Under the pieces are notes generated by a model. The model had not been told where the DNA came from and did not search any database. It saw nothing but the letters and a program-made list of their open reading frames with translations. The position numbers and the translations under genes were made by a program. DNA of 64,000 bases, taken from positions 225,338 to 289,337 of the forward strand of contig CAWHRB010000002.1 in assembly GCA_963831715.1 (NCBI GenBank), read 5' to 3'. Shown piece after piece: positions 1 to 64,000 of this stretch. The stretch comes from an uncultured Chloroflexia bacterium. Lineage in GTDB: Bacteria > Chloroflexota > Limnocylindria > Limnocylindrales > CSP1-4. Each line of letters starts with the position of its first letter. Within the stretch, counting starts at the first letter, position 1.

Positions 1-1473
1 GCGGCTCGCGGTCTTGGCCGTGGGCTTGCCGGGAGCGGATTTCTTGGTGGCCGCGGGCTTCGCGCTGGCCGCGAGTTTCGCGGCGGCCGGTTTCTTGGCG
101 CTCGTCGGCTTCGCGGCGGCGACGGGCTTAGCGGCGACCGATGGCTTCGTGGCGCCAGCTGGCTTTCTGGCGGCCGCCGACTCCTTGGCCGCGACTGCCT
201 TGGTCGGGCTCACCTTCGCGGAGGCCTGCACCGGCGACTTCGCAGCGACCTTCTTCTTGGCCGGCTTGGGCTTCACGGCCGGCTCGCGGTCGAGCAGCAC
301 CGTCACGCCGGGCAGCTCGCGGCCTTCGAGGAATTCGAGGGAGGCGCCACCGCCGGTCGAGATATGGCTCATCTTCGAGGCCAGGCCCTGGCGGGTGATG
401 GCGGCCACCGAGTCGCCGCCGCCGATCACGACCGTTGCGCCCTTCTCGGCTCGTTCGGCCAGCATCCGAGCCACGGCGTTCGTGCCGTGGGCGAACGATG
501 GGATCTCGAAGACACCGAGCGGACCGTTCCAGAACACCGTCTTGACGTCGGACAGTGCGTCGACCATCAGGTCCTGGCTCGCCTTGCCGAGATCGACGAT
601 GTGCCAGCTCGCGGGGATCTTCTCGGCCTGCAGCGTCTTGTACTCGGTACCGCGCGTGACCTCCTTGGCCACGATGACGTCGACCGGCAGCACGATGCGG
701 ACCTTGTTCTTCTCGGCCCGGGCCAGGATGCGCCGGGCATCCTCGACGCGGTCCGGCTCGGCGAGGCTCTTGCCGATCGTCTTGCCCTGCGCGAGCAGGA
801 AGGTATTGGCCATCCCGCCACCGAGCACGAGCAGATCGACCTTGGTCAGGAGGTTGTCGATGACGCCGATCTTGTCGCTCACCTTGGCGCCGCCGAGGAT
901 CGCCGCGAACGGCCGCTCGGGTGCCTCGAGGAGCTTCGAGAGCATGGTCAGCTCGCGCTCCATCAGGAGCCCGGCGTAGGCGGGCAGGACCCTGGCGATA
1001 CCGACCGTGCTGGCATGCGCGCGGTGGGCCGTCCCGAAGGCGTCGTTGACGTAGAGATCGGCGTACGACGCGAGGATCGCCGCGAACTCGGGATCGTTGG
1101 CTTCCTCCTCGGGGTGGAACCGGAGGTTCTCGAGCAGGACGATCTCGCCCGGTCGCATGCGCCTGAGGGCGTCCTCTGTACCGAGGCCCAGCGCATCACC
1201 GGTGACCGGCACGTTCCGACGCAACAGCTCCGCCAGACGCTGGCCGACCGGCCGCAGGCGGAGGCCGTCGGTGACCTTGCCGTTGGGGCGGCCGAGATGG
1301 CTGGCCAGGATGACCTTGGCCCCGGCCTGCCCAAGGGAGACGATCGTCGGGATGGCCGCCCGGATACGGGAGTCGTCCTGTACCTTGCCGTCGGCGAGCG
1401 GGACGTTGAAATCGACGCGGACGAAGACGCGTTTCCCCGCGACGTCCGCGTCGCGGATCGTGAGCTTGTCCAT
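1..1473 (-). CDS. pgk: Phosphoglycerate kinase, fused in frame to a Lys/Ala/Pro-rich C-terminal tail of at least 95 aa. Partial: the ORF runs off the window start and no stop is seen.
   Basis: Reverse-strand translation from the ATG at 1473..1471 gives MDKLTIRDADVAGKRVFVRVDFNVPL...LGRPNGKV...GGGMANTFLLAQG...STGGGASLEFLEGRELPGVTVLLDRE. It then continues without a stop as PAVKPKPAKKKVAAKSPVQASAKVSPTKAVAAKESAAARKPAGATKPSVAAKPVAAAKPTSAKKPAAAKLAASAKPAATKKSAPGKPTAKTASR to position 1. The gene lies immediately downstream of gap, as expected for a gap-pgk operon. It is missing from the ORF track because it has no in-window stop. Confidence 0.9.
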   Translation of the reverse strand, partial: MDKLTIRDADVAGKRVFVRVDFNVPLADGKVQDDSRIRAAIPTIVSLGQAGAKVILASHLGRPNGKVTDGLRLRPVGQRLAELLRRNVPVTGDALGLGTEDALRRMRPGEIVLLENLRFHPEEEANDPEFAAILASYADLYVNDAFGTAHRAHASTVGIARVLPAYAGLLMERELTMLSKLLEAPERPFAAILGGAKVSDKIGVIDNLLTKVDLLVLGGGMANTFLLAQGKTIGKSLAEPDRVEDARRILARAEKNKVRIVLPVDVIVAKEVTRGTEYKTLQAEKIPASWHIVDLGKASQDLMVDALSDVKTVFWNGPLGVFEIPSFAHGTNAVARMLAERAEKGATVVIGGGDSVAAITRQGLASKMSHISTGGGASLEFLEGRELPGVTVLLDREPAVKPKPAKKKVAAKSPVQASAKVSPTKAVAAKESAAARKPAGATKPSVAAKPVAAAKPTSAKKPAAAKLAASAKPAATKKSAPGKPTAKTASR

Positions 1474-1486
1474 GCTCAGCGCCGCG

Positions 1487-2506
1487 TCAGGCGGCGACGG
1501 GCAGGCGCGCGGCCACGAACGCGATCAGGTCGGCGACCCGGCAGCTGTACCCCCATTCGTTGTCGTACCAGGCGATGACCTTCACCATGTCGCCGCCAAG
1601 AACCATCGTCGACTCCGCGTCGATGATCGACGAGCGCGAGTCGCCTCGGAAATCGCTCGACACGAGCGGTTCGTCGGACACCCCGAGGATGCCCTCGAGA
1701 GCGCCGGTCGACGCCGCGCGGAAGGCATCGTTGAGCTCCTCGACGGTCGTCGAGCGCCGCACCGTGGCGGTGAAGTCGACGACGCTGACCGTCGGCGTGG
1801 GAACGCGCAGGCTGAACCCGTCGAACCTGCCCTTGAGATCGGGGATCACGAGCGCGAGCGCCTTCGCGGCGCCGGTCGTGGTCGGGATGATGTTCTGGCC
1901 TGCGGCTCGGGCGCGGCGCGGATCCTTGTGCGCCACGTCGAGGATCCGCTGGTCGTTCGTGTAGCTATGGATGGTGTTCATCAGCCCCTTCTCGATGCCG
2001 AGCAGGTCGTGGACGACCTTGGCGGCCGGAGCGAGGCAGTTCGTCGTGCAGCTGGCGTTGCTGATGACGTGATGCGTCGAGGGGTCGTAGTGGTCCTCGT
2101 TGACGCCGAGAACGATCGTGATGTCCTCGTTCTTGGCCGGAGCGCTGATGATCACCTTCTGGGCGCCGGCGGTGATGTGCGCCTTGGCCTTCTCGGCATC
2201 CGTGAAGATGCCGGTCGACTCGAGCACGATGTCGATCCCGAGGTCGCCCCACGGCAGTGCCGCCGGATCCCGCTCCGCCAGGATCCTGATCTCGCGGCCG
2301 TCGATGATGATCGAACTGTCGCCCGCCCGAACGTCGCCGTCATAGGCGCCGTACGTCGAGTCGTGCTTGAACAGCAGCGCGTTCATCTCGGCATCGACGA
2401 GGTCGTTCACGGCCACGACCTCGACATCCGGCGCACGCTCGAGCAGCGCCTTGAGCGACTGACGGCCGATCCGACCGAAGCCGTTGATGCCGACGCGGAC
2501 TGCCAT
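1487..2506 (-). CDS. gap: Glyceraldehyde-3-phosphate dehydrogenase (type I).
   Basis: The translation [16 protein letters not shown]...[19 protein letters not shown]...WYDNEWGYS is a classical GAPDH. An AGGAGG SD precedes the ATG at 2506. Confidence 0.97.
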
Positions 2507-2629
2507 CAGGGGAAACCTCCTGCGGCCCGGTGCGGGGACCGCTGGTTCGTGGCGCGCTCGACGCGCGCATCGAAAGACTCAGGGGAACAGGGCCATTCTA
2601 GCAAAGGCCCACCGCGCTCCCGGACATGC

Positions 2630-2659
2630 GACGGCCCCCGCCTCGCGGCGGGGGCCGTC
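2630..2659. terminator. GC-rich hairpin (13-bp perfect stem, tcgc loop) between the small zinc-ribbon gene and gap.
   Basis: gacggcccccgcc-tcgc-ggcgggggccgtc is a perfect inverted repeat. No U-tract follows, as is common in high-GC genomes. Confidence 0.45.
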
Positions 2660-2685
2660 GTGCGTATCGCGATGAATGCGGGCGA

Positions 2686-2826
2686 TCAGCCGCCGATCCT
2701 GAAGACCTTGTTGCCGCAGATCGGGCACGTGCCCTGCAGGGCCGGCTTGCCGTTCTTCATGGTGATCCGTTGAGGGTTCTGGACCTCGACCTTTCGCTTG
2801 TCCTTGACGCAATAGGCCTCAGCCAT
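2686..2826 (-). CDS. Small zinc-ribbon protein, 46 aa, with a C-x4-D...CPICG motif.
   Basis: An internal ATG at 2826 preceded by GAGGAGGAAG gives MAEAYCVKDKRKVEVQNPQRITMKNGKPALQGTCPICGNKVFRIGG. It resembles small conserved actinobacterial DUF proteins. Confidence 0.6.
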   Translation of the reverse strand: MAEAYCVKDKRKVEVQNPQRITMKNGKPALQGTCPICGNKVFRIGG

Positions 2827-2895
2827 GTGGGCTTCCTCCTCGGTGGTTCGAGCGTCGCGGGAGCACGCGTCCCGCATCCGCTCGTCGGTAGCTCG

Positions 2896-3840
2896 CTAGG
2901 TCGACCACAGCGACGGCCGCCAGCGGTCCGTCGACGCGGTTCGTTTCTGGGCGTCGATCTGAGCCAGCACCATCAGGCTCTCGAGGCCGGTCTCGACGCA
3001 GGCCGCCTCGGCAGCATCCTTCATCTGTCCGTCGATGAACTCGCCGGTCGTCCGGTTGGCGTACACCGCACAGACGACGCCGGCACGACAGCCGGCAAGC
3101 GACGCGAACACCAGCAGAGCCGATGCCTCCATCTCGAAGTTCATGACACGCTGGCGCGCCATGTCCTCAGCCAGGTCAGGGTAGCGGATGGGCAACTGCG
3201 GGATGGGACGCCCTTGCGCCCCGAAGAACCCCGGTGCCGTCGCCGTCACCCCGACGTGGTAGCGGTGACCGAGCCGTTCCGCCGCCTCGATGAGCGCCAC
3301 GATCGCTTCATGATCGGCGACCGCGGGATACCCATCGTGGACGTACCAGCTCGTCGTCGTCTCGAGACGGACCCCTCCCGTGGTGATGACCAGGTCTCCC
3401 AGGCGCATCTCCGGCTGGAGGGCTCCACACGAGCCGACTCGGATGAAGGTCGGACGTGTCGTGATCGCCAGGATCTCGGCCACGGCGATCTCGACGTTGT
3501 CCGTTCCGATGCCGGTCGACACGACCGACACCCGCTGACCCCGGAACGTGCCGGTCGCAGAGGCGAACTCCCGGTGTCGGTGCTCGAGCTCGATGGAATC
3601 GAAGCGCGAGGCGATCCTGGTGGTCCGATCCTGGTCCCCGGGGAGGAGGATGTACTCGGCCAGGTCTCCCGGTCCGAGTCCGATGTGGTACTGCCGTTCC
3701 CCTTCCGGGACCGCGATCCTGCGGTCTCGGGGATCTTCTACGCGGGTTTCCGCGTTCGGCAAGACCTCTCCTCGCTCACGTGCCTGCTTCGCTGGCGCGA
3801 AACTCGGGCGAGGATAGTCCGGCGATTCTGCGAGCGTCAA
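2896..3840 (-). CDS. Nucleoside phosphorylase, PNP/UDP family (uridine-phosphorylase-like).
   Basis: Motifs YHIGLGPGDLAEYILLPGDQDRTTRIASRFD, VVSTGIGTDNVEIAVAEIL and GSCGALQPEMRLGDLVITTG. Confidence 0.8.
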   Translation of the reverse strand: MTLAESPDYPRPSFAPAKQARERGEVLPNAETRVEDPRDRRIAVPEGERQYHIGLGPGDLAEYILLPGDQDRTTRIASRFDSIELEHRHREFASATGTFRGQRVSVVSTGIGTDNVEIAVAEILAITTRPTFIRVGSCGALQPEMRLGDLVITTGGVRLETTTSWYVHDGYPAVADHEAIVALIEAAERLGHRYHVGVTATAPGFFGAQGRPIPQLPIRYPDLAEDMARQRVMNFEMEASALLVFASLAGCRAGVVCAVYANRTTGEFIDGQMKDAAEAACVETGLESLMVLAQIDAQKRTASTDRWRPSLWST

Positions 3841-3932
3841 GCACGCTCACGCACGTTTCCTGCGTGCACGACGCCCGCACGACCCTCTCACGGCCCTGCA
3901 CGACGGCCCCGCGGCGACCCCTCAGACGGAGG

Positions 3933-6900
3933 TCAGTCCCGTCTGCGAACCCCCAGCGAGGTGGCTCGCTCGCCTCGATCGGGCCCTGCCGAGCCGGTCA
4001 GACGGGCAAGCCGCGTCGTGACGCGCTCGGCCAGGAGCCGCTTGCCTTTGCGGCGGCGGAGGACCGTCATCGCCACCGATGCCAGCCCGACCACGAGCAG
4101 CCCGGCCAGCCCGGCGCCCGCGCCCGGCACGAGTGCGCCAGGGTCGGCGAAGCCCGCGGTCCGCACGTCAGCGTGGCTCCCGAGGGTCGGGGAGGGACTC
4201 GGCTCCGGGTCTGCCGTCGCGTCGAGGCGATCGAGCGCGCTCCCGAGCGTGAGCGCGGACGGATCGTCCACGACGAGCGCGGGCTCACCGTCCACCTGCT
4301 CCTCCACACGCCCCGTGGCGTTGATCGCGTCGTCCGGTTCGACGAGACCCACCCAGTCACTCGCGGCGCCCGTGAGCACGACGCGACCGACGGCGGTGCC
4401 GTCATCGAGCATGAAGCCATCGGATCGAAGGTCGACGACGAGTCCGCCGACGCGGACGACCGACCCGAGCAGCGACGCAAGGTCGACGAGGTCGGCTTGG
4501 ACCGTATCCGACGCCCGCGCGGCGGGTCCGGTCGGCGCACCCGTTCGTGTGTTCGACACCGTTCCAGGGCTCGAGCTCGGCGCCACGCCGCGCTGTCGGA
4601 CATCGGCGGTGGAGCGGGGCAGGATCGACGGCCGCTTGTCGGAGGCGCTCGGATAGGCGGGTCGGGCGATCCCGACGATGTCGGCCACGCGACCCTCGGC
4701 GAGGGCCGTGCTGGGGATCCGCGCGCCCGGTTGGGCCACCACGACCAGTTTCGTGGCCCCGACCACGATCTCGGCACGCCACCGCTCGCCCAGCTTGCTG
4801 ACGTCGTCCACGCGCCCGGCGATCGACACGAGCCGCCAGGTGTGCGCCGTGGTGAGTGGACCGTTGACCCGCAGCGGCGCGGGCACAGCCGCGGATCCGC
4901 GGCGTTCGAGCGTCTCGGCCCGCAGGCGCGGCGCACCGTACGCCGTTCCGACGCGACCGGCGACACGGGTGCGACTGCCGACCGACGGCGCCGAGGTGTC
5001 CTTCGGGATCAGGATCTCGATGGCCCCGGTCGCATCCTGGACGACGATCCGCCGCCCTGAACTGTCGAGCAGCTTCGCGCCTGCCGTGACGACCGCGTCG
5101 ATCGCGATGTCGCGATCGGTGATCCGGAGCGCCGTGGCGATCGACACGACCGACGGACGCGGTCCGTTCGACGCGCCCGGCTGACCCGCTGACGGCGAGG
5201 GCTTCGGAGCCGCGGCGAGGAGGGTCAGGTCGTGGCGGTCGCGCAGCCACACGCGGTAGCCGTCGAGCGCGCCCTTCGCGGTGGCGCGCTGTCCCGCGAT
5301 GCCGACCATCCGATACCGCGCGCCCTTGACGAACGATGTCGGCCGGAGCCCGCTCGAGGCATCGGCCATGATCCGCACCTTCGTCCCGCTGGCTGTCTCG
5401 ATCAGGACCCGGATGTCGCCGCTGTCGACCTTGGTCGGACGTTCCACGACGACGCCGGTCAGGCGAACGACTCGACCTTCCGTCGATTCATTCGGTCCAG
5501 CCGCCGGAACATCGATCGGGGCGGGTAGCGCGGCCGTGCCCTCGAACGTGATCCCGCTCGCGGCCGGGCGGATCTCGATCTGGCCGTATGGGTCGGCGAG
5601 CTTGCCGCTCACCGAAACGACGCGTCCTCGAGCCGGCGGCGTGGCACCCGAGGGCAGCTTGACGATGATGCCGCCGCTCGTGTCGGCGATCGCGAGAAGG
5701 CCGGCGGTCCCCAGGCGGCCCACCTCGGCGGTCACGACGCCGCGCACCGAGGCGGTGCTGCCGATCGCCTGCCCACGGACGCCCGCGATCGACGGCGTGG
5801 CGGGCGTCGGCGACGGCGCGGGGGTCGGCGAGGCCGTGGGCGTGGGGAGCGGAGATCCCGTCGGGCCGGGTGTCGGGGTCGGTGTCTGACTGGGCGTCGG
5901 GGCGGCTGACGGTGTCGCGGTCGGTGGCGGCTCGACGACGAGGTCTGAAACCGCCGTCACGAACAGACGATAGCCCGCGACGCCCGTCCCGGAGCTGTCG
6001 CGCTGTCCGAGCGGCCCGACGGCGATGATCCGCGAGCCGACGTCGAGCTGGCGCCCGGCGAGTGCACCCGGCGTCACGATGACCCGTGTCGCGCCGGAGC
6101 CGTCGTCGACCGTCACGGCCGTGCCGTCGGCGAGGCTGTCCGGACCAGAGGTCACGTCGCCGGTGACCAGGAGCCGTCGACCCTCGACGGGTTCGATGGC
6201 TGCTCCGGTGCTGGAGGTGAACGGGGCCGGCAGCGGCACGGTCCCCGTCGCGACGATGTCCGCCTCGCTCGCCCGGACCGTACGCTGCGCGAACCGGTCA
6301 TCGACCGAGCCATGCACGACCACGGACGTGCCGGCGACGAGCGAAGCCACGACCGCCGCGTCGAGATAGATGGCAACGCCGCCGCTGTCGTCCTGCACGA
6401 ACGCACCGTGTCCGGCTTCGAGCGCACCGAGATCCGTCGTGAGCACGCCGGCGATCGTCACCACGGCGCCGTCGGGTTGCCCGCGAGCGTCCGCGATCGA
6501 GACCGTCGATGGCGTGGGTTCCGGTGTAGGCGTCGGCGGGGGCGTCGGCGCGACCGTCGGGCTTGCGGTCGGTTCCGTCGTTGGTGATGGAGTGGACTCG
6601 GGCGATCCCGTCGGGGTCGATGTCGGCTCGGGTGTGGGCGTGACGGTCGGCTCGGCCGACGCCGTCGCCGTTGGACTCGGCGTGACGCCCGGCGACGGCA
6701 CGAGCGGAGAGCCGAGGTTCTGCGGACCTGGTGATGCGCTGAGGAACCAGTCGATCGCGTTGTCGTTGGTGTCCGATGCGTTCCCCGCCGGACCGCCCGG
6801 CCGCCGTTCGAGGCTCGACGACGCCGGCGGCGCAGGCGCGACCGTTCCCTCGACGAAGGCATTCGTCGCGTCGCCCCAGCCCACCGAGTCCACGACCATG

Positions 6901-7331
6901 CCACCGACGACGCGCAGGGCGACTGCGCCGCCGGTCGCCGCGAAGCCGCCGGTGTACGCCCCATCGCCGAGCCCCACGAAGGAGCCCGCGCCGTTGACGA
7001 TGAGGATCCGCTGGCCCGAGGCGAGGATCGTCGACGTCGTCCATGTGGCCTTGCGGGTGACCGTCGATCCGCTCGATGTCGAATACACGAGCTCGAGACC
7101 GACCAGGTCGACAGGTCCCGCACCCTGGTTCGCGATCTCGACGAACTCGTCCGACGCGCTCGATCCCCCGGTCTGCACTTCCGACACGACGATGGTCGAC
7201 GGCGGCCACGGGACGCTGGCGGCGAGTGCGACCGTCGCGCCCATGGGGATGGCGGCCGCCGGCAGGCTCGACAGGCACAGGGCGACGACGAGAAGGGGCG
7301 CGACAGTCGCCGCGCGCCGGACGCGTTGCAT
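3933..7331 (-). CDS. Very large secreted, cell-surface protein: N-terminal lamin-tail domain, Pro/Thr-rich linkers, repeated OB-fold-like modules, and a C-terminal transmembrane anchor.
   Basis: Signal peptide MQRVRRAATVAPLLVVALCLSSLPAAA. LTD motif VVSEVQTGGSSASDEFVEIANQGAGPVDLVGLELVY. PT-rich linkers (PTPTPEPTSTPTGSPESTPSPTTEPT...). Four repeats of the form SIADARGQPDGAVVTIAGVLTT...GAFVQDDSGGVAIYL, which resemble the OB-fold modules of ExeM/NucH proteins. C-terminal hydrophobic segment LAGLLVVGLASVAMTVLRRRKGKR. No nuclease catalytic domain was recognised. Confidence 0.8.
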   Translation of the reverse strand: MQRVRRAATVAPLLVVALCLSSLPAAAIPMGATVALAASVPWPPSTIVVSEVQTGGSSASDEFVEIANQGAGPVDLVGLELVYSTSSGSTVTRKATWTTSTILASGQRILIVNGAGSFVGLGDGAYTGGFAATGGAVALRVVGGMVVDSVGWGDATNAFVEGTVAPAPPASSSLERRPGGPAGNASDTNDNAIDWFLSASPGPQNLGSPLVPSPGVTPSPTATASAEPTVTPTPEPTSTPTGSPESTPSPTTEPTASPTVAPTPPPTPTPEPTPSTVSIADARGQPDGAVVTIAGVLTTDLGALEAGHGAFVQDDSGGVAIYLDAAVVASLVAGTSVVVHGSVDDRFAQRTVRASEADIVATGTVPLPAPFTSSTGAAIEPVEGRRLLVTGDVTSGPDSLADGTAVTVDDGSGATRVIVTPGALAGRQLDVGSRIIAVGPLGQRDSSGTGVAGYRLFVTAVSDLVVEPPPTATPSAAPTPSQTPTPTPGPTGSPLPTPTASPTPAPSPTPATPSIAGVRGQAIGSTASVRGVVTAEVGRLGTAGLLAIADTSGGIIVKLPSGATPPARGRVVSVSGKLADPYGQIEIRPAASGITFEGTAALPAPIDVPAAGPNESTEGRVVRLTGVVVERPTKVDSGDIRVLIETASGTKVRIMADASSGLRPTSFVKGARYRMVGIAGQRATAKGALDGYRVWLRDRHDLTLLAAAPKPSPSAGQPGASNGPRPSVVSIATALRITDRDIAIDAVVTAGAKLLDSSGRRIVVQDATGAIEILIPKDTSAPSVGSRTRVAGRVGTAYGAPRLRAETLERRGSAAVPAPLRVNGPLTTAHTWRLVSIAGRVDDVSKLGERWRAEIVVGATKLVVVAQPGARIPSTALAEGRVADIVGIARPAYPSASDKRPSILPRSTADVRQRGVAPSSSPGTVSNTRTGAPTGPAARASDTVQADLVDLASLLGSVVRVGGLVVDLRSDGFMLDDGTAVGRVVLTGAASDWVGLVEPDDAINATGRVEEQVDGEPALVVDDPSALTLGSALDRLDATADPEPSPSPTLGSHADVRTAGFADPGALVPGAGAGLAGLLVVGLASVAMTVLRRRKGKRLLAERVTTRLARLTGSAGPDRGERATSLGVRRRD

Positions 7332-7459
7332 GCGTGACCTCCCGGCGGGGACCGAGCGGGCGGCGGCGCATGTCGATTGAAGCAGCCGGCGTTCGACCGG
7401 GACTCAACCGCGGATGCACCCGCACCCATCGCGGGCCACTCGAGCAACCATCGACTACG

Positions 7460-8224
7460 ATGGCCCGCACCGAACCCGACCGAACAGGAGACAGCGTGGC
7501 GCGCGCCAAAAGGACCCACCGGGCCGAGGCCCGTCGTCGCTATCGCAATGATCAGGCACTGGCCGACGAGGTCGACGACGTCGACGACCTCGAGGGATCC
7601 GAGTCCTCCGCCACCCAGCCGTCCCGAGCCGCGACAACGTCGCCCGCACCTGCGCGCGGCGGGGTCGGGAATGCGTTCCGCCAGGCCTTCCACCCCCTCG
7701 ACGTCCGATCCGACCTGCGCGCGCTCCCGATGCTGGTGCGCAACAAGGCGTTGTGGATCCCGATCGCACTGACGCTCGCCGCGACCGTCCTGTTCGTCGT
7801 GATCCGCCCGGAAGGCCGAACCGACATCGTCGGCGTGCTGACCGTGTTCCTGTACCAGTACTTCGTCGTGACGCCGGCGATCGGCGGCGTCTTCATCGCA
7901 GGATTCCTGGCCCCGCGGGCGAGCTGGCTCCTCGGCATCCTCGTCGGGCTCGTCGCCGCGGCGTCCTACTCGTTCCTCGTGCTGCGCGGGTTCGTCGGGG
8001 CCGCCCCGACCGCGGAGACGGAGGGTCTCGCTCGCGACGTCGTGCTTGCGTCATTCGTGCTGTCACCGGGCATCGGGGCGTTCTTCGCCTCGACGGCGGC
8101 GTGGTATCGACGCTTCCTGTACCTGTCGAACCCAAATCGCGGCCGGCCCAAGGGCGGCACCCCATCCCGACCCGACGGTCGATCGCGTTCCGGCTCGAAC
8201 CAGAAGGCCGGCGCCCGCCGCTGA
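7460..8224 (+). CDS. Hypothetical membrane protein: Arg-rich and acidic N-terminus, then 4-5 transmembrane helices.
   Basis: Chosen ATG at 7460 (MARTEPDRTGDSVARAKRTHRAEARRRYRND...). Hydrophobic segments ALWIPIALTLAATVLFVVI, IVGVLTVFLYQYFVVTPAIGGVFIAGFLA and LLGILVGLVAAASYSFLVL. The start is uncertain. Confidence 0.5.
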   Translation: MARTEPDRTGDSVARAKRTHRAEARRRYRNDQALADEVDDVDDLEGSESSATQPSRAATTSPAPARGGVGNAFRQAFHPLDVRSDLRALPMLVRNKALWIPIALTLAATVLFVVIRPEGRTDIVGVLTVFLYQYFVVTPAIGGVFIAGFLAPRASWLLGILVGLVAAASYSFLVLRGFVGAAPTAETEGLARDVVLASFVLSPGIGAFFASTAAWYRRFLYLSNPNRGRPKGGTPSRPDGRSRSGSNQKAGARR

Positions 8225-8407
8225 CCAGCCGTCCAGCCGCGACAGCCGAGACCGGTTAGCTCCTCGACTACGTTCGTCGCGGATGGGCGCCCGGGCGAAG
8301 GCGGAGGCGAGCACCAGAGCGAGCGCACCTAAGGGTGCGTGAGCGAGGAGCGCAGCCTCCAACGCGCGCCCGGACGTCCAGCCACGACAGCCGACGTGAT
8401 GGGCACG

Positions 8408-11400
8408 TCACCCAAGGCGGCGCATACCGGCGTGGCCCATCTGCCGAACGCCCCCCGGCTGTTCAGGTCCACCGGCCGTGGCAGCCACCTCGGCGAGCGG
8501 CTGGACCGCGTGCGCCACGAGATTGACGACCGACCCCTCGCGCTGCAGCTCGCCATCGACCAGCAGCAGGGCGTGGCGACGGACCACCCCGCGTAATCGC
8601 TCCCAGGTCGACGGCCAGAGCGTGACGTTGACCATGCCCGTCTCGTCCTCGAGCGCGAGGAAGACCGTGCCCTTGGCGGTCATCGGGTGCTGCCGGGTGA
8701 CCACCAGCCCACCGACCCGCACCCGGCCCGGCTTGCGGTCCGACAACGACGCGTTCGTCACCGCCCCGAGTCGATCCAGCGCCCCGCGGAACAGCCCGAC
8801 CACCTGACGCTGCGCATCGACGCCGAGGACCGCGTACGCATCCCCGAGCCGCTCCGATTCGGTGATCGCGGGGAGGTCCGGCACGTCGGTCGGCGGCAGG
8901 CGCAGATCCATCGGTCGACCGGCGGCGGCACCACGTTTCCCGGCAGCCCGACCGAGGGCCCGAACGGTTCGCCCGTCCATCCGGCCACGTGACGCCCCGG
9001 CGACTTCGCGCAGCTGCCACAGGAGCTCGCGCCGTGGCCGCCCGAGCGAATCCATCGCCCCACTTCGGATCAGCCGCTCGAGCACCTCCTCGGGCAGGTC
9101 GGTCCGTTCCACGACATCGACCAGGCTGCGGTATGGGCCGCGTGTTCGCTCGGCATCGAGCAGCGCCTCGTGCTGCTCACCGATCCCCTTCACGAGGTGC
9201 AGCCCGAGCCGGACGCCCCAGCCACCGGTCGCCGACGGCGTCCATCGCTCGCGAGCCTCGCTCGACGGGACGATGCAGCCAGAGGACATCACCGTGTCCG
9301 GCTGGCCGTCCGGCCCGACCCACTCGGTCGTGGTCTTGTACGACGACGTGTTGATATCGACCGGCAGGACCGCGACACCGTGGCGCTTCGTGTCGTTGAC
9401 GAGGACCTCGACCGGGTAGAACCCCATCGGCTGGGCGTTGATCAGGCCGACCAGGAACTGGGCCGGATAGAACAGCTTGAGGAACGACGACTCATAGGCG
9501 GTCCGGGCGAACGCCGCGGCATGGCTCTTGGCGAACCCGAACGAGGCGAACGCCGAGACCTGGCGGAACAGCTCCTGGGCATCGGGCTCGGTCATGCCCG
9601 GCTGGCGCAGCGCTCCCTCGACGAATTGCGCATGGAGCTTCTCCATCTCGCGCGTCGAGCGCCAGGTGCCCATCGCTCGGCGGAACCCATCCGACTCCGC
9701 CGGCGAGAACCCCGCGACCTCGATGGCGATGCGCATCACCTGCTCCTGGTAGAGGATCACCCCGAGCGTGTCCCGAAGCACCGGCTCGAGGCTCGGATGG
9801 AGGTAGACCACCGGCTCGAGACCCTGCTTGCGGCGCAGGAACGGATGGACGGCGTTGCCCTGGATCGGGCCCGGCCGGATGATCGCGACCTCGACCACCA
9901 GGTCGTCGAGGCTCTGCGGCTTCGACTTCGGGAGCGTCTGCATCTGCGCCCGGCTCTCGACCTGGAAGACCCCCACCGTGTCGGCCGCCTGAAGCATCTC
10001 GAACACCTCAGGGATCTCCTCGGGCAGACGGTCGAGGTCGAGGCAGATGGCGCAGTCGTGCTCGATGAGCTGGAGCGTTTCGTCGATCGCGGCCAGCATG
10101 CCCAGCCCGAGCAGGTCGAGCTTGATGAGCTTGAGCGTCTCGACGTCGCGCTTGTCGAACTGCACGACGACCCGGTCGGGCATCGTCGCCTTCTCGAGCG
10201 GCGCGATATCGATCAGCGGGGCGGCCGTCACCAGCATCCCGCCCGAATGGATCGACAGGTGGCGCGGGAAGCCGTCGATGCGCGCGCAGAACTCTAGCCA
10301 GCGTTCCCAGTGGGAGAGACCGACCGTCGAACCGCCACGGGCCCGGGGCGGCTCCTCCGGCTCGATGCGAGCGACGGAGCTCGTGTTCGCCGGCGTGGGC
10401 GGGGGATCCCACATGTTCGGGCGACCGAGCCGGTCGGTCTTGCGGGGCGGCGGCAGACTGCATGCCGCTCTCCGGGTCGAATACTCGGGCCGATGGTGTC
10501 GCGGAGCTCCGCCTCGGACCTCGGAGCGAACCTCGCCGATCCGCCGGATCCGCCGGCCTCTGACCTGCATAGCCGGTCCCCCGGCCGGCGCGCAGCCACG
10601 CGACGCTCGCCGGGGTGTCGCCCGGACCACCCTCGTCGTCGGACGGCCCGCCGCGGATGGTCGTCACCGGCGCGAGCGGATCCTCGCGGAAGGCCTCGTG
10701 GGAGGCTTCACGAGACGCGGCCCGCGCGTTGTCGGCGATAGTTTCGCTCCCAGCAGAAGATCCGGGACTTCGGGGGGCGGAACCTGGACTCCGGGGAACG
10801 GAACGAGCCTCCATGGGCCTCGGTTGAGCGTGGCCGAGCAGGTCGCTCGTCGCTTGTCCCCCGGGAAGCCCTGAAGATTTCGACCCCACCGGAAAGGGCG
10901 CGGACATCAGCTCGGGCCGGGTCGCGGGCCCGGGCGCGGACATCAGCTCGGGCCGGGTCGCGGGCCCGGGCGCGGACATCAGCTCGGGCCGGGTCGCGGG
11001 CCCGGGCGCGGACATCAGCTCGGGCCGGGTCGCGGGCCCGGGCGCGGACATCAGCTCGGGCCGGGTCGCGGGCCCGGGCGCGGACATCAGCTCGGGCCGG
11101 GTCGCGGGCCCGGGCGCGGACATCAGCTCGGGCCGGGTCGCGGGCCCGGGCGCGGACATCAGCTCGGGCCGGGTCGCGGGCCCGGGCGCGGACATCAGCT
11201 CGGGCCGGGTCGCGGGCCCGGCGCCATTGTCAGTGGCACGATCCGCACGAGTGAGCGTGGTCGCGTCCCCGGACTGCGATGTGGGTGCAACTCGGTGCAC
11301 GTTCGTGGCGTACGTGCCACTGCCAGTGGCGCCGGCAGCGGACGCGGCGCCGGCAGCGGACGTGGCGCCGGCAGCGGACGCGCGCTCCCCCTCGTGCCCC

Positions 11401-13238
11401 GCGGGTACCTCCCGCAGCCAGGCGAACGGTCGCGGCGCATCGAGGTCCTCCGGTTGAGGCGGCTGACGCCAGGGTGGTACTTTCCCGACGAGCGGGATCC
11501 GCGTGTTCAACTGACCCATCCGGTCGACGAGACCGTGCGCCTCGGCTTCCTCGGCCGCGCGTGCCTCGCCCGGCAGGCCCTCCCCCGTCCGTCGGAAGAA
11601 CTCGGCGAACCCGCCGTCGGCCTCGAGGTCGCGCCGGACCATCACCGAGTCGTATGTCTCGAGCGCCTTGGCCACCCGATCGACGAGCGGCCGCGGGAAC
11701 CCCAGCGCGTAGCCCACCTCACGGACCGCCGAACGCGCCCGGTACGTGACGAGGTTGCAGACCATCCCCGTGTGCTCCGGCCCGTAGCGCCGATAGATGT
11801 ACTGGATGACCTCCTCCCGGCGCTCCGAGCTGAAATCGATGTCGACGTCCGGGTACGTCGTCCGGCCGGGATTGATGAACCGTTCGAACAGGAGGTTGTG
11901 GGCGATCGGCTCGACTCGGCTGATCCCGAGCGTGTACGACACGATCGAGCTGGTCGCGCTGCCCCGACCCTGGGCGGGGATCCCCCGTTCCCTGGCGAAA
12001 CGCATGAGGTCCCAGCAGATGAGGAAGAACTCGGCGAGGCCGGCTCGCTCGATCACGTCGAGCTCGTGGGCGAGCCGCGTGACGACGGCGGAGGTCAGCG
12101 GGTGGTAGCGATAGCGTGCGCCCGCCCAGCACAGCTCCGACAGATAGGAGAACGGCGTCTCCCCGGACGGCACCGTGAACCCCGGGAAGCGGTACTGCTC
12201 GAATTCGAGATCGAGGACGCACGAGGCGGCCACCTCGACCGACGTCGCGATGCCCTCACGCCAGGCCCGCGCCGTGTCCGCGTCGAACCCGGTAGCGACT
12301 GCCGCCATCTCGTCGCCCGACTTCACGAACGACTCGGCATCGGCTCGCCGCAGGTCGGCCAGCGTGTCGAGCGTCCGGCCATGGCGGATCGCGGTCAGGA
12401 CGTCGTGGAACTCGCGGTCGTCCGGGGTCGCGTAGTGGACGTCGTTGGTGACGACCACCGGCAGACCGAGCTCCGCAGCGAGCGCCGCGGACTCCGCCAC
12501 GAGCCAGTCGTCATCGGGCAGTAGGTGATGCGAGAGCTCGATGAAGAAGCCGCTGGTCGACGGCCCGTCACCACGGCCGAAGAGCGCGGCGTACCGCTCG
12601 GCGACGGCACGGGCGCCGGCTCGATCGCCGACGCGCAGTCGCCGGGCGATCTCGCCGTCACGGCATCCGGACAGCGCGACGATGCCCTCGTGCTCCGCCT
12701 CGAGCAGCTCGTGCCGGAAGCTGGGCACGGCCTTCGTCCCGGCCATGTTCGCCCGGGAGATCACCCTGCTCAGGCTGCGCCAGCCGACCGGGGACCGCGC
12801 GAGCAGCACGAGGTGTGGGCCGCGCGCCCGGTCGCCGATGCCGCGGAAGTCCTCCTTGACCGGATCGCGGTGACCGGGAAGCTTCGCCCGCCGGGGCCTC
12901 GGTCGGGCCGGCCGGCCCTCGGCCACCAGTGGCTCCGTCGCCGGGGGTTCGGCGCGGCGCCGGCGCGGTCGACGCCGTGGCGGGATGACGACGGCATCGG
13001 GATCCGGCACGGCCGGATCGAGCAGGCCGATCTCCGTGCCGACGATCCCATGCAGTCCGGCCTCCTCGGCGGCACCCATGAACCGCACCGCGCCGTACAG
13101 GCCGTTGTGGTCGGTGACGGCCAGTCCGCGCAAGCCGTTGGCCACAGCACGTTCGACCAGATCGTCCGGCGCCGAGGCCCCGTCGAGGAACGAGAAGTTG
13201 GTGTGGGCGTGGAGCTCGGCGTAGGGGATGGTCGCCAC
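8408..13238 (-). CDS. dnaE2: Error-prone DNA polymerase DnaE2 (ImuC), interrupted by a ~1 kb low-complexity insertion containing a VNTR. The N- and C-terminal parts lie in different frames, so this is either a pseudogene or an assembly error.
   Basis: GTG at 13238 gives VATIPYAELHAHTNFSFLDGAS (PHP domain), then the palm GRGSATSSIVSYTLGISRVEP...PDVDIDF, in the frame of ORF 10008..13592. ORF 8408..10630 holds HWERWLEFCARIDGFPRHLSIHSGGMLV, ILYQEQVMRIA, FGFAKSHAAAFA, HhH and OB-fold regions. The two frames overlap across 10008..10630. A LexA box and a TATGAT -10 lie immediately upstream. Confidence 0.8.
10898..11221. repeat. Perfect tandem repeat, 9 copies of a 36-bp unit (gcgcggacatcagctcgggccgggtcgcgggcccgg), inside the dnaE2 insertion.
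   Basis: Nine identical copies can be read directly in the sequence. In the dnaE2 N-terminal frame they encode (GPATRPELMSAP)x9. Confidence 0.95.
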
Positions 13239-13262
13239 AGCGGTCGCCTCGATCGGACCAGA

Positions 13263-13291
13263 TGGAGGGGGTTGACAATCATAGAACAAAT
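13263..13291. promoter_or_regulatory. LexA (Cheo-type) SOS box AGAACAAATGTTCA within the dnaE2 promoter, with a TTGACA hexamer on the opposite side.
   Basis: GAAC-N4-GTTC palindrome at 13272..13285. On the minus strand it is followed directly by TATGAT, about 35 nt upstream of the dnaE2 GTG. TTGACA at 13263..13268 faces the other way. Confidence 0.75.
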
Positions 13292-13342
13292 GTTCACTGT
13301 GCGGACGCGAAACAAGTCGGGCGGGTTCGGCGTCTCTTGGGC

Positions 13343-13486
13343 ATGCACGCACCCATCCAGCTCGATCGCCCGCTCCGACCGGTCGCCCTGACCGCGCTCC
13401 GGACGGCACTGGGTGTGATGGGCGCGCTGCTGCTGATCCTCGTCGTCCTGCCCTCCCTCCTGGAGGCCCAGGCGGCGGCGATCTAG
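13343..13486 (+). CDS. Candidate small hydrophobic peptide (47 aa), divergent from the dnaE2 LexA box.
   Basis: MHAPIQLDRPLRPVALTALRTALGVMGALLLILVVLPSLLEAQAAAI has one predicted transmembrane helix. No SD is present. It lies just downstream of the divergent SOS box. Confidence 0.3.
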   Translation: MHAPIQLDRPLRPVALTALRTALGVMGALLLILVVLPSLLEAQAAAI

Positions 13487-13590
13487 CCACCACATAGCGT
13501 CTCGGCGCCTGGGGGCTCGGGACGATCGGCGGCCCAGACCGCGATGGTCGGGAGCCGACCTGCCGGACCGCTGGTGAGCATCGGTCCGGC

Positions 13591-13636
13591 ACACAGGACC
13601 CCGTCGCTGGGGGCGACGGGGTCCTGTCACGTCCGG
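13591..13636. repeat. Copy 1 of a ~45-nt hairpin element (ACAGGACCCCGTCGC-loop-GCGACGGGGTCCTGT); copy 2 is at 15391..15438.
   Basis: The 15-bp perfect stem in copy 1 is acaggaccccgtcgc-tggg-ggcgacggggtcctgt. Copy 2 is near-identical (acaggaccccgtcgc-attgg-gggcggcggggtcctgt). Together they bracket the gene 13775..15376. Confidence 0.6.
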
Positions 13637-13774
13637 CCCGGCTGGCACGTCGGCGATGCCCGTCAGCTCGGCCCCGGCAAGGTTTTCGTTCGACGTGTCA
13701 TCCGCGAACACGTTGTTGATGCGGGGGTCCCAGCGTGTCGACCATCAACGACCGGTCTGCACAGGGAGGAATGC

Positions 13775-15376
13775 ATGTATCGCGCGTCACCGACCCGCCT
13801 CCGCCACCGCAGCATCGCCGTCGGCATGGCGCTCCTCGGCGTCGTCGCGTCGGCCGCGCCGACATCGGCTGCGGGCTCGACCGCCCACGGCCCCAGTACG
13901 ACCACCGCACCCTATGTGCTCCCTGTGGCCGACGTCCGGATCACCTCGCTGTTGACCGTCGGTGATGCGGGCGCTGCGGGGAACGGGTACGAGATGGTCG
14001 GCATCCCGGACGGCCTCGGCCTCACCACGAGCGGCCGCAAGCTCACGATCCTCATGAACCACGAGCTGCGCGACGCACCCGGCCAGGAGCAGGGCATCGT
14101 CCGGCGCCACGGCACGATCGGTGCCTTCGTCTCCCGGTTCGTCATCGATCCGAAGACGCTCAAGATCACGAGCGGTTCGGACCTGGTCGACCCCGGCATC
14201 CGATATTGGGACTACCCGAACGGCGGGTACGTCACGACGGGCCCCCGGTTCGCCGACATGACCGCCCAACAGCTATCGTTCGGCCGGTTCTGCTCCGCCA
14301 GCCTGACCGACCCGGGTGTGCTCTACAACGAGCGGACGGGTGCGGGCTACCGGGGTCAGCTCTTCTTCGGGAACGAGGAGGACGGCGACGTCGGGCGATC
14401 GTTCGCGATCACGACGGACGGCCAGGCGACGGCCCTCCCCCGGCTCGGACTGTTCTCATGGGAGAACACGGTCCCGGCCGATAATCGCTCCGACACGACG
14501 CTCGTGATGGGCCAGGAAGACGGCCCGGGTGACGGCAGCCAGCCGTGGGTGTACGTCGGCAAGAAGACGAAGTCCGGCGGCCCGGTCGCGCGCGCCGGGT
14601 TGACGAACGGCCTGTCGTTCGTCCTCGACACGGTCGACTCGACCGTCACGGATGACGCCGAATTTCGGGCGACCTTCGGTGTGAACACGCCGGCACCCGT
14701 GAACCTCGCCAACGTTCCCTGGAGCCTGACTGGTGCGCAGCAGAACACGCTCGCCATCGAAGCCGGGCTGAGCCTCAACCGGATCGAAGACGGCCACTGG
14801 GATCCGAAGCATCGGAACGACTTCTACTTCCTGACCACCGAGGGTGGCGAGAAGTCGGGCACCGGCCTCGATGGCCGGGACGGCGGCGGCCTCTGGCGGC
14901 TGCGCTTCAAGGACATCGAGCATCCGTTCGCGGGCGCCACCTTGACCCTGCTGCTCGACGGCAGCCAGTCGCTCGGCGCGACGGAACCCAAGTTCAACAA
15001 GCCCGACAACATGACCATCGATCGCCACGGCAACCTGCTCATCCAGGAGGACCCGGGCAACAACAACCACCTTGCCCGGATCATCGCGTATCGGATCAGC
15101 GATGGGGCCCTCGGCGTCGTCGCCCGGTTCGACGAGGCGAAGTTCGGCGTCGGCGCGACCGACGATCCGGCACGCCTCACGACCGACGAGGAGTCGAGCG
15201 GGATCATCGACACCGAGCGCCTGCTCGGGAAGAGCACCTTCCTATTCGACGCCCAGATCCACACCGCCAAGAACCTGCCGGCCGGGACCGGACCGGGCAC
15301 GGTGCAAGAGTTCGTCGAGAACGGCCAGCTCCTGCTCCTCAAGGTCAAAGACTGGGACGACGTGTACGGCGACTGA
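13775..15376 (+). CDS. Secreted protein of unknown function, possibly PhoX/DUF839-like beta-propeller.
   Basis: GGAGGA SD precedes the ATG at 13775. Signal peptide MYRASPTRLRHRSIAVGMALLGVVASAAPTSAAGS. No confident family match; the start was moved inward from ORF-track position 13544. Confidence 0.55.
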   Translation: MYRASPTRLRHRSIAVGMALLGVVASAAPTSAAGSTAHGPSTTTAPYVLPVADVRITSLLTVGDAGAAGNGYEMVGIPDGLGLTTSGRKLTILMNHELRDAPGQEQGIVRRHGTIGAFVSRFVIDPKTLKITSGSDLVDPGIRYWDYPNGGYVTTGPRFADMTAQQLSFGRFCSASLTDPGVLYNERTGAGYRGQLFFGNEEDGDVGRSFAITTDGQATALPRLGLFSWENTVPADNRSDTTLVMGQEDGPGDGSQPWVYVGKKTKSGGPVARAGLTNGLSFVLDTVDSTVTDDAEFRATFGVNTPAPVNLANVPWSLTGAQQNTLAIEAGLSLNRIEDGHWDPKHRNDFYFLTTEGGEKSGTGLDGRDGGGLWRLRFKDIEHPFAGATLTLLLDGSQSLGATEPKFNKPDNMTIDRHGNLLIQEDPGNNNHLARIIAYRISDGALGVVARFDEAKFGVGATDDPARLTTDEESSGIIDTERLLGKSTFLFDAQIHTAKNLPAGTGPGTVQEFVENGQLLLLKVKDWDDVYGD

Positions 15377-15390
15377 CACAGCCTCCCGAA

Positions 15391-15438
15391 ACACAGGACC
15401 CCGTCGCATTGGGGGCGGCGGGGTCCTGTCGTGTCCCG
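15391..15438. terminator. Copy 2 of the repeated hairpin element, placed as a terminator after the secreted-protein gene.
   Basis: The 15-bp stem lies about 15 nt after the stop codon of 13775..15376. Confidence 0.55.
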
Positions 15439-15452
15439 GCTAGACTCCGCCG

Positions 15453-15977
15453 ATGTCCACGCGCGCCCGCCACTTCCTGCTGACGCTCCCTGCCACCGCC
15501 CTGCTCCTCGCGGCTTGTGGCTCGAGCCCGAGCCCGGCACCCGGCTCGATCGCGAGCCTGTCACCGAGCGCATCGACCCCCGCGACGGCCGCCCCGAGCG
15601 AGGGCTCCGGGTCAGCATCGCCCGCCGCCTCGGATGGCGGCCAGACGGACACGGCCTGGGGCCGCATCTGGGACGCGGTCCCAGCGGGCTTCCCGCGATT
15701 CCCCGGCGCCACCCCTGCCGACGACGCCAGCGGCGAGCCGGCGAGTGCCCGCTACGCCGTCCCGGGCGGCGATCCGCAGGCCATCGCGATGTGGATGCAG
15801 GGTGCGCTCGAGACAGCGACCTTCAGCACGACCGGCCTGAACGGTCCAGCCGAGGACGGTAGTTTCGTCATCGACTCGGTCGGCGAGGGCGACTGCGCGA
15901 TCCAGACGACCATCGCGCCGCTCGGCGACACGACCTTCATCACCGTCCTGTACGGCGCAGCCTGCCCCACGACCTAG
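15453..15977 (+). CDS. Lipoprotein of unknown function.
   Basis: MSTRARHFLLTLPATALLLAACGSSPSP carries the lipobox LAAC. A low-complexity S/P/A linker is followed by a globular C-terminal part. Confidence 0.6.
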   Translation: MSTRARHFLLTLPATALLLAACGSSPSPAPGSIASLSPSASTPATAAPSEGSGSASPAASDGGQTDTAWGRIWDAVPAGFPRFPGATPADDASGEPASARYAVPGGDPQAIAMWMQGALETATFSTTGLNGPAEDGSFVIDSVGEGDCAIQTTIAPLGDTTFITVLYGAACPTT

Positions 15978-16189
15978 GCGTGTCGGAGATGCGACACGCG
16001 CGGGCCTCGCCGGACGGTATGCTGCGTCCCGAACGCCCGGAGCCTCGGGACCGGGACGGGGGACATTCGCGATGCAGTCGACACGACCTCGGGAACTCGG
16101 CGCGCTGATCCTCGCGATCGGCGTCCTGCTCGTCATCTTCGTCGTCAGCCTGGCCCTCGGGGCCCCGCTTCGCTGATCGCTTCGGCGCC

Positions 16190-16438
16190 TTAGTCGTACA
16201 GGCGCTCGAGGTGCCAGGTCCCTGCGATGCGGTCCTGGTAGATGAGCGCGAGCCAGCGCTCCCCGGCCACCTTGGCGTAGTCGCGCGCGATCGGGTCGCG
16301 CCACCACGACTCCTCGACCCGCCATCGATTGCAGACCTCGACCGCCTCGCGCCGGCCGTTCCAGCTGATGGCCACGAGCCGGCCGTCGACATCGAGCTCG
16401 ACGTCGATGCGGGGGTGCTCGCGCAACAGTCGGGTCAT
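16190..16438 (-). CDS. Small conserved-looking protein (82 aa) translationally coupled to imuB through an ATGA overlap.
   Basis: MTRLLREHPRIDVELDVDGRLVAISWNGRREAVEVCNRWRVEESWWRDPIARDYAKVAGERWLALIYQDRIAGTWHLERLYD. Its ATG at 16438..16436 overlaps the imuB TGA at 16437..16435. Confidence 0.55.
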   Translation of the reverse strand: MTRLLREHPRIDVELDVDGRLVAISWNGRREAVEVCNRWRVEESWWRDPIARDYAKVAGERWLALIYQDRIAGTWHLERLYD

Positions 16439-17709
16439 GCCGGGGCCCCGCCACGGTCGTCCTCGGCAAGCCCGACCCCCTGCCACGTCCAGCGTTCCTC
16501 GGGCAGTGGCGCCTCCGGGTCGGTGATCGCCACGCGCCGGACTCGATCCTCGCCATAGGTCAGCGCGAGCCTCGCGAGCTGCCAATCGAGCCGTGCCGTC
16601 CGAGCCGCCTGCGGCACGAACAGCGGCAGTTGCTGACCGGCGGCCGGCGTCGTGCCGCGCAGCTCCAGGTCGAGTCGTTGGACCGCCGCCGGCGGCGGCT
16701 CACGCTCCAGCCGCGCGAACAGCAGCCGCTCGACCGCCTCGGCGTCCGCGGTGGGTTCCGGGAACCGCTGCTCGACCTCGATCCGCGGTGACGTCCCGGT
16801 GGGCGCGAACGCCAGATCGAGCTCCAGCGCCAGGATGGCGCGGTCAGCCGCCAGACCTCGAGCGCCGAGCTGCGCGGTAAGACCGGCCACCAGGCGATGC
16901 AGCACGAACCGGAGCGGTTCGAGTTCTTCGACCGGCGGCTCGATCGGCAGAGCGAGAGCCAGGCGCTTCGTCGCGCGCCGGGCGCGGAACGGCTCGGTCT
17001 CCTGGCCCCTCGCCCGGGCATGGAGGCGGCCGCCCTCGTCGCCGAACCGGGCGATCAGCGCGGACGTCGGGAGTTCCGCCACGGCACCGATCCGGCGCAG
17101 CCCGAACCGGGTGAGTCGTGCGCGGATGTCGGGGTCGGTGGTCAGGAGTGTGGACGGGCGATCGGCCAGGAACGCGGCTTCGTCGCTGGGGGGCACGATG
17201 ATCGGGGCATCCGGCCCTGCCGCCATCGCGGCGATGGTCGCCGCGAAGTGCGTGCCGGCGATCCCGACCCGTGGCTCCACCTCCCCGGGGAGCGCCTTCG
17301 CGACGGCGCCCGTCAGCCGCTCGGCGAGGACGGGCTCGGGACCCCACAAGGGCCCGAGGCCGTCGATGCCGACCTCGAAGAGCCCGAATGCCACGTCCCG
17401 TGGATCGGCACTCCCCGCCAGGCTCGGGCTGAAGGCCCCGAGCGCCTCGAACACGACCTCGGCAGTTCCCCGATCCGCCTCGGGATCGGGATCGATGAAG
17501 GTCGCCTCAGGGACGAGTCGATGCGCGCTTCCGAGCGGCATCCCCCGCCGGACGCCGAGCGCCCGGGCGGTCGGGTCGGCGTCGATGACCGGTCCCGGGT
17601 CCCACGGTCGACCGCCCAGCACGAGCGGACCTGTCGGGCAGGGCTCGGAGCGTCGGGCCAACGCCAGATGGAGTGGCAGGTGCGGCAGGAACAGGTGCAG
17701 CCGTCGCAT
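16435..17709 (-). CDS. imuB: ImuB, a Y-family-polymerase-like mutasome subunit.
   Basis: MRRLHLFLPHLPLHLALAR matches the typical DinB/ImuB N-terminus, and the protein lies downstream of imuA'. The start could instead be the ATG at 17736. It overlaps the 3' end of the imuA' ORF in another frame. Confidence 0.82.
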   Translation of the reverse strand: MRRLHLFLPHLPLHLALARRSEPCPTGPLVLGGRPWDPGPVIDADPTARALGVRRGMPLGSAHRLVPEATFIDPDPEADRGTAEVVFEALGAFSPSLAGSADPRDVAFGLFEVGIDGLGPLWGPEPVLAERLTGAVAKALPGEVEPRVGIAGTHFAATIAAMAAGPDAPIIVPPSDEAAFLADRPSTLLTTDPDIRARLTRFGLRRIGAVAELPTSALIARFGDEGGRLHARARGQETEPFRARRATKRLALALPIEPPVEELEPLRFVLHRLVAGLTAQLGARGLAADRAILALELDLAFAPTGTSPRIEVEQRFPEPTADAEAVERLLFARLEREPPPAAVQRLDLELRGTTPAAGQQLPLFVPQAARTARLDWQLARLALTYGEDRVRRVAITDPEAPLPEERWTWQGVGLAEDDRGGAPA

Positions 17710-18574
17710 GGTGGATCTCGCGATCGGGGGCCTCATGAGCGGGGGCTTGGTCGATCAACAGGGCGTCCCGAGCGAGGCACGTGTCCCGCTCGCCGCCCTC
17801 GGCGTAGAGGATCCGGAGCGTCGCCCGGCGGCCAGGCGGTCCGTGCCGGTTGTGCGCGACGAGCGCCTCGGTCCGTTGCCCGACGACGTCACGCCCGAGA
17901 CGCACCCACGACCGGCGCGCCAGCTCGAGTCGGATGCCGGTCGACTCGGCGACCGCGGTCGCCAGACCGCCAGCGAGCCCCGGCGCATCGAGGATCAGCA
18001 GCAGCGTCTCCGCGCGCCGCGCGAGCGCCGCGAGCCGATGCAGCCGGTCACCGATCCTCGACGGCGTGTCGGTCCGAGCCAGTCGGCCGCCGGGCAGGTC
18101 GAGGACCAGCAGGTCGACCGAGCGGCCGGCGAGCAGGCTGCCCGCGATCGACAGGCCCTCGTCGAGGCTGGCCGGCGTGATGACGACGAGCCAGTCGAGA
18201 TCGACCCCGCGCGCGACGGCCTCGACCGGGTCGAAGCTCCGCGACAGGTCGAGCCAGGCCACGACCGACCCCTGTGCCTGGGCCTCCGCGGCGACCCGGA
18301 GGCTCAGGGTGGTGCGGCCGCTCGTACCCTCGCCGCGGATCGCGACGCTGGCCGATCTCGGCAGACCACCCGGGCCGAGGATGGCATCGAGCGCCGCGAA
18401 GCCGGTGCGGATGACCCGCTCGTCGGGTCGGGGGTCGTACTGTGGCTGGACGTCTTCGACCGGGTCGGGCGCGGGCGCCAGGGCCAGCGCGCCGATGACC
18501 CCCGGAGCTGCGGCACCCCAGCGCGCCCGGAGGCCCGCAACAGCAGCATCCACATCACCCCGCCCGGTCGACAT
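17507..18574 (-). CDS. imuA: ImuA' (RecA/SulA-fold mutasome protein).
   Basis: FAALDAILGPGGLPRSASVAIRGEGTSGRTTLSLRVAAEAQAQGSVVAWLD is a RecA-like P-loop region. It is the first gene after a LexA box. The long low-complexity C-terminus overlaps imuB. Confidence 0.8.
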   Translation of the reverse strand: MSTGRGDVDAAVAGLRARWGAAAPGVIGALALAPAPDPVEDVQPQYDPRPDERVIRTGFAALDAILGPGGLPRSASVAIRGEGTSGRTTLSLRVAAEAQAQGSVVAWLDLSRSFDPVEAVARGVDLDWLVVITPASLDEGLSIAGSLLAGRSVDLLVLDLPGGRLARTDTPSRIGDRLHRLAALARRAETLLLILDAPGLAGGLATAVAESTGIRLELARRSWVRLGRDVVGQRTEALVAHNRHGPPGRRATLRILYAEGGERDTCLARDALLIDQAPAHEAPDREIHHATAAPVPAAPATPSGVGPTLRALPDRSARAGRSTVGPGTGHRRRPDRPGARRPAGDAARKRASTRP

Positions 18575-18584
18575 CGGACGCCGA

Positions 18585-18600
18585 TAATAGAACAGATGTT
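18585..18600. promoter_or_regulatory. LexA (Cheo-type) SOS box TAGAACAGATGTTCTA, fused to the imuA' -10 element.
   Basis: On the minus strand the sequence reads TAGAACATCTGTTCTATTATcggcgtccgATG. This is GAAC-N4-GTTC, then TATTAT, then 9 nt, then the imuA' ATG, which implies a leaderless transcript. Confidence 0.8.
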
Positions 18601-18642
18601 CTAGTCAGGCAAGGGCGAAATCGACTGACGCGGCAGCATCGA

Positions 18643-18846
18643 CTTGCATCGGATGCAAGCAACGCGACCAGCCCGCAGATCGACACTGACCTGCATGCGC
18701 CGGGCGCAGCATCGGATGCCGTTTCGGCGACCACGTGGGACCAACATGCCATTCCAGTGATCGATCGCGGGCACGTTCCGACATCTGATGACGTCTCGGC
18801 GACCACTTCCCCCCCAGATACGTCATGTGCTTGCATCCGATGCGAG
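18643..18846. promoter_or_regulatory. Array of three CTTGCATC-N-GATGCAAG-type palindromes in the imuA'/response-regulator intergenic region.
   Basis: 18643..18659 cttgcatcggatgcaag is a perfect 8-1-8 palindrome. 18709..18719 gcatcggatgc. 18830..18846 cttgcatccgatgcgag. tcggcgaccac is also repeated, at 18722 and 18793. Confidence 0.5.
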
Positions 18847-18934
18847 CTGACCCGGCCGAACCGGCGTCAGATGCCGGGTCCGCGACGACCCGCGTCACGT
18901 GATCGACACGGCCGAGCCGTAGCCTCGGCCTACC

Positions 18935-19678
18935 ATGCTCGTGATGCCCACCCAGGCCCCCGACCAGGCGATCCCGACCGCGCCGATCCTCGTCGTCGAC
19001 GACGACGCCAAGATCGTCCGCCTGGTCCGGACCTACCTGGAGCGCGACGGCTTCAGCGTCGTGACGGCTGCGGACGGGCCTGCAGCGCTCGACGCGATCG
19101 AGACGCACGCACCGGCGCTCGTCGTCCTCGACCTGATGCTTCCCGAGCTGGACGGACGTGCGGTCATCCGCGCCGTCCGTCGGGATGAGGAAGCCGGGCG
19201 AACGCCGATCCTGGTCCTGTCTGCCCGCAGCTCGACCATCGACCGAATCGCCGGCCTCGAGGATGGGGCAGACGACTACCTGCCCAAGCCGTTCTCCCCG
19301 GCAGAGCTCGTCCTGCGCGTGAAGTCGATCCTCCGACGGACCGCGGCGACTGCCGCGCCGGACCGTCCCGGGCCGACCATCCGCCACGGCGACCTCACCA
19401 TCGACCCCGCCCGGCACGAGGTCCGCCGCGGCGACACGCCCGTCGACCTGACCCGTGTCGAGTTCAAGCTCCTCTCGGCGATCCTCGCCGCCGACGGCCG
19501 CGTCCTGTCGCGAGACCAGTTGCTCGACGCGGTCTACGGCCACGAGTCGACCGACATCCTCGACCGCACGATCGACGTCCATATCCGCCGGCTCCGCGAC
19601 AAGCTCGACGACGATCCCGATGCACCTCGCTACGTCCAGACGGTCCGCGGCGTCGGCTACAGGGCGGCGAGGTCGTGA
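18935..19678 (+). CDS. OmpR-family two-component response regulator.
   Basis: Receiver-domain motifs ILVVDDD, LVVLDLMLPELDG and ADDYLPKPF, followed by the winged-helix region VEFKLLSAIL...TVRGVGYR. Confidence 0.92.
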   Translation: MLVMPTQAPDQAIPTAPILVVDDDAKIVRLVRTYLERDGFSVVTAADGPAALDAIETHAPALVVLDLMLPELDGRAVIRAVRRDEEAGRTPILVLSARSSTIDRIAGLEDGADDYLPKPFSPAELVLRVKSILRRTAATAAPDRPGPTIRHGDLTIDPARHEVRRGDTPVDLTRVEFKLLSAILAADGRVLSRDQLLDAVYGHESTDILDRTIDVHIRRLRDKLDDDPDAPRYVQTVRGVGYRAARS

Positions 19679-19700
19679 ACCGCCGCGCGATGCCTCCGCC

Positions 19701-20768
19701 GTGATCGGCCGCGGGATCGCGACGCGGATCGCGCTCGCGGCGATCGCGAGTGCCGCGGTCGGCCTGTTGATCCTCGGGGTCGGGGTCGCCGTGGTGGGCG
19801 CCGAGGTCTTCACCGCGCTGATGATGGAACTGGGCGATTCCGCCGAGCACGCCCGCGACATGTACGACGACTCCGTCACGACCGTGGTCGTCGCTGCCTC
19901 CGTGGTCGCGGTGCTGGCCAGCGTCGGGCTTGCCCTCGTTCTCGCCCGCATGCTGACCCGTCCGCTGCGCGAGATCGGCGGCGCAGCGCGCCGGATCGCC
20001 GACGGTGACTACGCCGCGCGAGTCCCCCGCGAGGGACCCGAGGAGCTGGCCAGCCTGGCCGATTCGTTCAACCAGATGGCCGCCTCGCTGGAGCGGCAGG
20101 AAGCGATGCGACGGGACTTCATCGCCAACGCGGCCCATGAGCTACGAACACCGCTGACGAATCTGCAGGGCTATCTCGAGGCGCTGCGAGATGGCGTCAT
20201 CACGGCCGACCGGGCCACGTATGAATCGCTCCACGAGGAGGCGGATCGACTCGTCCGCCTGTCACGCGACCTCGATGCGCTGGCCGAGGGTGATGCCGAC
20301 ACGAGCCCGCCCCAGCTGGTCGACCTCGACCTCGCGGCGGCGATCCGCTCGGCCCTCGACCTCGCCGCGCCATCCATCGAACGAGCCGGCCTGCGGATCG
20401 ATGCCAGCGGCGTCCCCGCTTCCCTCCCCGCCCGCGCCGATCCCGATCGATTCGCCCAGGTCCTGGCCAATCTGCTATCCAATGCCGCGCGGTACACACC
20501 GGCGGGTGGCGAGGTCGCGGTCAAGGCGGAACGCCGGCCGGCGGATGTCCTGGTGACCGTCGCCAACACGGGCGACGCGATCCCGGCAGACGAGCTCGAC
20601 CGCGTCTTCGAACGCTTCTACCGCGTCGAGAAGTCGCGCGACCGGGCACGCGGCGGCGCCGGCATCGGGCTGGCCATCGTCAAGCAGATCGTGGAGGGGG
20701 CCGGTGGCCGAGTCGGTGCCGAGTCAGGCGACGGTCAGACGCGCTTCTGGTTCAGCCTGCCGGCCTGA
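19701..20768 (+). CDS. Sensor histidine kinase with transmembrane segments, HAMP, HisKA and HATPase_c domains.
   Basis: GTG at 19701, in frame with ORF 19455. Motifs FIANAAHELRTPLT (H-box), LLSNAARYTPAGG and GGAGIGLAIVKQIVEGAGGRV. Confidence 0.88.
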   Translation: MIGRGIATRIALAAIASAAVGLLILGVGVAVVGAEVFTALMMELGDSAEHARDMYDDSVTTVVVAASVVAVLASVGLALVLARMLTRPLREIGGAARRIADGDYAARVPREGPEELASLADSFNQMAASLERQEAMRRDFIANAAHELRTPLTNLQGYLEALRDGVITADRATYESLHEEADRLVRLSRDLDALAEGDADTSPPQLVDLDLAAAIRSALDLAAPSIERAGLRIDASGVPASLPARADPDRFAQVLANLLSNAARYTPAGGEVAVKAERRPADVLVTVANTGDAIPADELDRVFERFYRVEKSRDRARGGAGIGLAIVKQIVEGAGGRVGAESGDGQTRFWFSLPA

Positions 20769-20811
20769 GCCAGGGCTCGCGCACACCCCCGAGACTCCCG
20801 ACGAGGACTGA

Positions 20812-21720
20812 CTACGGCAGCCCGATCGCGATCATCCCGACGAGGATGCCGCCCAGGCCGACCCACTGGATCGGCCGGAGACGCTCTCCCAGCAGCGCGA
20901 CGGCGACGACGATCGTGACCGCCGGGCCGAACGACGAGGCGAGACCAACGAGCCACGTCTCGGCATGCTCGAGGCCGTAGGCGAACGACGCCAGGCCGAC
21001 GATGTCGAGGACGCCGGACAGGACCACGAAGCCGATCACGCGGGCGTCAGCGCGACCCGCGCCGTCGTCGCCCGGGGCGCCCTCGATCATCGGCGCCGCC
21101 AGACGCCGGAACATGGTCGTGGCAACGATCAGCACGATGACCGAAAGGATCGCGTTTGCCGTGCGGGCGACGACGACGACCTCGAACCATGGCGCCCGGT
21201 CTATGACGATGTCGCTCGTGATCGTCATCGTGGCGAACAGGATCAGGGCGACGACCGCGAAGGCGACGCCGGGACTGGCGAAGCGCGTGTTCCGCCAGCC
21301 GTGCTCGAAGGCGATCCCGGTCAGCACCACGCCGGTCGTAGCGACCGCGGCGCCGATGGCCTGGAGCGGGGTCAGCGTCTCGCCTCGGATGACCACGGCG
21401 AGCACAACGGTGAGACCGCCATACGCCGCGACCATCCCGCTGACGACGGCGATCGGGCCGATCCGCAGTCCGGTGAAATAGGTCAGGTAGGCGCCCGCGC
21501 CGAAGAGCCCGACCAGCGCACCGCCCGCCAGCACGAACGGATCATCGGACAGCGGCGTGCCCGTCGCGATCGCCGCGATCCAGACGAGGACGGCGCCGAC
21601 CAGCTGCATCCCGGTCGTGACCCGCAGGCTGCCGATCCGCCGGCTCGCGAGCGCCGAGAAGAGATCGAGCGTACCCCACGAGATAGCGGCGCCGAGTCCG
21701 GTCAACAGGCCGATGGGCAT
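20812..21720 (-). CDS. EamA/DMT-family transporter.
   Basis: Ten hydrophobic helices arranged as a duplicated EamA-like protein, 302 aa. Confidence 0.8.
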   Translation of the reverse strand: MPIGLLTGLGAAISWGTLDLFSALASRRIGSLRVTTGMQLVGAVLVWIAAIATGTPLSDDPFVLAGGALVGLFGAGAYLTYFTGLRIGPIAVVSGMVAAYGGLTVVLAVVIRGETLTPLQAIGAAVATTGVVLTGIAFEHGWRNTRFASPGVAFAVVALILFATMTITSDIVIDRAPWFEVVVVARTANAILSVIVLIVATTMFRRLAAPMIEGAPGDDGAGRADARVIGFVVLSGVLDIVGLASFAYGLEHAETWLVGLASSFGPAVTIVVAVALLGERLRPIQWVGLGGILVGMIAIGLP

Positions 21721-21828
21721 CGACGGAGCCTAGGTGCGGGCGGCCATCGTTGTTCTCGGGTCGCGTGCGGCGCGACATGGTCGAGGGGTCGGGGCGGAAG
21801 GGACCCCGTGCTACACTCGAAGACCCGT

Positions 21829-21904
21829 GGGGATGTAGCTCAGCTGGGAGAGCACCGCGTTCGCATCGCGGGGGTCAGGGGTTCGAGTCCCCTCATCTCC
21901 ACCA
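21829..21904 (+). tRNA. tRNA-Ala (anticodon CGC).
   Basis: Cloverleaf GGGGATG-TA-GCTC...GAGC-A-CCGCG-TTCGCAT-CGCGG-GGGTC-AGGGG-TTCGAGT-CCCCT-CATCTCC-ACCA, with the G3:U70 alanine identity pair. TGCTACACT (-10) lies 10 nt upstream. Confidence 0.93.
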
Positions 21905-21944
21905 TCCCGACGTCATGCTTCGGTCGTCCATGGGAGGGGCCCGG

Positions 21945-22307
21945 ATGTCGATCGTCGCCACGGGTCTTGTCGTCCTGGTGGCTCTGATCCATGCCTACAT
22001 CCTCGTGCTCGAGATGTTCCTGTGGCAGACGCCGCGCGGTCTCAAGGCGTTCGGCACGACGCCCGATCAGGCAGCCGCGATGGCAACGCTCGCCGCGAAC
22101 CAGGGCCTGTACAACGGGTTCCTGGCTGCCGGTCTCGGCCTCAGCCTGGTGCTACCCGAGCCCAGCGCCTTCTACTTCAAGGTGTTCTTCCTCGGCTGCG
22201 TGATCGTCGCAGGCCTGTACGGCGGGCTGACGGTGTCGCGCAGGATCCTGGTCGTCCAGGCCCTCCCTGCCGCCCTCGCCCTGGGTGCCGTCCTCCTCGC
22301 CAGCTGA
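21945..22307 (+). CDS. DUF1304-family small membrane protein.
   Basis: GGGAGGGG SD precedes the ATG at 21945. MSIVATGLVVLVALIHAYILVLEMFLWQTPRGLKAFG... Confidence 0.65.
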   Translation: MSIVATGLVVLVALIHAYILVLEMFLWQTPRGLKAFGTTPDQAAAMATLAANQGLYNGFLAAGLGLSLVLPEPSAFYFKVFFLGCVIVAGLYGGLTVSRRILVVQALPAALALGAVLLAS

Positions 22308-22332
22308 CAAGGGCCGACGCGTGTTGACCACG

Positions 22333-23610
22333 ATGCGTGCCCGCGACCCGCATGAGGCGCACCGGGTCGCGACGCCGCTGGAGCTCCTGTTCGACCTAAC
22401 CTTCGTGGTCGCCGTGGCCGCGGTGGTAGCGGAGCTCGCCCACGCGATCGTCGATGGCCACCCAGCCGAGGGACTCGTCGGCTATCTCGTCGTCTTCTTC
22501 GCGATCTGGTGGGCGTGGATGAACTTCACCTGGTTCGCGTCTGCGTTCGACTGTGACGATGCCTTCTACCGGATCCTCACCATGGTCCAGATGGTCGGCG
22601 TGCTCGTCCTCGCGAGCGGTATCGCGCCATTCTTCGAGCGCTCCGAGTTCGGGATCGGTGTCCTCGGCTACGTCCTGATGCGGATCGCCCTCGTGACCCA
22701 GTGGCTCAGGGTGGCGCGGTCGGTCCCCGAGTACCGGGACACGGCCCTGCGCTACGCGATCCCGATCGCCGCGGTCCAGCTTCTGTGGATCGTCAGGCTG
22801 GCGCTGCCGTACCCCTTCTCGACAGTGGCATTCCTGGCGCTGATCGGCGTCGAGTTGTTGATCCCGTGGTTCGCGGAGCGCCGAACGATGACGCCGTGGA
22901 ATGCCCACCACATCGCCGAGCGCTACGGGCTGTTCACGATCATCGTCCTCGGCGAAAGCGTGCTGGCCGCGACGACGGCGATCCTCGTCGCCCGGTCCGA
23001 GACCGGGTTGTCACTCGAACTCGTCGGCGTCGCCATCTCGGGCCTCGTCCTGCTGTTCGCTTGCTGGTGGCTGTACTTCCTGGAATCCGACGCGCATCGG
23101 CTCGCCACTCGTCGGGACCTCGCCCTCGGCTGGGGCTACGGCCACTACTTCGTGTTCGCCTCCCTTGCCGCGATCGGCGCCGGCATCGAGGTGACGGTGG
23201 AGGCGGTCAGCCACGAGGTGGTGGCCTCGCCGCTGCTGGTCGGGTACAGCGTCGCGGCACCGCTGGCCATCTTCCTCGCGGTCCGCTACGCGCTCTATGC
23301 CAGGATCGGGGGTGACCGCCTGGTCCGGCTGCGCGTCATCGCCGGAGAGGTCGGGGTCGTGCTGGCCATCCCGCTGGCGAGCGTCGCGCTGCCACCGCCC
23401 GCGGTGATCGCCCTGCTCGCCGCTGCGGCGGCCGGGCTGATCGTCTTCAAGTCGTACCGCTACGGCCTGATACGTCATGGTGAAGGCGGGGATACGCGGC
23501 CGGTGAGCGGACCTCGCCAGGATGCGGGGCATGAAGTCGTCGAAGGCGCGGACATCGGCCAAGGACGAACGCCGGAGTCGTCGGAAACAGAAGCAGCGTC
23601 GACGACCTGA
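22333..23610 (+). CDS. LtrA (low-temperature-requirement A) family membrane protein.
   Basis: MRARDPHEAHRVATPLELLFDLTFVVAV is a typical LtrA N-terminus. The protein is multi-pass, with an internal ERYGLFTIIVLGES motif. Confidence 0.8.
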   Translation: MRARDPHEAHRVATPLELLFDLTFVVAVAAVVAELAHAIVDGHPAEGLVGYLVVFFAIWWAWMNFTWFASAFDCDDAFYRILTMVQMVGVLVLASGIAPFFERSEFGIGVLGYVLMRIALVTQWLRVARSVPEYRDTALRYAIPIAAVQLLWIVRLALPYPFSTVAFLALIGVELLIPWFAERRTMTPWNAHHIAERYGLFTIIVLGESVLAATTAILVARSETGLSLELVGVAISGLVLLFACWWLYFLESDAHRLATRRDLALGWGYGHYFVFASLAAIGAGIEVTVEAVSHEVVASPLLVGYSVAAPLAIFLAVRYALYARIGGDRLVRLRVIAGEVGVVLAIPLASVALPPPAVIALLAAAAAGLIVFKSYRYGLIRHGEGGDTRPVSGPRQDAGHEVVEGADIGQGRTPESSETEAASTT

Positions 23611-24253
23611 CGGGCTGCGGCTCCATCCGCTCGGCGGTACGTTCGAGCCGGGACTCGCCGACCGGATCCTTGCGGCGTTCGAGGGCTTCGACCCGAGCGG
23701 ACCGTGGTCGTCGGTGGCGCCGAGGATCGTCCCCGTGCTCAAGCGCGTCAATCACCCGTACCCAGCGGAGATGGCGCCGCTGCACATCCGGGTGCCGCCT
23801 GGCGTGTGGACCGGCTTCGGGATCGATCTCGGCCCGGCGTTCTCGCACGTCAGCCAGATGCTCCTCGACGGTTGGGGTATCGACCACGCGACGCTGCTCG
23901 GCACCGCGCTCGAGAACCTCACGGCGCTGGTCCGTCGGGAAGCGCCGGTGATCGACACGATCCCCATCGACGGTATCGAGGTCACCGCCATCCAGGGGCA
24001 GGGCTGGGGCTCGTCGCTGATCCTCGTACCGGACGTGCTGCGCCCGATACTCGGCCCGACGCCGCGCATCCTGCTGGCACCGGTCCGCAACACGTTGGTG
24101 GCACTCCCGGACGACGTCGACGACGACCTCGCGGTCGACCTGTGGCACGCCATCGCCGACGGCGCCCACGACGAGCTCGACGTGGAGCCGCTGCGCTGGA
24201 CCGGGTCGACCGTGGCGTCACTCGGTGATGCCACGACCGGGCTGCCGAACTAG
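23531..24253 (+). CDS. Hypothetical protein with a basic N-terminus; the start is uncertain.
   Basis: ORF with coding-like composition, convergent with the YgjP gene. No family recognised. Confidence 0.4.
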   Translation: MKSSKARTSAKDERRSRRKQKQRRRPDGLRLHPLGGTFEPGLADRILAAFEGFDPSGPWSSVAPRIVPVLKRVNHPYPAEMAPLHIRVPPGVWTGFGIDLGPAFSHVSQMLLDGWGIDHATLLGTALENLTALVRREAPVIDTIPIDGIEVTAIQGQGWGSSLILVPDVLRPILGPTPRILLAPVRNTLVALPDDVDDDLAVDLWHAIADGAHDELDVEPLRWTGSTVASLGDATTGLPN

Positions 24254-25011
24254 CCGTCGATCAGCGCGCGGTGGAGCTCGGTCGAATGGTCGTGGAGCCA
24301 GCGGCGCCAGATCCGATGGTCGGGACGGCGCGAGGCGACGAGCGCCCAGAACCGCGGACCGTGGCCGAACACCTTCAGATGCGCCAGCTCGTGGCAGACG
24401 ACGGTCTCGAGTGCCTCGGGTGGAGCGAGGATCAATCGCCAGGAGAACGACAGCCGTTCGGTCCGTGAGGCACTGCCCCAACGGGTCCGCGGGTCACGCA
24501 GGGTGACCGCTGCCGGTCGGACCCCCATCGCTTCGCCGATGTCGGCGACGCAGCCCTCGATCTCCCGGCGCGCCTCGACGCGCAGCCATGCCTCGAGGAT
24601 GGCGGCGTCCGAACGACGGTCCGCCGCAACACGGTGGATGACCAGCTCGTCGACGAACGGCGCGACGTCGGAGCGCCGGATACCGGAGACCGCCGGCACG
24701 ACCCGGATCCGGCACAGGCGGCCGCGGAACGGGATGACGCCCCCGTGCCGGGCGCCACCTCTCGTGGCGAGCTCGCGGTCGACGTCCGCTTGGCGAGCGA
24801 GATGTTTGCGCAGCCACGGCTCGCGTTCCGCCAGGAACGCCACTGCGCGGCGCTCGTGTTCTGGTCGGACGGTGTGCGCCGGGACCGTCACGACGACGCC
24901 CCGCTCCGGATGGATGACCACCCGCACGACCCGCGCCCGCGGCGAGCGTCGCAACGTATACGGGAGGGGCCCGCCCGGCAGGTCGGCGATGGCGGTGGCC
25001 TCCCACGTCAC
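24250..25011 (-). CDS. YgjP-like (DUF45 / SprT-like) metal-dependent hydrolase.
   Basis: C-terminal HELAHLKVFGHGPRFWALV zinc-binding motif. Confidence 0.8.
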   Translation of the reverse strand: MTWEATAIADLPGGPLPYTLRRSPRARVVRVVIHPERGVVVTVPAHTVRPEHERRAVAFLAEREPWLRKHLARQADVDRELATRGGARHGGVIPFRGRLCRIRVVPAVSGIRRSDVAPFVDELVIHRVAADRRSDAAILEAWLRVEARREIEGCVADIGEAMGVRPAAVTLRDPRTRWGSASRTERLSFSWRLILAPPEALETVVCHELAHLKVFGHGPRFWALVASRRPDHRIWRRWLHDHSTELHRALIDG

Positions 25012-25100
25012 GAGCGGATGATGCCATGCAGCAGGGGACGGACGGGTCGGTCGGTGCCGAGGGCCGGGCGGGTCGGCCGATGCTACAATCCGCGCTCCGT

Positions 25101-25176
25101 GGGGCTATAGCTCAGCTGGAAGAGCACCTGCATGGCATGCAGGGGGTCCGGGGTTCGAGTCCCCGTAGCTCCACCA
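25101..25176 (+). tRNA. tRNA-Ala (anticodon GGC).
   Basis: GGGGCTA...CCTGC-ATGGCAT-GCAGG...TAGCTCC-ACCA with G3:U70. An extended -10 TGCTACAAT lies 10 nt upstream. A GC hairpin follows at about 25196..25222. Confidence 0.93.
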
Positions 25177-25302
25177 GACTGACGAGGCCGCCGACCATCA
25201 CCCCTCGCCGACGGCGGGGGGTGAACCGTATCCGGCGGCGAGCGCACGGAGCAGTGCGGAGCGAACCGAAGATGGGGCTCCGCTGAGAGGCTCAAACACG
25301 TC

Positions 25303-27858
25303 GTGACCGAGACCACCGACAGCCGAACCCGGGTCGAACGCTACGACCCCACCACCGTGGAGCCACGCTGGCAGGCGCGCTGGGCGGAACTCGGCATGCA
25401 CGAGACGGACCTGCTCGACACGTCGCGGCCCAAGTACTACCTGTTGACGATGTACCCGTACCCGTCGGGCGACCTGCACATCGGCCACTGGTACATCAAG
25501 ACGCCGACCGACGCGCTGGCTCGCTATCGGCGGATGCACGGCTACAACGTCTTCCTGCCGATCGGCTTCGACGCGTTCGGATTACCGGCCGAGAACGCCG
25601 CGATCAAGAGCGGCGGCCACCCGTTCACATGGACGATGCAGAACATCGAGAACATGCGCCGTCAGCTGCGGACCATGGGCGCGACGTTCAGCTGGAAGCA
25701 TGAAGTCGTGACCGCCGACCCATCCTTCTACAAATGGAACCAGTGGATGTTCCTGCGGTTCCTGGAGGCGGGGCTGGCGTACCGGCAGAAGTCGGCCGTC
25801 GACTGGTGTCCCAATGACGGGACACTGGCGCGCGAGCAGGTGGAGGGGCCCGAGCGGCGCTGCTGGCGCTGCGGCGAGCTGGTCGAGAAGCGCGACCTGG
25901 ACCAGTGGTACCTGAAGACGACGGCCTACGCGGACGAGCTGCTGTCGTTCGAGGGTCTCGATTGGCCCGAGCCGATCAAGGTCCAGCAGACGAACTGGAT
26001 CGGTCGCTCCGAGGGCGCCGAGATCGACTTCGAGACGGCCGCCTCGGCGCACCATCCGGGCGGCGAGCGGCTGCGCGTCTTCACGACCCGGCCAGACACC
26101 CTGTTCGGCGCCACGTTCATGGTCCTTGCCCCCGAGCACTCGCTGGTGCCGACACTGACCGCGCCCGACCGGCTGGCCGAGGTCGAGGCGTACGTCGCCC
26201 AGGCTCGGCGACGCACCGAGATCGACCGCCTCTCGACCGACCGGGAGAAGACCGGCGTGGCCATCGGTGCCGACGCGGTCAATCCGGTCAACGGCGAGCG
26301 GATCCCGATCTTCGTCGCCGACTACGTCCTGGCCGGCTATGGCACTGGCGCGATCATGGCCGTGCCCGCCCACGACGAGCGTGACTTCGCGTTCGCGACG
26401 CAGTTCGATCTGCCGATCCGGCGGGTCGTGGCCGCACCGGGCACCGAGGCCGACGACGAGATGCTCGACGCGTATGTCGCGCACACCACCGGAGAGCGGC
26501 TGGTCAACTCCGACGGCTTCGACGGCATGGCGGCCGACGAGGGTGGCAAGGCCATCGTCGAGAAGTTGGCCGCCGAAGGCAAGGCCGAGCCGACGGTCAC
26601 CTACCGCTTACGCGACTGGCTGATCAGCCGCCAGCGCTACTGGGGCACGCCGATCCCGGTCATCTACTGCGCGCGTGACGGCATCGTGCCGGTCCCGGAC
26701 GAAGACCTGCCCGTCCTGCTACCGGAACAGGTGGACTACCGAGGGCGCGGCGACAACCCGCTCCAGCGCGACGAGGCCTTCCTGAACGTCGCCTGCCCGA
26801 TCTGCGGCGAGCCGGCCCGTCGCGAGACGGACACGATGGACACGTTCGTCGACTCGTCCTGGTATTGGTATCGCTACCTGTCGCCGGACAAGGAAGACGG
26901 CCCGGTCGACCGGTCGATGACCGACGTCTGGACGCCGGTCGACCAGTACACGGGTGGCGCCGAGCATGCCGTGATGCACTTGATGTACGCCCGTTTCTGG
27001 ACGAAGGCGATGCGCGACATCGGGCTGATCGCCGAGGACGAGCCCTTCAAGCGGCTGTTCAACCAGGGTCAGATCCTGGGCGCCGACGGCGAGCGCATGT
27101 CGAAGTCGCGCGGCAACGTCGAGGACCCCGACGACCTGGTCCGCCGGTATGGCGCCGATACGGTCCGGCTGTTCCTGATGTTCATGGGGCCGTGGGACCA
27201 GGGCGGCCCGTGGAGTGCGACGAACATCGGCGGCGTCCATCGATTCCTGAACCGTGTCTGGACGGTGACGCTGGATCCACACGGCCGCGAACCGGGTGAT
27301 CCCGACGCCGGCCGACTGCCGCCGGGCGAGAGCGCGGCCGACGCTGGCGCCGCGATCCGCGCCGCCGCGCATCGGACGCTGCAGGACGTGACCGAGGACT
27401 ACGAGGGGTTCCGTTTCAACACCATGGTCGCGAAGCTGATGGAGCTGTCCAACACCCTGTACCGATACCGGGGGACCGAGGTCGCCGGCGACACCGAGTG
27501 GGACGAGGCCGTGCGCCTGCTGCTGCTGATGCTGGCGCCCGCCGCCCCGCACATCACCGAGGAGATCTGGTCGCGTCGGGCCGAGGCCGACGGTCGAGCG
27601 TGGACGTCGATCCACACGGAGGCCTGGCCGCAGGTCGACGAATCGGCGATCCGCGTATCGGTCCGTGAGGTGCCGGTCCAGGTCAACGGCAAGCTGCGCG
27701 CCAAGGTCGTCGTCCCAGCCGACGCGACCGACGACCAGATCAACGCCGAGGTCCTGGCGAACCCGAGGATCGTGGCGATCCTCGATGGGCGGACGCCCGA
27801 GCGGCTCGTCATCGCCGGCGGCGGCAAGCTCGTCAACATCGTCGTGCGCGAGGCGTAG
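25303..27858 (+). CDS. leuS: Leucyl-tRNA synthetase.
   Basis: GTG start. YYLLTMYPYPSGDLHIGH (HIGH motif), the CP1 editing domain and a KMSKS-type motif (RMSKSRGN). Confidence 0.97.
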   Translation: MTETTDSRTRVERYDPTTVEPRWQARWAELGMHETDLLDTSRPKYYLLTMYPYPSGDLHIGHWYIKTPTDALARYRRMHGYNVFLPIGFDAFGLPAENAAIKSGGHPFTWTMQNIENMRRQLRTMGATFSWKHEVVTADPSFYKWNQWMFLRFLEAGLAYRQKSAVDWCPNDGTLAREQVEGPERRCWRCGELVEKRDLDQWYLKTTAYADELLSFEGLDWPEPIKVQQTNWIGRSEGAEIDFETAASAHHPGGERLRVFTTRPDTLFGATFMVLAPEHSLVPTLTAPDRLAEVEAYVAQARRRTEIDRLSTDREKTGVAIGADAVNPVNGERIPIFVADYVLAGYGTGAIMAVPAHDERDFAFATQFDLPIRRVVAAPGTEADDEMLDAYVAHTTGERLVNSDGFDGMAADEGGKAIVEKLAAEGKAEPTVTYRLRDWLISRQRYWGTPIPVIYCARDGIVPVPDEDLPVLLPEQVDYRGRGDNPLQRDEAFLNVACPICGEPARRETDTMDTFVDSSWYWYRYLSPDKEDGPVDRSMTDVWTPVDQYTGGAEHAVMHLMYARFWTKAMRDIGLIAEDEPFKRLFNQGQILGADGERMSKSRGNVEDPDDLVRRYGADTVRLFLMFMGPWDQGGPWSATNIGGVHRFLNRVWTVTLDPHGREPGDPDAGRLPPGESAADAGAAIRAAAHRTLQDVTEDYEGFRFNTMVAKLMELSNTLYRYRGTEVAGDTEWDEAVRLLLLMLAPAAPHITEEIWSRRAEADGRAWTSIHTEAWPQVDESAIRVSVREVPVQVNGKLRAKVVVPADATDDQINAEVLANPRIVAILDGRTPERLVIAGGGKLVNIVVREA

Positions 27859-27917
27859 CCGGCGCCCGCTCCGCAAGAACTTGCAAAGACTTGCGTTGAC
27901 ATGCATACCATGAGGGC

Positions 27918-28931
27918 ATGTCGAATCGTCTTGCCGATGTCGCGCGCAAGGTCGGGGTCAGCGAAGCGACCGTCAGCCGCGTCCTGAACGAGAAGCCGGG
28001 GGTGTCCGAGGCGACCCGGCAGGCGGTCCTCACGGCCCTGGACGTCCTCGGGTACGAGCGGCCGACGAAATTGCGCGGCGAACGCGCCCGACTCGTCGGC
28101 CTGGTCCTGCCAGAGTTGCAGAACCCGATCTTCCCGGCGTTCGCGGAGGTCGTGTCCGGAGCGCTCGCTCAGCAGGGGTTCACGCCCGTCCTGTGCACCC
28201 AGACAGTGGGCGGGGTGTCCGAGGCGGACTACGTCGATCTGCTCCTCCAGCAGCAGGTCTCCGGTGTCGTGTTCGCGGGCGGCCTGTACGCGCAGGCCGA
28301 CGCGCCTCACGGGCACTATCGTCGATTGGCGGAGCGTGGGCTGCCGACGGTCCTCGTCAACGCCGGGATCGACGGCCTGCCCTTCCCGCGCGTCTCATGC
28401 GACGACGCGGTGGCCGTCGAACAGGCGATGGGCCACTTGATCTCGCTCGGCCACACGCGGATCGGGCTCCTGGTCGGCCCGCGCGACCACATCCCGTCGC
28501 GCCGCAAGATCGAACGGGCACGTCGGATCGCGACCGCGGCGGGCCTGACGATCGGAACGGACGATATCGCGCATGCGCTCTATTCCCTCGAGGCCGCGCA
28601 GGCGGCCGCCGTGCGGCTGCTCGCGGGAGGCATCACGGGGATCATCTGTGCCAGCGACCCGATGGCGCTCGGCGCGATCCGGGCGGTGCGCCGCGCCGGT
28701 CTCACCGTGCCGGGCGACGTCTCCGTCGTCGGCTTTGACGACTCAGCGCTGATGAACTGCACTGAGCCCCCACTGACGACCGTGCGCCAGCCGATCGAGC
28801 CGATGGGTCGCATGGTGATCGAGCTGCTCAACGGCCAGATCGCCGGTACACCCGTCACCCACGATGAGCTGCTCTTCGAACCGGAGCTCGTCGTCCGCGG
28901 CTCGACAGCACCCGTCGCCGCCGTTCGCTGA
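27918..28931 (+). CDS. LacI-family transcriptional repressor.
   Basis: N-terminal HTH LADVARKVGVSEATVSRVLN, followed by a periplasmic-binding-fold effector domain. Confidence 0.92.
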   Translation: MSNRLADVARKVGVSEATVSRVLNEKPGVSEATRQAVLTALDVLGYERPTKLRGERARLVGLVLPELQNPIFPAFAEVVSGALAQQGFTPVLCTQTVGGVSEADYVDLLLQQQVSGVVFAGGLYAQADAPHGHYRRLAERGLPTVLVNAGIDGLPFPRVSCDDAVAVEQAMGHLISLGHTRIGLLVGPRDHIPSRRKIERARRIATAAGLTIGTDDIAHALYSLEAAQAAAVRLLAGGITGIICASDPMALGAIRAVRRAGLTVPGDVSVVGFDDSALMNCTEPPLTTVRQPIEPMGRMVIELLNGQIAGTPVTHDELLFEPELVVRGSTAPVAAVR

Positions 28932-28984
28932 GACTGGCCACCGGCCGGTCTGGGGGTCCTCCCGCACGCTTGTAGTCAACTTAT

Positions 28985-29043
28985 CAACAACTTGTTGTCG
29001 AGTTCTTGCATTAGTTCGTCGAATGCGCTACGTTGCCGCAACG
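28985..29043. promoter_or_regulatory. Candidate promoter and LacI-type operators for the GH13/ABC operon.
   Basis: TTGCAT (29006..29011), 17 nt, TACGTT (29029..29034) in an unusually AT-rich stretch. Two palindromes: CAACAA-c-TTGTTG at 28985..28997, and CGTTGC-c-GCAACG at 29031..29043 overlapping the -10. Confidence 0.45.
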
Positions 29044-29092
29044 CCGCGGCAGCCGTTGCCGCTCCGTTCCGACCGCTGCAGGAAGGATCGAC

Positions 29093-30865
29093 GTGACCGA
29101 ACCGGCGATGGCCGATGCCGCGACGCTCCCGACGCTCCTCGACGTGCCCACGCGCGAACGCCGCCTTGAGCGGGCCGACGGCGAGGTGGCCCCCGTCGAC
29201 GACCCGACGTGGTGGCGGAGCGCGGTCATCTACCAGGTCTACGTGCGCAGCTTCGCCGATGCGAACGGGGACGGGACCGGTGATCTGGCCGGCGTCCGCA
29301 GCCGACTTCCATACCTCCGCGACCTCGGCGTGGATGCGATCTGGTTCACGCCCTGGTACGTCTCTCCGTTGGCCGACGGCGGGTATGACGTCGCCGACTA
29401 TCGGGCGATCGATCCGACCTTCGGCAGCCTGACCGAAGCCGAAACACTCATCGCCGAGGCCCTCGAGCTCGGGATCCGGACGATCATCGACATCGTCCCG
29501 AACCACGTGTCGGACCAGCATCCCTGGTTCCAGAGCGCGCTCGGCGCGGCACCCGGCGATCCTGAACGGGCTCGCTTCTGGTTCCGACCCGGGCGCGGCG
29601 ATGGATCCCAGCCGCCGACCGACTGGCCGTCGGAATTCAAGGGCGGTCGCACCTGGACACGAACCACGAACCCGGACGGCACGCCCGGCGAGTGGTACCT
29701 GCACCTGTTCACCGCCGAGCAGCCCGACCTCAACTGGGACCATCCCGACGTCCGCGCCGAACACGAGGCGATCCTGCGCTTCTGGTTCGACCGCGGGGCA
29801 GCCGGTGTTCGCATCGACTCGGCCGCACTCCTCGTCAAGGACGCCGCGATGCCCGAGGTTCCGAGCGATCCCGCTCCGGGCGGCCACCCGATCCACGATC
29901 GCGACGAGATCCACGACATCTATCGCAGCTGGCGAGTCGTGGCTGACGGTTATCCCGGCACGCGGGTCCTGGTCGGCGAGGTCTGGATCGAGGACGTCGA
30001 GCGGTTCGCGCGCTATCTGCGACCGGACGAGTTGCACACCGCCTTCAATTTCGACTTCATGGCGCGGCCGTGGGACGCGACCAGCCTGCGCGAGTCGATC
30101 GACGCGACGCTCGCCGCCCACGCGCCGGTCGGCGCCCCGGCGACGTGGGTGCTGTCCAACCACGACGTCACACGCCCCGTCACCCGCTACGGGCGTGAGG
30201 ATTCCTCTTTCGCATTCGCCCGCAAGCGGTTCGGCGCCCCCACCGATACCGCGCTCGGGCGACGCCGGGCCAGGGCTGCCGCACTCCTTACGGCGGCCCT
30301 GCCCGGCTCCCTCTACATCTACCAGGGCGATGAGCTGGGATTGGATGAGGTCGAGGTACCGCTCGACCAGATCCAGGACCCGATGCACGGACGTTCGGGC
30401 GGGATCGATCCCGGCCGCGACGGCTGCCGGGTGCCGTTGCCGTGGGATGGGACGAGCGCGTCGCTCGGTTTCAGCCTAGCGACCGCGAGCGGCGACCCAT
30501 GGCTCAGCCAGCCCGACCACTGGGCCGACTTGACCGTGGCCCGGCAGGCCGCCGACCCCGGATCGATGCTCAACCTGTACCGGACGGCGCTGCGCATCCG
30601 GCGGGCCGAAGTCGAGCTGGGCGACGGGTCGCTCGAATGGTTGCCGTCCGCCCACGACGTCCTCGCGTTCCGACGCGGGCGTGACTTCATCAGCATCACC
30701 AACCTGTCCAGCACCGCGCTGCCCCTCCCGGCCCACGAGTCGGTGCTGCTGGCAAGCGCGGATGTCTCGGAGGGTCGCCTTCCGCCCGACGCGACGGTCT
30801 GGCTGCGCCCAGACCGTGACGAGCCGACGGACCCAGCAAGGAGGGTGCCCGCGAACGATCGCTGA
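29093..30865 (+). CDS. Glycoside hydrolase family 13 alpha-glucosidase (oligo-1,6-glucosidase-like).
   Basis: GTG after an AGGAAGGA SD. WWRSAVIYQVYVRSFADANGDGTGDLAGV, GVDAIWFTPW, IIDIVPNHVSDQHPWF and GVRIDSAALL. Confidence 0.9.
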   Translation: MTEPAMADAATLPTLLDVPTRERRLERADGEVAPVDDPTWWRSAVIYQVYVRSFADANGDGTGDLAGVRSRLPYLRDLGVDAIWFTPWYVSPLADGGYDVADYRAIDPTFGSLTEAETLIAEALELGIRTIIDIVPNHVSDQHPWFQSALGAAPGDPERARFWFRPGRGDGSQPPTDWPSEFKGGRTWTRTTNPDGTPGEWYLHLFTAEQPDLNWDHPDVRAEHEAILRFWFDRGAAGVRIDSAALLVKDAAMPEVPSDPAPGGHPIHDRDEIHDIYRSWRVVADGYPGTRVLVGEVWIEDVERFARYLRPDELHTAFNFDFMARPWDATSLRESIDATLAAHAPVGAPATWVLSNHDVTRPVTRYGREDSSFAFARKRFGAPTDTALGRRRARAAALLTAALPGSLYIYQGDELGLDEVEVPLDQIQDPMHGRSGGIDPGRDGCRVPLPWDGTSASLGFSLATASGDPWLSQPDHWADLTVARQAADPGSMLNLYRTALRIRRAEVELGDGSLEWLPSAHDVLAFRRGRDFISITNLSSTALPLPAHESVLLASADVSEGRLPPDATVWLRPDRDEPTDPARRVPANDR

Positions 30866-30955
30866 AGGGTTCGTCGGCGACCACCCGGACCTTCGGTCGC
30901 CCGTCGAACGTTGATAGACCACCCCATGATGGGAAGTCGAGAGGAGGAGAACGCG

Positions 30956-32389
30956 ATGCGGTCCACCACCCGACGCTCGGCGTCGCTCCTGGCGGCGTTC
31001 GTCGTCACCACTGCCACCATCGTTGCCGCCTGCGGAGGCAGCACCGCCAGCACCGCGCCGTCGGCGGCTCCAAGCGCCGGCGCATCCGCGTCGCCGGGCG
31101 CTAGCGCGGCGCAGGAGCCAGTCACGATCGTCGTGGGCGCGCTCCGCCCGGGCGTCACCCAGGAGGCGGTCGACGCGCTGTACGAACAGATCGGCCAATT
31201 CCAGGACAAGTACCCGTGGATCACCGTCGAGCCCGAGGAATACAACTGGACGGCCCCGACGTTCACGGCCGCCCTTGCCGCCGGCACCCTGCCGGACGTC
31301 TTCACCATCCCGTTCACCGATGGCAAGGGGCTCATCGCCCAGCACCAGATCGTGGACATCGACTCGCGCGTCCAGGCGTTGGGCTACGCGGACAAGTTCA
31401 ACCCGAATGTCCTCGTCAACGGCCAGGACGCCGATGGCAAGATCTTCGCCGTCCCGACCGCCGCGTACGGCATGTCGCTGACCTATAACCGGACCCTGTT
31501 CACGCAGGCTGGTCTGGACCCGGACGCGCCGCCCGCAACGTGGGATGACGTCCGCGCGGCCGCCAAGACCATCGCCGAGAAGACCGGTGTCGCGGGCTTC
31601 GCGTCGATGGCCACCGAGAACACCGGTGGCTGGCAGCTCACGACGGCCACCTATGCCATGGGTGGGCGCATGGAGGAGGTCGGCGCTGACGGAACGGTCA
31701 CCGCGACCGTCAACAACGACAAGACGAAGGCCGTCCTCGAGCGCCTCAAGGCGATGCGTTGGGAAGACGGCTCGATGGGCTCCACCTTCGACTATGCGTG
31801 GGGCACGATAAACCAGGCCTTTGCGGCCGGCCAGGTCGGCATGTTCACCGGCGGCTCGGACCTGTACACCTGGATGATCCAGAACGCGAGCCTCAAGCCC
31901 GACGACTACGGCGTCGCGACGATCCCGCTCGAGAACGACCCGAACGCCGGCGTCCTCGGCGGTGGCACGCTCGCCGCGGTCAACGTCGTGACGACCGAAG
32001 CCGAGCGCGACGCGGCCGTCGCGTGGATCGACTTCTACTACATCCAGAAGCTGCTGACCGAGGAGGGCGCCGTCGCCGACGCCAAGGCCCTCACCGCGAA
32101 CAACCAGCCTGTCGGCGTGCCGGCGCTGCCGATCTTCGACAAGGCGACGTATGACGAGTCCCAGGTGTGGATCAAGGACTACATCAACGTGCCGGTGGCG
32201 CAGATGACGCCATTCACGTCGAAGATCTTCGATCAACCGCTCGTCACCGAACCGGTCGCCCACACCCAGGAGCTGTACGCGGCCCTCGACCCCGTCGTCC
32301 AGGCCGTGCTGACCGACCAGAATGCCGACATCGACGCCCTACTTGATGCGGCCAATGCCCAGATCCAGGCCGTGCTCGACGCGGGCTGA
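30956..32389 (+). CDS. ABC sugar transporter substrate-binding lipoprotein (SBP family 1).
   Basis: GAGAGGAGGAG SD. Lipobox VAACGG, followed by an extracellular solute-binding fold. Confidence 0.88.
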   Translation: MRSTTRRSASLLAAFVVTTATIVAACGGSTASTAPSAAPSAGASASPGASAAQEPVTIVVGALRPGVTQEAVDALYEQIGQFQDKYPWITVEPEEYNWTAPTFTAALAAGTLPDVFTIPFTDGKGLIAQHQIVDIDSRVQALGYADKFNPNVLVNGQDADGKIFAVPTAAYGMSLTYNRTLFTQAGLDPDAPPATWDDVRAAAKTIAEKTGVAGFASMATENTGGWQLTTATYAMGGRMEEVGADGTVTATVNNDKTKAVLERLKAMRWEDGSMGSTFDYAWGTINQAFAAGQVGMFTGGSDLYTWMIQNASLKPDDYGVATIPLENDPNAGVLGGGTLAAVNVVTTEAERDAAVAWIDFYYIQKLLTEEGAVADAKALTANNQPVGVPALPIFDKATYDESQVWIKDYINVPVAQMTPFTSKIFDQPLVTEPVAHTQELYAALDPVVQAVLTDQNADIDALLDAANAQIQAVLDAG

Positions 32390-32480
32390 ATCGCGATCGC
32401 ATCGATAGGCCCCGGCACCGCCGGGGCCTATCTCTATCCTTGTCGACCTGGCGTGCACGAGGTACCCACGACCTGGAGCC

Positions 32481-33428
32481 ATGGGATCGATCACTGATGT
32501 CGCCCCCGCGCGCGGACTGACGGTTCGGCACCGGATCGCCAGGTTCCGGGTCACCCGCGACGGCCTGAGTACCCTCGTGTTCCTGCTGCCGTTCCTCGTC
32601 ATCTTCGGGCTGTTCGCCTGGTTCCCGATCCTGCGCGCGTTCGTCATGAGCGTGCAGGACACCAACCTCGTGTCCGAGCCGACCTTCGTCGGCCTCGAGA
32701 ACTTCCAGCGAGTCCTGGCCGATCCACTGTTCGGCATCGCCGTCCGCAATACGGCCTGGTTCGCGATCCTCGCGCTGGTGTTCGGGTTCCCGATCCCGAT
32801 CATCCTGGCCGTGGTGATGAGCGAGGCTCGTCGCCACCGCGGCGTGTACAGCGCGCTCGCCTACCTCCCCGTCGTCGTACCGCCGGTCGTGTCGGTCCTC
32901 TTGTGGCGCTTCTTCTACAACGCGTCGCCTACCGGTGTGTTCAACACGATCCTGGGCTGGTTCGGGCTCGGCCCCTTGCCCTGGTTGCAAAGTGCGAGCA
33001 CGGCGATGCCGTCGATCGTCATCGAGGCGACGTGGGCGGCGGCCGGGGCGACGGTCATCATCTATCTCGCTGCGCTGGTGGGGGTGCGCCCCGAGCTGTA
33101 CGACGCCGCTGAGGTCGACGGCGCATCGATCTGGCAGAAGATCCGGTTCATCACGCTGCCCCAGATCCGCAACGTCCTGTTCGTAACGTTGCTCCTGCAG
33201 CTCATCGCGACCGCCCAACTGTTCACCGAGCCGCTGCTGTTGACGGCCGGCGGCCCGGCGAATTCGACCATGACGGTGCTGCTCCTCATCTACAAGTACG
33301 CCTTCCAGAACAGCCTGGGTGGCGACTATGGGATGGCGGCGGCATTGAGCCTGATGCTCGCTGCGTTCCTTGCCGTCTTCACAGCCGGGTACTACTGGCT
33401 CACGCGGCGCTGGAGCGTCGATTCATGA
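32481..33428 (+). CDS. ABC sugar transporter permease (MalF-like).
   Basis: EAARVDGASIWQKIRFITLP is the EAA motif, on a six-transmembrane-helix scaffold. Confidence 0.9.
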   Translation: MGSITDVAPARGLTVRHRIARFRVTRDGLSTLVFLLPFLVIFGLFAWFPILRAFVMSVQDTNLVSEPTFVGLENFQRVLADPLFGIAVRNTAWFAILALVFGFPIPIILAVVMSEARRHRGVYSALAYLPVVVPPVVSVLLWRFFYNASPTGVFNTILGWFGLGPLPWLQSASTAMPSIVIEATWAAAGATVIIYLAALVGVRPELYDAAEVDGASIWQKIRFITLPQIRNVLFVTLLLQLIATAQLFTEPLLLTAGGPANSTMTVLLLIYKYAFQNSLGGDYGMAAALSLMLAAFLAVFTAGYYWLTRRWSVDS

Positions 33429-34351
33429 GCCGGACGCGGCGGCGGCGGCGTACGGGTACCAAGCCAGCGACCGCGTCGGAGCGCGGCCTCCTGTCGAGCG
33501 CGGACTGGAGTCAGCGCCGAGTCCGCTGGTCCGTGCGCTTCCTGCACATCGCCACGCTCGTCTTCCTGCTCGTCGTCGGCCTCGGGCCGATCCTGTGGAT
33601 GCTCAAGTCGTCGATCACGCCGACCCTCGACACGTTGCGTCAGCCGATGGCGCTGTGGCCCAACGGGTTCGACCTGACCCAATTCGCGACGGCCTGGAAC
33701 AAGGTCCACATCGATCGCTACCTGTTCAATACCGTGGCAATCGCGGTCGGTTCGTGGGCCGTCCAGATCGTCGTCGCGACGACGGCCGGTTTCGCGCTGT
33801 CGGTGCTGCGGCCGCGCTTCAGCGGTCTGCTGACGGGACTCGTGATCGCGACCCTGTTCGTGCCCCCGATCGTCCTGCTCGTCCCGCTGTATCTGACGGT
33901 CGTGGACGTGCCGATCGTCCACTGGCGGATGATCGATTCCTACTGGGCGGTGTGGCTGCCCGCGGGCGCCAGCGCCCTGAACATCATCCTGATCAAACGC
34001 TTCTTCGACAATCTGCCGCGCGAGATCTTCGAAGCGGCGCGCGTCGACGGAGCTGGGCCGTTCCGGCTGTTCTGGTCGATCGTCCTGCCGATGTCTCGGC
34101 CGATCCTCGGCGTGGTATCGGTCTTCGCGGTGATCGCGACCTGGAAGGACTACCTGTGGCCGCTGCTGGTGCTGCGCGACCCGGATATCCAGCCGCTCTC
34201 GGTTCGCCTGCCGATCCTCGCACCGACGACCGACCTCGGCGTGTTCATCGCCGCCCTGACGATATCGAGCCTCATCCCGATCGCGTTGTTCCTGCTCTTC
34301 CAGCGCCTGTTCCTGTCGGGCGCCGGGTTGAGCGGCGCCGTCAAGGGTTGA
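33425..34351 (+). CDS. ABC sugar transporter permease (MalG-like).
   Basis: EAARVDGAGPFRLFWSIVLP is the EAA motif. Its start overlaps the stop of the preceding permease. Confidence 0.9.
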   Translation: MSRTRRRRRTGTKPATASERGLLSSADWSQRRVRWSVRFLHIATLVFLLVVGLGPILWMLKSSITPTLDTLRQPMALWPNGFDLTQFATAWNKVHIDRYLFNTVAIAVGSWAVQIVVATTAGFALSVLRPRFSGLLTGLVIATLFVPPIVLLVPLYLTVVDVPIVHWRMIDSYWAVWLPAGASALNIILIKRFFDNLPREIFEAARVDGAGPFRLFWSIVLPMSRPILGVVSVFAVIATWKDYLWPLLVLRDPDIQPLSVRLPILAPTTDLGVFIAALTISSLIPIALFLLFQRLFLSGAGLSGAVKG

Positions 34352-34576
34352 TCCCGGCGCCGTCAAGGGTTGATCCCAGCGCCGGTTGGGAGCGACCCTC
34401 AGGGGGGCCCACTGGCCGTTGACGGACCGCACCAGACCTGACCCGACCGGACCCCACAAGACGTGACAACGGCTGCCCGTGCGGGGTAGGGTGGGGTTTC
34501 GCGAACTGGATCCGTGGTCGACCGGCGTCGCTGCCCAGATGCGACGGTCGGTCGGTCCCCCGCCCGGAGGAGGCCG

Positions 34577-35341
34577 ATGACGGCTGTTCAGGAGCGCTAC
34601 ACGATCGAACGCGCCAAGTGGGATGCCCACGCCGGCACCACGAGCGAGGCGATCACGCCACCCAGACCCGGCGAGGATTTCGCTTCGTTCGCCAAGCGCG
34701 ATTCCCTCCTGCCCGGCATCGCCGAGTTCCTTGGCGATCTGCGCGGCCAGCGGGTCATCGAGTACGGTTGCGGCCTGGGCAAGCTGACCGTGCTCCTCGC
34801 CAGGAGTGGCGCCCACGTGTCGGCCTTTGACCTCTCCGAGCAGAGCATCGAAGTCGCGCGGCGCCGTGCGCAGATGACCGGTGTCGAGGATCGGATCACC
34901 TTCCAGGTCTCGGCCGGCGAACAGCTCCCCTACGACGACGGGGCCTTCGACATCGCCGTCGGCAAGGCCGTCCTGCACCACCTCGACGCCGAAGCGGGAG
35001 CACGCGAGCTCGCGCGCGTCCTGCGGCCCCGCGGTCGCGCCGCGTTCTCTGAACCGCTCGGCACGAACCCGGTCGTGCAGTTCGTCCGTGACTATGTGCC
35101 GTACCCGCACAAGCACGAGCGCGGCGCGGACATCCCGCTCCGGCGGAGCGATATCGACGCGTGGATGGCCCCGTTCTCCGAGGCACGGCTGCAGGGCGTA
35201 CAGCTGTTCAGCATGGTCGAGCGCGGACTGGGCTTCCACCAGAAGCTGCCGGTGCTGCGCGAATACGACCGCCTGCTGCTGAAGCGCTGGCCGCAGCTCT
35301 GGCCGCTATGCCGTTACGCGGTGCTCACGCTCCAGCGCTGA
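34577..35341 (+). CDS. Class I SAM-dependent methyltransferase.
   Basis: GGAGGAGG SD. VIEYGCGLGKL (motif I) and FDIAVGKAVLHHL. Confidence 0.8.
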   Translation: MTAVQERYTIERAKWDAHAGTTSEAITPPRPGEDFASFAKRDSLLPGIAEFLGDLRGQRVIEYGCGLGKLTVLLARSGAHVSAFDLSEQSIEVARRRAQMTGVEDRITFQVSAGEQLPYDDGAFDIAVGKAVLHHLDAEAGARELARVLRPRGRAAFSEPLGTNPVVQFVRDYVPYPHKHERGADIPLRRSDIDAWMAPFSEARLQGVQLFSMVERGLGFHQKLPVLREYDRLLLKRWPQLWPLCRYAVLTLQR

Positions 35342-45186: not shown

Positions 45187-45257
45187 TCTCCCACGGCCCC
45201 CGCAGAGGGCCGCCCCGGCGGCTCCGGCCGTTCGCGGCGCGGCGGCCCCGGCGGCAT

Positions 45258-45456
45258 TTGGAACATGACATGTTCCGTCCGACCGGCGAACCCGCGCTTT
45301 TCGGTCGATCGGAACATGTGGGGTTCCAGATCACCGGTAATCGGGCATTTCGACGGCTCAGACAGGCCTTCGGCGGTCGCTTGGAACATGTGATGTTCCA
45401 CGTGCGGATGAGGACGTCGAATCAGGACGTCGGCCGGGCCCGGAACTCTGGTTCGG
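45258..45456. promoter_or_regulatory. Three GGAACATG-N-CATGTTCC-type palindromes plus a Cheo-like box, in the obg upstream region.
   Basis: 45258..45277 ttGGAACATGaCATGTTCCg. 45311..45327 GGAACATGTGGGGTTCC. 45381..45400 ttGGAACATgtgATGTTCCa. 45441..45456 cGGAACtctgGTTCGg. Confidence 0.5.
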
Positions 45457-45518
45457 GCCTGCGGGGCCCGGAACAGGCGGACCTGCAATGCCGCCGAGGG
45501 CTTTGCGCCCCTCAGCGC

Positions 45519-46739
45519 CTACAGGAACGCGAGCGGATTGATCCGAGTCCCACCGTCCCAGATGCGGCCGCGCCACACCTCGAAGTGGAGGTGCGAGCCG
45601 GTCGCGAAGCCGGTCGCACCCATGCGGCCGACGCGCTGGCCGCGCCCGACGCTTTGGCCGCGTCCGACCGAGACACCCGACATGTGGTTGTACGTCGTGT
45701 ACAGACCAGAGCCGTGGGCGATCCACACCTGGTAGCCACCGCCGTTGTTCTTCCAGCCCGCGAAGACCACGGTTCCGGACGCGGCCGAGAAGATCGAGTC
45801 GCCCGTCGAGCCGTCGATATCGATGCCGTAGTGGCCGTAGTGGAAGTACTGGCTGATGTGGTGGCTCGAGGTCGGCCACGCCATCGACCCGCCGTTGTAG
45901 CGAGCCGGCGGCCGCACGGAGCCCCCACCCGTCCGCGGACGGCTGGGTCGCGACACCAGGCTGGTCGGCTGCTTGCGGGCCTTGGGCTCCTTGATCTGCG
46001 CGCCTCGGGCGCCCGGCAGCACCAGCACCTGGCCGACGACGAGGTTGGGGTCATCGAGCTCGTTCGTCTTCAGGATGTCCTGCTCGTCGACCTTGAACTT
46101 CGTGGCCAGGCCGGTCAGCGTGTCGACCGGCGTGACCGTGACGACGACGCCGTTGACCGGCGGGATCAGTAGCTGCTGCCCGATATGGAGTTGGTCCTTC
46201 GCCTCGAGCTTGTTGGCCCACCACAACGTCATCATCTGGATGTCGAAGCGGTTGGCGATCGTCGACAGCGTGTCGCCCGACTTCACCTTGTACTTCCGGA
46301 GCAGGTCACTGCCGTCCTCGACCTTGGTGTCGACCGCGACGGGTTTGAGCAGCGTGCCGTCCTCGAGGAACGGGCCGTCGACCTTCGTCGCGGCGCTCGC
46401 CAGGGCGGCCGCGATGCCTGCGCGGTTGAGCGCATCGGCATCGGTGGCGTATCGATCGATGACCGGCTCGAGGTCGGGATGCACCATCGAGCCGACGGCA
46501 CCACCCTGGGTCTCGTGCTGGGCGTCCGTGACGTAGTCCTCGTCGACCGACGCGACGCCATCACCGTCGACCGACCCCGCGACCGCGAGCCGCGGACCCG
46601 GCCCATCACCTGACGGACCCCCGGTGTCGCCTCGTGGGCCGCCGGGGGTCACGCTCATGAACGATGCGGACAGCAGGATGCCTGCCGCAGCGATGGCCAC
46701 GATCCGTTCGTGACCGATGCCGACCATCAGCCGGCGCAT
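45519..46739 (-). CDS. LysM-domain plus M23 (LytM) peptidoglycan endopeptidase.
   Basis: Start chosen at the ATG at 46739 (MRRLMVGIGHERIVAIAAAGILL, a signal anchor). LysM motif YKVKSGDTLSTIANRF. M23 motifs HYGIDIDG and HLHFEV. Confidence 0.85.
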   Translation of the reverse strand: MRRLMVGIGHERIVAIAAAGILLSASFMSVTPGGPRGDTGGPSGDGPGPRLAVAGSVDGDGVASVDEDYVTDAQHETQGGAVGSMVHPDLEPVIDRYATDADALNRAGIAAALASAATKVDGPFLEDGTLLKPVAVDTKVEDGSDLLRKYKVKSGDTLSTIANRFDIQMMTLWWANKLEAKDQLHIGQQLLIPPVNGVVVTVTPVDTLTGLATKFKVDEQDILKTNELDDPNLVVGQVLVLPGARGAQIKEPKARKQPTSLVSRPSRPRTGGGSVRPPARYNGGSMAWPTSSHHISQYFHYGHYGIDIDGSTGDSIFSAASGTVVFAGWKNNGGGYQVWIAHGSGLYTTYNHMSGVSVGRGQSVGRGQRVGRMGATGFATGSHLHFEVWRGRIWDGGTRINPLAFL

Positions 46740-47331
46740 CACGTGCGGGAAGAATCGGATCGCGTCGCGCGCGGACGCCGCCGAGAACGACGCCGAGAAC
46801 GACGTTGCCCGAGCCGAGAACGACGTTGCCCGAAGCGACGATGCCCGAAGCGAGGACACGCGCAGGGACGGCCGATACAGCGTCAGCGACGGGAGGACGA
46901 ACGTGCGACGACGCCGTCGAGGGAGCGGATAGAGGTGTCGCGACGATGCGAGATAGCCGTATCGCGGACGCGAGACGCGCGCCGTGACCCGGGGTCGGGT
47001 CAGCTGTGGGAACGCGATCATCGAGTCGGGCGAGGTTCGGCGCACGCGGCCAAGGACGCGCTGGACGCCGACCGACGCATTGAGCAATACGGTCTCCTGA
47101 CGTGAGGACGAGCCCGGGCGCTTGGGGTTGGATTGGGCGCTGGGAGGGGGGTTGTCGGCCCGTCCGGGGTCGCGGTATCGAGCTGGGGGTCTCTCTTCGC
47201 GGCCGCGTCCGACATCACGCCGGACTTACGACATCGCGGCGAAACGTACCACGCACGGAACGGCCGTGGCAAACACGGAGGTCACCTGTGGTTCGATTCC
47301 GTGGCGTCGACGCATCGGCCTCGACGGCCGC

Positions 47332-48855
47332 TCAGGCGTCGAGATTCTTCGTGAGCGAGGCCAAGAATTCCGCGTTCGACTGGGTCTTCGAGAGGCGATT
47401 CAGCAGGATCTCGATGCCCTCGTTGGTACCGACGGCCGACAGCATGCGGCGCATCGTCCAGACCATCTTGAGCGTGCCTTCCTCGAGCAGGAGCTCCTCG
47501 CGGCGCGTTCCGGAGCGCTGCACGTCGATCGACGGGTAGATCCGCTTCTCGGCCAGCTTTCGATCGAGGATGAGCTCGGAGTTGCCGGTGCCCTTGAACT
47601 CCTCGTAGATGACGTCGTCCATGCGCGATCCGGTGTCGATCAGACACGTCCCGATGATCGTCAGGGATCCGCCTTCCTCGATGTTCCGGGCGGCACCGAA
47701 GAAGCGCTTGGGCGGGTATAGGGCGATCGGGTCGAGACCGCCCGACAGGGTCCTGCCCGACGGCGGCAGGGCCAGGTTGTATGCACGCGCCAGGCGGGTG
47801 ATCGAGTCGAGCAGGATGACGACGTCGCGACCGGTCTCGACCTGGCGCTTGGCGATCTCGAGCGCCATCTCGGCGACGTGGGTGTGGTTCTCGGTCGGCT
47901 CGTCGAACGTCGACGAGATGACTTCGCCCTTGACGCTGCGGCGCATGTCGGTGACTTCCTCGGGCCGCTCGCCGATGAGCGCGACCATGAGGAGGATCTC
48001 CGGGTAGTTGGCGCTGACCCCGTTCGCGATCTGCTTGAGGAGCATCGTCTTGCCGGCCTTCGGCGGGCTGACGATGAGGGCGCGCTGGCCTTTGCCGAGC
48101 GGGTTCACGAGGTTGATCAACCGCTGGCTCAGGTTCTTGGCGTCCGTCTCGAGGTTGATCAGTTCGTCGGGATGGACGGGCGTCAGGTCGGCGAATACCG
48201 GCCGCCGCCGGGCCGTGTCGGTGTCGACGCCGTTGACGCTGTCGACACGGAGCATGCCCCAGTACTTCTCTGCCTCGCGCGGTGCACGCACGGCACCCGA
48301 GATGCGGTCGCCGATGCGCAGCCCGAACCGACGGACCTGGCTGGAGCTGACGTACACGTCTTCCGGACTCGGCAGCAGGCCATGCCGGCGCATGAAGCCG
48401 AAGCCCTCATCGACGATATCGAGGATGCCGGTCGCGTACGCGTGGCCGGCACGCTCCGTTTGCTTCTGGAGGATGCCTTCGACGAGGTCATCCTTGCGGT
48501 CGGCCGTCACCGTCTCGAGCTCGAGGTCGCGGCCGACCTGGCGGAGCTCGGCGACGCTCATCTCGCGGAGGTCGCTGACATCGAGGTCATTGCGCTCGCG
48601 CGCAGCCTCGAGCTCCTGCTGCTCTTCGAATTCGCTGACGGGGGCGCGGAACGACGATTGGCCGCGTCGTCGCGGACGGCGGTTGCGAGACCGCTGGTCG
48701 GGGCCTGGGGCGGGCATCTGTTCGGGGTCACCTGGGTGCGATAGCGGGACGGACTCGACGGCCGAGGGGCCTGGTCCGGATCGCTTGGGGGCCGAGCGCG
48801 GATGCGCGCGGAATCGCTGCCGCGGCGCGGGTACCGGTCGGGATACGCGGAGCAT
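47332..48855 (-). CDS. rho: Transcription termination factor Rho, with a basic N-terminal extension.
   Basis: SPPKAGKTMLL (Walker A), OB/CSD region and GGSLTIIGTCLIDTGSRMDDVIYEEFKGTGN. The exact start is uncertain. Confidence 0.95.
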   Translation of the reverse strand: MLRVSRPVPAPRQRFRAHPRSAPKRSGPGPSAVESVPLSHPGDPEQMPAPGPDQRSRNRRPRRRGQSSFRAPVSEFEEQQELEAARERNDLDVSDLREMSVAELRQVGRDLELETVTADRKDDLVEGILQKQTERAGHAYATGILDIVDEGFGFMRRHGLLPSPEDVYVSSSQVRRFGLRIGDRISGAVRAPREAEKYWGMLRVDSVNGVDTDTARRRPVFADLTPVHPDELINLETDAKNLSQRLINLVNPLGKGQRALIVSPPKAGKTMLLKQIANGVSANYPEILLMVALIGERPEEVTDMRRSVKGEVISSTFDEPTENHTHVAEMALEIAKRQVETGRDVVILLDSITRLARAYNLALPPSGRTLSGGLDPIALYPPKRFFGAARNIEEGGSLTIIGTCLIDTGSRMDDVIYEEFKGTGNSELILDRKLAEKRIYPSIDVQRSGTRREELLLEEGTLKMVWTMRRMLSAVGTNEGIEILLNRLSKTQSNAEFLASLTKNLDA

Positions 48856-48992
48856 AGACCTGCCGACGACGGGTCGTCAACGATGCCGCGGCAGCCGGTC
48901 GTACTACCCGAACCGGCCCATCGTCGCGGGCGGGGACCGGTGCTCGCACATCGGGACCGTGTCGGCGACCATGGTCAGCCACACGAAGGGAG

Positions 48993-49433
48993 ATGCGCAT
49001 GCGGACCGGCCTCGGTATCGACGACCTCGGTGACCTGCTCGACAAGCCACTCATCGCGGTGCTCGCGACGCGCCGCGCGGACGACTCGATCATGCTCTCG
49101 CCGGTCTGGTTCGAATGGCATGAGGGCGGGATCAACATCTGGGTGCCGACGCCCGAGGGTGGCAAGGTCGGACACGTCCGCCGGGACCCGCGCGTCACGG
49201 TCGTCATCTCGACCAGCGACTGGCCGTACAAGGGCTTCGAGCTGCGTGGCGAAGCGACCGTGTCGACCCAGCCTGATGACTTCTACGGCGCGTTGCGCCG
49301 GACCGGCCTTCGCTACAGCGGGCCGGAGGCTGCCGAGCGGATGGTGTCCGAGTACGCGCCCGGCGCCGTGATCCGTTCGAGCCCGGCACGATCCGGGCCT
49401 GGGACTACGAGGACGAGGCCTGATCCGGGCTGA
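48993..49433 (+). CDS. Pyridoxamine-5'-phosphate-oxidase-like (PPOX-class, F420/FMN-binding split barrel) protein.
   Basis: LIAVLATRRADDSIMLSPVWFEW...RRDPRVTVV. Confidence 0.7.
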   Translation: MRMRTGLGIDDLGDLLDKPLIAVLATRRADDSIMLSPVWFEWHEGGINIWVPTPEGGKVGHVRRDPRVTVVISTSDWPYKGFELRGEATVSTQPDDFYGALRRTGLRYSGPEAAERMVSEYAPGAVIRSSPARSGPGTTRTRPDPG

Positions 49434-49468
49434 ACCAGGACGTCCGCGGCGCGGGCTACGATGCGTGG

Positions 49469-50119
49469 GTGCCCGATCCCGATGCTGCCGCGGCCCACCG
49501 TCGCTCGCCCGTCGCCGACCTGATCCGGACCCGGCGCCTCATCGCGATCCTGCGACGCATCGAGCCACAGGCACGGTTGCTCGACCTCGTCGCAGCCCTC
49601 GCCGAGGATGGCGTCCGCGCGTTCGAGGTGACGTTCGACGCTCCGACGGCGGGCGCCGATCTGGCGGCGATCCGAGCGAGGTTGGCAGGCTCGGGTCACG
49701 GCGAGGACGCGGTCGTCGGGGCCGGGACGATCGTGAGCACCGAGCGCCTGGAGGATGCGGTCACGTGCGGTGCGGCGTTCGTCGTCGCGCCGACGCTTGA
49801 CGTCGCCCTCGTCGAGCGGGCAGTCGGCATCGGCGTGCCGGTCATCCCTGGCGCGTACTCGCCCACCGAGATCGCACTGGCTTGGGGGAGCGGCGCGACT
49901 TTCGTCAAGGTGTTCCCGGCATCGAGCCTCGGACCACGGCACATCCGCGAGGTCCGCGCACCGCTGCCGGAGATCGAGATGATCGCGACCGGCGGGGTCG
50001 ACGCCGCGAGCGCCCGTTCGTTCCTGGACGCGGGATGCGTGGCGGTCGGCGTCGGCGGTGCGCTCGTCAATGCCAGTACGGACGACCGTCGGGCGATCGT
50101 CGAGGCGGTCCGGGCATGA
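49469..50119 (+). CDS. eda: KDPG/KHG aldolase (Eda family).
   Basis: LIAILRRIEP...AFEVTFDAPTA...GAGTIVS...FVVAPT...IPGAYSPTEI...FVKVFPAS. Confidence 0.85.
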   Translation: MPDPDAAAAHRRSPVADLIRTRRLIAILRRIEPQARLLDLVAALAEDGVRAFEVTFDAPTAGADLAAIRARLAGSGHGEDAVVGAGTIVSTERLEDAVTCGAAFVVAPTLDVALVERAVGIGVPVIPGAYSPTEIALAWGSGATFVKVFPASSLGPRHIREVRAPLPEIEMIATGGVDAASARSFLDAGCVAVGVGGALVNASTDDRRAIVEAVRA

Positions 50120-50919
50120 ATCGGCTCGCGGGCAAGGCGATCCTCATCACCGGCTCGACCGGGATCGCTGCGGCGACCGCCGAGCGCGCGGCAGCGGAGG
50201 GGGCGTCGGTGTTCGTCGTCTCCAAGACCGCGGAGCACGCCCGAACACTGGCGGATCGACTCGAGGGGGCCGCGTGGACCGCGGCGGACCTCACCGACGA
50301 AGCCGCGGTCGACGCGGCGGTGACCGCGGCACTCGATCGCTTCGGTCGCATCGACGGCCTGTTCTCGGCGGTCGGCGGCAGCGGTCGACGATTCGGCGAT
50401 GGGCCGCTGCACACCGTGACCGCCGAAGCATGGGAGGCCACCGCCGCGCTCAACCTCCGGACGCAGGTCCTCGTGTGCGGTCGGGTCGTGCGCGCGATGC
50501 GCGAGCAACCGCCCGATCCGTCCGGGATGCGCGGCTCCGTGCTCATCCTGGGCAGCGTCACCACGAGCGCCCCGGTGCCGGAGCTGTTCGGGACCCACGC
50601 CTACGCCGCGGCCAAGGGTGCGCTGACCGCGCTGATGACCACGATGGCCGCGACGTACATCGCGGACAGGATCCGGGTCAACCTCGTGATCCCGTCGCTC
50701 ACGAAGACGCCGATGGCGACGCGCGCCGCGAACGACGCCCACATCCTCGAGTACGCCGCACGGAAGCAGCCCCTGGCCGGCCCGATGCTCGACCCGGACG
50801 AGGTGGCCAAGGCCGCGATCTACTTCCTGTCCGACGAGTCGCGCGCGGTCACCGGGCAGTCGCTGGCGATCGACGGCGGCTGGTCGGTCGTGTCGACGAC
50901 TGCCGCACCATCGCCATGA
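50116..50919 (+). CDS. SDR-family oxidoreductase.
   Basis: ILITGSTGIAAA (TGxxxGxG) and the YAAAKGA catalytic motif. The ATG overlaps the eda stop. Confidence 0.85.
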   Translation: MNRLAGKAILITGSTGIAAATAERAAAEGASVFVVSKTAEHARTLADRLEGAAWTAADLTDEAAVDAAVTAALDRFGRIDGLFSAVGGSGRRFGDGPLHTVTAEAWEATAALNLRTQVLVCGRVVRAMREQPPDPSGMRGSVLILGSVTTSAPVPELFGTHAYAAAKGALTALMTTMAATYIADRIRVNLVIPSLTKTPMATRAANDAHILEYAARKQPLAGPMLDPDEVAKAAIYFLSDESRAVTGQSLAIDGGWSVVSTTAAPSP

Positions 50920-51129
50920 CCGGCGACCGCGATCGACCGGTGCGCACTGGCAACGCATATCGCGCCGATGTGGCGGAGAGTCGCTCGCCGGGTTGACGTT
51001 CGACCGACGCCGGACGTAGCGTCACCGTGGGCGGTGCGAGGAGGGCGCAACGCCCAGCCGGGGAAGCGCCAGAGAGCCAATTGGCCGTGCCGGCCGACCT
51101 GGCCGTCACGGATGGCGAGGGAGGTCGGC

Positions 51130-54100
51130 ATGCGACGCAAGGCTCGGTCCCTGTCTGTGCTCGTTGCGCTCATCGCGATCGTCGGCGCGCTGCCGACGAC
51201 CACGTCGGCGGCCTCGCCGAAGCGCGAGAAGCTCGACATGTATGAGGTCAGCGGCTCGGCGGCGGACGTCGGCGAAGCGACCAAGGGTCTCGAGCTCGTC
51301 GACATCCGGCACACGGCCGATGGCATGACGGCCGACGCGGTGCTCACGGCACGCCAGGCGGCGAAGCTCCGAAAGCAGGGCGTCACGGTCCGACTCCTGC
51401 GCAACGACAAGGGCCAGACGGTCACCCAACAGGCCCGGATCCAGGCGCTCAACGGTTTCACCGTGTGGCGCTCGTGGGACGAGCCCGGCGGCATCCGCGA
51501 CCAGCTCTATGACATCGCCGCGCGCAACCCGCAGCTCGCCAAGCTCGTCGTCCTGGGCAAAACGCACCAGGGACGCGAGATCATCGCGCTGAAGCTCACC
51601 CAGGGGGCACGCGGCAAGAAAGATGGATCGCGCCCAGCCGTCCTCTATTCCTCGCTCCAGCACGCCCGTGAGTGGATCAGTGTCGAGGTCAACCTTCGAA
51701 CGCTCAAGCACTTCGTGAGCCGCTGGCGGGCGAACGACAAGGCCGTCAAGGACATGCTCAAGGACCGCGAGCTGTGGTTCGTGATCGTCGCGAACCCGGA
51801 CGGCTACCAGTACTCCTTCGACGTCGAACGGCTGTGGCGGAAGAACCTCCGCGACAACGACGACGACGGCGAGATCACCGTCGTCGACGGCGTCGATCCG
51901 AACCGCAACTTCAACGAGCACTGGGGCTACGACGACGAGGGGTCGTCGCCGGACCCGACCTCGGAAACCTACCGCGGCCCGGCCCCGGCGTCGGAGCCCG
52001 AGACGCGGGCGATGCAAGGCCTGATCGATCGGATCAAGCCCAGGTTCATGTCGAACCTGCACTCGGTCGGCGAGTGGATCCTCTACCCGCAGGGCTGGCA
52101 GGTCGGGACGCTCGACGCTGACAACCCGATCTACGCCGCGCTCGCCGGCACGGACGCACACCCGGCCATCGCGGGCTTCAACCCCGGTCAATCGGCGGAC
52201 ACCCTGTACGTCACCAACGGCGAGACGACCGACTACGCGGACTCGACTGCCGGCACGGTCGCCTTCACGCCGGAGCTCAGCGACGGCGATTCCGGGGGCG
52301 GATTCGTGTTCCCGGACGACGAGGCGCTCGTCGAGGCCGAGTTCCAGAACGTGCTGCCCTTCCACCTCGCCCTGGCGCGCTCGGCGACCGACCCGGACGA
52401 TCCGGTGTCATCGGTCGGGATCAGCGTCGAGCCGTTCTACCTCGACCAGGACGAGATCGACCCGCAGAACGGGTCGCATTCACTGTTCGACTTCACATTC
52501 GACGTCTCATATGGCGACCCGCAGGAGGTGCGCGTCCTCGCGAAGCGCAGCCTCGGCGCCGTGACCCTCCACTACCGAATCAACGGCGGCAAGCCGAAGT
52601 CGGGCCGCACGAGCGAGTGGACCGGCGGCGAGCGCTACGGTCCCGGCAACGGCAAGTACTACCACGTCATGCGCGGGACGGTGACCGGCACCTCCCCGGG
52701 CGACGAGGTCGAGGTGTGGTTCACGGGTCGTGGCGCGACGAGCGACTCGTTCACCTACGACGTCGAGTCCGACAGCGGCCGCTCCCTGCTCGTCGTGGCC
52801 GCGGAGGACTACAGCGGCGCGTCGCCGCCCAAGCCCGACGTCACTGCGCCGCAGTATCTGAGCTTCTACACCGAAGCGCTCACCGCCAATAGCATCGCCT
52901 TCGACGTGTACGACGTCGACGCGAACGGCCGGACTGCGCCGGACAACCTCGGCGTGCTGAGCCACTACGACGCCGTCCTGTGGTACACGGGCGATGACGT
53001 CGTCACGCGCGAGCCCGGGTGGGGTCCCGGCAACGCCTCACGCCTGGCGATGCAGGAGATCAACGAGGCCCGCGACTTCATGAACGAGGGCGGCCGCGTC
53101 CTGTACACAGGCCAGCGTGCCGGCCAGCAGTACACGACCGGCCTCGGACTGCAGCTGTACGACCCGTTCGAGAACCGGCAGTGCAGTTCTGCCCCGGAGG
53201 TCGAAGCGCGCTGCCTGCCGCTGAGTGGCTCTGGCGACAACCAGGGCGATTTCGTCGAGTACTGGCTCGGCGCGGCGATCACCGCGCCTGATGGCGGGTT
53301 GGACCCGGACACCGGCGATCCATTCCCGATCACCGGCGTGGCAACCCCATTGGCTGGGCTCGACCTAGAGCGCAACGGGCCGGACAGTGCCGCCAACCAG
53401 GCGAGCGATTCGTCCTTCATCGCGGTCGAGGACTTCCTCTCGATCATCGATCCGGGAGCCAGCTTCCCGCAGTTCGCGAGCGAGATCTCGGCCGAGTACG
53501 AGTCCGGCATCGCCGGCCCGTTCGACCCGCACACCGGCGCGCAGTTCATGTGGTCGCAGCTCGCGGACGAGGGCTATAAGCGCCTTGCCCGGACCATCAA
53601 CGTGCCGGCAGGCGGCGCCACGCTGTCGTTCTGGACGAGCTACAACCTTGAGCTCGACTTCGACTACATGATCGTCGAGGCCCATCCGGTCGGCTCGGAT
53701 GAGTGGACGACACTTCCGGACGCGAACGGCCACACCAGTGACGATCTGAGTTTCGACCAGGCATGCACCAACGGCTGGAGCAGCACGAACGGTCCCGAGC
53801 CGCAGCTGCACCCGTTCCTCGCGCACTACCAGACGCACAACGCGGACGGGACCTGCACCAACACCGGCACGAGCGGCAGCTGGCATGCGGCCAACGGCAA
53901 CTCGGCCGGCTGGCAGCAGTTCTCGATCGACCTGTCCCCGTACGCCAGCAGCCAGGTGGAGGTCTCGATCACCGTCCTCAGCGACTGGGGCCTCCAGCAG
54001 TTCCCGGGTGTGTTCATCGACGACATCGAGGTATCGACGGGCGAAGGCACCACCTCGTTCGAGGACGATGCCGACCCGACGGACGGCTGGGCCATCACCG

Positions 54101-54297
54101 GTGCCCCGCAGGACGTCGACGGGATCGAGGGTCCCAACATCAACGACTGGACCCGCCGTGGCGGTTTCGGCATCAAGGAGGGTGCCGCGATCACGACGCC
54201 GGATTCGGTCTACCTTGGCTTCGGCTTCGAGGGTGTCAGCGGTGCGACGACTCGAAACGACGTGATGGACCGGATCGTCGACTACCTCTTGCGCTGA
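51130..54297 (+). CDS. Secreted M14-family zinc carboxypeptidase with large C-terminal beta-rich domains.
   Basis: GGGAGG SD. Signal peptide MRRKARSLSVLVALIAIVGALPTTTSAAS. M14 motifs SSLQHAREWIS and HSVGEWILYPQGW. Confidence 0.85.
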   Translation: MRRKARSLSVLVALIAIVGALPTTTSAASPKREKLDMYEVSGSAADVGEATKGLELVDIRHTADGMTADAVLTARQAAKLRKQGVTVRLLRNDKGQTVTQQARIQALNGFTVWRSWDEPGGIRDQLYDIAARNPQLAKLVVLGKTHQGREIIALKLTQGARGKKDGSRPAVLYSSLQHAREWISVEVNLRTLKHFVSRWRANDKAVKDMLKDRELWFVIVANPDGYQYSFDVERLWRKNLRDNDDDGEITVVDGVDPNRNFNEHWGYDDEGSSPDPTSETYRGPAPASEPETRAMQGLIDRIKPRFMSNLHSVGEWILYPQGWQVGTLDADNPIYAALAGTDAHPAIAGFNPGQSADTLYVTNGETTDYADSTAGTVAFTPELSDGDSGGGFVFPDDEALVEAEFQNVLPFHLALARSATDPDDPVSSVGISVEPFYLDQDEIDPQNGSHSLFDFTFDVSYGDPQEVRVLAKRSLGAVTLHYRINGGKPKSGRTSEWTGGERYGPGNGKYYHVMRGTVTGTSPGDEVEVWFTGRGATSDSFTYDVESDSGRSLLVVAAEDYSGASPPKPDVTAPQYLSFYTEALTANSIAFDVYDVDANGRTAPDNLGVLSHYDAVLWYTGDDVVTREPGWGPGNASRLAMQEINEARDFMNEGGRVLYTGQRAGQQYTTGLGLQLYDPFENRQCSSAPEVEARCLPLSGSGDNQGDFVEYWLGAAITAPDGGLDPDTGDPFPITGVATPLAGLDLERNGPDSAANQASDSSFIAVEDFLSIIDPGASFPQFASEISAEYESGIAGPFDPHTGAQFMWSQLADEGYKRLARTINVPAGGATLSFWTSYNLELDFDYMIVEAHPVGSDEWTTLPDANGHTSDDLSFDQACTNGWSSTNGPEPQLHPFLAHYQTHNADGTCTNTGTSGSWHAANGNSAGWQQFSIDLSPYASSQVEVSITVLSDWGLQQFPGVFIDDIEVSTGEGTTSFEDDADPTDGWAITGAPQDVDGIEGPNINDWTRRGGFGIKEGAAITTPDSVYLGFGFEGVSGATTRNDVMDRIVDYLLR

Positions 54298-54571
54298 CCG
54301 ATCCACGACGCGCTCGCCCGGGCGGGCGCGTCGAGACGACTGGCGCGAGTGGATGCCGAGGATGGTCGCTGCGCAGTGTCGTCCTGGGCATGGACGCCGC
54401 GCGGCGCGGCTACCACGCGGTGTACGGTGGGTCGCTGGGCCTGACCTGGCTGCCGGACGGGATCTCGGCGGCCATGGAGGAGCGTGGGCGCGGCGCCGAT
54501 GTCAGGCGACAGCTGTTCGTCGAGGATCCGGCCCGCGTGTTCTCGTTCGCAGCCGTCGGTGGAGGGAGTGC

Positions 54572-55636
54572 ATGACCAACGAGCTCGGCACCAGCGTCGT
54601 TGGCTCGCACGCGCGACCGTCGTGGTTCGTCGCCGGCATCGACGCCGCGGAGCGAGGCGAGTTCGGCCCGGCGGATCTCGCCGAGATGCTCGACGACGCG
54701 GTCGACCTGGCGTTGCGCGACCAGGAAGAGGCCGGCATCGACGTCGTGACCGACGGCGAGATGCGCCGGGCCGGGTTCTTCACCGCGGAGTTCTACAAGC
54801 ACGTGACGGGCGTCCGGGCACTGCCCGCGGACCGCCGGCTGGGCGCGGGCGGGCACGACCAGCAGCATCGCTTCGAGGTGCTCGAGCCCATCAGCGCGCC
54901 GGATGGTCTGGGCGTCGTCGCCGAGTTCCGTTATGCGGCCGAGCGGGCGCGCCGTCCGCTCAAGGTGACGCTTCCCGGTCCGTACACGTTGTCCGGCCGG
55001 CTGCGAACGGGTCCCGACGAGGTCTATGCGACCCGGGATGCCGCGGCCGAGGCGTTCGTGCCGATCCTGAGCGCGGAACTGGAGGGGCTGGCCGACGCGG
55101 GCGCCACCCATATCCAGATCGACGACCCGTCGCCGGCCATCCATCCCGACGCGCCATCGGACTTCGCCGCCTTGTTCAACGCGGCCATCGAACCGATCGT
55201 CGGGCGGGTCCGGCTGGGAGCGCACCTGTGCTTCGGCAACTACCTTGGCCGCCCCCTCGCGCGGCGCACGTACCGGCCGGTCCTGGATTCGATGCTGGGG
55301 TTCCGCGTCGACGAGCTCGTCCTCGAGTTCGCCAATCGCGAGATGGCCGAGGTCGACCTGCTCGGCGAGATCACGGCTGCCGGCCGCGATGTCGCGGCGG
55401 GCGTCGTCGACGTCAAGAACTACCACCTCGAAACGGCGGACGAGGTGGCCGAGCGCATCGACGCGGTCCTGGCCGCCGGCGTCCCGGCCGAGCGGCTGAC
55501 GCTCGTCCCGGATTGCGGCTTCAGCCAGACGGCTCGGTGGGCGACGCTCGCCAAGCTGCGGGCCCTCGTCGCCGGGCGAGATCTCGTCGCGGGCCGCGCC
55601 GCCGGACGTGCCCCCGTCCCCGACCGGGCCATCTGA
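54572..55636 (+). CDS. Cobalamin-independent methionine synthase (MetE C-terminal-like / UROD-fold) family protein.
   Basis: GGAGGGAG SD. VVGSHARPSWF, IDVVTDGEMRR and LVPDCGF. Confidence 0.78.
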   Translation: MTNELGTSVVGSHARPSWFVAGIDAAERGEFGPADLAEMLDDAVDLALRDQEEAGIDVVTDGEMRRAGFFTAEFYKHVTGVRALPADRRLGAGGHDQQHRFEVLEPISAPDGLGVVAEFRYAAERARRPLKVTLPGPYTLSGRLRTGPDEVYATRDAAAEAFVPILSAELEGLADAGATHIQIDDPSPAIHPDAPSDFAALFNAAIEPIVGRVRLGAHLCFGNYLGRPLARRTYRPVLDSMLGFRVDELVLEFANREMAEVDLLGEITAAGRDVAAGVVDVKNYHLETADEVAERIDAVLAAGVPAERLTLVPDCGFSQTARWATLAKLRALVAGRDLVAGRAAGRAPVPDRAI

Positions 55637-55651
55637 ACGGAGGAGGATCAC

Positions 55652-56851
55652 GTGGAGAGCCACCGCATCACGATGCTCGGGACCGGGCTGATCGGCGACT
55701 TCTACACGGCGACCTTGCACGGCCAGCGTGGCCGGGACCGGGTGCAGGTCGTGTACTCGCGAAGCCCGGAGCGCGGTGAGGCGTTCCGCGAGCGCTGGTC
55801 CATCCCTGAAGCGACGAACGACCTGCGCGTGGCGATCGAACACCCCGAGACCGACGTCGTCGTCGTCGGGGTCCCGAACTTCATGCATGAGGAGGCGATC
55901 TCGTTGGCGGCGGGTGCCGGCAAGGCCGTCCTGTGCACGAAGCCGCTTGGTCGGACAGCCGATGAGGCGAAGCGGATGCTGAAGGCGGTCGAGTCGGCCG
56001 GCGTGTTCGCGGGATACCTCGAGGACCTCGTCTACACCCCCAAGACGCTCAAGGCGATCGCGGCCGTCGAGGGCGGGGCGATCGGTGCGGTCACCTGGGT
56101 CCGCTCACGCGAGACGCATCCGGGGCCGCACTCGGCGTGGTTCTGGGACGGTCGGTTGACCGGTGGCGGCGCGATCATCGATCTCGGTTGCCACTGCATC
56201 GAGATCATCCGCAACTTCGTCGGCAAGGGGAACCGCCCCGTGGACGTGATGTGCCACACGGACACGCTCGTCCACCCGATCAGCGACGAGGACAACGCCA
56301 TCGCCCTGATCCGCTTCGAGTCGGGCGCGATCGGCCAGTTCGAGGTCAGTTGGACGTTCCGTGGCGGGATGGACCTGCGCGACGAGGTGGCCGGCACGCA
56401 CGGCACCATCTGGCTCAACCATTTCCTGCGGACCGGGTTCGAGATGTTCACCGCCGGCGGTGGTGGCGGGTACGTTGCCGAGAAGGCCGAGACGGCCGCG
56501 GGTTGGCTGTTCCCGGTCGGCGACGAGGCGTCCGAGCTGGGCTATGTCGACATGTTCAGCGACATGTTCCGGGCCCTGGAGGCCGGCGACCAGCCGCGCG
56601 AGACGTTCTACGACGGCTATGTCGTGAATGCCGTCATGGATGCGTGCTACCGATCGGGGAAGAGCGGCGCCTGGGAGCCGGTCGACCTGGAGTGGCGTGG
56701 TGGATCGACGCCGCGGATCGCGTCGTCACGTGAGACGTTCGAGGGCCAGACGGTCATCAAGCGCGAGATCCTCCCTGACGGCCGGCACAAGCTGATCCTC
56801 AAGGACGAGGCCTCGGGCGATTTCATCGACCGGATCGTCGCGGGCGATTAG
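55652..56851 (+). CDS. Gfo/Idh/MocA-family NAD(P)-dependent oxidoreductase.
   Basis: GGAGGAGG SD with [17 protein letters not shown] (Rossmann fold) and a C-terminal Gfo/Idh/MocA domain. Confidence 0.88.
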
Positions 56852-57175
56852 GTCCCGTCGTGGCGCCACTACCAAACCGTCACGCTTTTCGGCCGGCCCA
56901 GCCCGTTGCCCATGACATTTCCGGCGGGAGCGAAATCCACGGCGCACCGCCCGCCGCAAGGCGCGATCGCGGGCCCGTGATCGGTCGGTCCACGCTTGGC
57001 TCCGCACGAGCGGCACCCCGATAGCCAGCGCCGACCCCCGTTACGGTCGGCGTAGCCCTGGAATCTTCGGCCGGAGCAGAATGACCGGGCCGAAGCCGGG
57101 CAGCGCGCTTCCGGCAAGGCCGTTCCCCCAGAGGTGGTCGAAGCCGGGTCGCGCGTTGACCGCGGGCCGCGACCC

Positions 57176-58489
57176 TCAGCCCGCGCGGGCCAGGCCAGGC
57201 TCGGCCGCACCGGTGAGGTCGTCCGCTCCGGAGGGGTACCCGGCTTCGAGCCAGCGCCCGATCGACTCTCGCGAGAACAGCTGATCGACCACCATCGCGG
57301 ACGCGCCGATCACGCCGGCAAGCCCGCCCAGCGACGAGTGCGCGATCCGGAGGTCGCGCGTCGCCAGTGGCAGGGAACGCCGGTAGACCGTCTCGCGGAT
57401 CGCCGCGACGAACAGCTCGGGGCTGTTGGCCACGCCGCCGCCGATGACGATCAGCGACGGATTGAAGAAGTTGACGACACTCGCGAGCATCGAGCCGACC
57501 CGTCGGCCGGCCGATTGCAGCATCGCGACCGCGATCGGGTCACCGAACGAGGCGGCCCGGGCGACATCCTCGGCGGTCACGGTCCCGATCTGGTCGAGCG
57601 CGAGCGCCAGCCTGGAGCTCGTGCCGTCCTGGGCGACCGCCTCACCAGCGCGACCCAGAGCGGCACCACCGGCGTAGGCCTCGAGGCAGCCGACGTTGCC
57701 GCAGCGGCACACGACCGATGGGTCGTCCGAGACCTGGATGTGGCCGACGTCGCCGGCACTGCCCTGCGCCCCGCGATGGAGCCGCCCGTCCGAGATGATG
57801 CCTGCGCCGATGCCCGATCCGACCTTGATGACCACGACGTTGTCGTGCCCGGCGGCCACCCCAGAGCGCCACTCGCCCAACGCCAGGAGGTTGACGTCGT
57901 TGTCGACCCAGACCGGCGCGCCGTAGCGCGCGGCGAACCGCTCGCGGATCGGATAGCCGTCCCAGCCCGGCATGATCGGGGGCGAGATGGGTCGACCGGA
58001 TCCGAACTCGACCGGGCCCGGCACGCCGATGCCGACGCCCCACAAGCGACCGGGCACGTCCTTGGCCGTCGCCAGCAACAATCCGAACAGCGCGTCGACC
58101 CGCTCGAGGCAGGCTTCGGGCCCGTCCTCGATGCGCGCCGGCTCGTCGTGATGTCCGAGGATCCGGCCATCGAGCGTGGTCAGCGCCACATCGATGCTGG
58201 TCGCCCCGAGGTCCGCGACGAGGAGGTGACCGGCCGTGGCCCGGAACGCGAGTTGTCGTGGCGGGCGACCGCCCGTGCTCGGTCCGACCGGGCCTTCGGC
58301 GACCAGACCTCGTTCGATCAGCTCGCCGACTCGACGTCCGACGATGGCGCGGCCGAGTCCGGTCCGCTGGACGAGCCCCGACCTCGAGCGCGACCGGCCT
58401 AGCCGGATCTCATCGAGGACCGTGACCAGGTCGTCCAGCACCTCGTCCGGCAGCGGGGTCGACGCACTCACGCTCGATTCCGTCTCCAC
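57176..58489 (-). CDS. ROK-family transcriptional regulator (N-terminal HTH plus sugar-kinase-like fold).
   Basis: GTG at 58489. DELGRAIVGRRVGELIERGLV is the HTH. ROK motifs LVADLGATSIDVAL and VCRCGNVGCLEAYAGG. Confidence 0.88.
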   Translation of the reverse strand: METESSVSASTPLPDEVLDDLVTVLDEIRLGRSRSRSGLVQRTGLGRAIVGRRVGELIERGLVAEGPVGPSTGGRPPRQLAFRATAGHLLVADLGATSIDVALTTLDGRILGHHDEPARIEDGPEACLERVDALFGLLLATAKDVPGRLWGVGIGVPGPVEFGSGRPISPPIMPGWDGYPIRERFAARYGAPVWVDNDVNLLALGEWRSGVAAGHDNVVVIKVGSGIGAGIISDGRLHRGAQGSAGDVGHIQVSDDPSVVCRCGNVGCLEAYAGGAALGRAGEAVAQDGTSSRLALALDQIGTVTAEDVARAASFGDPIAVAMLQSAGRRVGSMLASVVNFFNPSLIVIGGGVANSPELFVAAIRETVYRRSLPLATRDLRIAHSSLGGLAGVIGASAMVVDQLFSRESIGRWLEAGYPSGADDLTGAAEPGLARAG

Positions 58490-58612
58490 GCCGCGATGAT
58501 AGGACCTCTGCACCCGGCAGCGCGACTTTTGCACTTGACAGACCAAAGTACGATCACGCCACACGACATGGTGAGATGTTGCATGGCCGCGCTGCGGCCA
58601 GCAGTCATCTAG

Positions 58613-58628
58613 ACTGTCTAGACAGTCG
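58613..58628. promoter_or_regulatory. Perfect 16-bp palindrome GACTGTCTAGACAGTC between the divergent ROK and Gfo/Idh/MocA genes; candidate ROK operator.
   Basis: The palindrome is exact. It is embedded in TCTAGAC-TG-TCTAGAC, with TTGACA at 58535. Confidence 0.5.
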
Positions 58629-58636
58629 TCCAAGTC

Positions 58637-59864
58637 TTGCGCCAGGCTGGAGGAGGCCCGACGCCCTTGGTCAACCGCGGATCGATCGGTGCCGCCGTCA
58701 TCGGGACGGGTTTCATCGGCACGGTCCACGTCGAAGCCTTACGACGGATCGGCGTCAGCGTGCGCGGCGTGCTCGGCAGTAGCCCGGAACGTGGGGCGGC
58801 GCGCGCCGACGCGATCGGCGTGGCCACGGCGTATCCCTCGCTTGACGACCTGCTGGCCGATGACGGTGTCCAGGTCGTCCACGTCACCTCGCCTAACGAC
58901 CTGCACGTCAGCCAGACCGATGCCACGCTCCGGGCCGGCAAGCACGTCGTGTGCGAGAAGCCGCTGGCGATGACTGCCGCGGATTCAGCGCGGCTGGTGG
59001 CACTCGCCGCCGAGACGCGGCCTCGTCAACGCGACCAACTTCAACATCCGCTTCTATCCCCTCAACCAGCAGGCGCGCGAGGTGGTCGCGGAGGCCGGTC
59101 TGGGCCAGGTCCGCCTGGTGACCGGCCGCTATTTCCAGGACTGGCTCCTCCTCGAAAGCGACTGGAACTGGCGACTGCAGCCGGACCGCGGCGGGGCGCT
59201 CCGGGCCGTCGGCGACATCGGGTCGCACTGGCTGGATCTCATGACCTACGTCACCGGACAGCATGTCGCGTCGGTGATGGCCGACCTGACCACCTTCATC
59301 GAGACGCGTCGGGAGCCGACCGGGCCGGTCGAGACCTTCTCGACCGATCGGTCCGTGGAGACGGTCGAGCGCGACATCGCGACCGAGGACGCGGCGACGA
59401 TCCTGCTCCGCTTCGACGGCGGCGCGCGTGGCGCCGTAAGCATCTCGCAGATCAGCCCGGGCCGAAAGAACTCGCTCGTTTACGAGATCGATGGTTCGGA
59501 TGGCGCCTGGGGCTGGGACAGCGAGCAGCCGGATCAGGCCTGGATCGGCCACCGCGATCGCGCGAACGAGATCCTCATCCGCAACCCGGCCCTCATGGGT
59601 CCAGCCGGCCAGGCGGCGTCCGCTCTGCCCGCAGGACATGTCGAGGGCTTCTTCGACACGCACTGCGCCCACTTCCGGGCGATCTACGACGACGTCCTCG
59701 CCGGGCGACCCTCCTCCTCGCCCGGCTATGCGACCTTCGCCGACGGGCACGACGAGATGCTCGTCGGCGAGGCCATCGCCCGCAGTTCTCGTGAGGGCCG
59801 GTGGGTCGACGTCGTTCGGTCGGACGCCCTGGCGGCCGCGACGCCGCAGGAGACGCACGCGTGA
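58637..59864 (+). pseudogene. Gfo/Idh/MocA-family oxidoreductase with a single-base frameshift near 59018.
   Basis: ORF 58637..59794 reads well up to AAETRP. ORF 59082..59864 continues the same protein, and its frame extended upstream gives GLVNATNFNIRFYPLNQQAREVVAEAGLGQV. The junction lies at gagacgcggcctcgtcaac. Confidence 0.75.
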
Positions 59865-60775
59865 AGCTCGGCTTCCTGACCGCACCCTTCGCCGACACGC
59901 CGCTCATGGATGTCGCCGACTGGGCAGCCAGCGCCGACTTCGAGGTCCTCGAGATCGCCTGCTGGCCGCGGGCCGAAGGCCCTGTCCGGCGCTACGCCGG
60001 CACCAGCCACATCGACGTCAAGAACCTGTCCGACGACCAGGCGACGGAGCTCGTCGACCAGATCGCGGCCAAGGGCCTATCGATCTCCGGTCTGGGCTAC
60101 TACCCGAACCCGCTCCATCCCGATCCGCAGCATCGCGAGGAGGTCACCGAGCATCTCAAGGCCGTCATGATCGCGGCCCGCAAGATGGGCATCCCGCTCG
60201 TCAACACGTTCATGGGCGGGGACGGCGCCAAGAACCTCGACGACAACTGGGAGGAAGCGCTTCGGGTCTGGCCGGACATCGTCGCCTTCGCCGACGACCA
60301 GGGCGTGAAGATCACCCTCGAGAACTGCCCGATGCTGTTCAGCGACGACGAGTGGCCGGGCGGGCACAACATCGCGACGACCCCGCGCCAGTGGCGTCGC
60401 ATCCTCGAGCAGTGGGGCGACACGATCGGTCTCAACTTCGACCCGTCGCACCTGATCCTGCAGATGATCGATATCCAGCGCTTCCTGAAGGAGTTCGGAT
60501 CGCACGTCCTGCACTACCAGGCCAAGGACCTGATGATCGACCGCGACGGCCTGTACGAGCGGGGCATCTTCTCGATGGGCATCGGCTGGCAGATCCCGCG
60601 CATACCGGGGCTCGGCGAGGTCGATTGGGGCGTCGTCCACGGCGAGCTGTACCGCCAGGGCTACGAGGGCGACTGCATCATCGAACACGAAGACCGGCGA
60701 TTCGAGGGTTCTGAGGCAAGGGTCAAACAAGGGTTCCTCATCGCTCGTGACGTCCTCCGCCCCTACTGCCATTGA
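59861..60775 (+). CDS. Sugar phosphate isomerase/epimerase (xylose-isomerase-like TIM barrel).
   Basis: The GTG overlaps the upstream stop (GTGA). VLEIACWPRAEG...ITLENCP...FDPSHL. Confidence 0.85.
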   Translation: MKLGFLTAPFADTPLMDVADWAASADFEVLEIACWPRAEGPVRRYAGTSHIDVKNLSDDQATELVDQIAAKGLSISGLGYYPNPLHPDPQHREEVTEHLKAVMIAARKMGIPLVNTFMGGDGAKNLDDNWEEALRVWPDIVAFADDQGVKITLENCPMLFSDDEWPGGHNIATTPRQWRRILEQWGDTIGLNFDPSHLILQMIDIQRFLKEFGSHVLHYQAKDLMIDRDGLYERGIFSMGIGWQIPRIPGLGEVDWGVVHGELYRQGYEGDCIIEHEDRRFEGSEARVKQGFLIARDVLRPYCH

Positions 60776-60811
60776 CGACATGAGGATGCGACGCCAAGGC
60801 AGTTCGAACAC

Positions 60812-61567
60812 GTGACGACCATCGACTTCGACACCCTCACCGAGCGCGACATCGCCAAGACGATCGATCATTCGCTGCTGCGGCCCGAACTCGATGATGC
60901 GTTCATCGAGGATGGTTGCCGGCTCGCCGCGGAGTACGACGTGGCATCGGTCTGTGTGCGACCGGTCGACGTCCCCCGCGCTTTCTCGCTTCTTGCCGAC
61001 ACCGACGTCGCCGTCGGCACGGTCATCGGTTTCCCCCACGGTGGCCAGCCGACGGCGACGAAGGTGTTCGAAGCGCATCGAGCCCTCGCCGAGGGCGCGA
61101 CGGAGCTGGATATGGTCATCCAGATCGGCGCGCTGAGGTCGGGCCGCGACGCCGATGTGCAGGCCGACATCGCGGCGGTCGTCGACGTCGCCCACCCATC
61201 CGGCGCGATCGTCAAGGTCATCTTCGAGAACGCCTATCTCACCGACGACGAGAAGGTCCGTGCCTGTCGCCTGTCCGAAGCGGCCGGCGCCGATTTCGTC
61301 AAGACGTCGACCGGCTTCGCGCCTGGTGGCGCCACCCACGACGACCTGCGGCTGATGCGGGCCAATACGTCACCACATATCGGGGTCAAGGCGGCGGGCG
61401 GCGTCCGGACCCTCGATGCGCTCCTCGAGGTGATGGCGCTCGGGACGACTCGCATCGGGGCGACCGCCACGAAGGCGATCATCGACGACTTCCGGGCACG
61501 CAAGGCCGGCCGAGCGCCCACAGCTGCCGCGAGCGGGGCGACCGCGGATGGGGCGGGGTCCTATTGA
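60812..61567 (+). CDS. deoC: Deoxyribose-phosphate aldolase.
   Basis: IDHSLLRPELDD, ASVCVRP, ELDMVIQIG and FVKTSTGF, where FVKTSTGF carries the Schiff-base lysine. Confidence 0.9.
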   Translation: MTTIDFDTLTERDIAKTIDHSLLRPELDDAFIEDGCRLAAEYDVASVCVRPVDVPRAFSLLADTDVAVGTVIGFPHGGQPTATKVFEAHRALAEGATELDMVIQIGALRSGRDADVQADIAAVVDVAHPSGAIVKVIFENAYLTDDEKVRACRLSEAAGADFVKTSTGFAPGGATHDDLRLMRANTSPHIGVKAAGGVRTLDALLEVMALGTTRIGATATKAIIDDFRARKAGRAPTAAASGATADGAGSY

Positions 61568-62361
61568 TGGGCGCCGCCACGAGCGCGCCGGTGTTGGCGT
61601 GGTTGGATGCCGCGGGCTCGGTCCTCGAGCGCCTCGCAGAGAGCCAGGCGGAGGAGATGGAGCTGGCGAGCCAGTGGTGCGCCGACGCGATCGGCTCGGG
61701 CGGGCTCGTGCACCTGTTCGGGACGGGCCATTCGCGCATCCCGGTCGAAGAGATGTTCCCGCGCTACGGGTCGTATCCGGGCTTCAACCCGATGATCGAG
61801 CTGTCGATGACCTTCCACACGCAGGTGGTCGGCGCGAACGGCCAGCGCCAGGCGATGGCGATCGAACGCACGCCCGGTTTGGCCGAGGTGATCCTGTCGA
61901 ACTTCCATTTCGGGCCGCGTGACGTGATGATCGTGTTCTCGGCGGGCGGCGAGACGGCCGTGCCGATCGAGATGGCGCGTGGCGCCCGCACTCGCGGGTT
62001 GCGCGTCATCGCGGTAACCTCCCTCGCGCAGTCGACGACGACGGATCCGGACTCCCCAGTCGGCGACCGCCTGGCAGACGAGGCCGACCTCGTCATCGAC
62101 CTGTGCACACCTCACGCCGACGCGTTGGTCGCCATCGACGGTGTCGACACCCCGGTCGGGCCGGGAACGACACTCGCGGCGGTCGCCGTCGCCAATAGCA
62201 TCAAGGTGCGGACCGCCCAGCTCCTCGCGGAGCGTGGGGCGTTACCGCCGACCATCACCCGGGCCTCGGTCGTCGGCGCCGAGCGCTCGCGGGCATTGTT
62301 CGATGCCGCATATCAGGAGCACGCGCGACGACTCGCTCGGGCCATCGCCGGGGAGGGGTGA
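61567..62361 (+). CDS. SIS-domain sugar isomerase-like protein.
   Basis: The ATG overlaps the deoC stop (TGATG). GGLVHLFGTGHSR...VMIVFSAGGET. Confidence 0.72.
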   Translation: MGAATSAPVLAWLDAAGSVLERLAESQAEEMELASQWCADAIGSGGLVHLFGTGHSRIPVEEMFPRYGSYPGFNPMIELSMTFHTQVVGANGQRQAMAIERTPGLAEVILSNFHFGPRDVMIVFSAGGETAVPIEMARGARTRGLRVIAVTSLAQSTTTDPDSPVGDRLADEADLVIDLCTPHADALVAIDGVDTPVGPGTTLAAVAVANSIKVRTAQLLAERGALPPTITRASVVGAERSRALFDAAYQEHARRLARAIAGEG

Positions 62362-62482
62362 TGGTGGGAGTGATCACGCGGAGGAGGTGGCGCCGATAGA
62401 TCGCACGAGAGGGACCCGACACCGGGTAGACAGGTTTCGACGACGCGACCAGATCGGCGCGTCGACAGGAGGAGAACAGCGA

Positions 62483-63643
62483 ATGACCATGACTTCCACC
62501 CCCAAGCGGCTGTTCGGGCTGGCAGCGATCGCGGTACTCGCGGTCGCGTGCTCGAGCCCGGGTGCTGCGACCACGGCACCGAGTGCGTCCGAGCCGGCCG
62601 CATCCGAGCCGGCCGCGTCCGAGTCTGCATCGGCGTCCGCCGCGCAGCAGTGGAAGATCGGCTACTCGAACGGCGGCGGCGTCGGCAACGGCTTCCGTGA
62701 GGAGCAGGTGTGCACCGCCAAGGCCGAGGCGCTGGCCTCCGGCCAGGTGTCCGAGCTGACGACCATCCACCGCAACACCGATGCGGCCGGCCAGCTCCAG
62801 GACATCCGTGACCTGATCGCGGCCGACGTCGACGCGATCGTGTTCAACCCGAACGACCCCGATGCGCTCACTCCCGCCCTGGAGGAGGCAAAGGCGGCTG
62901 GTATCAAGACGATCTCGGTCGACGCGTTCGTCAATCACGCCGACACCTACAACCTCTACAACAACCAGGTCGAGTACGCGAAGCTCGGCGCCAAGTGGCT
63001 CTTCGACAAGATCGGGGGCACGGGCAAGGTCTGGTACACGCGCGGGTTCGCCGGCCATCCGGCCGATACGGACCGCCACACCGGCTTCAACGAGGTCCTC
63101 GCGGACTATCCCGGCATCGAGCTGCTGCCGGGCCCCGAGGGCGTCCACACCGGCTGGGATCCCGCCACCGCGACGACCCTGGCCAACGAGTTCATGGCCA
63201 GCGGCCAGTGGGACGACATCGCCGGCGTCTGGACCTCGGGCATGGATTCGATGGTCGTTGACGCCGCCAAGGCCAACACCAAGGAATTCAAGCCGATCGT
63301 CGGGGCCGACCTCGGCGCCTTCGTCAGCCAGCTCCTCACCGAGGAGGGTCTCGAGGGCGCTGCCGTGACCAACACGGCCGCCGTCGGTGGCGCGGGCGTC
63401 AACCTGGCCGTGAAGCTGCTGAACGGTGAGACCGTCGAGACCGACTCGACGGCGCCGAAGCCGAACACGGTGCTGCTCAAGCCGGTCCTGGCCGAAAACA
63501 CGAGCGACGCCGGCAAGTCGATGCTCGAGTCGTGGCAGGTCGATGGGCTCGACCCGCTCTGGCCGCTCGGTCTCCAGATCGAGGGTTACACGACCTACAC
63601 CCCCGAGCAGGCCGTCGCCTGCAAGGGCCCGGGCGAGGCGTAA
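62483..63643 (+). CDS. ABC sugar transporter periplasmic-binding lipoprotein (PBP type I, ribose/xylose-binding-like).
   Basis: AGGAGGAG SD. Lipobox LAVACSS followed by WKIGYSNGGGVGNGFREEQ. A 13-bp hairpin follows at 63676..63709. Confidence 0.85.
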   Translation: MTMTSTPKRLFGLAAIAVLAVACSSPGAATTAPSASEPAASEPAASESASASAAQQWKIGYSNGGGVGNGFREEQVCTAKAEALASGQVSELTTIHRNTDAAGQLQDIRDLIAADVDAIVFNPNDPDALTPALEEAKAAGIKTISVDAFVNHADTYNLYNNQVEYAKLGAKWLFDKIGGTGKVWYTRGFAGHPADTDRHTGFNEVLADYPGIELLPGPEGVHTGWDPATATTLANEFMASGQWDDIAGVWTSGMDSMVVDAAKANTKEFKPIVGADLGAFVSQLLTEEGLEGAAVTNTAAVGGAGVNLAVKLLNGETVETDSTAPKPNTVLLKPVLAENTSDAGKSMLESWQVDGLDPLWPLGLQIEGYTTYTPEQAVACKGPGEA

Positions 63644-63716
63644 GCCTTCCCGTCAACCAGTCCTGACACCGGGAGGGCGTCGGCACCGCCGACGCCCTCC
63701 GGCTCCAAGAGGACCG

Positions 63717-64000
63717 ATGACCGTCGCGACCGATCTGCTCCTCGAAGCGACCGGGATCGCCAAGACCTATGGCGCCGTGGTCGCGCTGCGCGACGCGTCG
63801 CTCGCGGTGCGACCAGGCGAGGTGCATGCGCTCATGGGCGCCAACGGCGCCGGCAAGAGCACTCTCGTCAAGATCCTCACCGCCGCCATCCAGCCGGATA
63901 CCGGCACCATCACGATCCGCGGCAAGCCGTGGGTCGCCCGCTCTCCGGCCGAAGCCCGGCGCGGCGGCATCATCTCCGTCTACCAGGAGCCGGCGCTCAT
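63717..64000 (+). CDS. ABC sugar transporter ATP-binding protein (partial, 5' end only).
   Basis: GANGAGKSTLVKIL is the Walker A motif. It runs off the window end. Confidence 0.85.
   Translation, partial: MTVATDLLLEATGIAKTYGAVVALRDASLAVRPGEVHALMGANGAGKSTLVKILTAAIQPDTGTITIRGKPWVARSPAEARRGGIISVYQEPAL

Follow-up and report, generated by a model that had tools for sequence, protein, structure and literature searches.

The phosphoglycerate kinase (PGK) encoded at one end of the analysed DNA, a stretch of 64,000 nucleotides hereafter called the window, continues in frame beyond its catalytic core into a lysine-, alanine- and proline-rich C-terminal tail. This tail is real, coding, conserved in its lineage, under selection for its composition, and convergent with tails on PGKs of Clostridia-like bacteria. 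The initial annotation had described an in-frame, histone H1/Hlp-like tail on an intact PGK, and a stop-free frame, the GC3 signal, an excess of lysine and the sequences of relatives together confirm that description. The absence of the gene from the ORF track had also been attributed to the tail, correctly insofar as the ORF runs off the end of the window. The features of the locus are as follows.

Positions 1487 to 2506, minus strand: gap, upstream of pgk, encoding GAPDH (339 aa, without a tail; Pfam Gp_dh_N and Gp_dh_C).
Positions 1474 to 1486, minus strand: the 13-nt gap-pgk intergenic spacer, directly read as cgcggcgctgagc, which precedes the pgk ATG.
Positions 286 to 1473, minus strand: catalytic core of pgk, codons 1-396, MDKLTIRD...LPGVTVLLDR.
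Positions 1 to 285, minus strand: Lys/Ala/Pro-rich C-terminal tail of pgk, codons 397-491, clipped by the window edge.

The core is apparently a normal, catalytically competent phosphoglycerate kinase. Profile PF00162 matched residues 6-385 over positions 1-379 of its 379 (E 5e-154), with a score of 513 bits against a gathering cutoff of 27, as expected of a full-length PGK, and residues 1-393 of the Geobacillus enzyme of solved structure (1php, 394 aa) aligned to residues 1-395 of the query (E 2e-140). Residues R36, R38, H59, R62, R118, R151, K197, N316, E323 and D354 were unchanged across 62 relatives, and the sequence contained SHLGRP, NLRF, AHRAHAS, GGAKVSDK, WNGP, GVFE and GGGDS, which we take to be the substrate/nucleotide (catalytic) motifs of the enzyme. 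The N-terminus, MDKLTIRD, matched cytosolic PGKs from residue 1 and carried no signal peptide. No Pfam family matched the tail at E values up to 1, and PGK was the sole domain found. An AlphaFold2 prediction made with 62 close relatives, a shallow alignment, was poor overall (mean pLDDT 58.8) and rendered the tail as coil with pLDDT 40-50, which is weak evidence for disorder.

Residues 397-491 (window positions 1-285) read EPAVKPKPAKKK...KTASR and comprise K21, A31, P13, R2, D0 and E2, for a net charge of +21 and a pI of 11.2. The corresponding percentages, K22, A33 and P14 with D+E at 2%, give the tail an H1/Hlp-like composition, whereas the window's open frames of 250 codons or longer contain on average 1.0% lysine and 14.7% arginine. 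The core, in counts, has K20/R30, and its GC3 is 0.904. On the minus strand, the frame that starts at position 1473 runs through 491 codons with zero stops. In DNA of 70% GC the 95-codon open frame of the tail is by itself not beyond chance (P 0.15 with window composition, 0.31 in shuffles of the tail DNA), a point that would allow the tail to be an artefact, whether through a frameshift in sequencing, loss of a stop, collapse of a repeat or misjoining to the downstream gene. The codon content of the tail argues against this: it has 21 lysine codons, as compared with 2.6 +/- 1.4 in shuffles and a maximum of 9 in 20,000 of them, and its GC3 reaches 0.874 when read in the PGK frame, as opposed to 0.60 and 0.66 in the alternative frames. 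Together with the same architecture in relatives, these two signals establish that the tail is coding. Tandem Repeats Finder (TRF) found only weak two-copy repeats of 15/18 nt in the tail DNA and no strong tandem array, contrary to what a collapsed repeat would require. The junction ...LPGVxVLLDR(P/E)... was unbroken in over 100 independent assemblies, built from short as well as long reads (JGI, ENA, NCBI and Logan), and so the frameshift near positions 290-300 against which the initial annotation had advised checking does not occur. Some long-read metagenome-assembled genomes (MAGs) of relatives do have frameshifted tails, and at one locus, L010, PGK, tail and enolase read as a single ORF. 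That arrangement was unique among the loci and the final ~25 tail codons of L010 lie outside the lysine frame; the single ORF is therefore a probable long-read indel error. The chance that the tail as a whole is an artefact is considered negligible.

The same comparisons define where the gene ends. The contig of locus L082, 92.9% identical in DNA, reads CGG-TGA (Arg, stop) after the position equivalent to the window end, with the eno start codon, GTG, overlapping that stop. The window is thus inferred to clip pgk about two codons, an arginine and the stop, short of its end, for a full tail of about 96 residues, and the tail would not run well past the window edge as had been supposed. Beyond base 1 of the window, CGG TGA is expected, with the enolase VTLIDAVDAREILDSRGNPT start overlapping the stop. 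An (A/G)TGA overlap between the pgk stop and a separate GTG or ATG start of eno was present in nine of the 11 clean tailed loci, and also in the tail-less L011. Given this overlap, ribosomes have to translate right through the tail. On the basis of the L082 alignment and the overlap of stop and eno start we rejected the frameshift or artefact reading, a fusion with the downstream gene, and the expectation that tpiA follows; in relatives the gene directly 3' of pgk is eno, and the order DUF5679-gap-pgk-eno is common to the syntenic loci L001, L082 and L083. The last tail residues are semi-conserved, perhaps owing to the eno ribosome-binding site instead of any role in the protein. C-terminal tails were looked for on GAPDH and enolase and none was seen, nor did the 64-kb window contain any K/A/P-rich segment besides the PGK tail. 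Such tails were not proteome-wide, being restricted in the syntenic loci to PGK and S20; the similar tail of S20 plausibly binds rRNA.

Although an exact 54-mer spanning the core-tail junction had no match among GTDB species genomes, relatives could be compared instead. Of the 120 database PGKs nearest in sequence (78-94% identity), 119 had a C-terminal extension of 34-211 residues, nearly always K/A/P-rich, and 13 of 14 Limnocylindrales-type species representatives had a tail of 26-196 residues, L011 being the tail-less relative. None of the remaining 66 PGK loci that were retrieved, from Bacillota and other Chloroflexota at 52-59% identity, had such a tail; they ended 6-9 residues past LPGx, or 20 in one case. 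From these sequences, the tail is best regarded as an inherited trait of Limnocylindrales-type Chloroflexota, typical of the whole order. It is accordingly lineage-typical and not novel to this genome, an outcome that the initial annotation had itself named as counting against novelty.

The sequence of the tail evolves fast, whereas its composition, charge density and KPAA-like lysine spacing are conserved. Amino acid identity between relatives is 38-76% in the tail, compared with 93-99% in the core. Among close relatives the tail measures anywhere from 26 to over 200 residues. Its length, which differs about sevenfold, did not correlate with the GC content of the locus, which was 0.67-0.71 throughout. 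This variation and the tail-less L011 indicate that the tail is dispensable. In a pooled set of 116 tails, which included that of the window and left out four low-lysine tails, the composition was A33, K20, P16, T12, S6 and R4%, the net charge per residue was about +0.22 independent of length, and KPAA was the top 4-mer. Basic residues were spaced with a mode of 4 and a coefficient of variation (CV) of 0.476, versus 0.846 +/- 0.015 in shuffles. In the frameshifted copies P0045, P0110 and L072 the tails become Arg/Pro/Ser-rich, which identifies the lysine frame as the selected one.

Some of these observations would also suit a near-neutral, slippage-driven expansion of the pgk-eno linker in GC-rich DNA, leaving a translated but harmless floppy appendage, or a solubility-enhancing 'entropic bristle', that has no particular binding partner. 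The wide range of lengths and low amino acid identity among close relatives, the lack of a tail in L011, the weak short DNA repeats, and an indel-rich alignment with L082 that suggests slippage are all consistent with it. Mutation pressure at 70% GC, however, favours Arg, Gly, Ala and Pro, and the tails have ~20% lysine and ~4% arginine. Across the 116 sequences acidic residues are almost absent, charge density holds steady and lysines are spaced non-randomly, and the trait re-arose in low-GC Clostridia-like PGKs. Neutral drift does not predict the lysine-rich composition, constant charge, spacing and convergence, and neutral expansion is judged unlikely as the main explanation.

The Clostridia-like sequences, metagenomic PGKs of 30-35% GC (P0246, P0162 and relatives), carry lysine-rich, acid-poor tails of 31-170 residues with net charges of +7 to +33. 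As in the Limnocylindrales-type proteins, the tail follows a complete PGK, and in the Clostridia-like locus L084 the stop of the tail overlaps the glycolytic gene that follows. The Clostridia-like tails differ in being of K/T/S and not K/A/P type, pgk is followed by gpmI or tpiA instead of eno, and the cores are only 42-45% identical to the Limnocylindrales-type core. Insofar as most close relatives of these proteins have no tail, a lysine-rich PGK tail has evidently been gained independently in Clostridia-like bacteria.

On balance we think it probable, though well short of assured, that the gene encodes a normal PGK bearing a translated, disordered, polycationic tail that is prone to slippage, selected for its composition, and serves to tether the enzyme to cellular polyanions. 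In this account, a putatively disordered polycation of ~96 residues, with a charge of ~+21 and KPAA-like lysine spacing, lies between the PGK core and a translationally coupled eno. The tail lengthens and shortens through in-frame slippage while selection maintains composition, charge density and lysine spacing, and not the exact sequence. It would then act as a sequence-independent electrostatic tether, holding or concentrating PGK on polyanions, most likely nucleic acid (nucleoid, RNA, ribosomes) or polyphosphate (polyP). Tails rich in K/A/P on AlgP/PhaF, actinobacterial TopA/HU and histone H1 act in this manner, and by analogy the PGK tail probably sticks the enzyme to such negatively charged polymers. 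The initial annotation had suggested a moonlighting role at the nucleoid or the surface, and the tailed PGK may have one. Against a tether, PGK is not known to need nucleic acid or polyP, the window tail lies outside the strict bounds of any defined repeat family, and the dispensability of the tail points the same way.

More specifically, the tail might by analogy with the KPAA domain of AlgP target PGK to polyP granules, placing an ATP-forming enzyme that uses 1,3-bisphosphoglycerate beside polyP metabolism; this is thought improbable. A bolder version, highly improbable in our estimation, is that the repeated gains of PGK tails dock the enzyme on polyP granules or polyP/nucleoid condensates and couple substrate-level phosphorylation to polyP metabolism, the tailed PGK being, at the extreme, the missing 1,3-bisphosphoglycerate:polyphosphate phosphotransferase. 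That activity has, as far as we know, never been linked to a gene. Targeting to granules would fit the rank of KPAA as top 4-mer, and neither the window nor the syntenic loci link ppk or ppx to pgk, which speaks against it, as does the neighbouring S20 with its similar, plausibly rRNA-binding tail. The KPAA domain of AlgP, which is found at polyP granules, is required for granule organisation, but it also binds DNA (PMC9239181), and the disordered KPAA region of PhaF binds RNA (PMC12818456). The phosphotransferase activity itself, under the name 1,3-diphosphoglycerate:polyphosphate phosphotransferase, has been reported and is listed among polyP enzymes (PMC3163519).

A location outside the cytoplasm is a very slim prospect. 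The tailed PGK would then be a surface or secreted moonlighting adhesin, comparable to mycobacterial HBHA/Hlp or streptococcal surface PGK, that binds anionic wall polymers or external polysaccharides. The protein has no signal peptide and an N-terminus that aligns with cytosolic PGKs, pgk sits within a gap-pgk-eno housekeeping operon, and the bacteria that carry it live free in soil or freshwater; these observations argue against an adhesin, even though the composition of the tail resembles that of heparin-binding tails. Surface PGKs are known, and streptococcal PGK binds plasminogen and actin via lysine-rich regions (PMC7729029).

Throughout an order of uncultured Chloroflexota that abound in soil and freshwater, a central ATP-forming enzyme thus bears a conserved tail of a type that binds polyanions elsewhere, and a comparable tail evolved convergently in an unrelated low-GC lineage. 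Bacterial glycolytic enzymes are usually regarded as freely diffusing. The conservation and convergence of the tail suggest deliberate positioning of PGK at the nucleoid, RNA or ribosomes, polyP granules, or condensates, and tailed PGKs may offer a simple natural test case for enzyme localisation by a disordered charged tail. Such tails also pose an annotation risk, as gene callers and reviewers may take them for frameshifts or fusions. Several long-read MAGs hold frameshifted or 'fused' versions of the PGK tail.

In the literature searched, no prior description of the Limnocylindrales-type PGK tail was found: a 2020 PGK review does not list a bacterial K/A/P tail, and a 2026 paper on Limnocylindria genomics says nothing of PGK or of lysine-rich tails. 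Searching proteins with only the tail as query yielded no scored match, low complexity having been filtered out, and known systems were compared by composition and architecture. The C-terminal, histone H1-like KPAA-repeat domains of AlgP and PhaF from Pseudomonas are similarly dominated by Lys, Ala and Pro, acid-poor and predicted to be disordered, with lysine about every four residues and a hypervariable number of repeats. AlgP, which was identified through granule proteomics owing to its positive charge (PMC9239181), differs in being a small, helical, non-enzymatic protein with 25 perfect tandem KPAA units. The tail in the window has eight KPxx units, only two of them exact KPAA, and is not a tandem KPAA array; it is carried by a glycolytic enzyme, and the likeness lies in composition and spacing.

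Actinobacterial lysine repeats (TopA, HupS, FtsK and HrdB of Streptomyces; HupB/Hlp/MDP1 of mycobacteria) are likewise C-terminal, Lys/Ala-rich and found in high-GC Terrabacteria. Those of Streptomyces TopA bind DNA, and such repeats occur on hundreds of proteins (PMC5714199). They stabilise DNA binding, and the PGK tail shares their regular basic spacing: when spacers could be 3-6 residues long and drawn from A, T, N, P, S, V, G, L, Q and E, a single stretch of 71 residues emerged in which basic residues recur at intervals of 3-6. The strict motif of at least three consecutive K1-2(A/T/N)3-5 units (PMC5714199) does not occur in the window tail. Its spacers include Pro, Ser and Val, it is borne by PGK instead of a DNA enzyme or an HU fold, and its phylum is Chloroflexota. 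The C-terminal domain of the eukaryotic linker histone H1 is also K/A/P-rich and polycationic; its lysine density is roughly twice that of the PGK tail, and it carries S/TPxK motifs, of which the tail has just one, SPTK. No HU or winged-helix fold, as would mark an H1-like or Hlp (MDP1) protein, was found by Pfam, PGK being the sole domain. The H1 domain is disordered, binds polyanions and can drive condensation (PMC9239181; PMC11062459).

Extra C-terminal sequence has been seen on other PGKs. The PGK-TIM fusion of Thermotoga shares this feature and differs in that the addition is a second folded enzyme domain; PGK-TIM fusions were also among the matches of the representative PGK search. The glycosomal PGKC of kinetoplastids has C-terminal extensions of 20 aa in T. 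brucei and 63 aa in Leishmania, the latter partly positive and thought to mediate localisation or association (PMC7729029). The kinetoplastid extension is a short organelle-targeting peptide, whereas the tail of the Limnocylindrales-type PGK, which contains no Pfam domain, is a long, low-complexity polycation.

The pgk gene at the left edge of the window encodes a phosphoglycerate kinase (PGK) whose complete catalytic core is followed in frame, after residue 396, by a lysine-, alanine- and proline-rich (K/A/P-rich) tail, as the initial annotation had accurately described:

1473 (ATG) down to base 1, minus strand: pgk open frame, 491 codons, no stop
Residues 1-396, ending ...LPGVTVLLDR at window 286, minus strand: PGK core, from Pfam and 1php alignment
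1-285, minus strand: K/A/P-rich tail, 95 codons, from translation
13 nt upstream of pgk: GAPDH gene, 339 aa, normal length

The gene was missing from the ORF lists solely because its frame runs off the end of the window. The Pfam PGK profile was matched over its full length by residues 6-385 (513 bits), and the Geobacillus PGK structure 1php (394 residues) aligned end to end with residues 1-395; these alignments place the end of the canonical enzyme at residue 396. All classic motifs are present in the core, with key residues invariant in 62 relatives, and the core looks catalytically competent. The tail reads EPAVKPKPAKKKVAAKSPVQ...GKPTAKTASR and contains 21 Lys, 31 Ala and 13 Pro, only two Arg and two Glu, and no Asp; its net charge is +21 and its pI 11.2, compared with +1 and 7.9 for the core. 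The tail returned no Pfam match and no solved homologue, and it comes out as coil in a predicted structure that is poor overall and adds little.

An open stretch as long as 95 codons is nothing unusual at 70% GC (P = 0.15 by the base frequencies of the window and 0.31 by shuffling the tail DNA), so the case for a coding tail, and not an artefact, rests on other signals. The GC3 of the tail is 0.874 in the PGK frame (core, 0.904) versus 0.60 and 0.66 in the two other frames, which give Arg/Pro/Ser-rich strings. The tail holds 21 Lys codons (18 AAG, 3 AAA), versus 2.6 +/- 1.4 and a maximum of 9 in 20,000 shuffles. Long open frames (at least 250 codons) in the window have on average 1.0% Lys and 14.7% Arg, and nowhere else in the 64 kb does any frame hold a K/A/P-rich segment. 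The tail is no collapsed repeat: its DNA shows only weak two-copy 15/18-nt repeats. We consider the tail very likely to be real and to be translated.

The end of the gene was located by means of L082, a pgk locus from a relative whose contig is 92.9% identical to the window across 2,909 nt, tail included. In the alignment the window ends at ...GCGAGCCGC and L082 continues with CGG TGA CGC TGA TCG AC, that is, Arg and a stop codon, the latter overlapping the GTG start of enolase (VTLIDAVDAREILDSRGNPT). Because of this reading, two codons and no more are very probably missing from the window pgk, and the complete protein would be about 492 aa long, about 96 residues of it tail. Relatives share the gene order PNP_UDP_1 - DUF5679 - gap - pgk - eno - (hypothetical) - rpsT - lepA; the gene after pgk is thus eno and not tpiA, and the proposed fusion with the downstream gene is contradicted by the relatives' tails, which end in a stop, and by the separate start of eno. 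Nine of the 11 clean tailed loci show an (A/G)TGA overlap of the pgk stop with the eno start, 14 nt that include a GGAG motif separate the two in the remaining loci, and an ATGA overlap is retained in L011, a locus whose PGK has no tail. It follows that the tail came to lie between the end of PGK and a translational-coupling junction that is older than the tail, and that ribosomes must translate through it. Semi-conserved tail endings (…SGRSR, …ARTE[KT]RA, …TSRK) fall on Shine-Dalgarno-like GGAG sequences for eno, and so may be kept at the RNA level and not the protein level.

Several neighbouring features were recorded. A 63-aa DUF5679 protein with CxxC...CxxC motifs (2686-2877, minus strand) lies just upstream of gap, a position kept in L001, L082 and L083. 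A 1,132-aa protein (3933-7331, minus strand), whose synteny upstream of the gap-pgk cluster is conserved, has a signal-like segment at the N-terminus, a lamin-tail domain, several OB-fold domains (BOF, tRNA_anti-codon-type) separated by Pro/Thr/Ser-rich linkers, and a C-terminal hydrophobic anchor followed by RRRKGKR. The only Rfam matches in the window are two tRNA-Ala genes about 3.2 kb apart, at 21829-21904 (+) and 25101-25176 (+), with anticodons CGC and GGC. The eno and lepA genes of L082 are split.

An extension beyond ...LPGxxVLLDRP was present in 119 of the best 120 database matches to the window PGK (78-94% identity, 430-668 aa; one bears the name 'MAG: phosphoglycerate kinase [Candidatus Limnocylindrales bacterium]'). 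GTDB species genomes supplied 14 loci of Limnocylindrales type, five of them named Candidatus Limnocylindrales and nine labelled 'uncultured Chloroflexia' MAGs (72-94% identity). Clean tails of 26-196 additional residues were seen in ten; in three others a K/A/P tail begins and the frame then changes, and one (L011, 75% identity) has just 7 extra residues. Since all three frame changes come from long-read MAGs, they are likely indel errors. All 66 other loci that the search returned, from Bacillota, Anaerolineae, Dehalococcoidia and Ktedonobacterales (52-59% identity), end 6-9 residues past LPGx, save one at 20. By this contrast the tail is a lineage trait of Limnocylindrales-type Chloroflexota and not peculiar to the source genome. 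The unusual extension is real, but its novelty is qualified by its being lineage-typical (119/120 matches, 13/14 loci), an outcome that the initial annotation itself foresaw.

In L010 (3001-5830, plus strand; MAG MFD04935.bin.2.120) the last ~25 tail codons are shifted into the eno frame, resulting in one uninterrupted PGK-tail-enolase ORF, probably a long-read indel error; the tails of L009 and L072 also switch frame. A remoter Limnocylindria-like PGK cluster (P0121, P0271 and P0272; 623-635 aa, 70% identity) has tails of 227-239 residues with net charges of +58 to +62, mixing Arg and Lys (ARKAATAKKAATARK... repeats) after a weakly charged Pro/Ala-rich linker.

Tail statistics were compiled for 116 sequences (115 matches and the window), omitting four low-Lys tails, of which at least three are apparent frameshifts. 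Length ranges from 34 to 211 residues (median about 86), and pooled composition is A 33, K 20, P 16, T 12, S 6 and R 4%, with about 2% acidic residues and 2.2% for F, W, Y, C, M, H, I, L, N and Q together. Net charge per residue is 0.22 at any length, KPAA is the most frequent 4-mer, and the gaps separating basic residues, most often 4, vary far less than in shuffles (CV 0.476 versus 0.846 +/- 0.015). No relation was found between tail length and local GC content. Pairs of relatives share 93-99% amino acid identity in the core versus 38-76% in the alignable parts of the tail, with many in-frame indels. A near-neutral product of slippage is one explanation for such a tail; a sequence that turns over fast while its composition, charge density and lysine spacing stay constant is, however, what a functional disordered region usually shows, and selection on the tail acts through its physical properties.

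A second tailed protein is encoded about 2 kb downstream of pgk, beyond the window to the left of base 1, by rpsT (9621-10274, minus strand, in L001). Ribosomal protein S20, usually about 90 aa long, is 180-250 aa in these loci, and its C-terminus is extended by roughly 100 residues, rich in K/A/T/P, in every Limnocylindrales-type locus reaching rpsT (L001, L002, L004, L008-L014, L072 and L082), including L011 although its PGK has no tail. The lineage therefore puts K/A-rich tails on at least one RNA-binding protein.

In a profile-free search across 1.84 billion cluster representatives, the other long PGKs were mostly PGK-TIM fusions or PGKs in tandem. In two low-GC proteins, P0162 (504 aa) and P0246 (556 aa), the core is just 42-45% identical and is followed by a Lys/Thr/Ser-rich tail, with net charges of +27 and +29; their contigs are 30-35% GC. 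The tailed low-GC pgk loci are:

L084, 6001-7671
L086, 4532-6046

The P0246 neighbourhood comprises SpoVT-like, a Polysacc_synt-family gene (the family to which SpoVB belongs), dus, pgk, gpmI, tpiA, secG and rnr, and looks Clostridia-like; the closest relative with a name is a 'Clostridia bacterium' MAG. The pgk stop in L084 overlaps the next gene, as in Limnocylindrales-type loci. About 26 of 118 P0246 relatives carry Lys-rich tails, 31-170 residues long with net charges of +7 to +33, whose sequences fall into several unrelated types; 80 have none. Tailed low-GC PGKs are P0246, P0162, P0273-P0283, P0290, P0293, P0314, P0318-P0323, P0329, P0350, P0357 and P0371; the tails of P0329 and P0350 open with Cys-rich clusters (CEKCADKKCC, GCCCCECCEKK). 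These separate tails, absent from most P0246 relatives, show that PGK gained polycationic tails more than once, built from the residues that suit the GC content of the genome (K/A/P at 70%, K/T/S at 30-35%).

Known PGK variants include PGK-TIM fusions, PGKs with PAS, HTH or cNMP domains, and kinetoplastid PGKC with glycosomal extensions of 20 and 63 residues; a bacterial K/A/P tail is absent from the 2020 review of PGK architecture that describes them (PMC7729029). PGK and lysine-rich tails both go unmentioned in a 2026 paper on Limnocylindria genomics, and the tailed sequences are already public, annotated plainly as 'phosphoglycerate kinase'. Chain O of PDB 9io5 is a 511-residue PGK chain with about 115 residues beyond its PGK match (chain residues 4-396). 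What is new is the combination of a known enzyme with a known type of polycationic disordered region, and its lineage distribution, both undescribed in the literature searched; lineage-wide conservation and convergence raise its significance, and the generic nature of polycationic tails lowers it.

Three groups of domains have a composition and spacing like those of the tail. The KPAA domains that AlgP and PhaF carry in Pseudomonas bind DNA, RNA and polyphosphate granules (PMC9239181, PMC12818456); the lysine repeats found on TopA and HU of actinobacteria make DNA binding more stable and are present on hundreds of Streptomyces proteins, mostly without DNA-binding annotation (PMC5714199); the third group is the C-terminal domain of histone H1. 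Because of this resemblance we lean, over a surface adhesin role, towards the tail being a sequence-independent electrostatic tether that would hold PGK on a cellular polyanion, most likely nucleic acid, with polyphosphate a notable alternative. The tail fits the strict definition of neither the KPAA array nor the K1-2(A/T/N)3-5 repeat; by analogy it would work like the KPAA and lysine-repeat domains, though not demonstrably belonging to either class.

Follow-up and report, generated by a model that had tools for sequence, protein, structure and literature searches.

The dnaE2 gene in this DNA raises the question of whether a translesion polymerase has been broken by a low-complexity insertion, can be switched on and off by the perfect repeat that the insertion contains, or is a single gene of unusual build. 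The gene, an imuC-type C-family polymerase on the minus strand (8408..13238), was delimited from Pfam domains over two open reading frames (ORFs), the repaired translation, and synteny. It lies in the window, i.e., the entire 64,000-nt stretch that was analyzed.

The dnaE2 gene and its mutasome neighborhood

Genes in the window were identified by codon log-odds segmentation with Pfam checks in place of GC3 alone, whose signal is mirrored in antisense frames and was therefore too noisy. The first-pass annotation had named the gene dnaE2 and placed the two polymerase halves in different frames, and both statements agree with the Pfam domains, together with the synteny in the former case and the ORFs in the latter. 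The ORF at 10008..13592 (minus strand) contains the PHP domain (PF02811, E-value of 8.7e-33) and positions 1-183 of PF07733 (6e-55). The ORF at 8408..10630 (minus strand), which is in another frame, contains positions 193-260 of PF07733 (1.7e-16) and the finger, HhH, and OB regions (PF17657, 1.5e-54; PF14579, 1e-19; PF01336, 3e-8). Thus, a single Pfam domain is split between the two ORFs at positions 183/193, and the overall order of PHP, Pol III alpha palm/thumb, finger, (HhH)2, and OB fold is that of DnaE. The gene length of 4831 nt equals 3 x 1610 + 1, and removal of one base gives a continuous product of 1609 amino acids. Its likely start is the GTG at 13238, as homologues begin with M-x-x-x-PYAELH. 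Single-ORF homologues syntenic with the window gene were found in L001, L019, and others.

The N-terminal part in frame A (10461..13238, minus strand) comprises the PHP domain, the first palm part with the catalytic PDVDIDF motif, the first helix of the thumb, and the greater part of the loop described below, and is 89.6% identical to L001 over 586 amino acids. The C-terminal part in frame B (8408..10456, minus strand) comprises the loop end, the second palm part (RHLSIHSGG and QFDKRD), the fingers, HhH, and OB fold, and is 92.9% identical to L001 over 634 amino acids. Alignment indicated that the acidic residues of the catalytic palm are retained (PDVDIDF compared with PDFDVDF in E. coli, and QFDKRD compared with QFDKSD). 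We take the acidic residues of PDFDVDF in the E. coli alpha subunit to be D401 and D403.

Upstream of dnaE2, an imuA-like gene with a RecA fold (17507..18604, minus strand; Pfam RecA, 9e-26) and an imuB-like gene with a Y-family IMS fold (16435..17754, minus strand; Pfam IMS and IMS_C) are both intact, and the latter is 86% identical to that of L001 in a single frame. The arrangement of the imuA-like, imuB-like, and dnaE2 genes is syntenic in L001. A PhoX-like gene is located between imuB and dnaE2 on the opposite strand. A LexA-type box of the form GAAC-N4-GTTC (GAACAAATGTTC on the plus strand, 13284..13295) is located 46 nt upstream of the GTG start of dnaE2, and a second box (18590..18601) is present at the 5' end of the imuA-like gene. 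The window contains five matches to this pattern, compared with 0.92 expected. Judging from the sequence, the locus is an imuA-imuB-dnaE2 mutasome with predicted SOS regulation in Candidatus Limnocylindria (Chloroflexota).

The thumb-loop insertion and its tandem repeats

The insertion extends from after VMVRRDLEA to before WERWLEF (10310..11618, minus strand), and its length is 1309 nt (3n + 1) or 436 amino acids after repair. The low-complexity extra sequence that had been reported between the palm and thumb landmarks is indeed present (about 1.2-1.3 kb), while its extent had been underestimated: IPLVGKVPP and HWERWLEF are separated by 1159 nt (about 386 codons) and not by about 330 codons. 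In alignments, the insertion maps between residues 486 and 495 of E. coli Pol III alpha and between residues 525 and 558 of the Taq enzyme, in which residues 513-552 form the thumb helix-loop-helix. In the repaired translation, 83% of the loop residues are disorder-promoting and 16% are hydrophobic, compared with 33% hydrophobic residues in the remaining protein. No Pfam domain was detected inside the loop, where the sole match was a sub-threshold one to HhH within the repeat (22.3 bits against a cut-off of 24). An AF2 prediction of the repaired core (794 amino acids, 44-sequence alignment) yielded a poor model (mean pLDDT of 48.5 and pTM of 0.35), in which the loop is coil with block-mean pLDDT values of about 34-52 over core residues 231-570; the small rise to about 69 over DPESGMQLPPPRK is weakly informative in a model of this quality. 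From the composition, the hypervariability, and this low-quality model, we infer that the loop is probably disordered. An intein or a mobile-element insertion was rejected, as the Pfam search of the loop gave no intein, homing endonuclease, or transposase domains.

The anatomy and conservation of the loop were computed from comparison with its relatives. Of the Candidatus Limnocylindria relatives, all 15 that allowed both anchors to be located have an insertion at the same place. The length of the insertion ranges from 288 to 1308 nt (96-436 amino acids) and is always a multiple of three, and the repaired window loop is as long as that of L004, the largest among the relatives. In actinobacterial DnaE2, this position is occupied by about 20 amino acids. 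Alignments revealed four conserved islands between hypervariable segments rich in Ala, Pro, Gly, Arg, and Ser. Island i (GLVDRMGQLNTRIPLVGKVPPWRQPPQPEDLDAPRPFAWLRE; 11409..11534, minus strand) has many columns that are invariant across 44 sequences. Island ii (DDEGGPGDTPASVAWLRAGRGTGY; 10569..10640, minus strand), the core motif of the insertion, was found in every Limnocylindria DnaE2 that was examined apart from L081, even where the loop is shortest, and is present in two copies in L005. Its motif, DD[EK]GGPGD[TS]PASVAWLR, which was seen only in these polymerases, has only 48 representatives among 1.84 billion proteins. The long motif-bearing proteins that were checked were all DnaE-type polymerases (10/10), and full-length single-ORF proteins with the motif exist (1463 and 1461 amino acids). 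Island iii (DPESGM-x-LPPPRKTDRLGRPNMWDPPP; 10397..10478, minus strand) is split by the frame change, and island iv (SSVARIEPEEPPRARGGSTVGLS; 10313..10381, minus strand) runs into the thumb/palm helix HWERWLEF. The first-pass annotation had regarded the insertion as a disruption of dnaE2 and had proposed an alignment of DnaE2 relatives; that alignment, with an in-frame insertion and shared conserved motifs in the same loop of 15/15 relatives, refutes the disruption. On these comparisons, the extra sequence is best described as a lineage-wide thumb-loop expansion of DnaE2 and not as a foreign insertion.

The most prominent element of variable segment 1 is a perfect minisatellite of 9 x 36 bp (10896..11219, minus strand), which encodes (GPATRPELMSAP)9 in the frame of the N-terminal ORF and contributes 108 residues. 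The copy number, identity, and in-frame coding given previously for this array are correct, whereas its phase is shifted from the 10898..11221 proposed. Tandem Repeats Finder reported a period of 36 with 9.1 copies, 100% matches, and a score of 652 at 10896..11221. The nine exact 36-mers compare with none expected in shuffled sequences, and the unit is absent from the rest of the window. No other tandem repeat in the 64 kb comes close to the array in strength, the next scores being 103 (in the same loop) and 97. The GC3 of the array in its coding frame is 1.00. A protein-coding gene on the plus strand across the repeat was rejected, since its high GC3 is the mirror image of that of frame A, in which the conserved flanks are read. 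The loop also contains a smaller in-frame array of SAAGAT-type units (11328..11382, minus strand; 18 bp x 3.1, 94% identity) and a 21-bp x 1.9 duplication encoding SVPRSPG/SAPRSPG (10765..10804, minus strand).

Other young tandem arrays are present in the same loop of relatives. The loop of L005 contains arrays of 30 bp x 5.2 (100%) and 18 bp x 6.9 (98%), that of L007 contains an array of 9 bp x 5.1 (100%), and that of L081 contains a duplication of roughly 50 amino acids of the segment adjoining the position of the window array. Scanning JGI metagenomes with an exact 26-mer revealed no match to the 36-bp unit, and a protein-based scan gave no confirmed match to the variable segment. The repeat was not covered by any protein in a set of 5.8 billion, in which the best match spans 40% of the query. 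All 120 matches listed in this search are 706 amino acids or shorter, though full-length in-frame genes exist in the genome collection, and this list was left out of any estimate of true gene breakage. Many of the 120 are visibly frameshifted fragments.

The frame change and its origin

DNA alignment placed the frame change at 10457..10460, where the minus strand reads ATG-CAGT-CTG and L001, L019, and L002 have three bases. What had been described as a change of frame over an overlap at 10008..10630 is consequently a single extra base, located 436 nt downstream of the array and between two conserved motifs. The motifs are in frame on either side of the shift, and their spacing is family-typical once repaired. 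One base is extra, rather than two missing, because all relatives have exactly three residues between ESG and PP[PA]R. The suggestion that the repeat toggles the frame as a contingency locus also fails: the unit is 12 codons, so that changes in copy number keep the frame, and the shift is distant from the array. The extra base is not part of a homopolymer, the kind of sequence in which Nanopore errors typically arise. A second one-base frameshift in the window is located in a Gfo/Idh/MocA gene, giving two frameshifts in 64 kb with about 55 genes. Frame changes abound in homologues from long contigs in the ENA and from Microflora Danica (MFD) genomes. The MFD genomes were assembled from Nanopore reads only, using Flye and one round of Medaka polishing (PMC12313526).

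We consider that the locus probably encodes one 1609-residue DnaE2 with a lineage-wide expanded tether, of which the array is the latest expansion, and that the extra base is an error of assembly consensus. The loop at the thumb tip would have grown in the lineage to form a probably unstructured tether of about 100 to 436 residues, with the four conserved islands presumably serving as docking or packing elements. We infer that the hypervariable segments lengthen and shorten through replication slippage and that the extra base, most likely, is a consensus error of long-read metagenome assembly. The 9 x 36-bp array would be the most recent slippage expansion, lengthening the tether in the gene frame; it could not act as an on/off switch, because its 12-codon unit is read in that frame. 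The frame change, a single nucleotide inside island iii, would be unrelated to the array. The real gene would then be a single polymerase, because the extra base is most likely erroneous.

The main point to be weighed against this reading is that the one-base insertion may be real, in which case dnaE2 would have been inactivated very recently, either in the strain or in some members of the population, and would yield a PHP-palm fragment ending in 150 residues of nonsense sequence, with a non-functional mutasome as the result. The sequence itself contains the frame change, no long homopolymer is located at the site, and two frameshifts in about 55 genes fit real pseudogene loads. Moreover, L081, which comes from a 4.8-kb contig of an independent NCBI genome, shows a change of frame within its loop and is missing the DDEGGPGD half of island ii. 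We nevertheless regard real inactivation as doubtful. For the 634 codons downstream of the shift, comparison with L001 gave a computed dN/dS of 0.072 and comparison with L019 gave 0.139, and the former is lower than the upstream value of 0.125 (dS of about 0.55), so the downstream sequence is under strong purifying selection. No stops, further shifts, or decay were found in the downstream 682 codons, and no second lesion was found in the 4.8 kb. In terms of a pseudogene, the gene has a disrupted frame with neither relaxed selection nor further downstream lesions, a test that a recent event could escape. The imuA-like and imuB-like genes are intact, 15/15 relatives are in frame, and clearly spurious frame changes, some of them shifting out and back again, are numerous in related long-read assemblies. 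Programmed +1 ribosomal frameshifting, or two polypeptides that assemble as a split polymerase, would accommodate the integrity of both halves and the possible starts of frame B upstream of its conserved part (GTG at 10630 and internal ATGs). We give it almost no credence, since ATG-CAGT-CTG offers neither a slippery nor a stall sequence, frame A stays open for another 150 codons with no stop close by, the shift is absent from all 15 anchor-placed relatives, and the shifts of other relatives sit at different positions.

With regard to the loop itself, it is rather improbable that the assembly produced the array, or its nine copies, in error and that the true locus has fewer, more, or no copies. 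The perfect identity of all copies, the absence of the unit from other sequences of the searched collections, and the inability of short-read assemblers to resolve a 324-bp perfect array would be explained in this way. On the other hand, the array is in frame with conserved islands flanking it in the same frame, its GC3 in the coding frame is maximal, independent perfect arrays occur in the same loop of L005 and L007, 324 bp is easily spanned by long reads, and the repaired loop has the length of that of L004. It is very unlikely that about 1 kb of foreign or runaway low-complexity sequence disrupted a normal DnaE2 and that the repeat created a contingency locus. This reading would account for a loop about 20 times longer than in actinobacterial DnaE2 and holding a perfect repeat, and it conflicts with an insertion that is common to the lineage, in frame, and partly conserved, with a repeat period that is a multiple of three and 436 nt away from the frame change, and with the lack of mobile-element or intein domains in the loop.

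Relation to known systems and significance

The window protein shares the order of PHP, palm/thumb/fingers, (HhH)2, and OB fold with DnaE2/ImuC proteins such as Mycobacterium tuberculosis DnaE2 and the DnaE2A group (PMC12926913). As in these proteins, PDVDIDF and QFDKRD are present and a C-terminal tau-binding domain is absent. Its C-terminal part is 38-43% identical to actinobacterial DnaE2. The imuA-like and imuB-like genes upstream and the GAAC-N4-GTTC boxes before both units resemble the ImuA-ImuB-DnaE2 mutasome. In contrast to actinobacterial DnaE2, the window protein has a 436-residue loop with lineage-specific motifs and tandem arrays, and the 1609-residue length after repair and the separation of imuB from dnaE2 by the PhoX-like gene are unlike known DnaE2/ImuC. 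A survey in 2014 listed Chloroflexi only as having DnaE1 and DnaE2, and made no mention of conserved islands, of loop minisatellites, or of a disordered loop hundreds of residues long (PMC3919608). The window gene, in a 69.5% GC context and with an expanded thumb, otherwise resembles what that survey describes.

The array resembles the in-frame coding VNTRs of bacterial low-complexity linkers in having a period that is a multiple of three and a Pro/Ala/Gly-rich spacer whose length changes without a change of frame, and its origin is presumably slippage as well. In-frame coding minisatellites are best known from surface and secreted proteins, whereas this array is in a cytoplasmic DNA polymerase, inside a subdomain of the catalytic core. 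With phase-variable contingency loci, the gene shares a repeat tract in the coding region beside a frame change. Unlike those loci, in which the repeat alters the frame or promoter spacing, the window array has a frame-neutral period (36 = 3 x 12) and lies inside the ORF, and the shift is in non-repeat sequence.

We suggest annotating the locus as a single dnaE2 in which a one-base assembly error is suspected, and not as insertion-destroyed or phase-variable. Hypervariable GC-rich loops of this kind would be spots where the consensus of long-read metagenomes tends to break frames. In a soil Chloroflexota lineage, the translesion polymerase accommodates a thumb loop of up to 436 residues that is partly conserved and in which young minisatellites recur. 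A more speculative idea, which we regard as improbable at present, is that the tether is functional and fast-evolving, that the acidic/aromatic island DD[EK]GGPGD[TS]PASVAWLR docks a partner such as ImuB, the sliding clamp, RecA, or DNA, that growth and shrinkage of spacer minisatellites adjust mutasome reach or activity from one strain to another, and that the frequent frame changes of the loop in different assemblies are partly real. Current models of ImuA-ImuB-DnaE2 place the interfaces at the PHP and (HhH)2 regions (PMC12926913). If the islands bind partners, they would add a new contact point to these models, and if the tether reading is true, the loop would represent a length rheostat within an SOS mutagenesis polymerase.

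The thumb loop of Limnocylindria DnaE2

The dnaE2 gene (8408..13238, minus strand) lies in two minus-strand ORFs, ORF A (10008..13592) and ORF B (8408..10630), which overlap at 10008..10630. Pfam assigned the PHP domain and positions 1–183 of PF07733, the Pol III alpha palm/thumb model, to ORF A, and positions 193–260 of the same model to ORF B together with the finger, HhH and OB domains. Because the domains are shared out over both ORFs, the locus represents a single DnaE-type polymerase gene in two frames (A for the N-terminal and B for the C-terminal part), with the break within PF07733. Removal of one base at 10457..10460 in silico gave a continuous protein of 1609 aa, referred to here as the repaired DnaE2. 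The first-pass annotation had read the gene as disrupted by an insertion of low-complexity sequence; its repeat array and frame difference were confirmed, while the disruption was not borne out by comparison with relatives, and the distance from IPLVGKVPP to HWERWLEF, put at ~330 codons, was measured as ~386.

The nearest genomes are metagenome-assembled genomes of Candidatus Limnocylindria (Chloroflexota), with the best match (locus L001, from MFD09206.bin.1.191) showing 93% identity over the C-terminal 636 aa; actinobacterial DnaE2 proteins showed 38–43% identity. Loop length was measured between the anchors VMVRRDLEA and WERWLEF in the 15 Limnocylindria genomes where both were located. The proposed alignment with relatives' DnaE2 revealed a shared in-frame loop at the same place in all 15, with a length of 288–1308 nt (96–436 aa) that was always a multiple of three, which argues against a disrupting insertion. 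The loop in the window is 1309 nt, or 436 aa once repaired, and actinobacterial DnaE2 has ~20 residues at this position. On solved structures of Pol III alpha the loop maps between residues 486 and 495 of the Escherichia coli protein and between residues 525 and 558 of the Taq protein, and thus inside the thumb helix-loop-helix, which spans residues 513–552 in Taq Pol III alpha (PMC3919608). The "insertion" is a lineage-wide thumb loop of Limnocylindria DnaE2, conserved in place and hypervariable.

Four conserved islands, defined from alignments of homologues, are separated by hypervariable segments within the loop: island i (LVDxMGQLNTRIPLVGKVPPWRQPPKPEDPxAPRPFAWL), island ii (DD[EK]GGPGD[TS]PASVAWLRxGxGTGY), island iii (DPESG-xxx-PPxRxxDxLGRPxxWDPP) and island iv (SSVARIEPExPPxARGGST). 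All Limnocylindria homologues examined have island ii, those with the shortest loops included, except the one at locus L081, where its DDEGGPGD half is absent in all three frames. Island ii occurs twice at locus L005 and, within the fetched loci, nowhere outside these loops. In a set of 1.84 billion proteins, a 45-residue query around island ii matched only 48 representatives. The 10 long matches checked were all polymerases of the DnaE type that carry the motif between the PF07733 halves, and among these 10 were single-ORF, full-length proteins of 1463 and 1461 aa.

Three loci from other Chloroflexota (L017, L018 and L030; DnaE2 ~50% identical) form a second clade with a thumb loop of ~200–290 aa at the same position, so that the expansion of the loop predates Limnocylindria. 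This second loop has conserved elements of its own (DSSWNxRPRP, GGWYPxxRPxVxDASVT and PRDxGSPGP), and DPESGMP is common to both.

The extra base in dnaE2

The minus strand at the frame-change site reads GGC ATG CAGT CTG CCG, and in the alignment three bases separate ATG from CTG in the related loci L001, L019 and L002. Frame A retains the conserved DPESGM as far as this site, and frame B retains LPPPRKTDRLGRP...WDPP...SSVARIEPE...HWERWLEF from it on. Since exactly three residues separate ESG from PP[PA]R in all relatives, one extra base, not two missing, is the simplest description. The site is 436 nt downstream of the 36-bp array described below and outside any repeat; the frame change is a single extra base unrelated to the array.

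The extra base is most likely an assembly artefact, a reading we regard as roughly twice as probable as a very recent real one-base frameshift. The gene has no other lesion over 4.8 kb, the partner genes are intact, relatives are in frame (15 of 15), and the dN/dS values against L001 (0.072 for the part downstream of the shift and 0.125 for the upstream part, with dS of ~0.55) likewise count for an error. A second one-base frameshift in the window points the same way: at ~59017..59023 (junction GAG ACG CGG C/CTC GTC) it separates the N-domain ORF (NAD-binding; 58622..59794, plus strand) of a Gfo/Idh/MocA oxidoreductase from the C-domain ORF (58974..59864, plus strand). In addition, homologues from long ENA contigs and Microflora Danica (MFD) genomes, the latter being Nanopore-only assemblies with one round of Medaka polishing (PMC12313526), contain many frame changes, some of them out-and-back shifts within dnaE2. 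A real mutation is favored by the site not being a homopolymer and by there being only two frameshifts among the ~55 genes of the window. It is very unlikely that the frameshift is programmed or the polymerase split: the shift has neither a slippery nor a stall site, no stop lies near it in frame A, and it is not conserved in relatives.

Several related assemblies have frame changes in dnaE2 that may be errors or real decay. L002 has three in dnaE2 within ~500 bp of the PHP region (4823..6592), next to single-frame neighbouring genes; L016 has at least seven (5067..8923); and one each lies in the loop of L030 (~6200..6400) and L081 (~1200..1230). In the window, comEA-comEC-holA (plus strand) and rsfS-nadD-obg (minus strand), checked for frameshift rate at 37792..45330, are all single-frame.

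Mutasome neighbours

Upstream of dnaE2 are an intact imuB-like gene with an IMS fold (16435..17754, minus strand) and an intact imuA-like gene with a RecA fold (17507..18604, minus strand). The window contains five matches to GAAC-N4-GTTC (0.92 expected), one of which (13284..13295) precedes the likely dnaE2 start codon, a GTG, by 46 nt; another (18590..18601) is at the imuA-like gene's 5' end. Gene content and boxes suggest that the locus is an SOS-type imuA-imuB-dnaE2 mutasome module. The imuB-like gene and dnaE2 are separated by an oppositely oriented PhoX-like ORF (13544..15376, plus strand; weak Pfam match, 6.5e-7). In L001 the corresponding gap measures just ~1.4 kb and contains no counterpart of this ORF, and the module is therefore interrupted in the window genome. 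Downstream of dnaE2, 3933..7331 (minus strand) encodes a protein of 1132 aa that combines a lamin-tail domain with OB folds (LTD, BOF and tRNA_anti-codon). This gene is syntenic in L001, L019, L002 and L081, and its product is only 46–60% identical to those of relatives, versus 85–93% for its neighbours; in the relatives the gene has degenerate CCGACG-type repeats.

Repeat expansion within the loop

Tandem Repeats Finder detected a 36-bp unit at 10896..11221 (9.1 copies, 100% identity, score 652). Nine exact copies, none of which is expected by chance, occupy 10896..11219; the nine identical in-frame copies noted by the first-pass annotation thus stand, with the phase corrected. The array encodes (GPATRPELMSAP)9 in frame A with a GC3 of 1.00. 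It falls within variable segment 1, which separates island i from island ii, and shares its frame with both islands. On either side of the array are weaker in-frame arrays, at 11328..11382 (18 bp × 3.1) and 10765..10804 (21 bp × 1.9).

Relatives carry young arrays of their own in this loop: 30 bp × 5.2 at 100% and 18 bp × 6.9 at 98% in L005, 9 bp × 5.1 at 100% in L007, and 21 bp × 2.5 in L004; L081/P0003 has a ~50-aa duplication of the segment preceding the position of the window's array. Arrays of at least five copies at ≥98% identity were found only in the thumb loop across ~336 kb (the window and the Limnocylindria loci). This makes the loop a hot spot of expansion, presumably by slippage; the perfect 9 × 36-bp array, young and in frame, is its latest and largest product. 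As the unit is 12 codons, changes in copy number alter length only and never the frame; dnaE2 is therefore no contingency locus as the term is usually understood, a possibility that the first-pass annotation had raised for this mutasome polymerase. In L005, the perfect or near-perfect arrays encode in-frame (GAAGSVPHAS)x5 (6183..6339) and (DRGDEL)x6.9 (6476..6599), and the two GGPGD island copies are at 6614 and 6848.

Every repeat-unit junction forms a canonical G-quadruplex motif (G3N2G3N4G3N3G3), giving eight in tandem at 10914..11186 on the plus strand, opposite the coding strand of dnaE2; across all 64 kb of the window there are only 12 motifs of this type on the plus and 5 on the minus strand. 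These motifs may favor instability of the array, and the L005 arrays are without them.

The loop is probably disordered. A/P/G/S/R/T/D/E/Q/N/K account for 83% of the 436 residues of the repaired loop, and hydrophobic residues for 16%, versus 33% in the rest of the protein. The AF2 model of the repaired core was poor overall (mean pLDDT of 48.5), with no secondary structure over core residues 231–570 of the loop (block-mean pLDDT of ~34–52) and a pLDDT of ~38–47 over the repeat itself. An expanded thumb at a GC content of 69.5% is variation of a known type, but not on such a scale, and the scale and architecture of the loop, together with the lineage-specific GGPGD/VAWL motif, are mildly novel.

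Follow-up and report, generated by a model that had tools for sequence, protein, structure and literature searches.

Putative LexA operators fused to the promoters of a split imuA'-imuB and dnaE2 mutagenesis cassette in Limnocylindria

Introduction

The LexA motif is the palindrome GAAC-N4-GTTC in both Firmicutes and Actinobacteria and takes variant forms in Chloroflexi, and the core LexA regulon has been defined in the same work (PMC4951493). In Bacillus subtilis and other Firmicutes, in which LexA is DinR, this 12-bp core forms the Cheo box, which lies over promoter elements and mediates repression by occlusion, and a related LexA site has been reported for Dehalococcoides (Chloroflexi). In mycobacteria, LexA regulates a split mutagenesis cassette, in which a RecA-fold gene and an apparently inactive Y-family ImuB homologue share one operon (imuA'-imuB, Rv3395c-Rv3394c), dnaE2 (Rv3370c) is unlinked, and a GAAC-N4-GTTC box precedes each unit. 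The actinobacterial LexA motif reads TCGAAC-N4-GTTCGA. In M. tuberculosis, UV-induced transcription of imuA' begins immediately 3' of the LexA site (PMC8682763), and transcripts that begin within 5 bp of the start codon are counted as leaderless (PMC3898074). Leaderless genes are additionally marked by a TA signal about 12 bp upstream of the start (PMC3160421).

Here we analyze a 64,000-nucleotide stretch of DNA from the MAG of an uncultured soil bacterium of the Limnocylindria (Chloroflexota) (hereafter the window), together with a comparative set of 80 related loci or genomes that supplies 73 imuA' and 64 dnaE2 promoters (137 in total). A sequence-only reading of the window had described two SOS promoters, before dnaE2 and before imuA', in which a LexA Cheo box is fused directly to a TATnAT -10 hexamer. 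We consider it likely, with a probability of roughly 0.8, that both palindromes are LexA operators of the Cheo-box type (TAGAAC-N4-GTTCTA) embedded in promoters of the housekeeping sigma factor.

Results

The fused design is exact at both sites and recurs in the 137 related promoters. Specifically, the core GAACATCTGTTC at 18601..18590 on the minus strand abuts the hexamer TATTAT (18589..18584) before the imuA-like gene, and the core GAACATTTGTTC at 13295..13284 on the minus strand abuts TATGAT (13283..13278) before dnaE2. Searched as one element with up to two mismatches allowed, box plus -10 hexamer (GAACANNTGTTCTATNAT) matches the window twice, against 0.01 matches expected from shuffles, and the core GAAC-N4-GTTC by itself has five occurrences where 0.92 would be expected. 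The cores at 14984 and 36291 (within ORFs) and at 45443 (between ORF ends) lack both TA flanks and a -10 hexamer and were rejected as operators. A weight matrix trained on the 137 related sites assigns 33.2 bits to the imuA' operator and 22.8 bits to the dnaE2 operator; these two are the only sites of the window in the range of true sites, the next best scoring 10.5 bits. Across the 80 genomes the operator is position-exact in the 137 promoters and the flanking intergenic DNA varies freely, and about 145 of the 157 GAAC-N4-GTTC cores present in 1.37 Mb (window plus loci) sit at imuA', imuB or dnaE2 promoters. As is typical of Cheo-type sites, both palindromic cores match GAAC-N4-GTTC exactly and overlap promoters of core SOS regulon genes. 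An Rfam search of the window returned only two tRNAs, both distant from the operator sites.

Two more boxes, 160 nt apart, are found in a low-G+C, apparently non-coding stretch of L027 (3818..3988). They face each other and each abuts a TAnnnT-like hexamer, GAACATCCGTTC being followed by CACTAT on the plus strand and GAACACTTGTTC by TATTTT on the minus strand, a layout reminiscent of SOS-controlled toxin/antisense pairs.

The predicted operator of the imuA' operon (TAGAACAGATGTTCTA, 18588..18603, core 18590..18601) is a perfect 16-bp palindrome. The -10 hexamer TATTAT (18584..18589, minus strand) opens with a TA that is also the outer flank of the operator, and the -35 hexamer TTGCCT (18607..18612, minus strand) lies 17 nt upstream of the -10, with the operator filling the spacer. 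This is the only sigma-70-like promoter in 13000..19200, where 0.2 would be expected. The -10 is separated from the ATG (18574..18572) by the 9-nt G+C-rich stretch cggcgtccg (18575..18583, minus strand), exactly the distance that the sequence-only reading had given, and this stretch holds no Shine-Dalgarno sequence. Transcription is predicted to start within it, 0-3 nt before the ATG.

In line with this architecture, the 73 related imuA' promoters consist of cTTGtc (-35), a 17-nt spacer containing TAGAACannTGTTC, TAnnnT, 9 nt and ATG. In particular, TAnnnT is found at the -10 position in 73 of 73 and TTGnnn is kept at the -35, upstream of which the sequence is unconserved. Seventy of the 73 keep 9 nt from -10 to ATG and the other three have 10 nt, the stretch has a conserved CGTCCG core, and every promoter scored (all 70 distinct sequences) leads to ATG. 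Third-codon-position variation sets in from codons 5-7 on, and ATGnCGACC is conserved at the nucleotide level. TA..TA flanks surround the box in 65 of 73 relatives. Because the left TA is kept in these 65 boxes with no -10 hexamer on that side, the operator is best written TAGAAC-N4-GTTCTA, the right-hand TA of this 16-mer doubling as the start of the -10. An SOS box for this organism had been proposed from the two window sites, and the comparative data on 80 genomes bear out such a definition in the form given here.

The predicted dnaE2 operator (TAGAACAAATGTTCAC, 13282..13297, core 13284..13295) has an imperfect flank on the side away from dnaE2. Its -10 hexamer TATGAT (13278..13283, minus strand) adjoins the operator, and conservation of a -35 is absent. 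Likewise, in the 64 related dnaE2 promoters the box is directly followed by TATACT or a close variant (TATACT in 38, TATGAT in 11 and other TAnnnT variants in the rest), and the hexamer 17 nt upstream of the -10 is unconserved. The leader region from the -10 to the GTG start codon (13238..13236) covers 39 nt (13239..13277, minus strand) rather than the roughly 35 nt first estimated. It carries the Shine-Dalgarno sequence GAGG at 13250..13247, and the 5' UTR is predicted to be about 33 nt long, with transcription starting near 13271-13273. Relatives mostly start with GTG, 37-41 nt past the -10, with GGAG 6-8 nt before the start, and show a gCCCC motif just past the expected transcription start. 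A leaderless gene has its transcription start within 5 nt of the start codon and no Shine-Dalgarno sequence; dnaE2, with 39 nt and GAGG or GGAG, does not belong to this class. The earlier description of both genes as leaderless or near-leaderless is thus retained for imuA', which is predicted to be near-leaderless with 9 nt and no Shine-Dalgarno sequence, and dropped for dnaE2.

RNAalifold finds no conserved consensus structure for the dnaE2 leader, and a structured leader masking the Shine-Dalgarno sequence was rejected on this ground. A 4-bp CCGG...CCGG hairpin over the first Shine-Dalgarno bases is present in 32 of 54 distinct related dnaE2 leaders against about 10 expected, five related hairpins being compensatory variants (CCGC/GCGG, CCGT/ACGG, CCGA/TCGG), and is missing from the leader of the window itself.

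The imuA-like gene (17507..18574, minus strand) encodes a RecA-fold accessory protein of 355 aa (Pfam RecA, 91 bits). Its product scores 96 bits with the RecA equivalog model, far under the cutoff of 325, and therefore is not RecA itself. With an additional weak match to ImuA_translesion (E = 1e-6), it is by sequence an ImuA/ImuA'-type accessory protein. Homologues of about 355 aa that are 66-95% identical come from Candidatus Limnocylindrales, Limnocylindria, Chloroflexota and 'uncultured Chloroflexia' MAGs, many of which have contigs of megabase scale, whereas an exact look-up of the ImuA' sequence of the window returned no recorded contig. The G+C content of the relatives, 69-74%, brackets the 69.5% of the window. 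The actinobacterial framing implied by the name imuA' was accordingly apt for the kind of system and misplaced for the taxon.

The second gene, imuB (16435..17709, minus strand), encodes a 424-aa Y-family polymerase homologue (MRRLHLF...; Pfam IMS, with DinB-family matches below cutoff). ImuB proteins are catalytically inactive and carry a clamp-binding motif; visual inspection of the window protein shows a QLPLF and other residues in place of the N-terminal acidic ones (MRRLHLFLPHLPL). Its start is placed at ATG 17709 because in L050 imuB stands alone, apart from imuA' and behind its own box and TATCAT, 13 nt before the ATG. The imuA' and imuB genes overlap out of frame by 203 nt (17507..17709), and relatives preserve both the site of the imuA' stop and the length of the overlap (203 or 206 nt). 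ImuA' of L050, where imuB lies elsewhere, matches the window protein over residues 1-278 only. The tail of about 70 residues might be no more than a passive consequence of the imuB coding sequence, or it might act as a coupling device.

The operon has a third gene, orf82 (16190..16438, minus strand, 82 aa), whose ATG shares bases with the stop codon of imuB (ATGA). Identity across 73 related loci is 76-98%, and the unrelated contig L183 also has a homologue, placed between imuB and dnaE2. Pfam gives no match for orf82, and a DUF6504-like ORF from the L201 lexA operon resembles it weakly (E = 8e-4). It appears to be a conserved cassette gene that has gone unrecognised. The ORF 15612..16556 was discarded as third operon gene, being an Arg-rich wrong-frame artefact over the real gene, orf82, in another frame. 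The imuA' unit and dnaE2 share the minus strand about 2.9 kb apart (orf82 end at 16190, dnaE2 box at 13295), with plus-strand genes between them, so the earlier statement that imuA'-imuB and dnaE2 are separate units about 3 kb apart is correct as to the two units, and it had missed orf82 as a third gene.

The dnaE2 gene for an error-prone C-family polymerase (8408..13238, minus strand) is split in the window into an N-terminal part (13238..~11600) and a C-terminal part (10630..8408). The former comprises PHP and DNA_pol3_alpha positions 1-184 and scores 404 bits with the error-prone DNA polymerase subfamily; the ORF 8408..10630 comprises DNA_pol3_alpha positions 193-260 and the finger, HHH_6 and OB domains. 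By domain content, both ORFs together are a DnaE2-type polymerase. The split consists of an insertion of about 0.7 kb (11400..10698, relative to the closest relative L001, which lacks it) plus a +1 frame break. In relatives dnaE2 is one ORF of 1360-1490 aa, and several related loci have other frame breaks; the break in the window may be a real pseudogene or expansion, or an assembly error. The insertion holds a perfect 9.1-copy 36-nt tandem repeat (10896..11221; GPATRPELMSAP in the N-terminal frame). Between DNA_pol3_alpha positions 184 and 193, in the palm domain, the Limnocylindria DnaE2 proteins are all extended by a long insertion with little conservation (about 10300..11600 in the window), which accounts for their length of 1360-1490 aa.

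Divergent from dnaE2, a small plus-strand ORF (13343..13486) encodes 41-47 aa with one hydrophobic helix (MHAPIQLDRPLRPVA...LLILVVLP...) and is present in 48 of 64 loci and in the metagenomic contig L166. It is preceded by the element tGAAACA-N14-GGCGTC (13309..13334), then 8 nt and the ATG, and this element looks like an ECF-sigma promoter that would give a leaderless mRNA. It usually lies 13 nt from the dnaE2 LexA box, with an insertion of about 55 nt between the two in several loci.

We infer LexA as the protein that binds both operators from the company that the 16-mer keeps elsewhere. In a metagenome scan for the 16-mer (random sample, 120 contigs, many phyla), it lies directly upstream of lexA in L086, L105 and L111 and of recA in L081 and L147, which supports LexA as the binder. 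Additionally, it precedes imuA, imuB or dnaE2 homologues of other clades in L112, L116, L166, L177, L183 and L189. The lexA promoters of L111 and L203 have the same fused design, with TTGACA, 4 nt, the box and TATAAT.

Two lexA contigs outside Limnocylindria share an operon architecture: in both L201 (3001..5404) and L203 (6001..8349), an FtsK/SpoIIIE-like ATPase gene and a small ORF (about 125 aa) come after lexA, and L201 has one more ORF behind them, which is DUF6504-like.

The palindrome could instead be the operator of a dimeric repressor of the mutasome genes other than LexA, its likeness to the Cheo box being convergent or inherited from a lost LexA. Consistent with this, lexA was found neither in the window nor in 1.3 Mb of related loci, and LexA-independent damage regulators exist in other phyla, such as PafBC in mycobacteria and DdiA in Myxococcus. 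Specifically, tblastn with LexA and RecA queries from E. coli and B. subtilis detects neither lexA nor recA in the window or the 80 loci, imuA' being the only RecA-like match, which agrees with the absence of both genes from the window noted in the sequence-only reading. A Limnocylindria lexA was likewise not recovered by the 16-mer metagenome scan or by a protein search seeded with L111 LexA, whose hits carried no taxon labels, the two long contigs looked up having 57-61% G+C and hence not being Limnocylindria, and the literature yielded neither LexA together with Limnocylindria nor SOS work on the class. However, the absence of lexA covers the 21-kb flanks around imuA' and not the rest of the genomes, and the 16-mer is identical in form to the sites before lexA and recA in other contigs. 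Moreover, the boxes sit on exactly the core LexA regulon genes (PMC4951493). We regard a repressor other than LexA as improbable.

Another reading concerns the sigma factor at imuA', where the region might also, or instead, carry an ECF-sigma-type promoter, AGAACA-N14-GGCGTC, with CGTCCG serving as an alternative -10 and not as the discriminator. ECF promoters generally take the form AAC...CGT, and the AAC-N17-CGTC spacing at imuA' is the same as in the element before the small ORF beside dnaE2, both being conserved. The usual ECF spacing, on the other hand, would put the start probably inside the imuA' frame, past the invariant ATG, so that the conserved ImuA' N-terminus could not be expressed. 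The GAAC is already accounted for as a LexA half-site, an ECF sigma gene is absent nearby, and GAAAC-N16-18-CGTC is not enriched, with two occurrences in the window against 2.1 expected, the second lying inside a gene. An ECF promoter at imuA' is therefore very improbable, and as the main promoter it was rejected on the start position and the lack of motif enrichment. The PafBC/RecA-NDp motif has a short spacing; a PafBC/RecA-NDp-like element was dismissed, since the conserved TTGTC lies at the normal -35 distance of 17 nt. Finally, that the palindromes stand beside AT-rich hexamers by chance and without a regulatory role has the shortness of the motif in its favour and nothing else, and is hardly credible given two matches where 0.01 are expected and a position held exactly in 137 promoters.

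For imuA', the length of the leader can be judged against the habits of the clade. We counted TAnnnT-Nk-start combinations with a long ORF across the window and the related loci, and found sharp peaks at k = 6 (144) and k = 7 (118) over a background of about 10-20. These peaks indicate that leaderless genes are common in the Limnocylindria clade, with a usual spacing of 6-7 nt; about ten such examples lie within the window, for instance at 21720(-), 27918(+), 58489(-), 5960(-) and 18944(+). This spacing agrees with the signal at about 12 bp (PMC3160421) and with the within-5-bp criterion (PMC3898074). Judged by spacing, leaderless mRNAs in Limnocylindria appear far commoner than the approximately 5% given for Chloroflexi genomes in 2011 (PMC3160421). 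The 9 nt of imuA' exceed the clade norm by 2-3 nt, so that its mRNA should carry a leader of 2-3 nt if the polymerase does not select an unusually distant downstream start. Purines are available at positions 9 and 10, and a start there could shorten the leader to 1 or 0 nt. The absence of a Shine-Dalgarno sequence, the fixed spacing, the constant ATG and a coding signal that begins at the ATG together point to an imuA' mRNA that is predicted to be near-leaderless, not strictly leaderless. The distant imuA' homologues of L177 and L189 have a spacing of 10 nt, and the dnaE2 homologues of L166 (6 nt) and L116 (10 nt) look leaderless, unlike dnaE2 in the lineage of the window.

Discussion

We propose that LexA would control the two units through one operator type placed in two ways. 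At imuA', the operator would occupy the 17-nt spacer between the TTGnnn -35 and the TAnnnT -10, and at dnaE2 it would abut a -10 that functions although no -35 is recognisable. In either case, the outer TA of the operator supplies the first two bases of the -10, and a bound LexA dimer would cover DNA that RNA polymerase must contact and melt, keeping the genes off. Upon DNA damage, RecA filaments would trigger self-cleavage of LexA, and both units would be transcribed. The imuA'-imuB-orf82 mRNA would begin 0-3 nt before the invariant AUG without a Shine-Dalgarno sequence, and the dnaE2 mRNA would carry a leader of about 33 nt with a GGAG-type Shine-Dalgarno sequence.

The fixed spacing of 9-10 nt between -10 and AUG, the invariant AUG and the nucleotide-level conservation of ATGnCGACC raise a further idea, namely that the mutasome accessory operon of Limnocylindria and some neighbours is gated twice, by LexA and then by an obligatory leaderless or near-leaderless mRNA. 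We put this forward tentatively and think it rather unlikely. If it were true, imuA' translation would hang on leaderless initiation, which is favoured under stress, the 203-nt imuA'/imuB overlap would set the ImuA':ImuB ratio, and SOS mutagenesis would have a translational layer of control that is undescribed for this cassette.

The LexA reading extends Cheo-box control of the imuA-imuB-dnaE2 cassette to Limnocylindria, an abundant uncultured class of soil and freshwater, and offers a well-supported operator consensus, TAGAAC-N4-GTTCTA, together with a promoter model from which the SOS regulon of Limnocylindria MAGs can be predicted. It leaves the understanding of the SOS response unchanged; a repressor site over the -10 is what one would expect of damage-inducible polymerase genes. 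The design, a Cheo-type LexA operator occluding the promoters of a mutagenesis cassette that is split as it is in mycobacteria, is ordinary and already understood.

Compared with leaderless mRNAs of Actinobacteria and Deinococcus-Thermus, imuA' similarly has TAnnnT shortly before the start and no Shine-Dalgarno sequence, but the first T of its -10 lies 15 bp before the ATG and not about 12. The lexA promoters of L111 and L203 share the fused design with the window, whereas there the box controls lexA itself, the leader has a Shine-Dalgarno sequence, and the G+C content is 57-64% against about 70%, so these contigs are not Limnocylindria. With the Cheo box of Firmicutes, the window shares the 12-bp core over promoter elements; its own form, with the flanking TA that doubles as the -10 start, is derived from comparative sequence alone. 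With the mycobacterial split cassette, the window shares the pairing of a RecA-fold gene and a possibly inactive ImuB homologue in one operon, a separate dnaE2, a GAAC-N4-GTTC box before each unit and, as predicted here, regulation by LexA. It differs from that cassette in belonging to the phylum Chloroflexota, class Limnocylindria, in box flanks of TA...TA, and in that a PafBC-type second promoter is not evident. Furthermore, its two units share a strand and are separated by only about 3 kb, the imuA'/imuB overlap is 203 nt long, and it has the extra conserved orf82 and a large palm-domain insertion in DnaE2.
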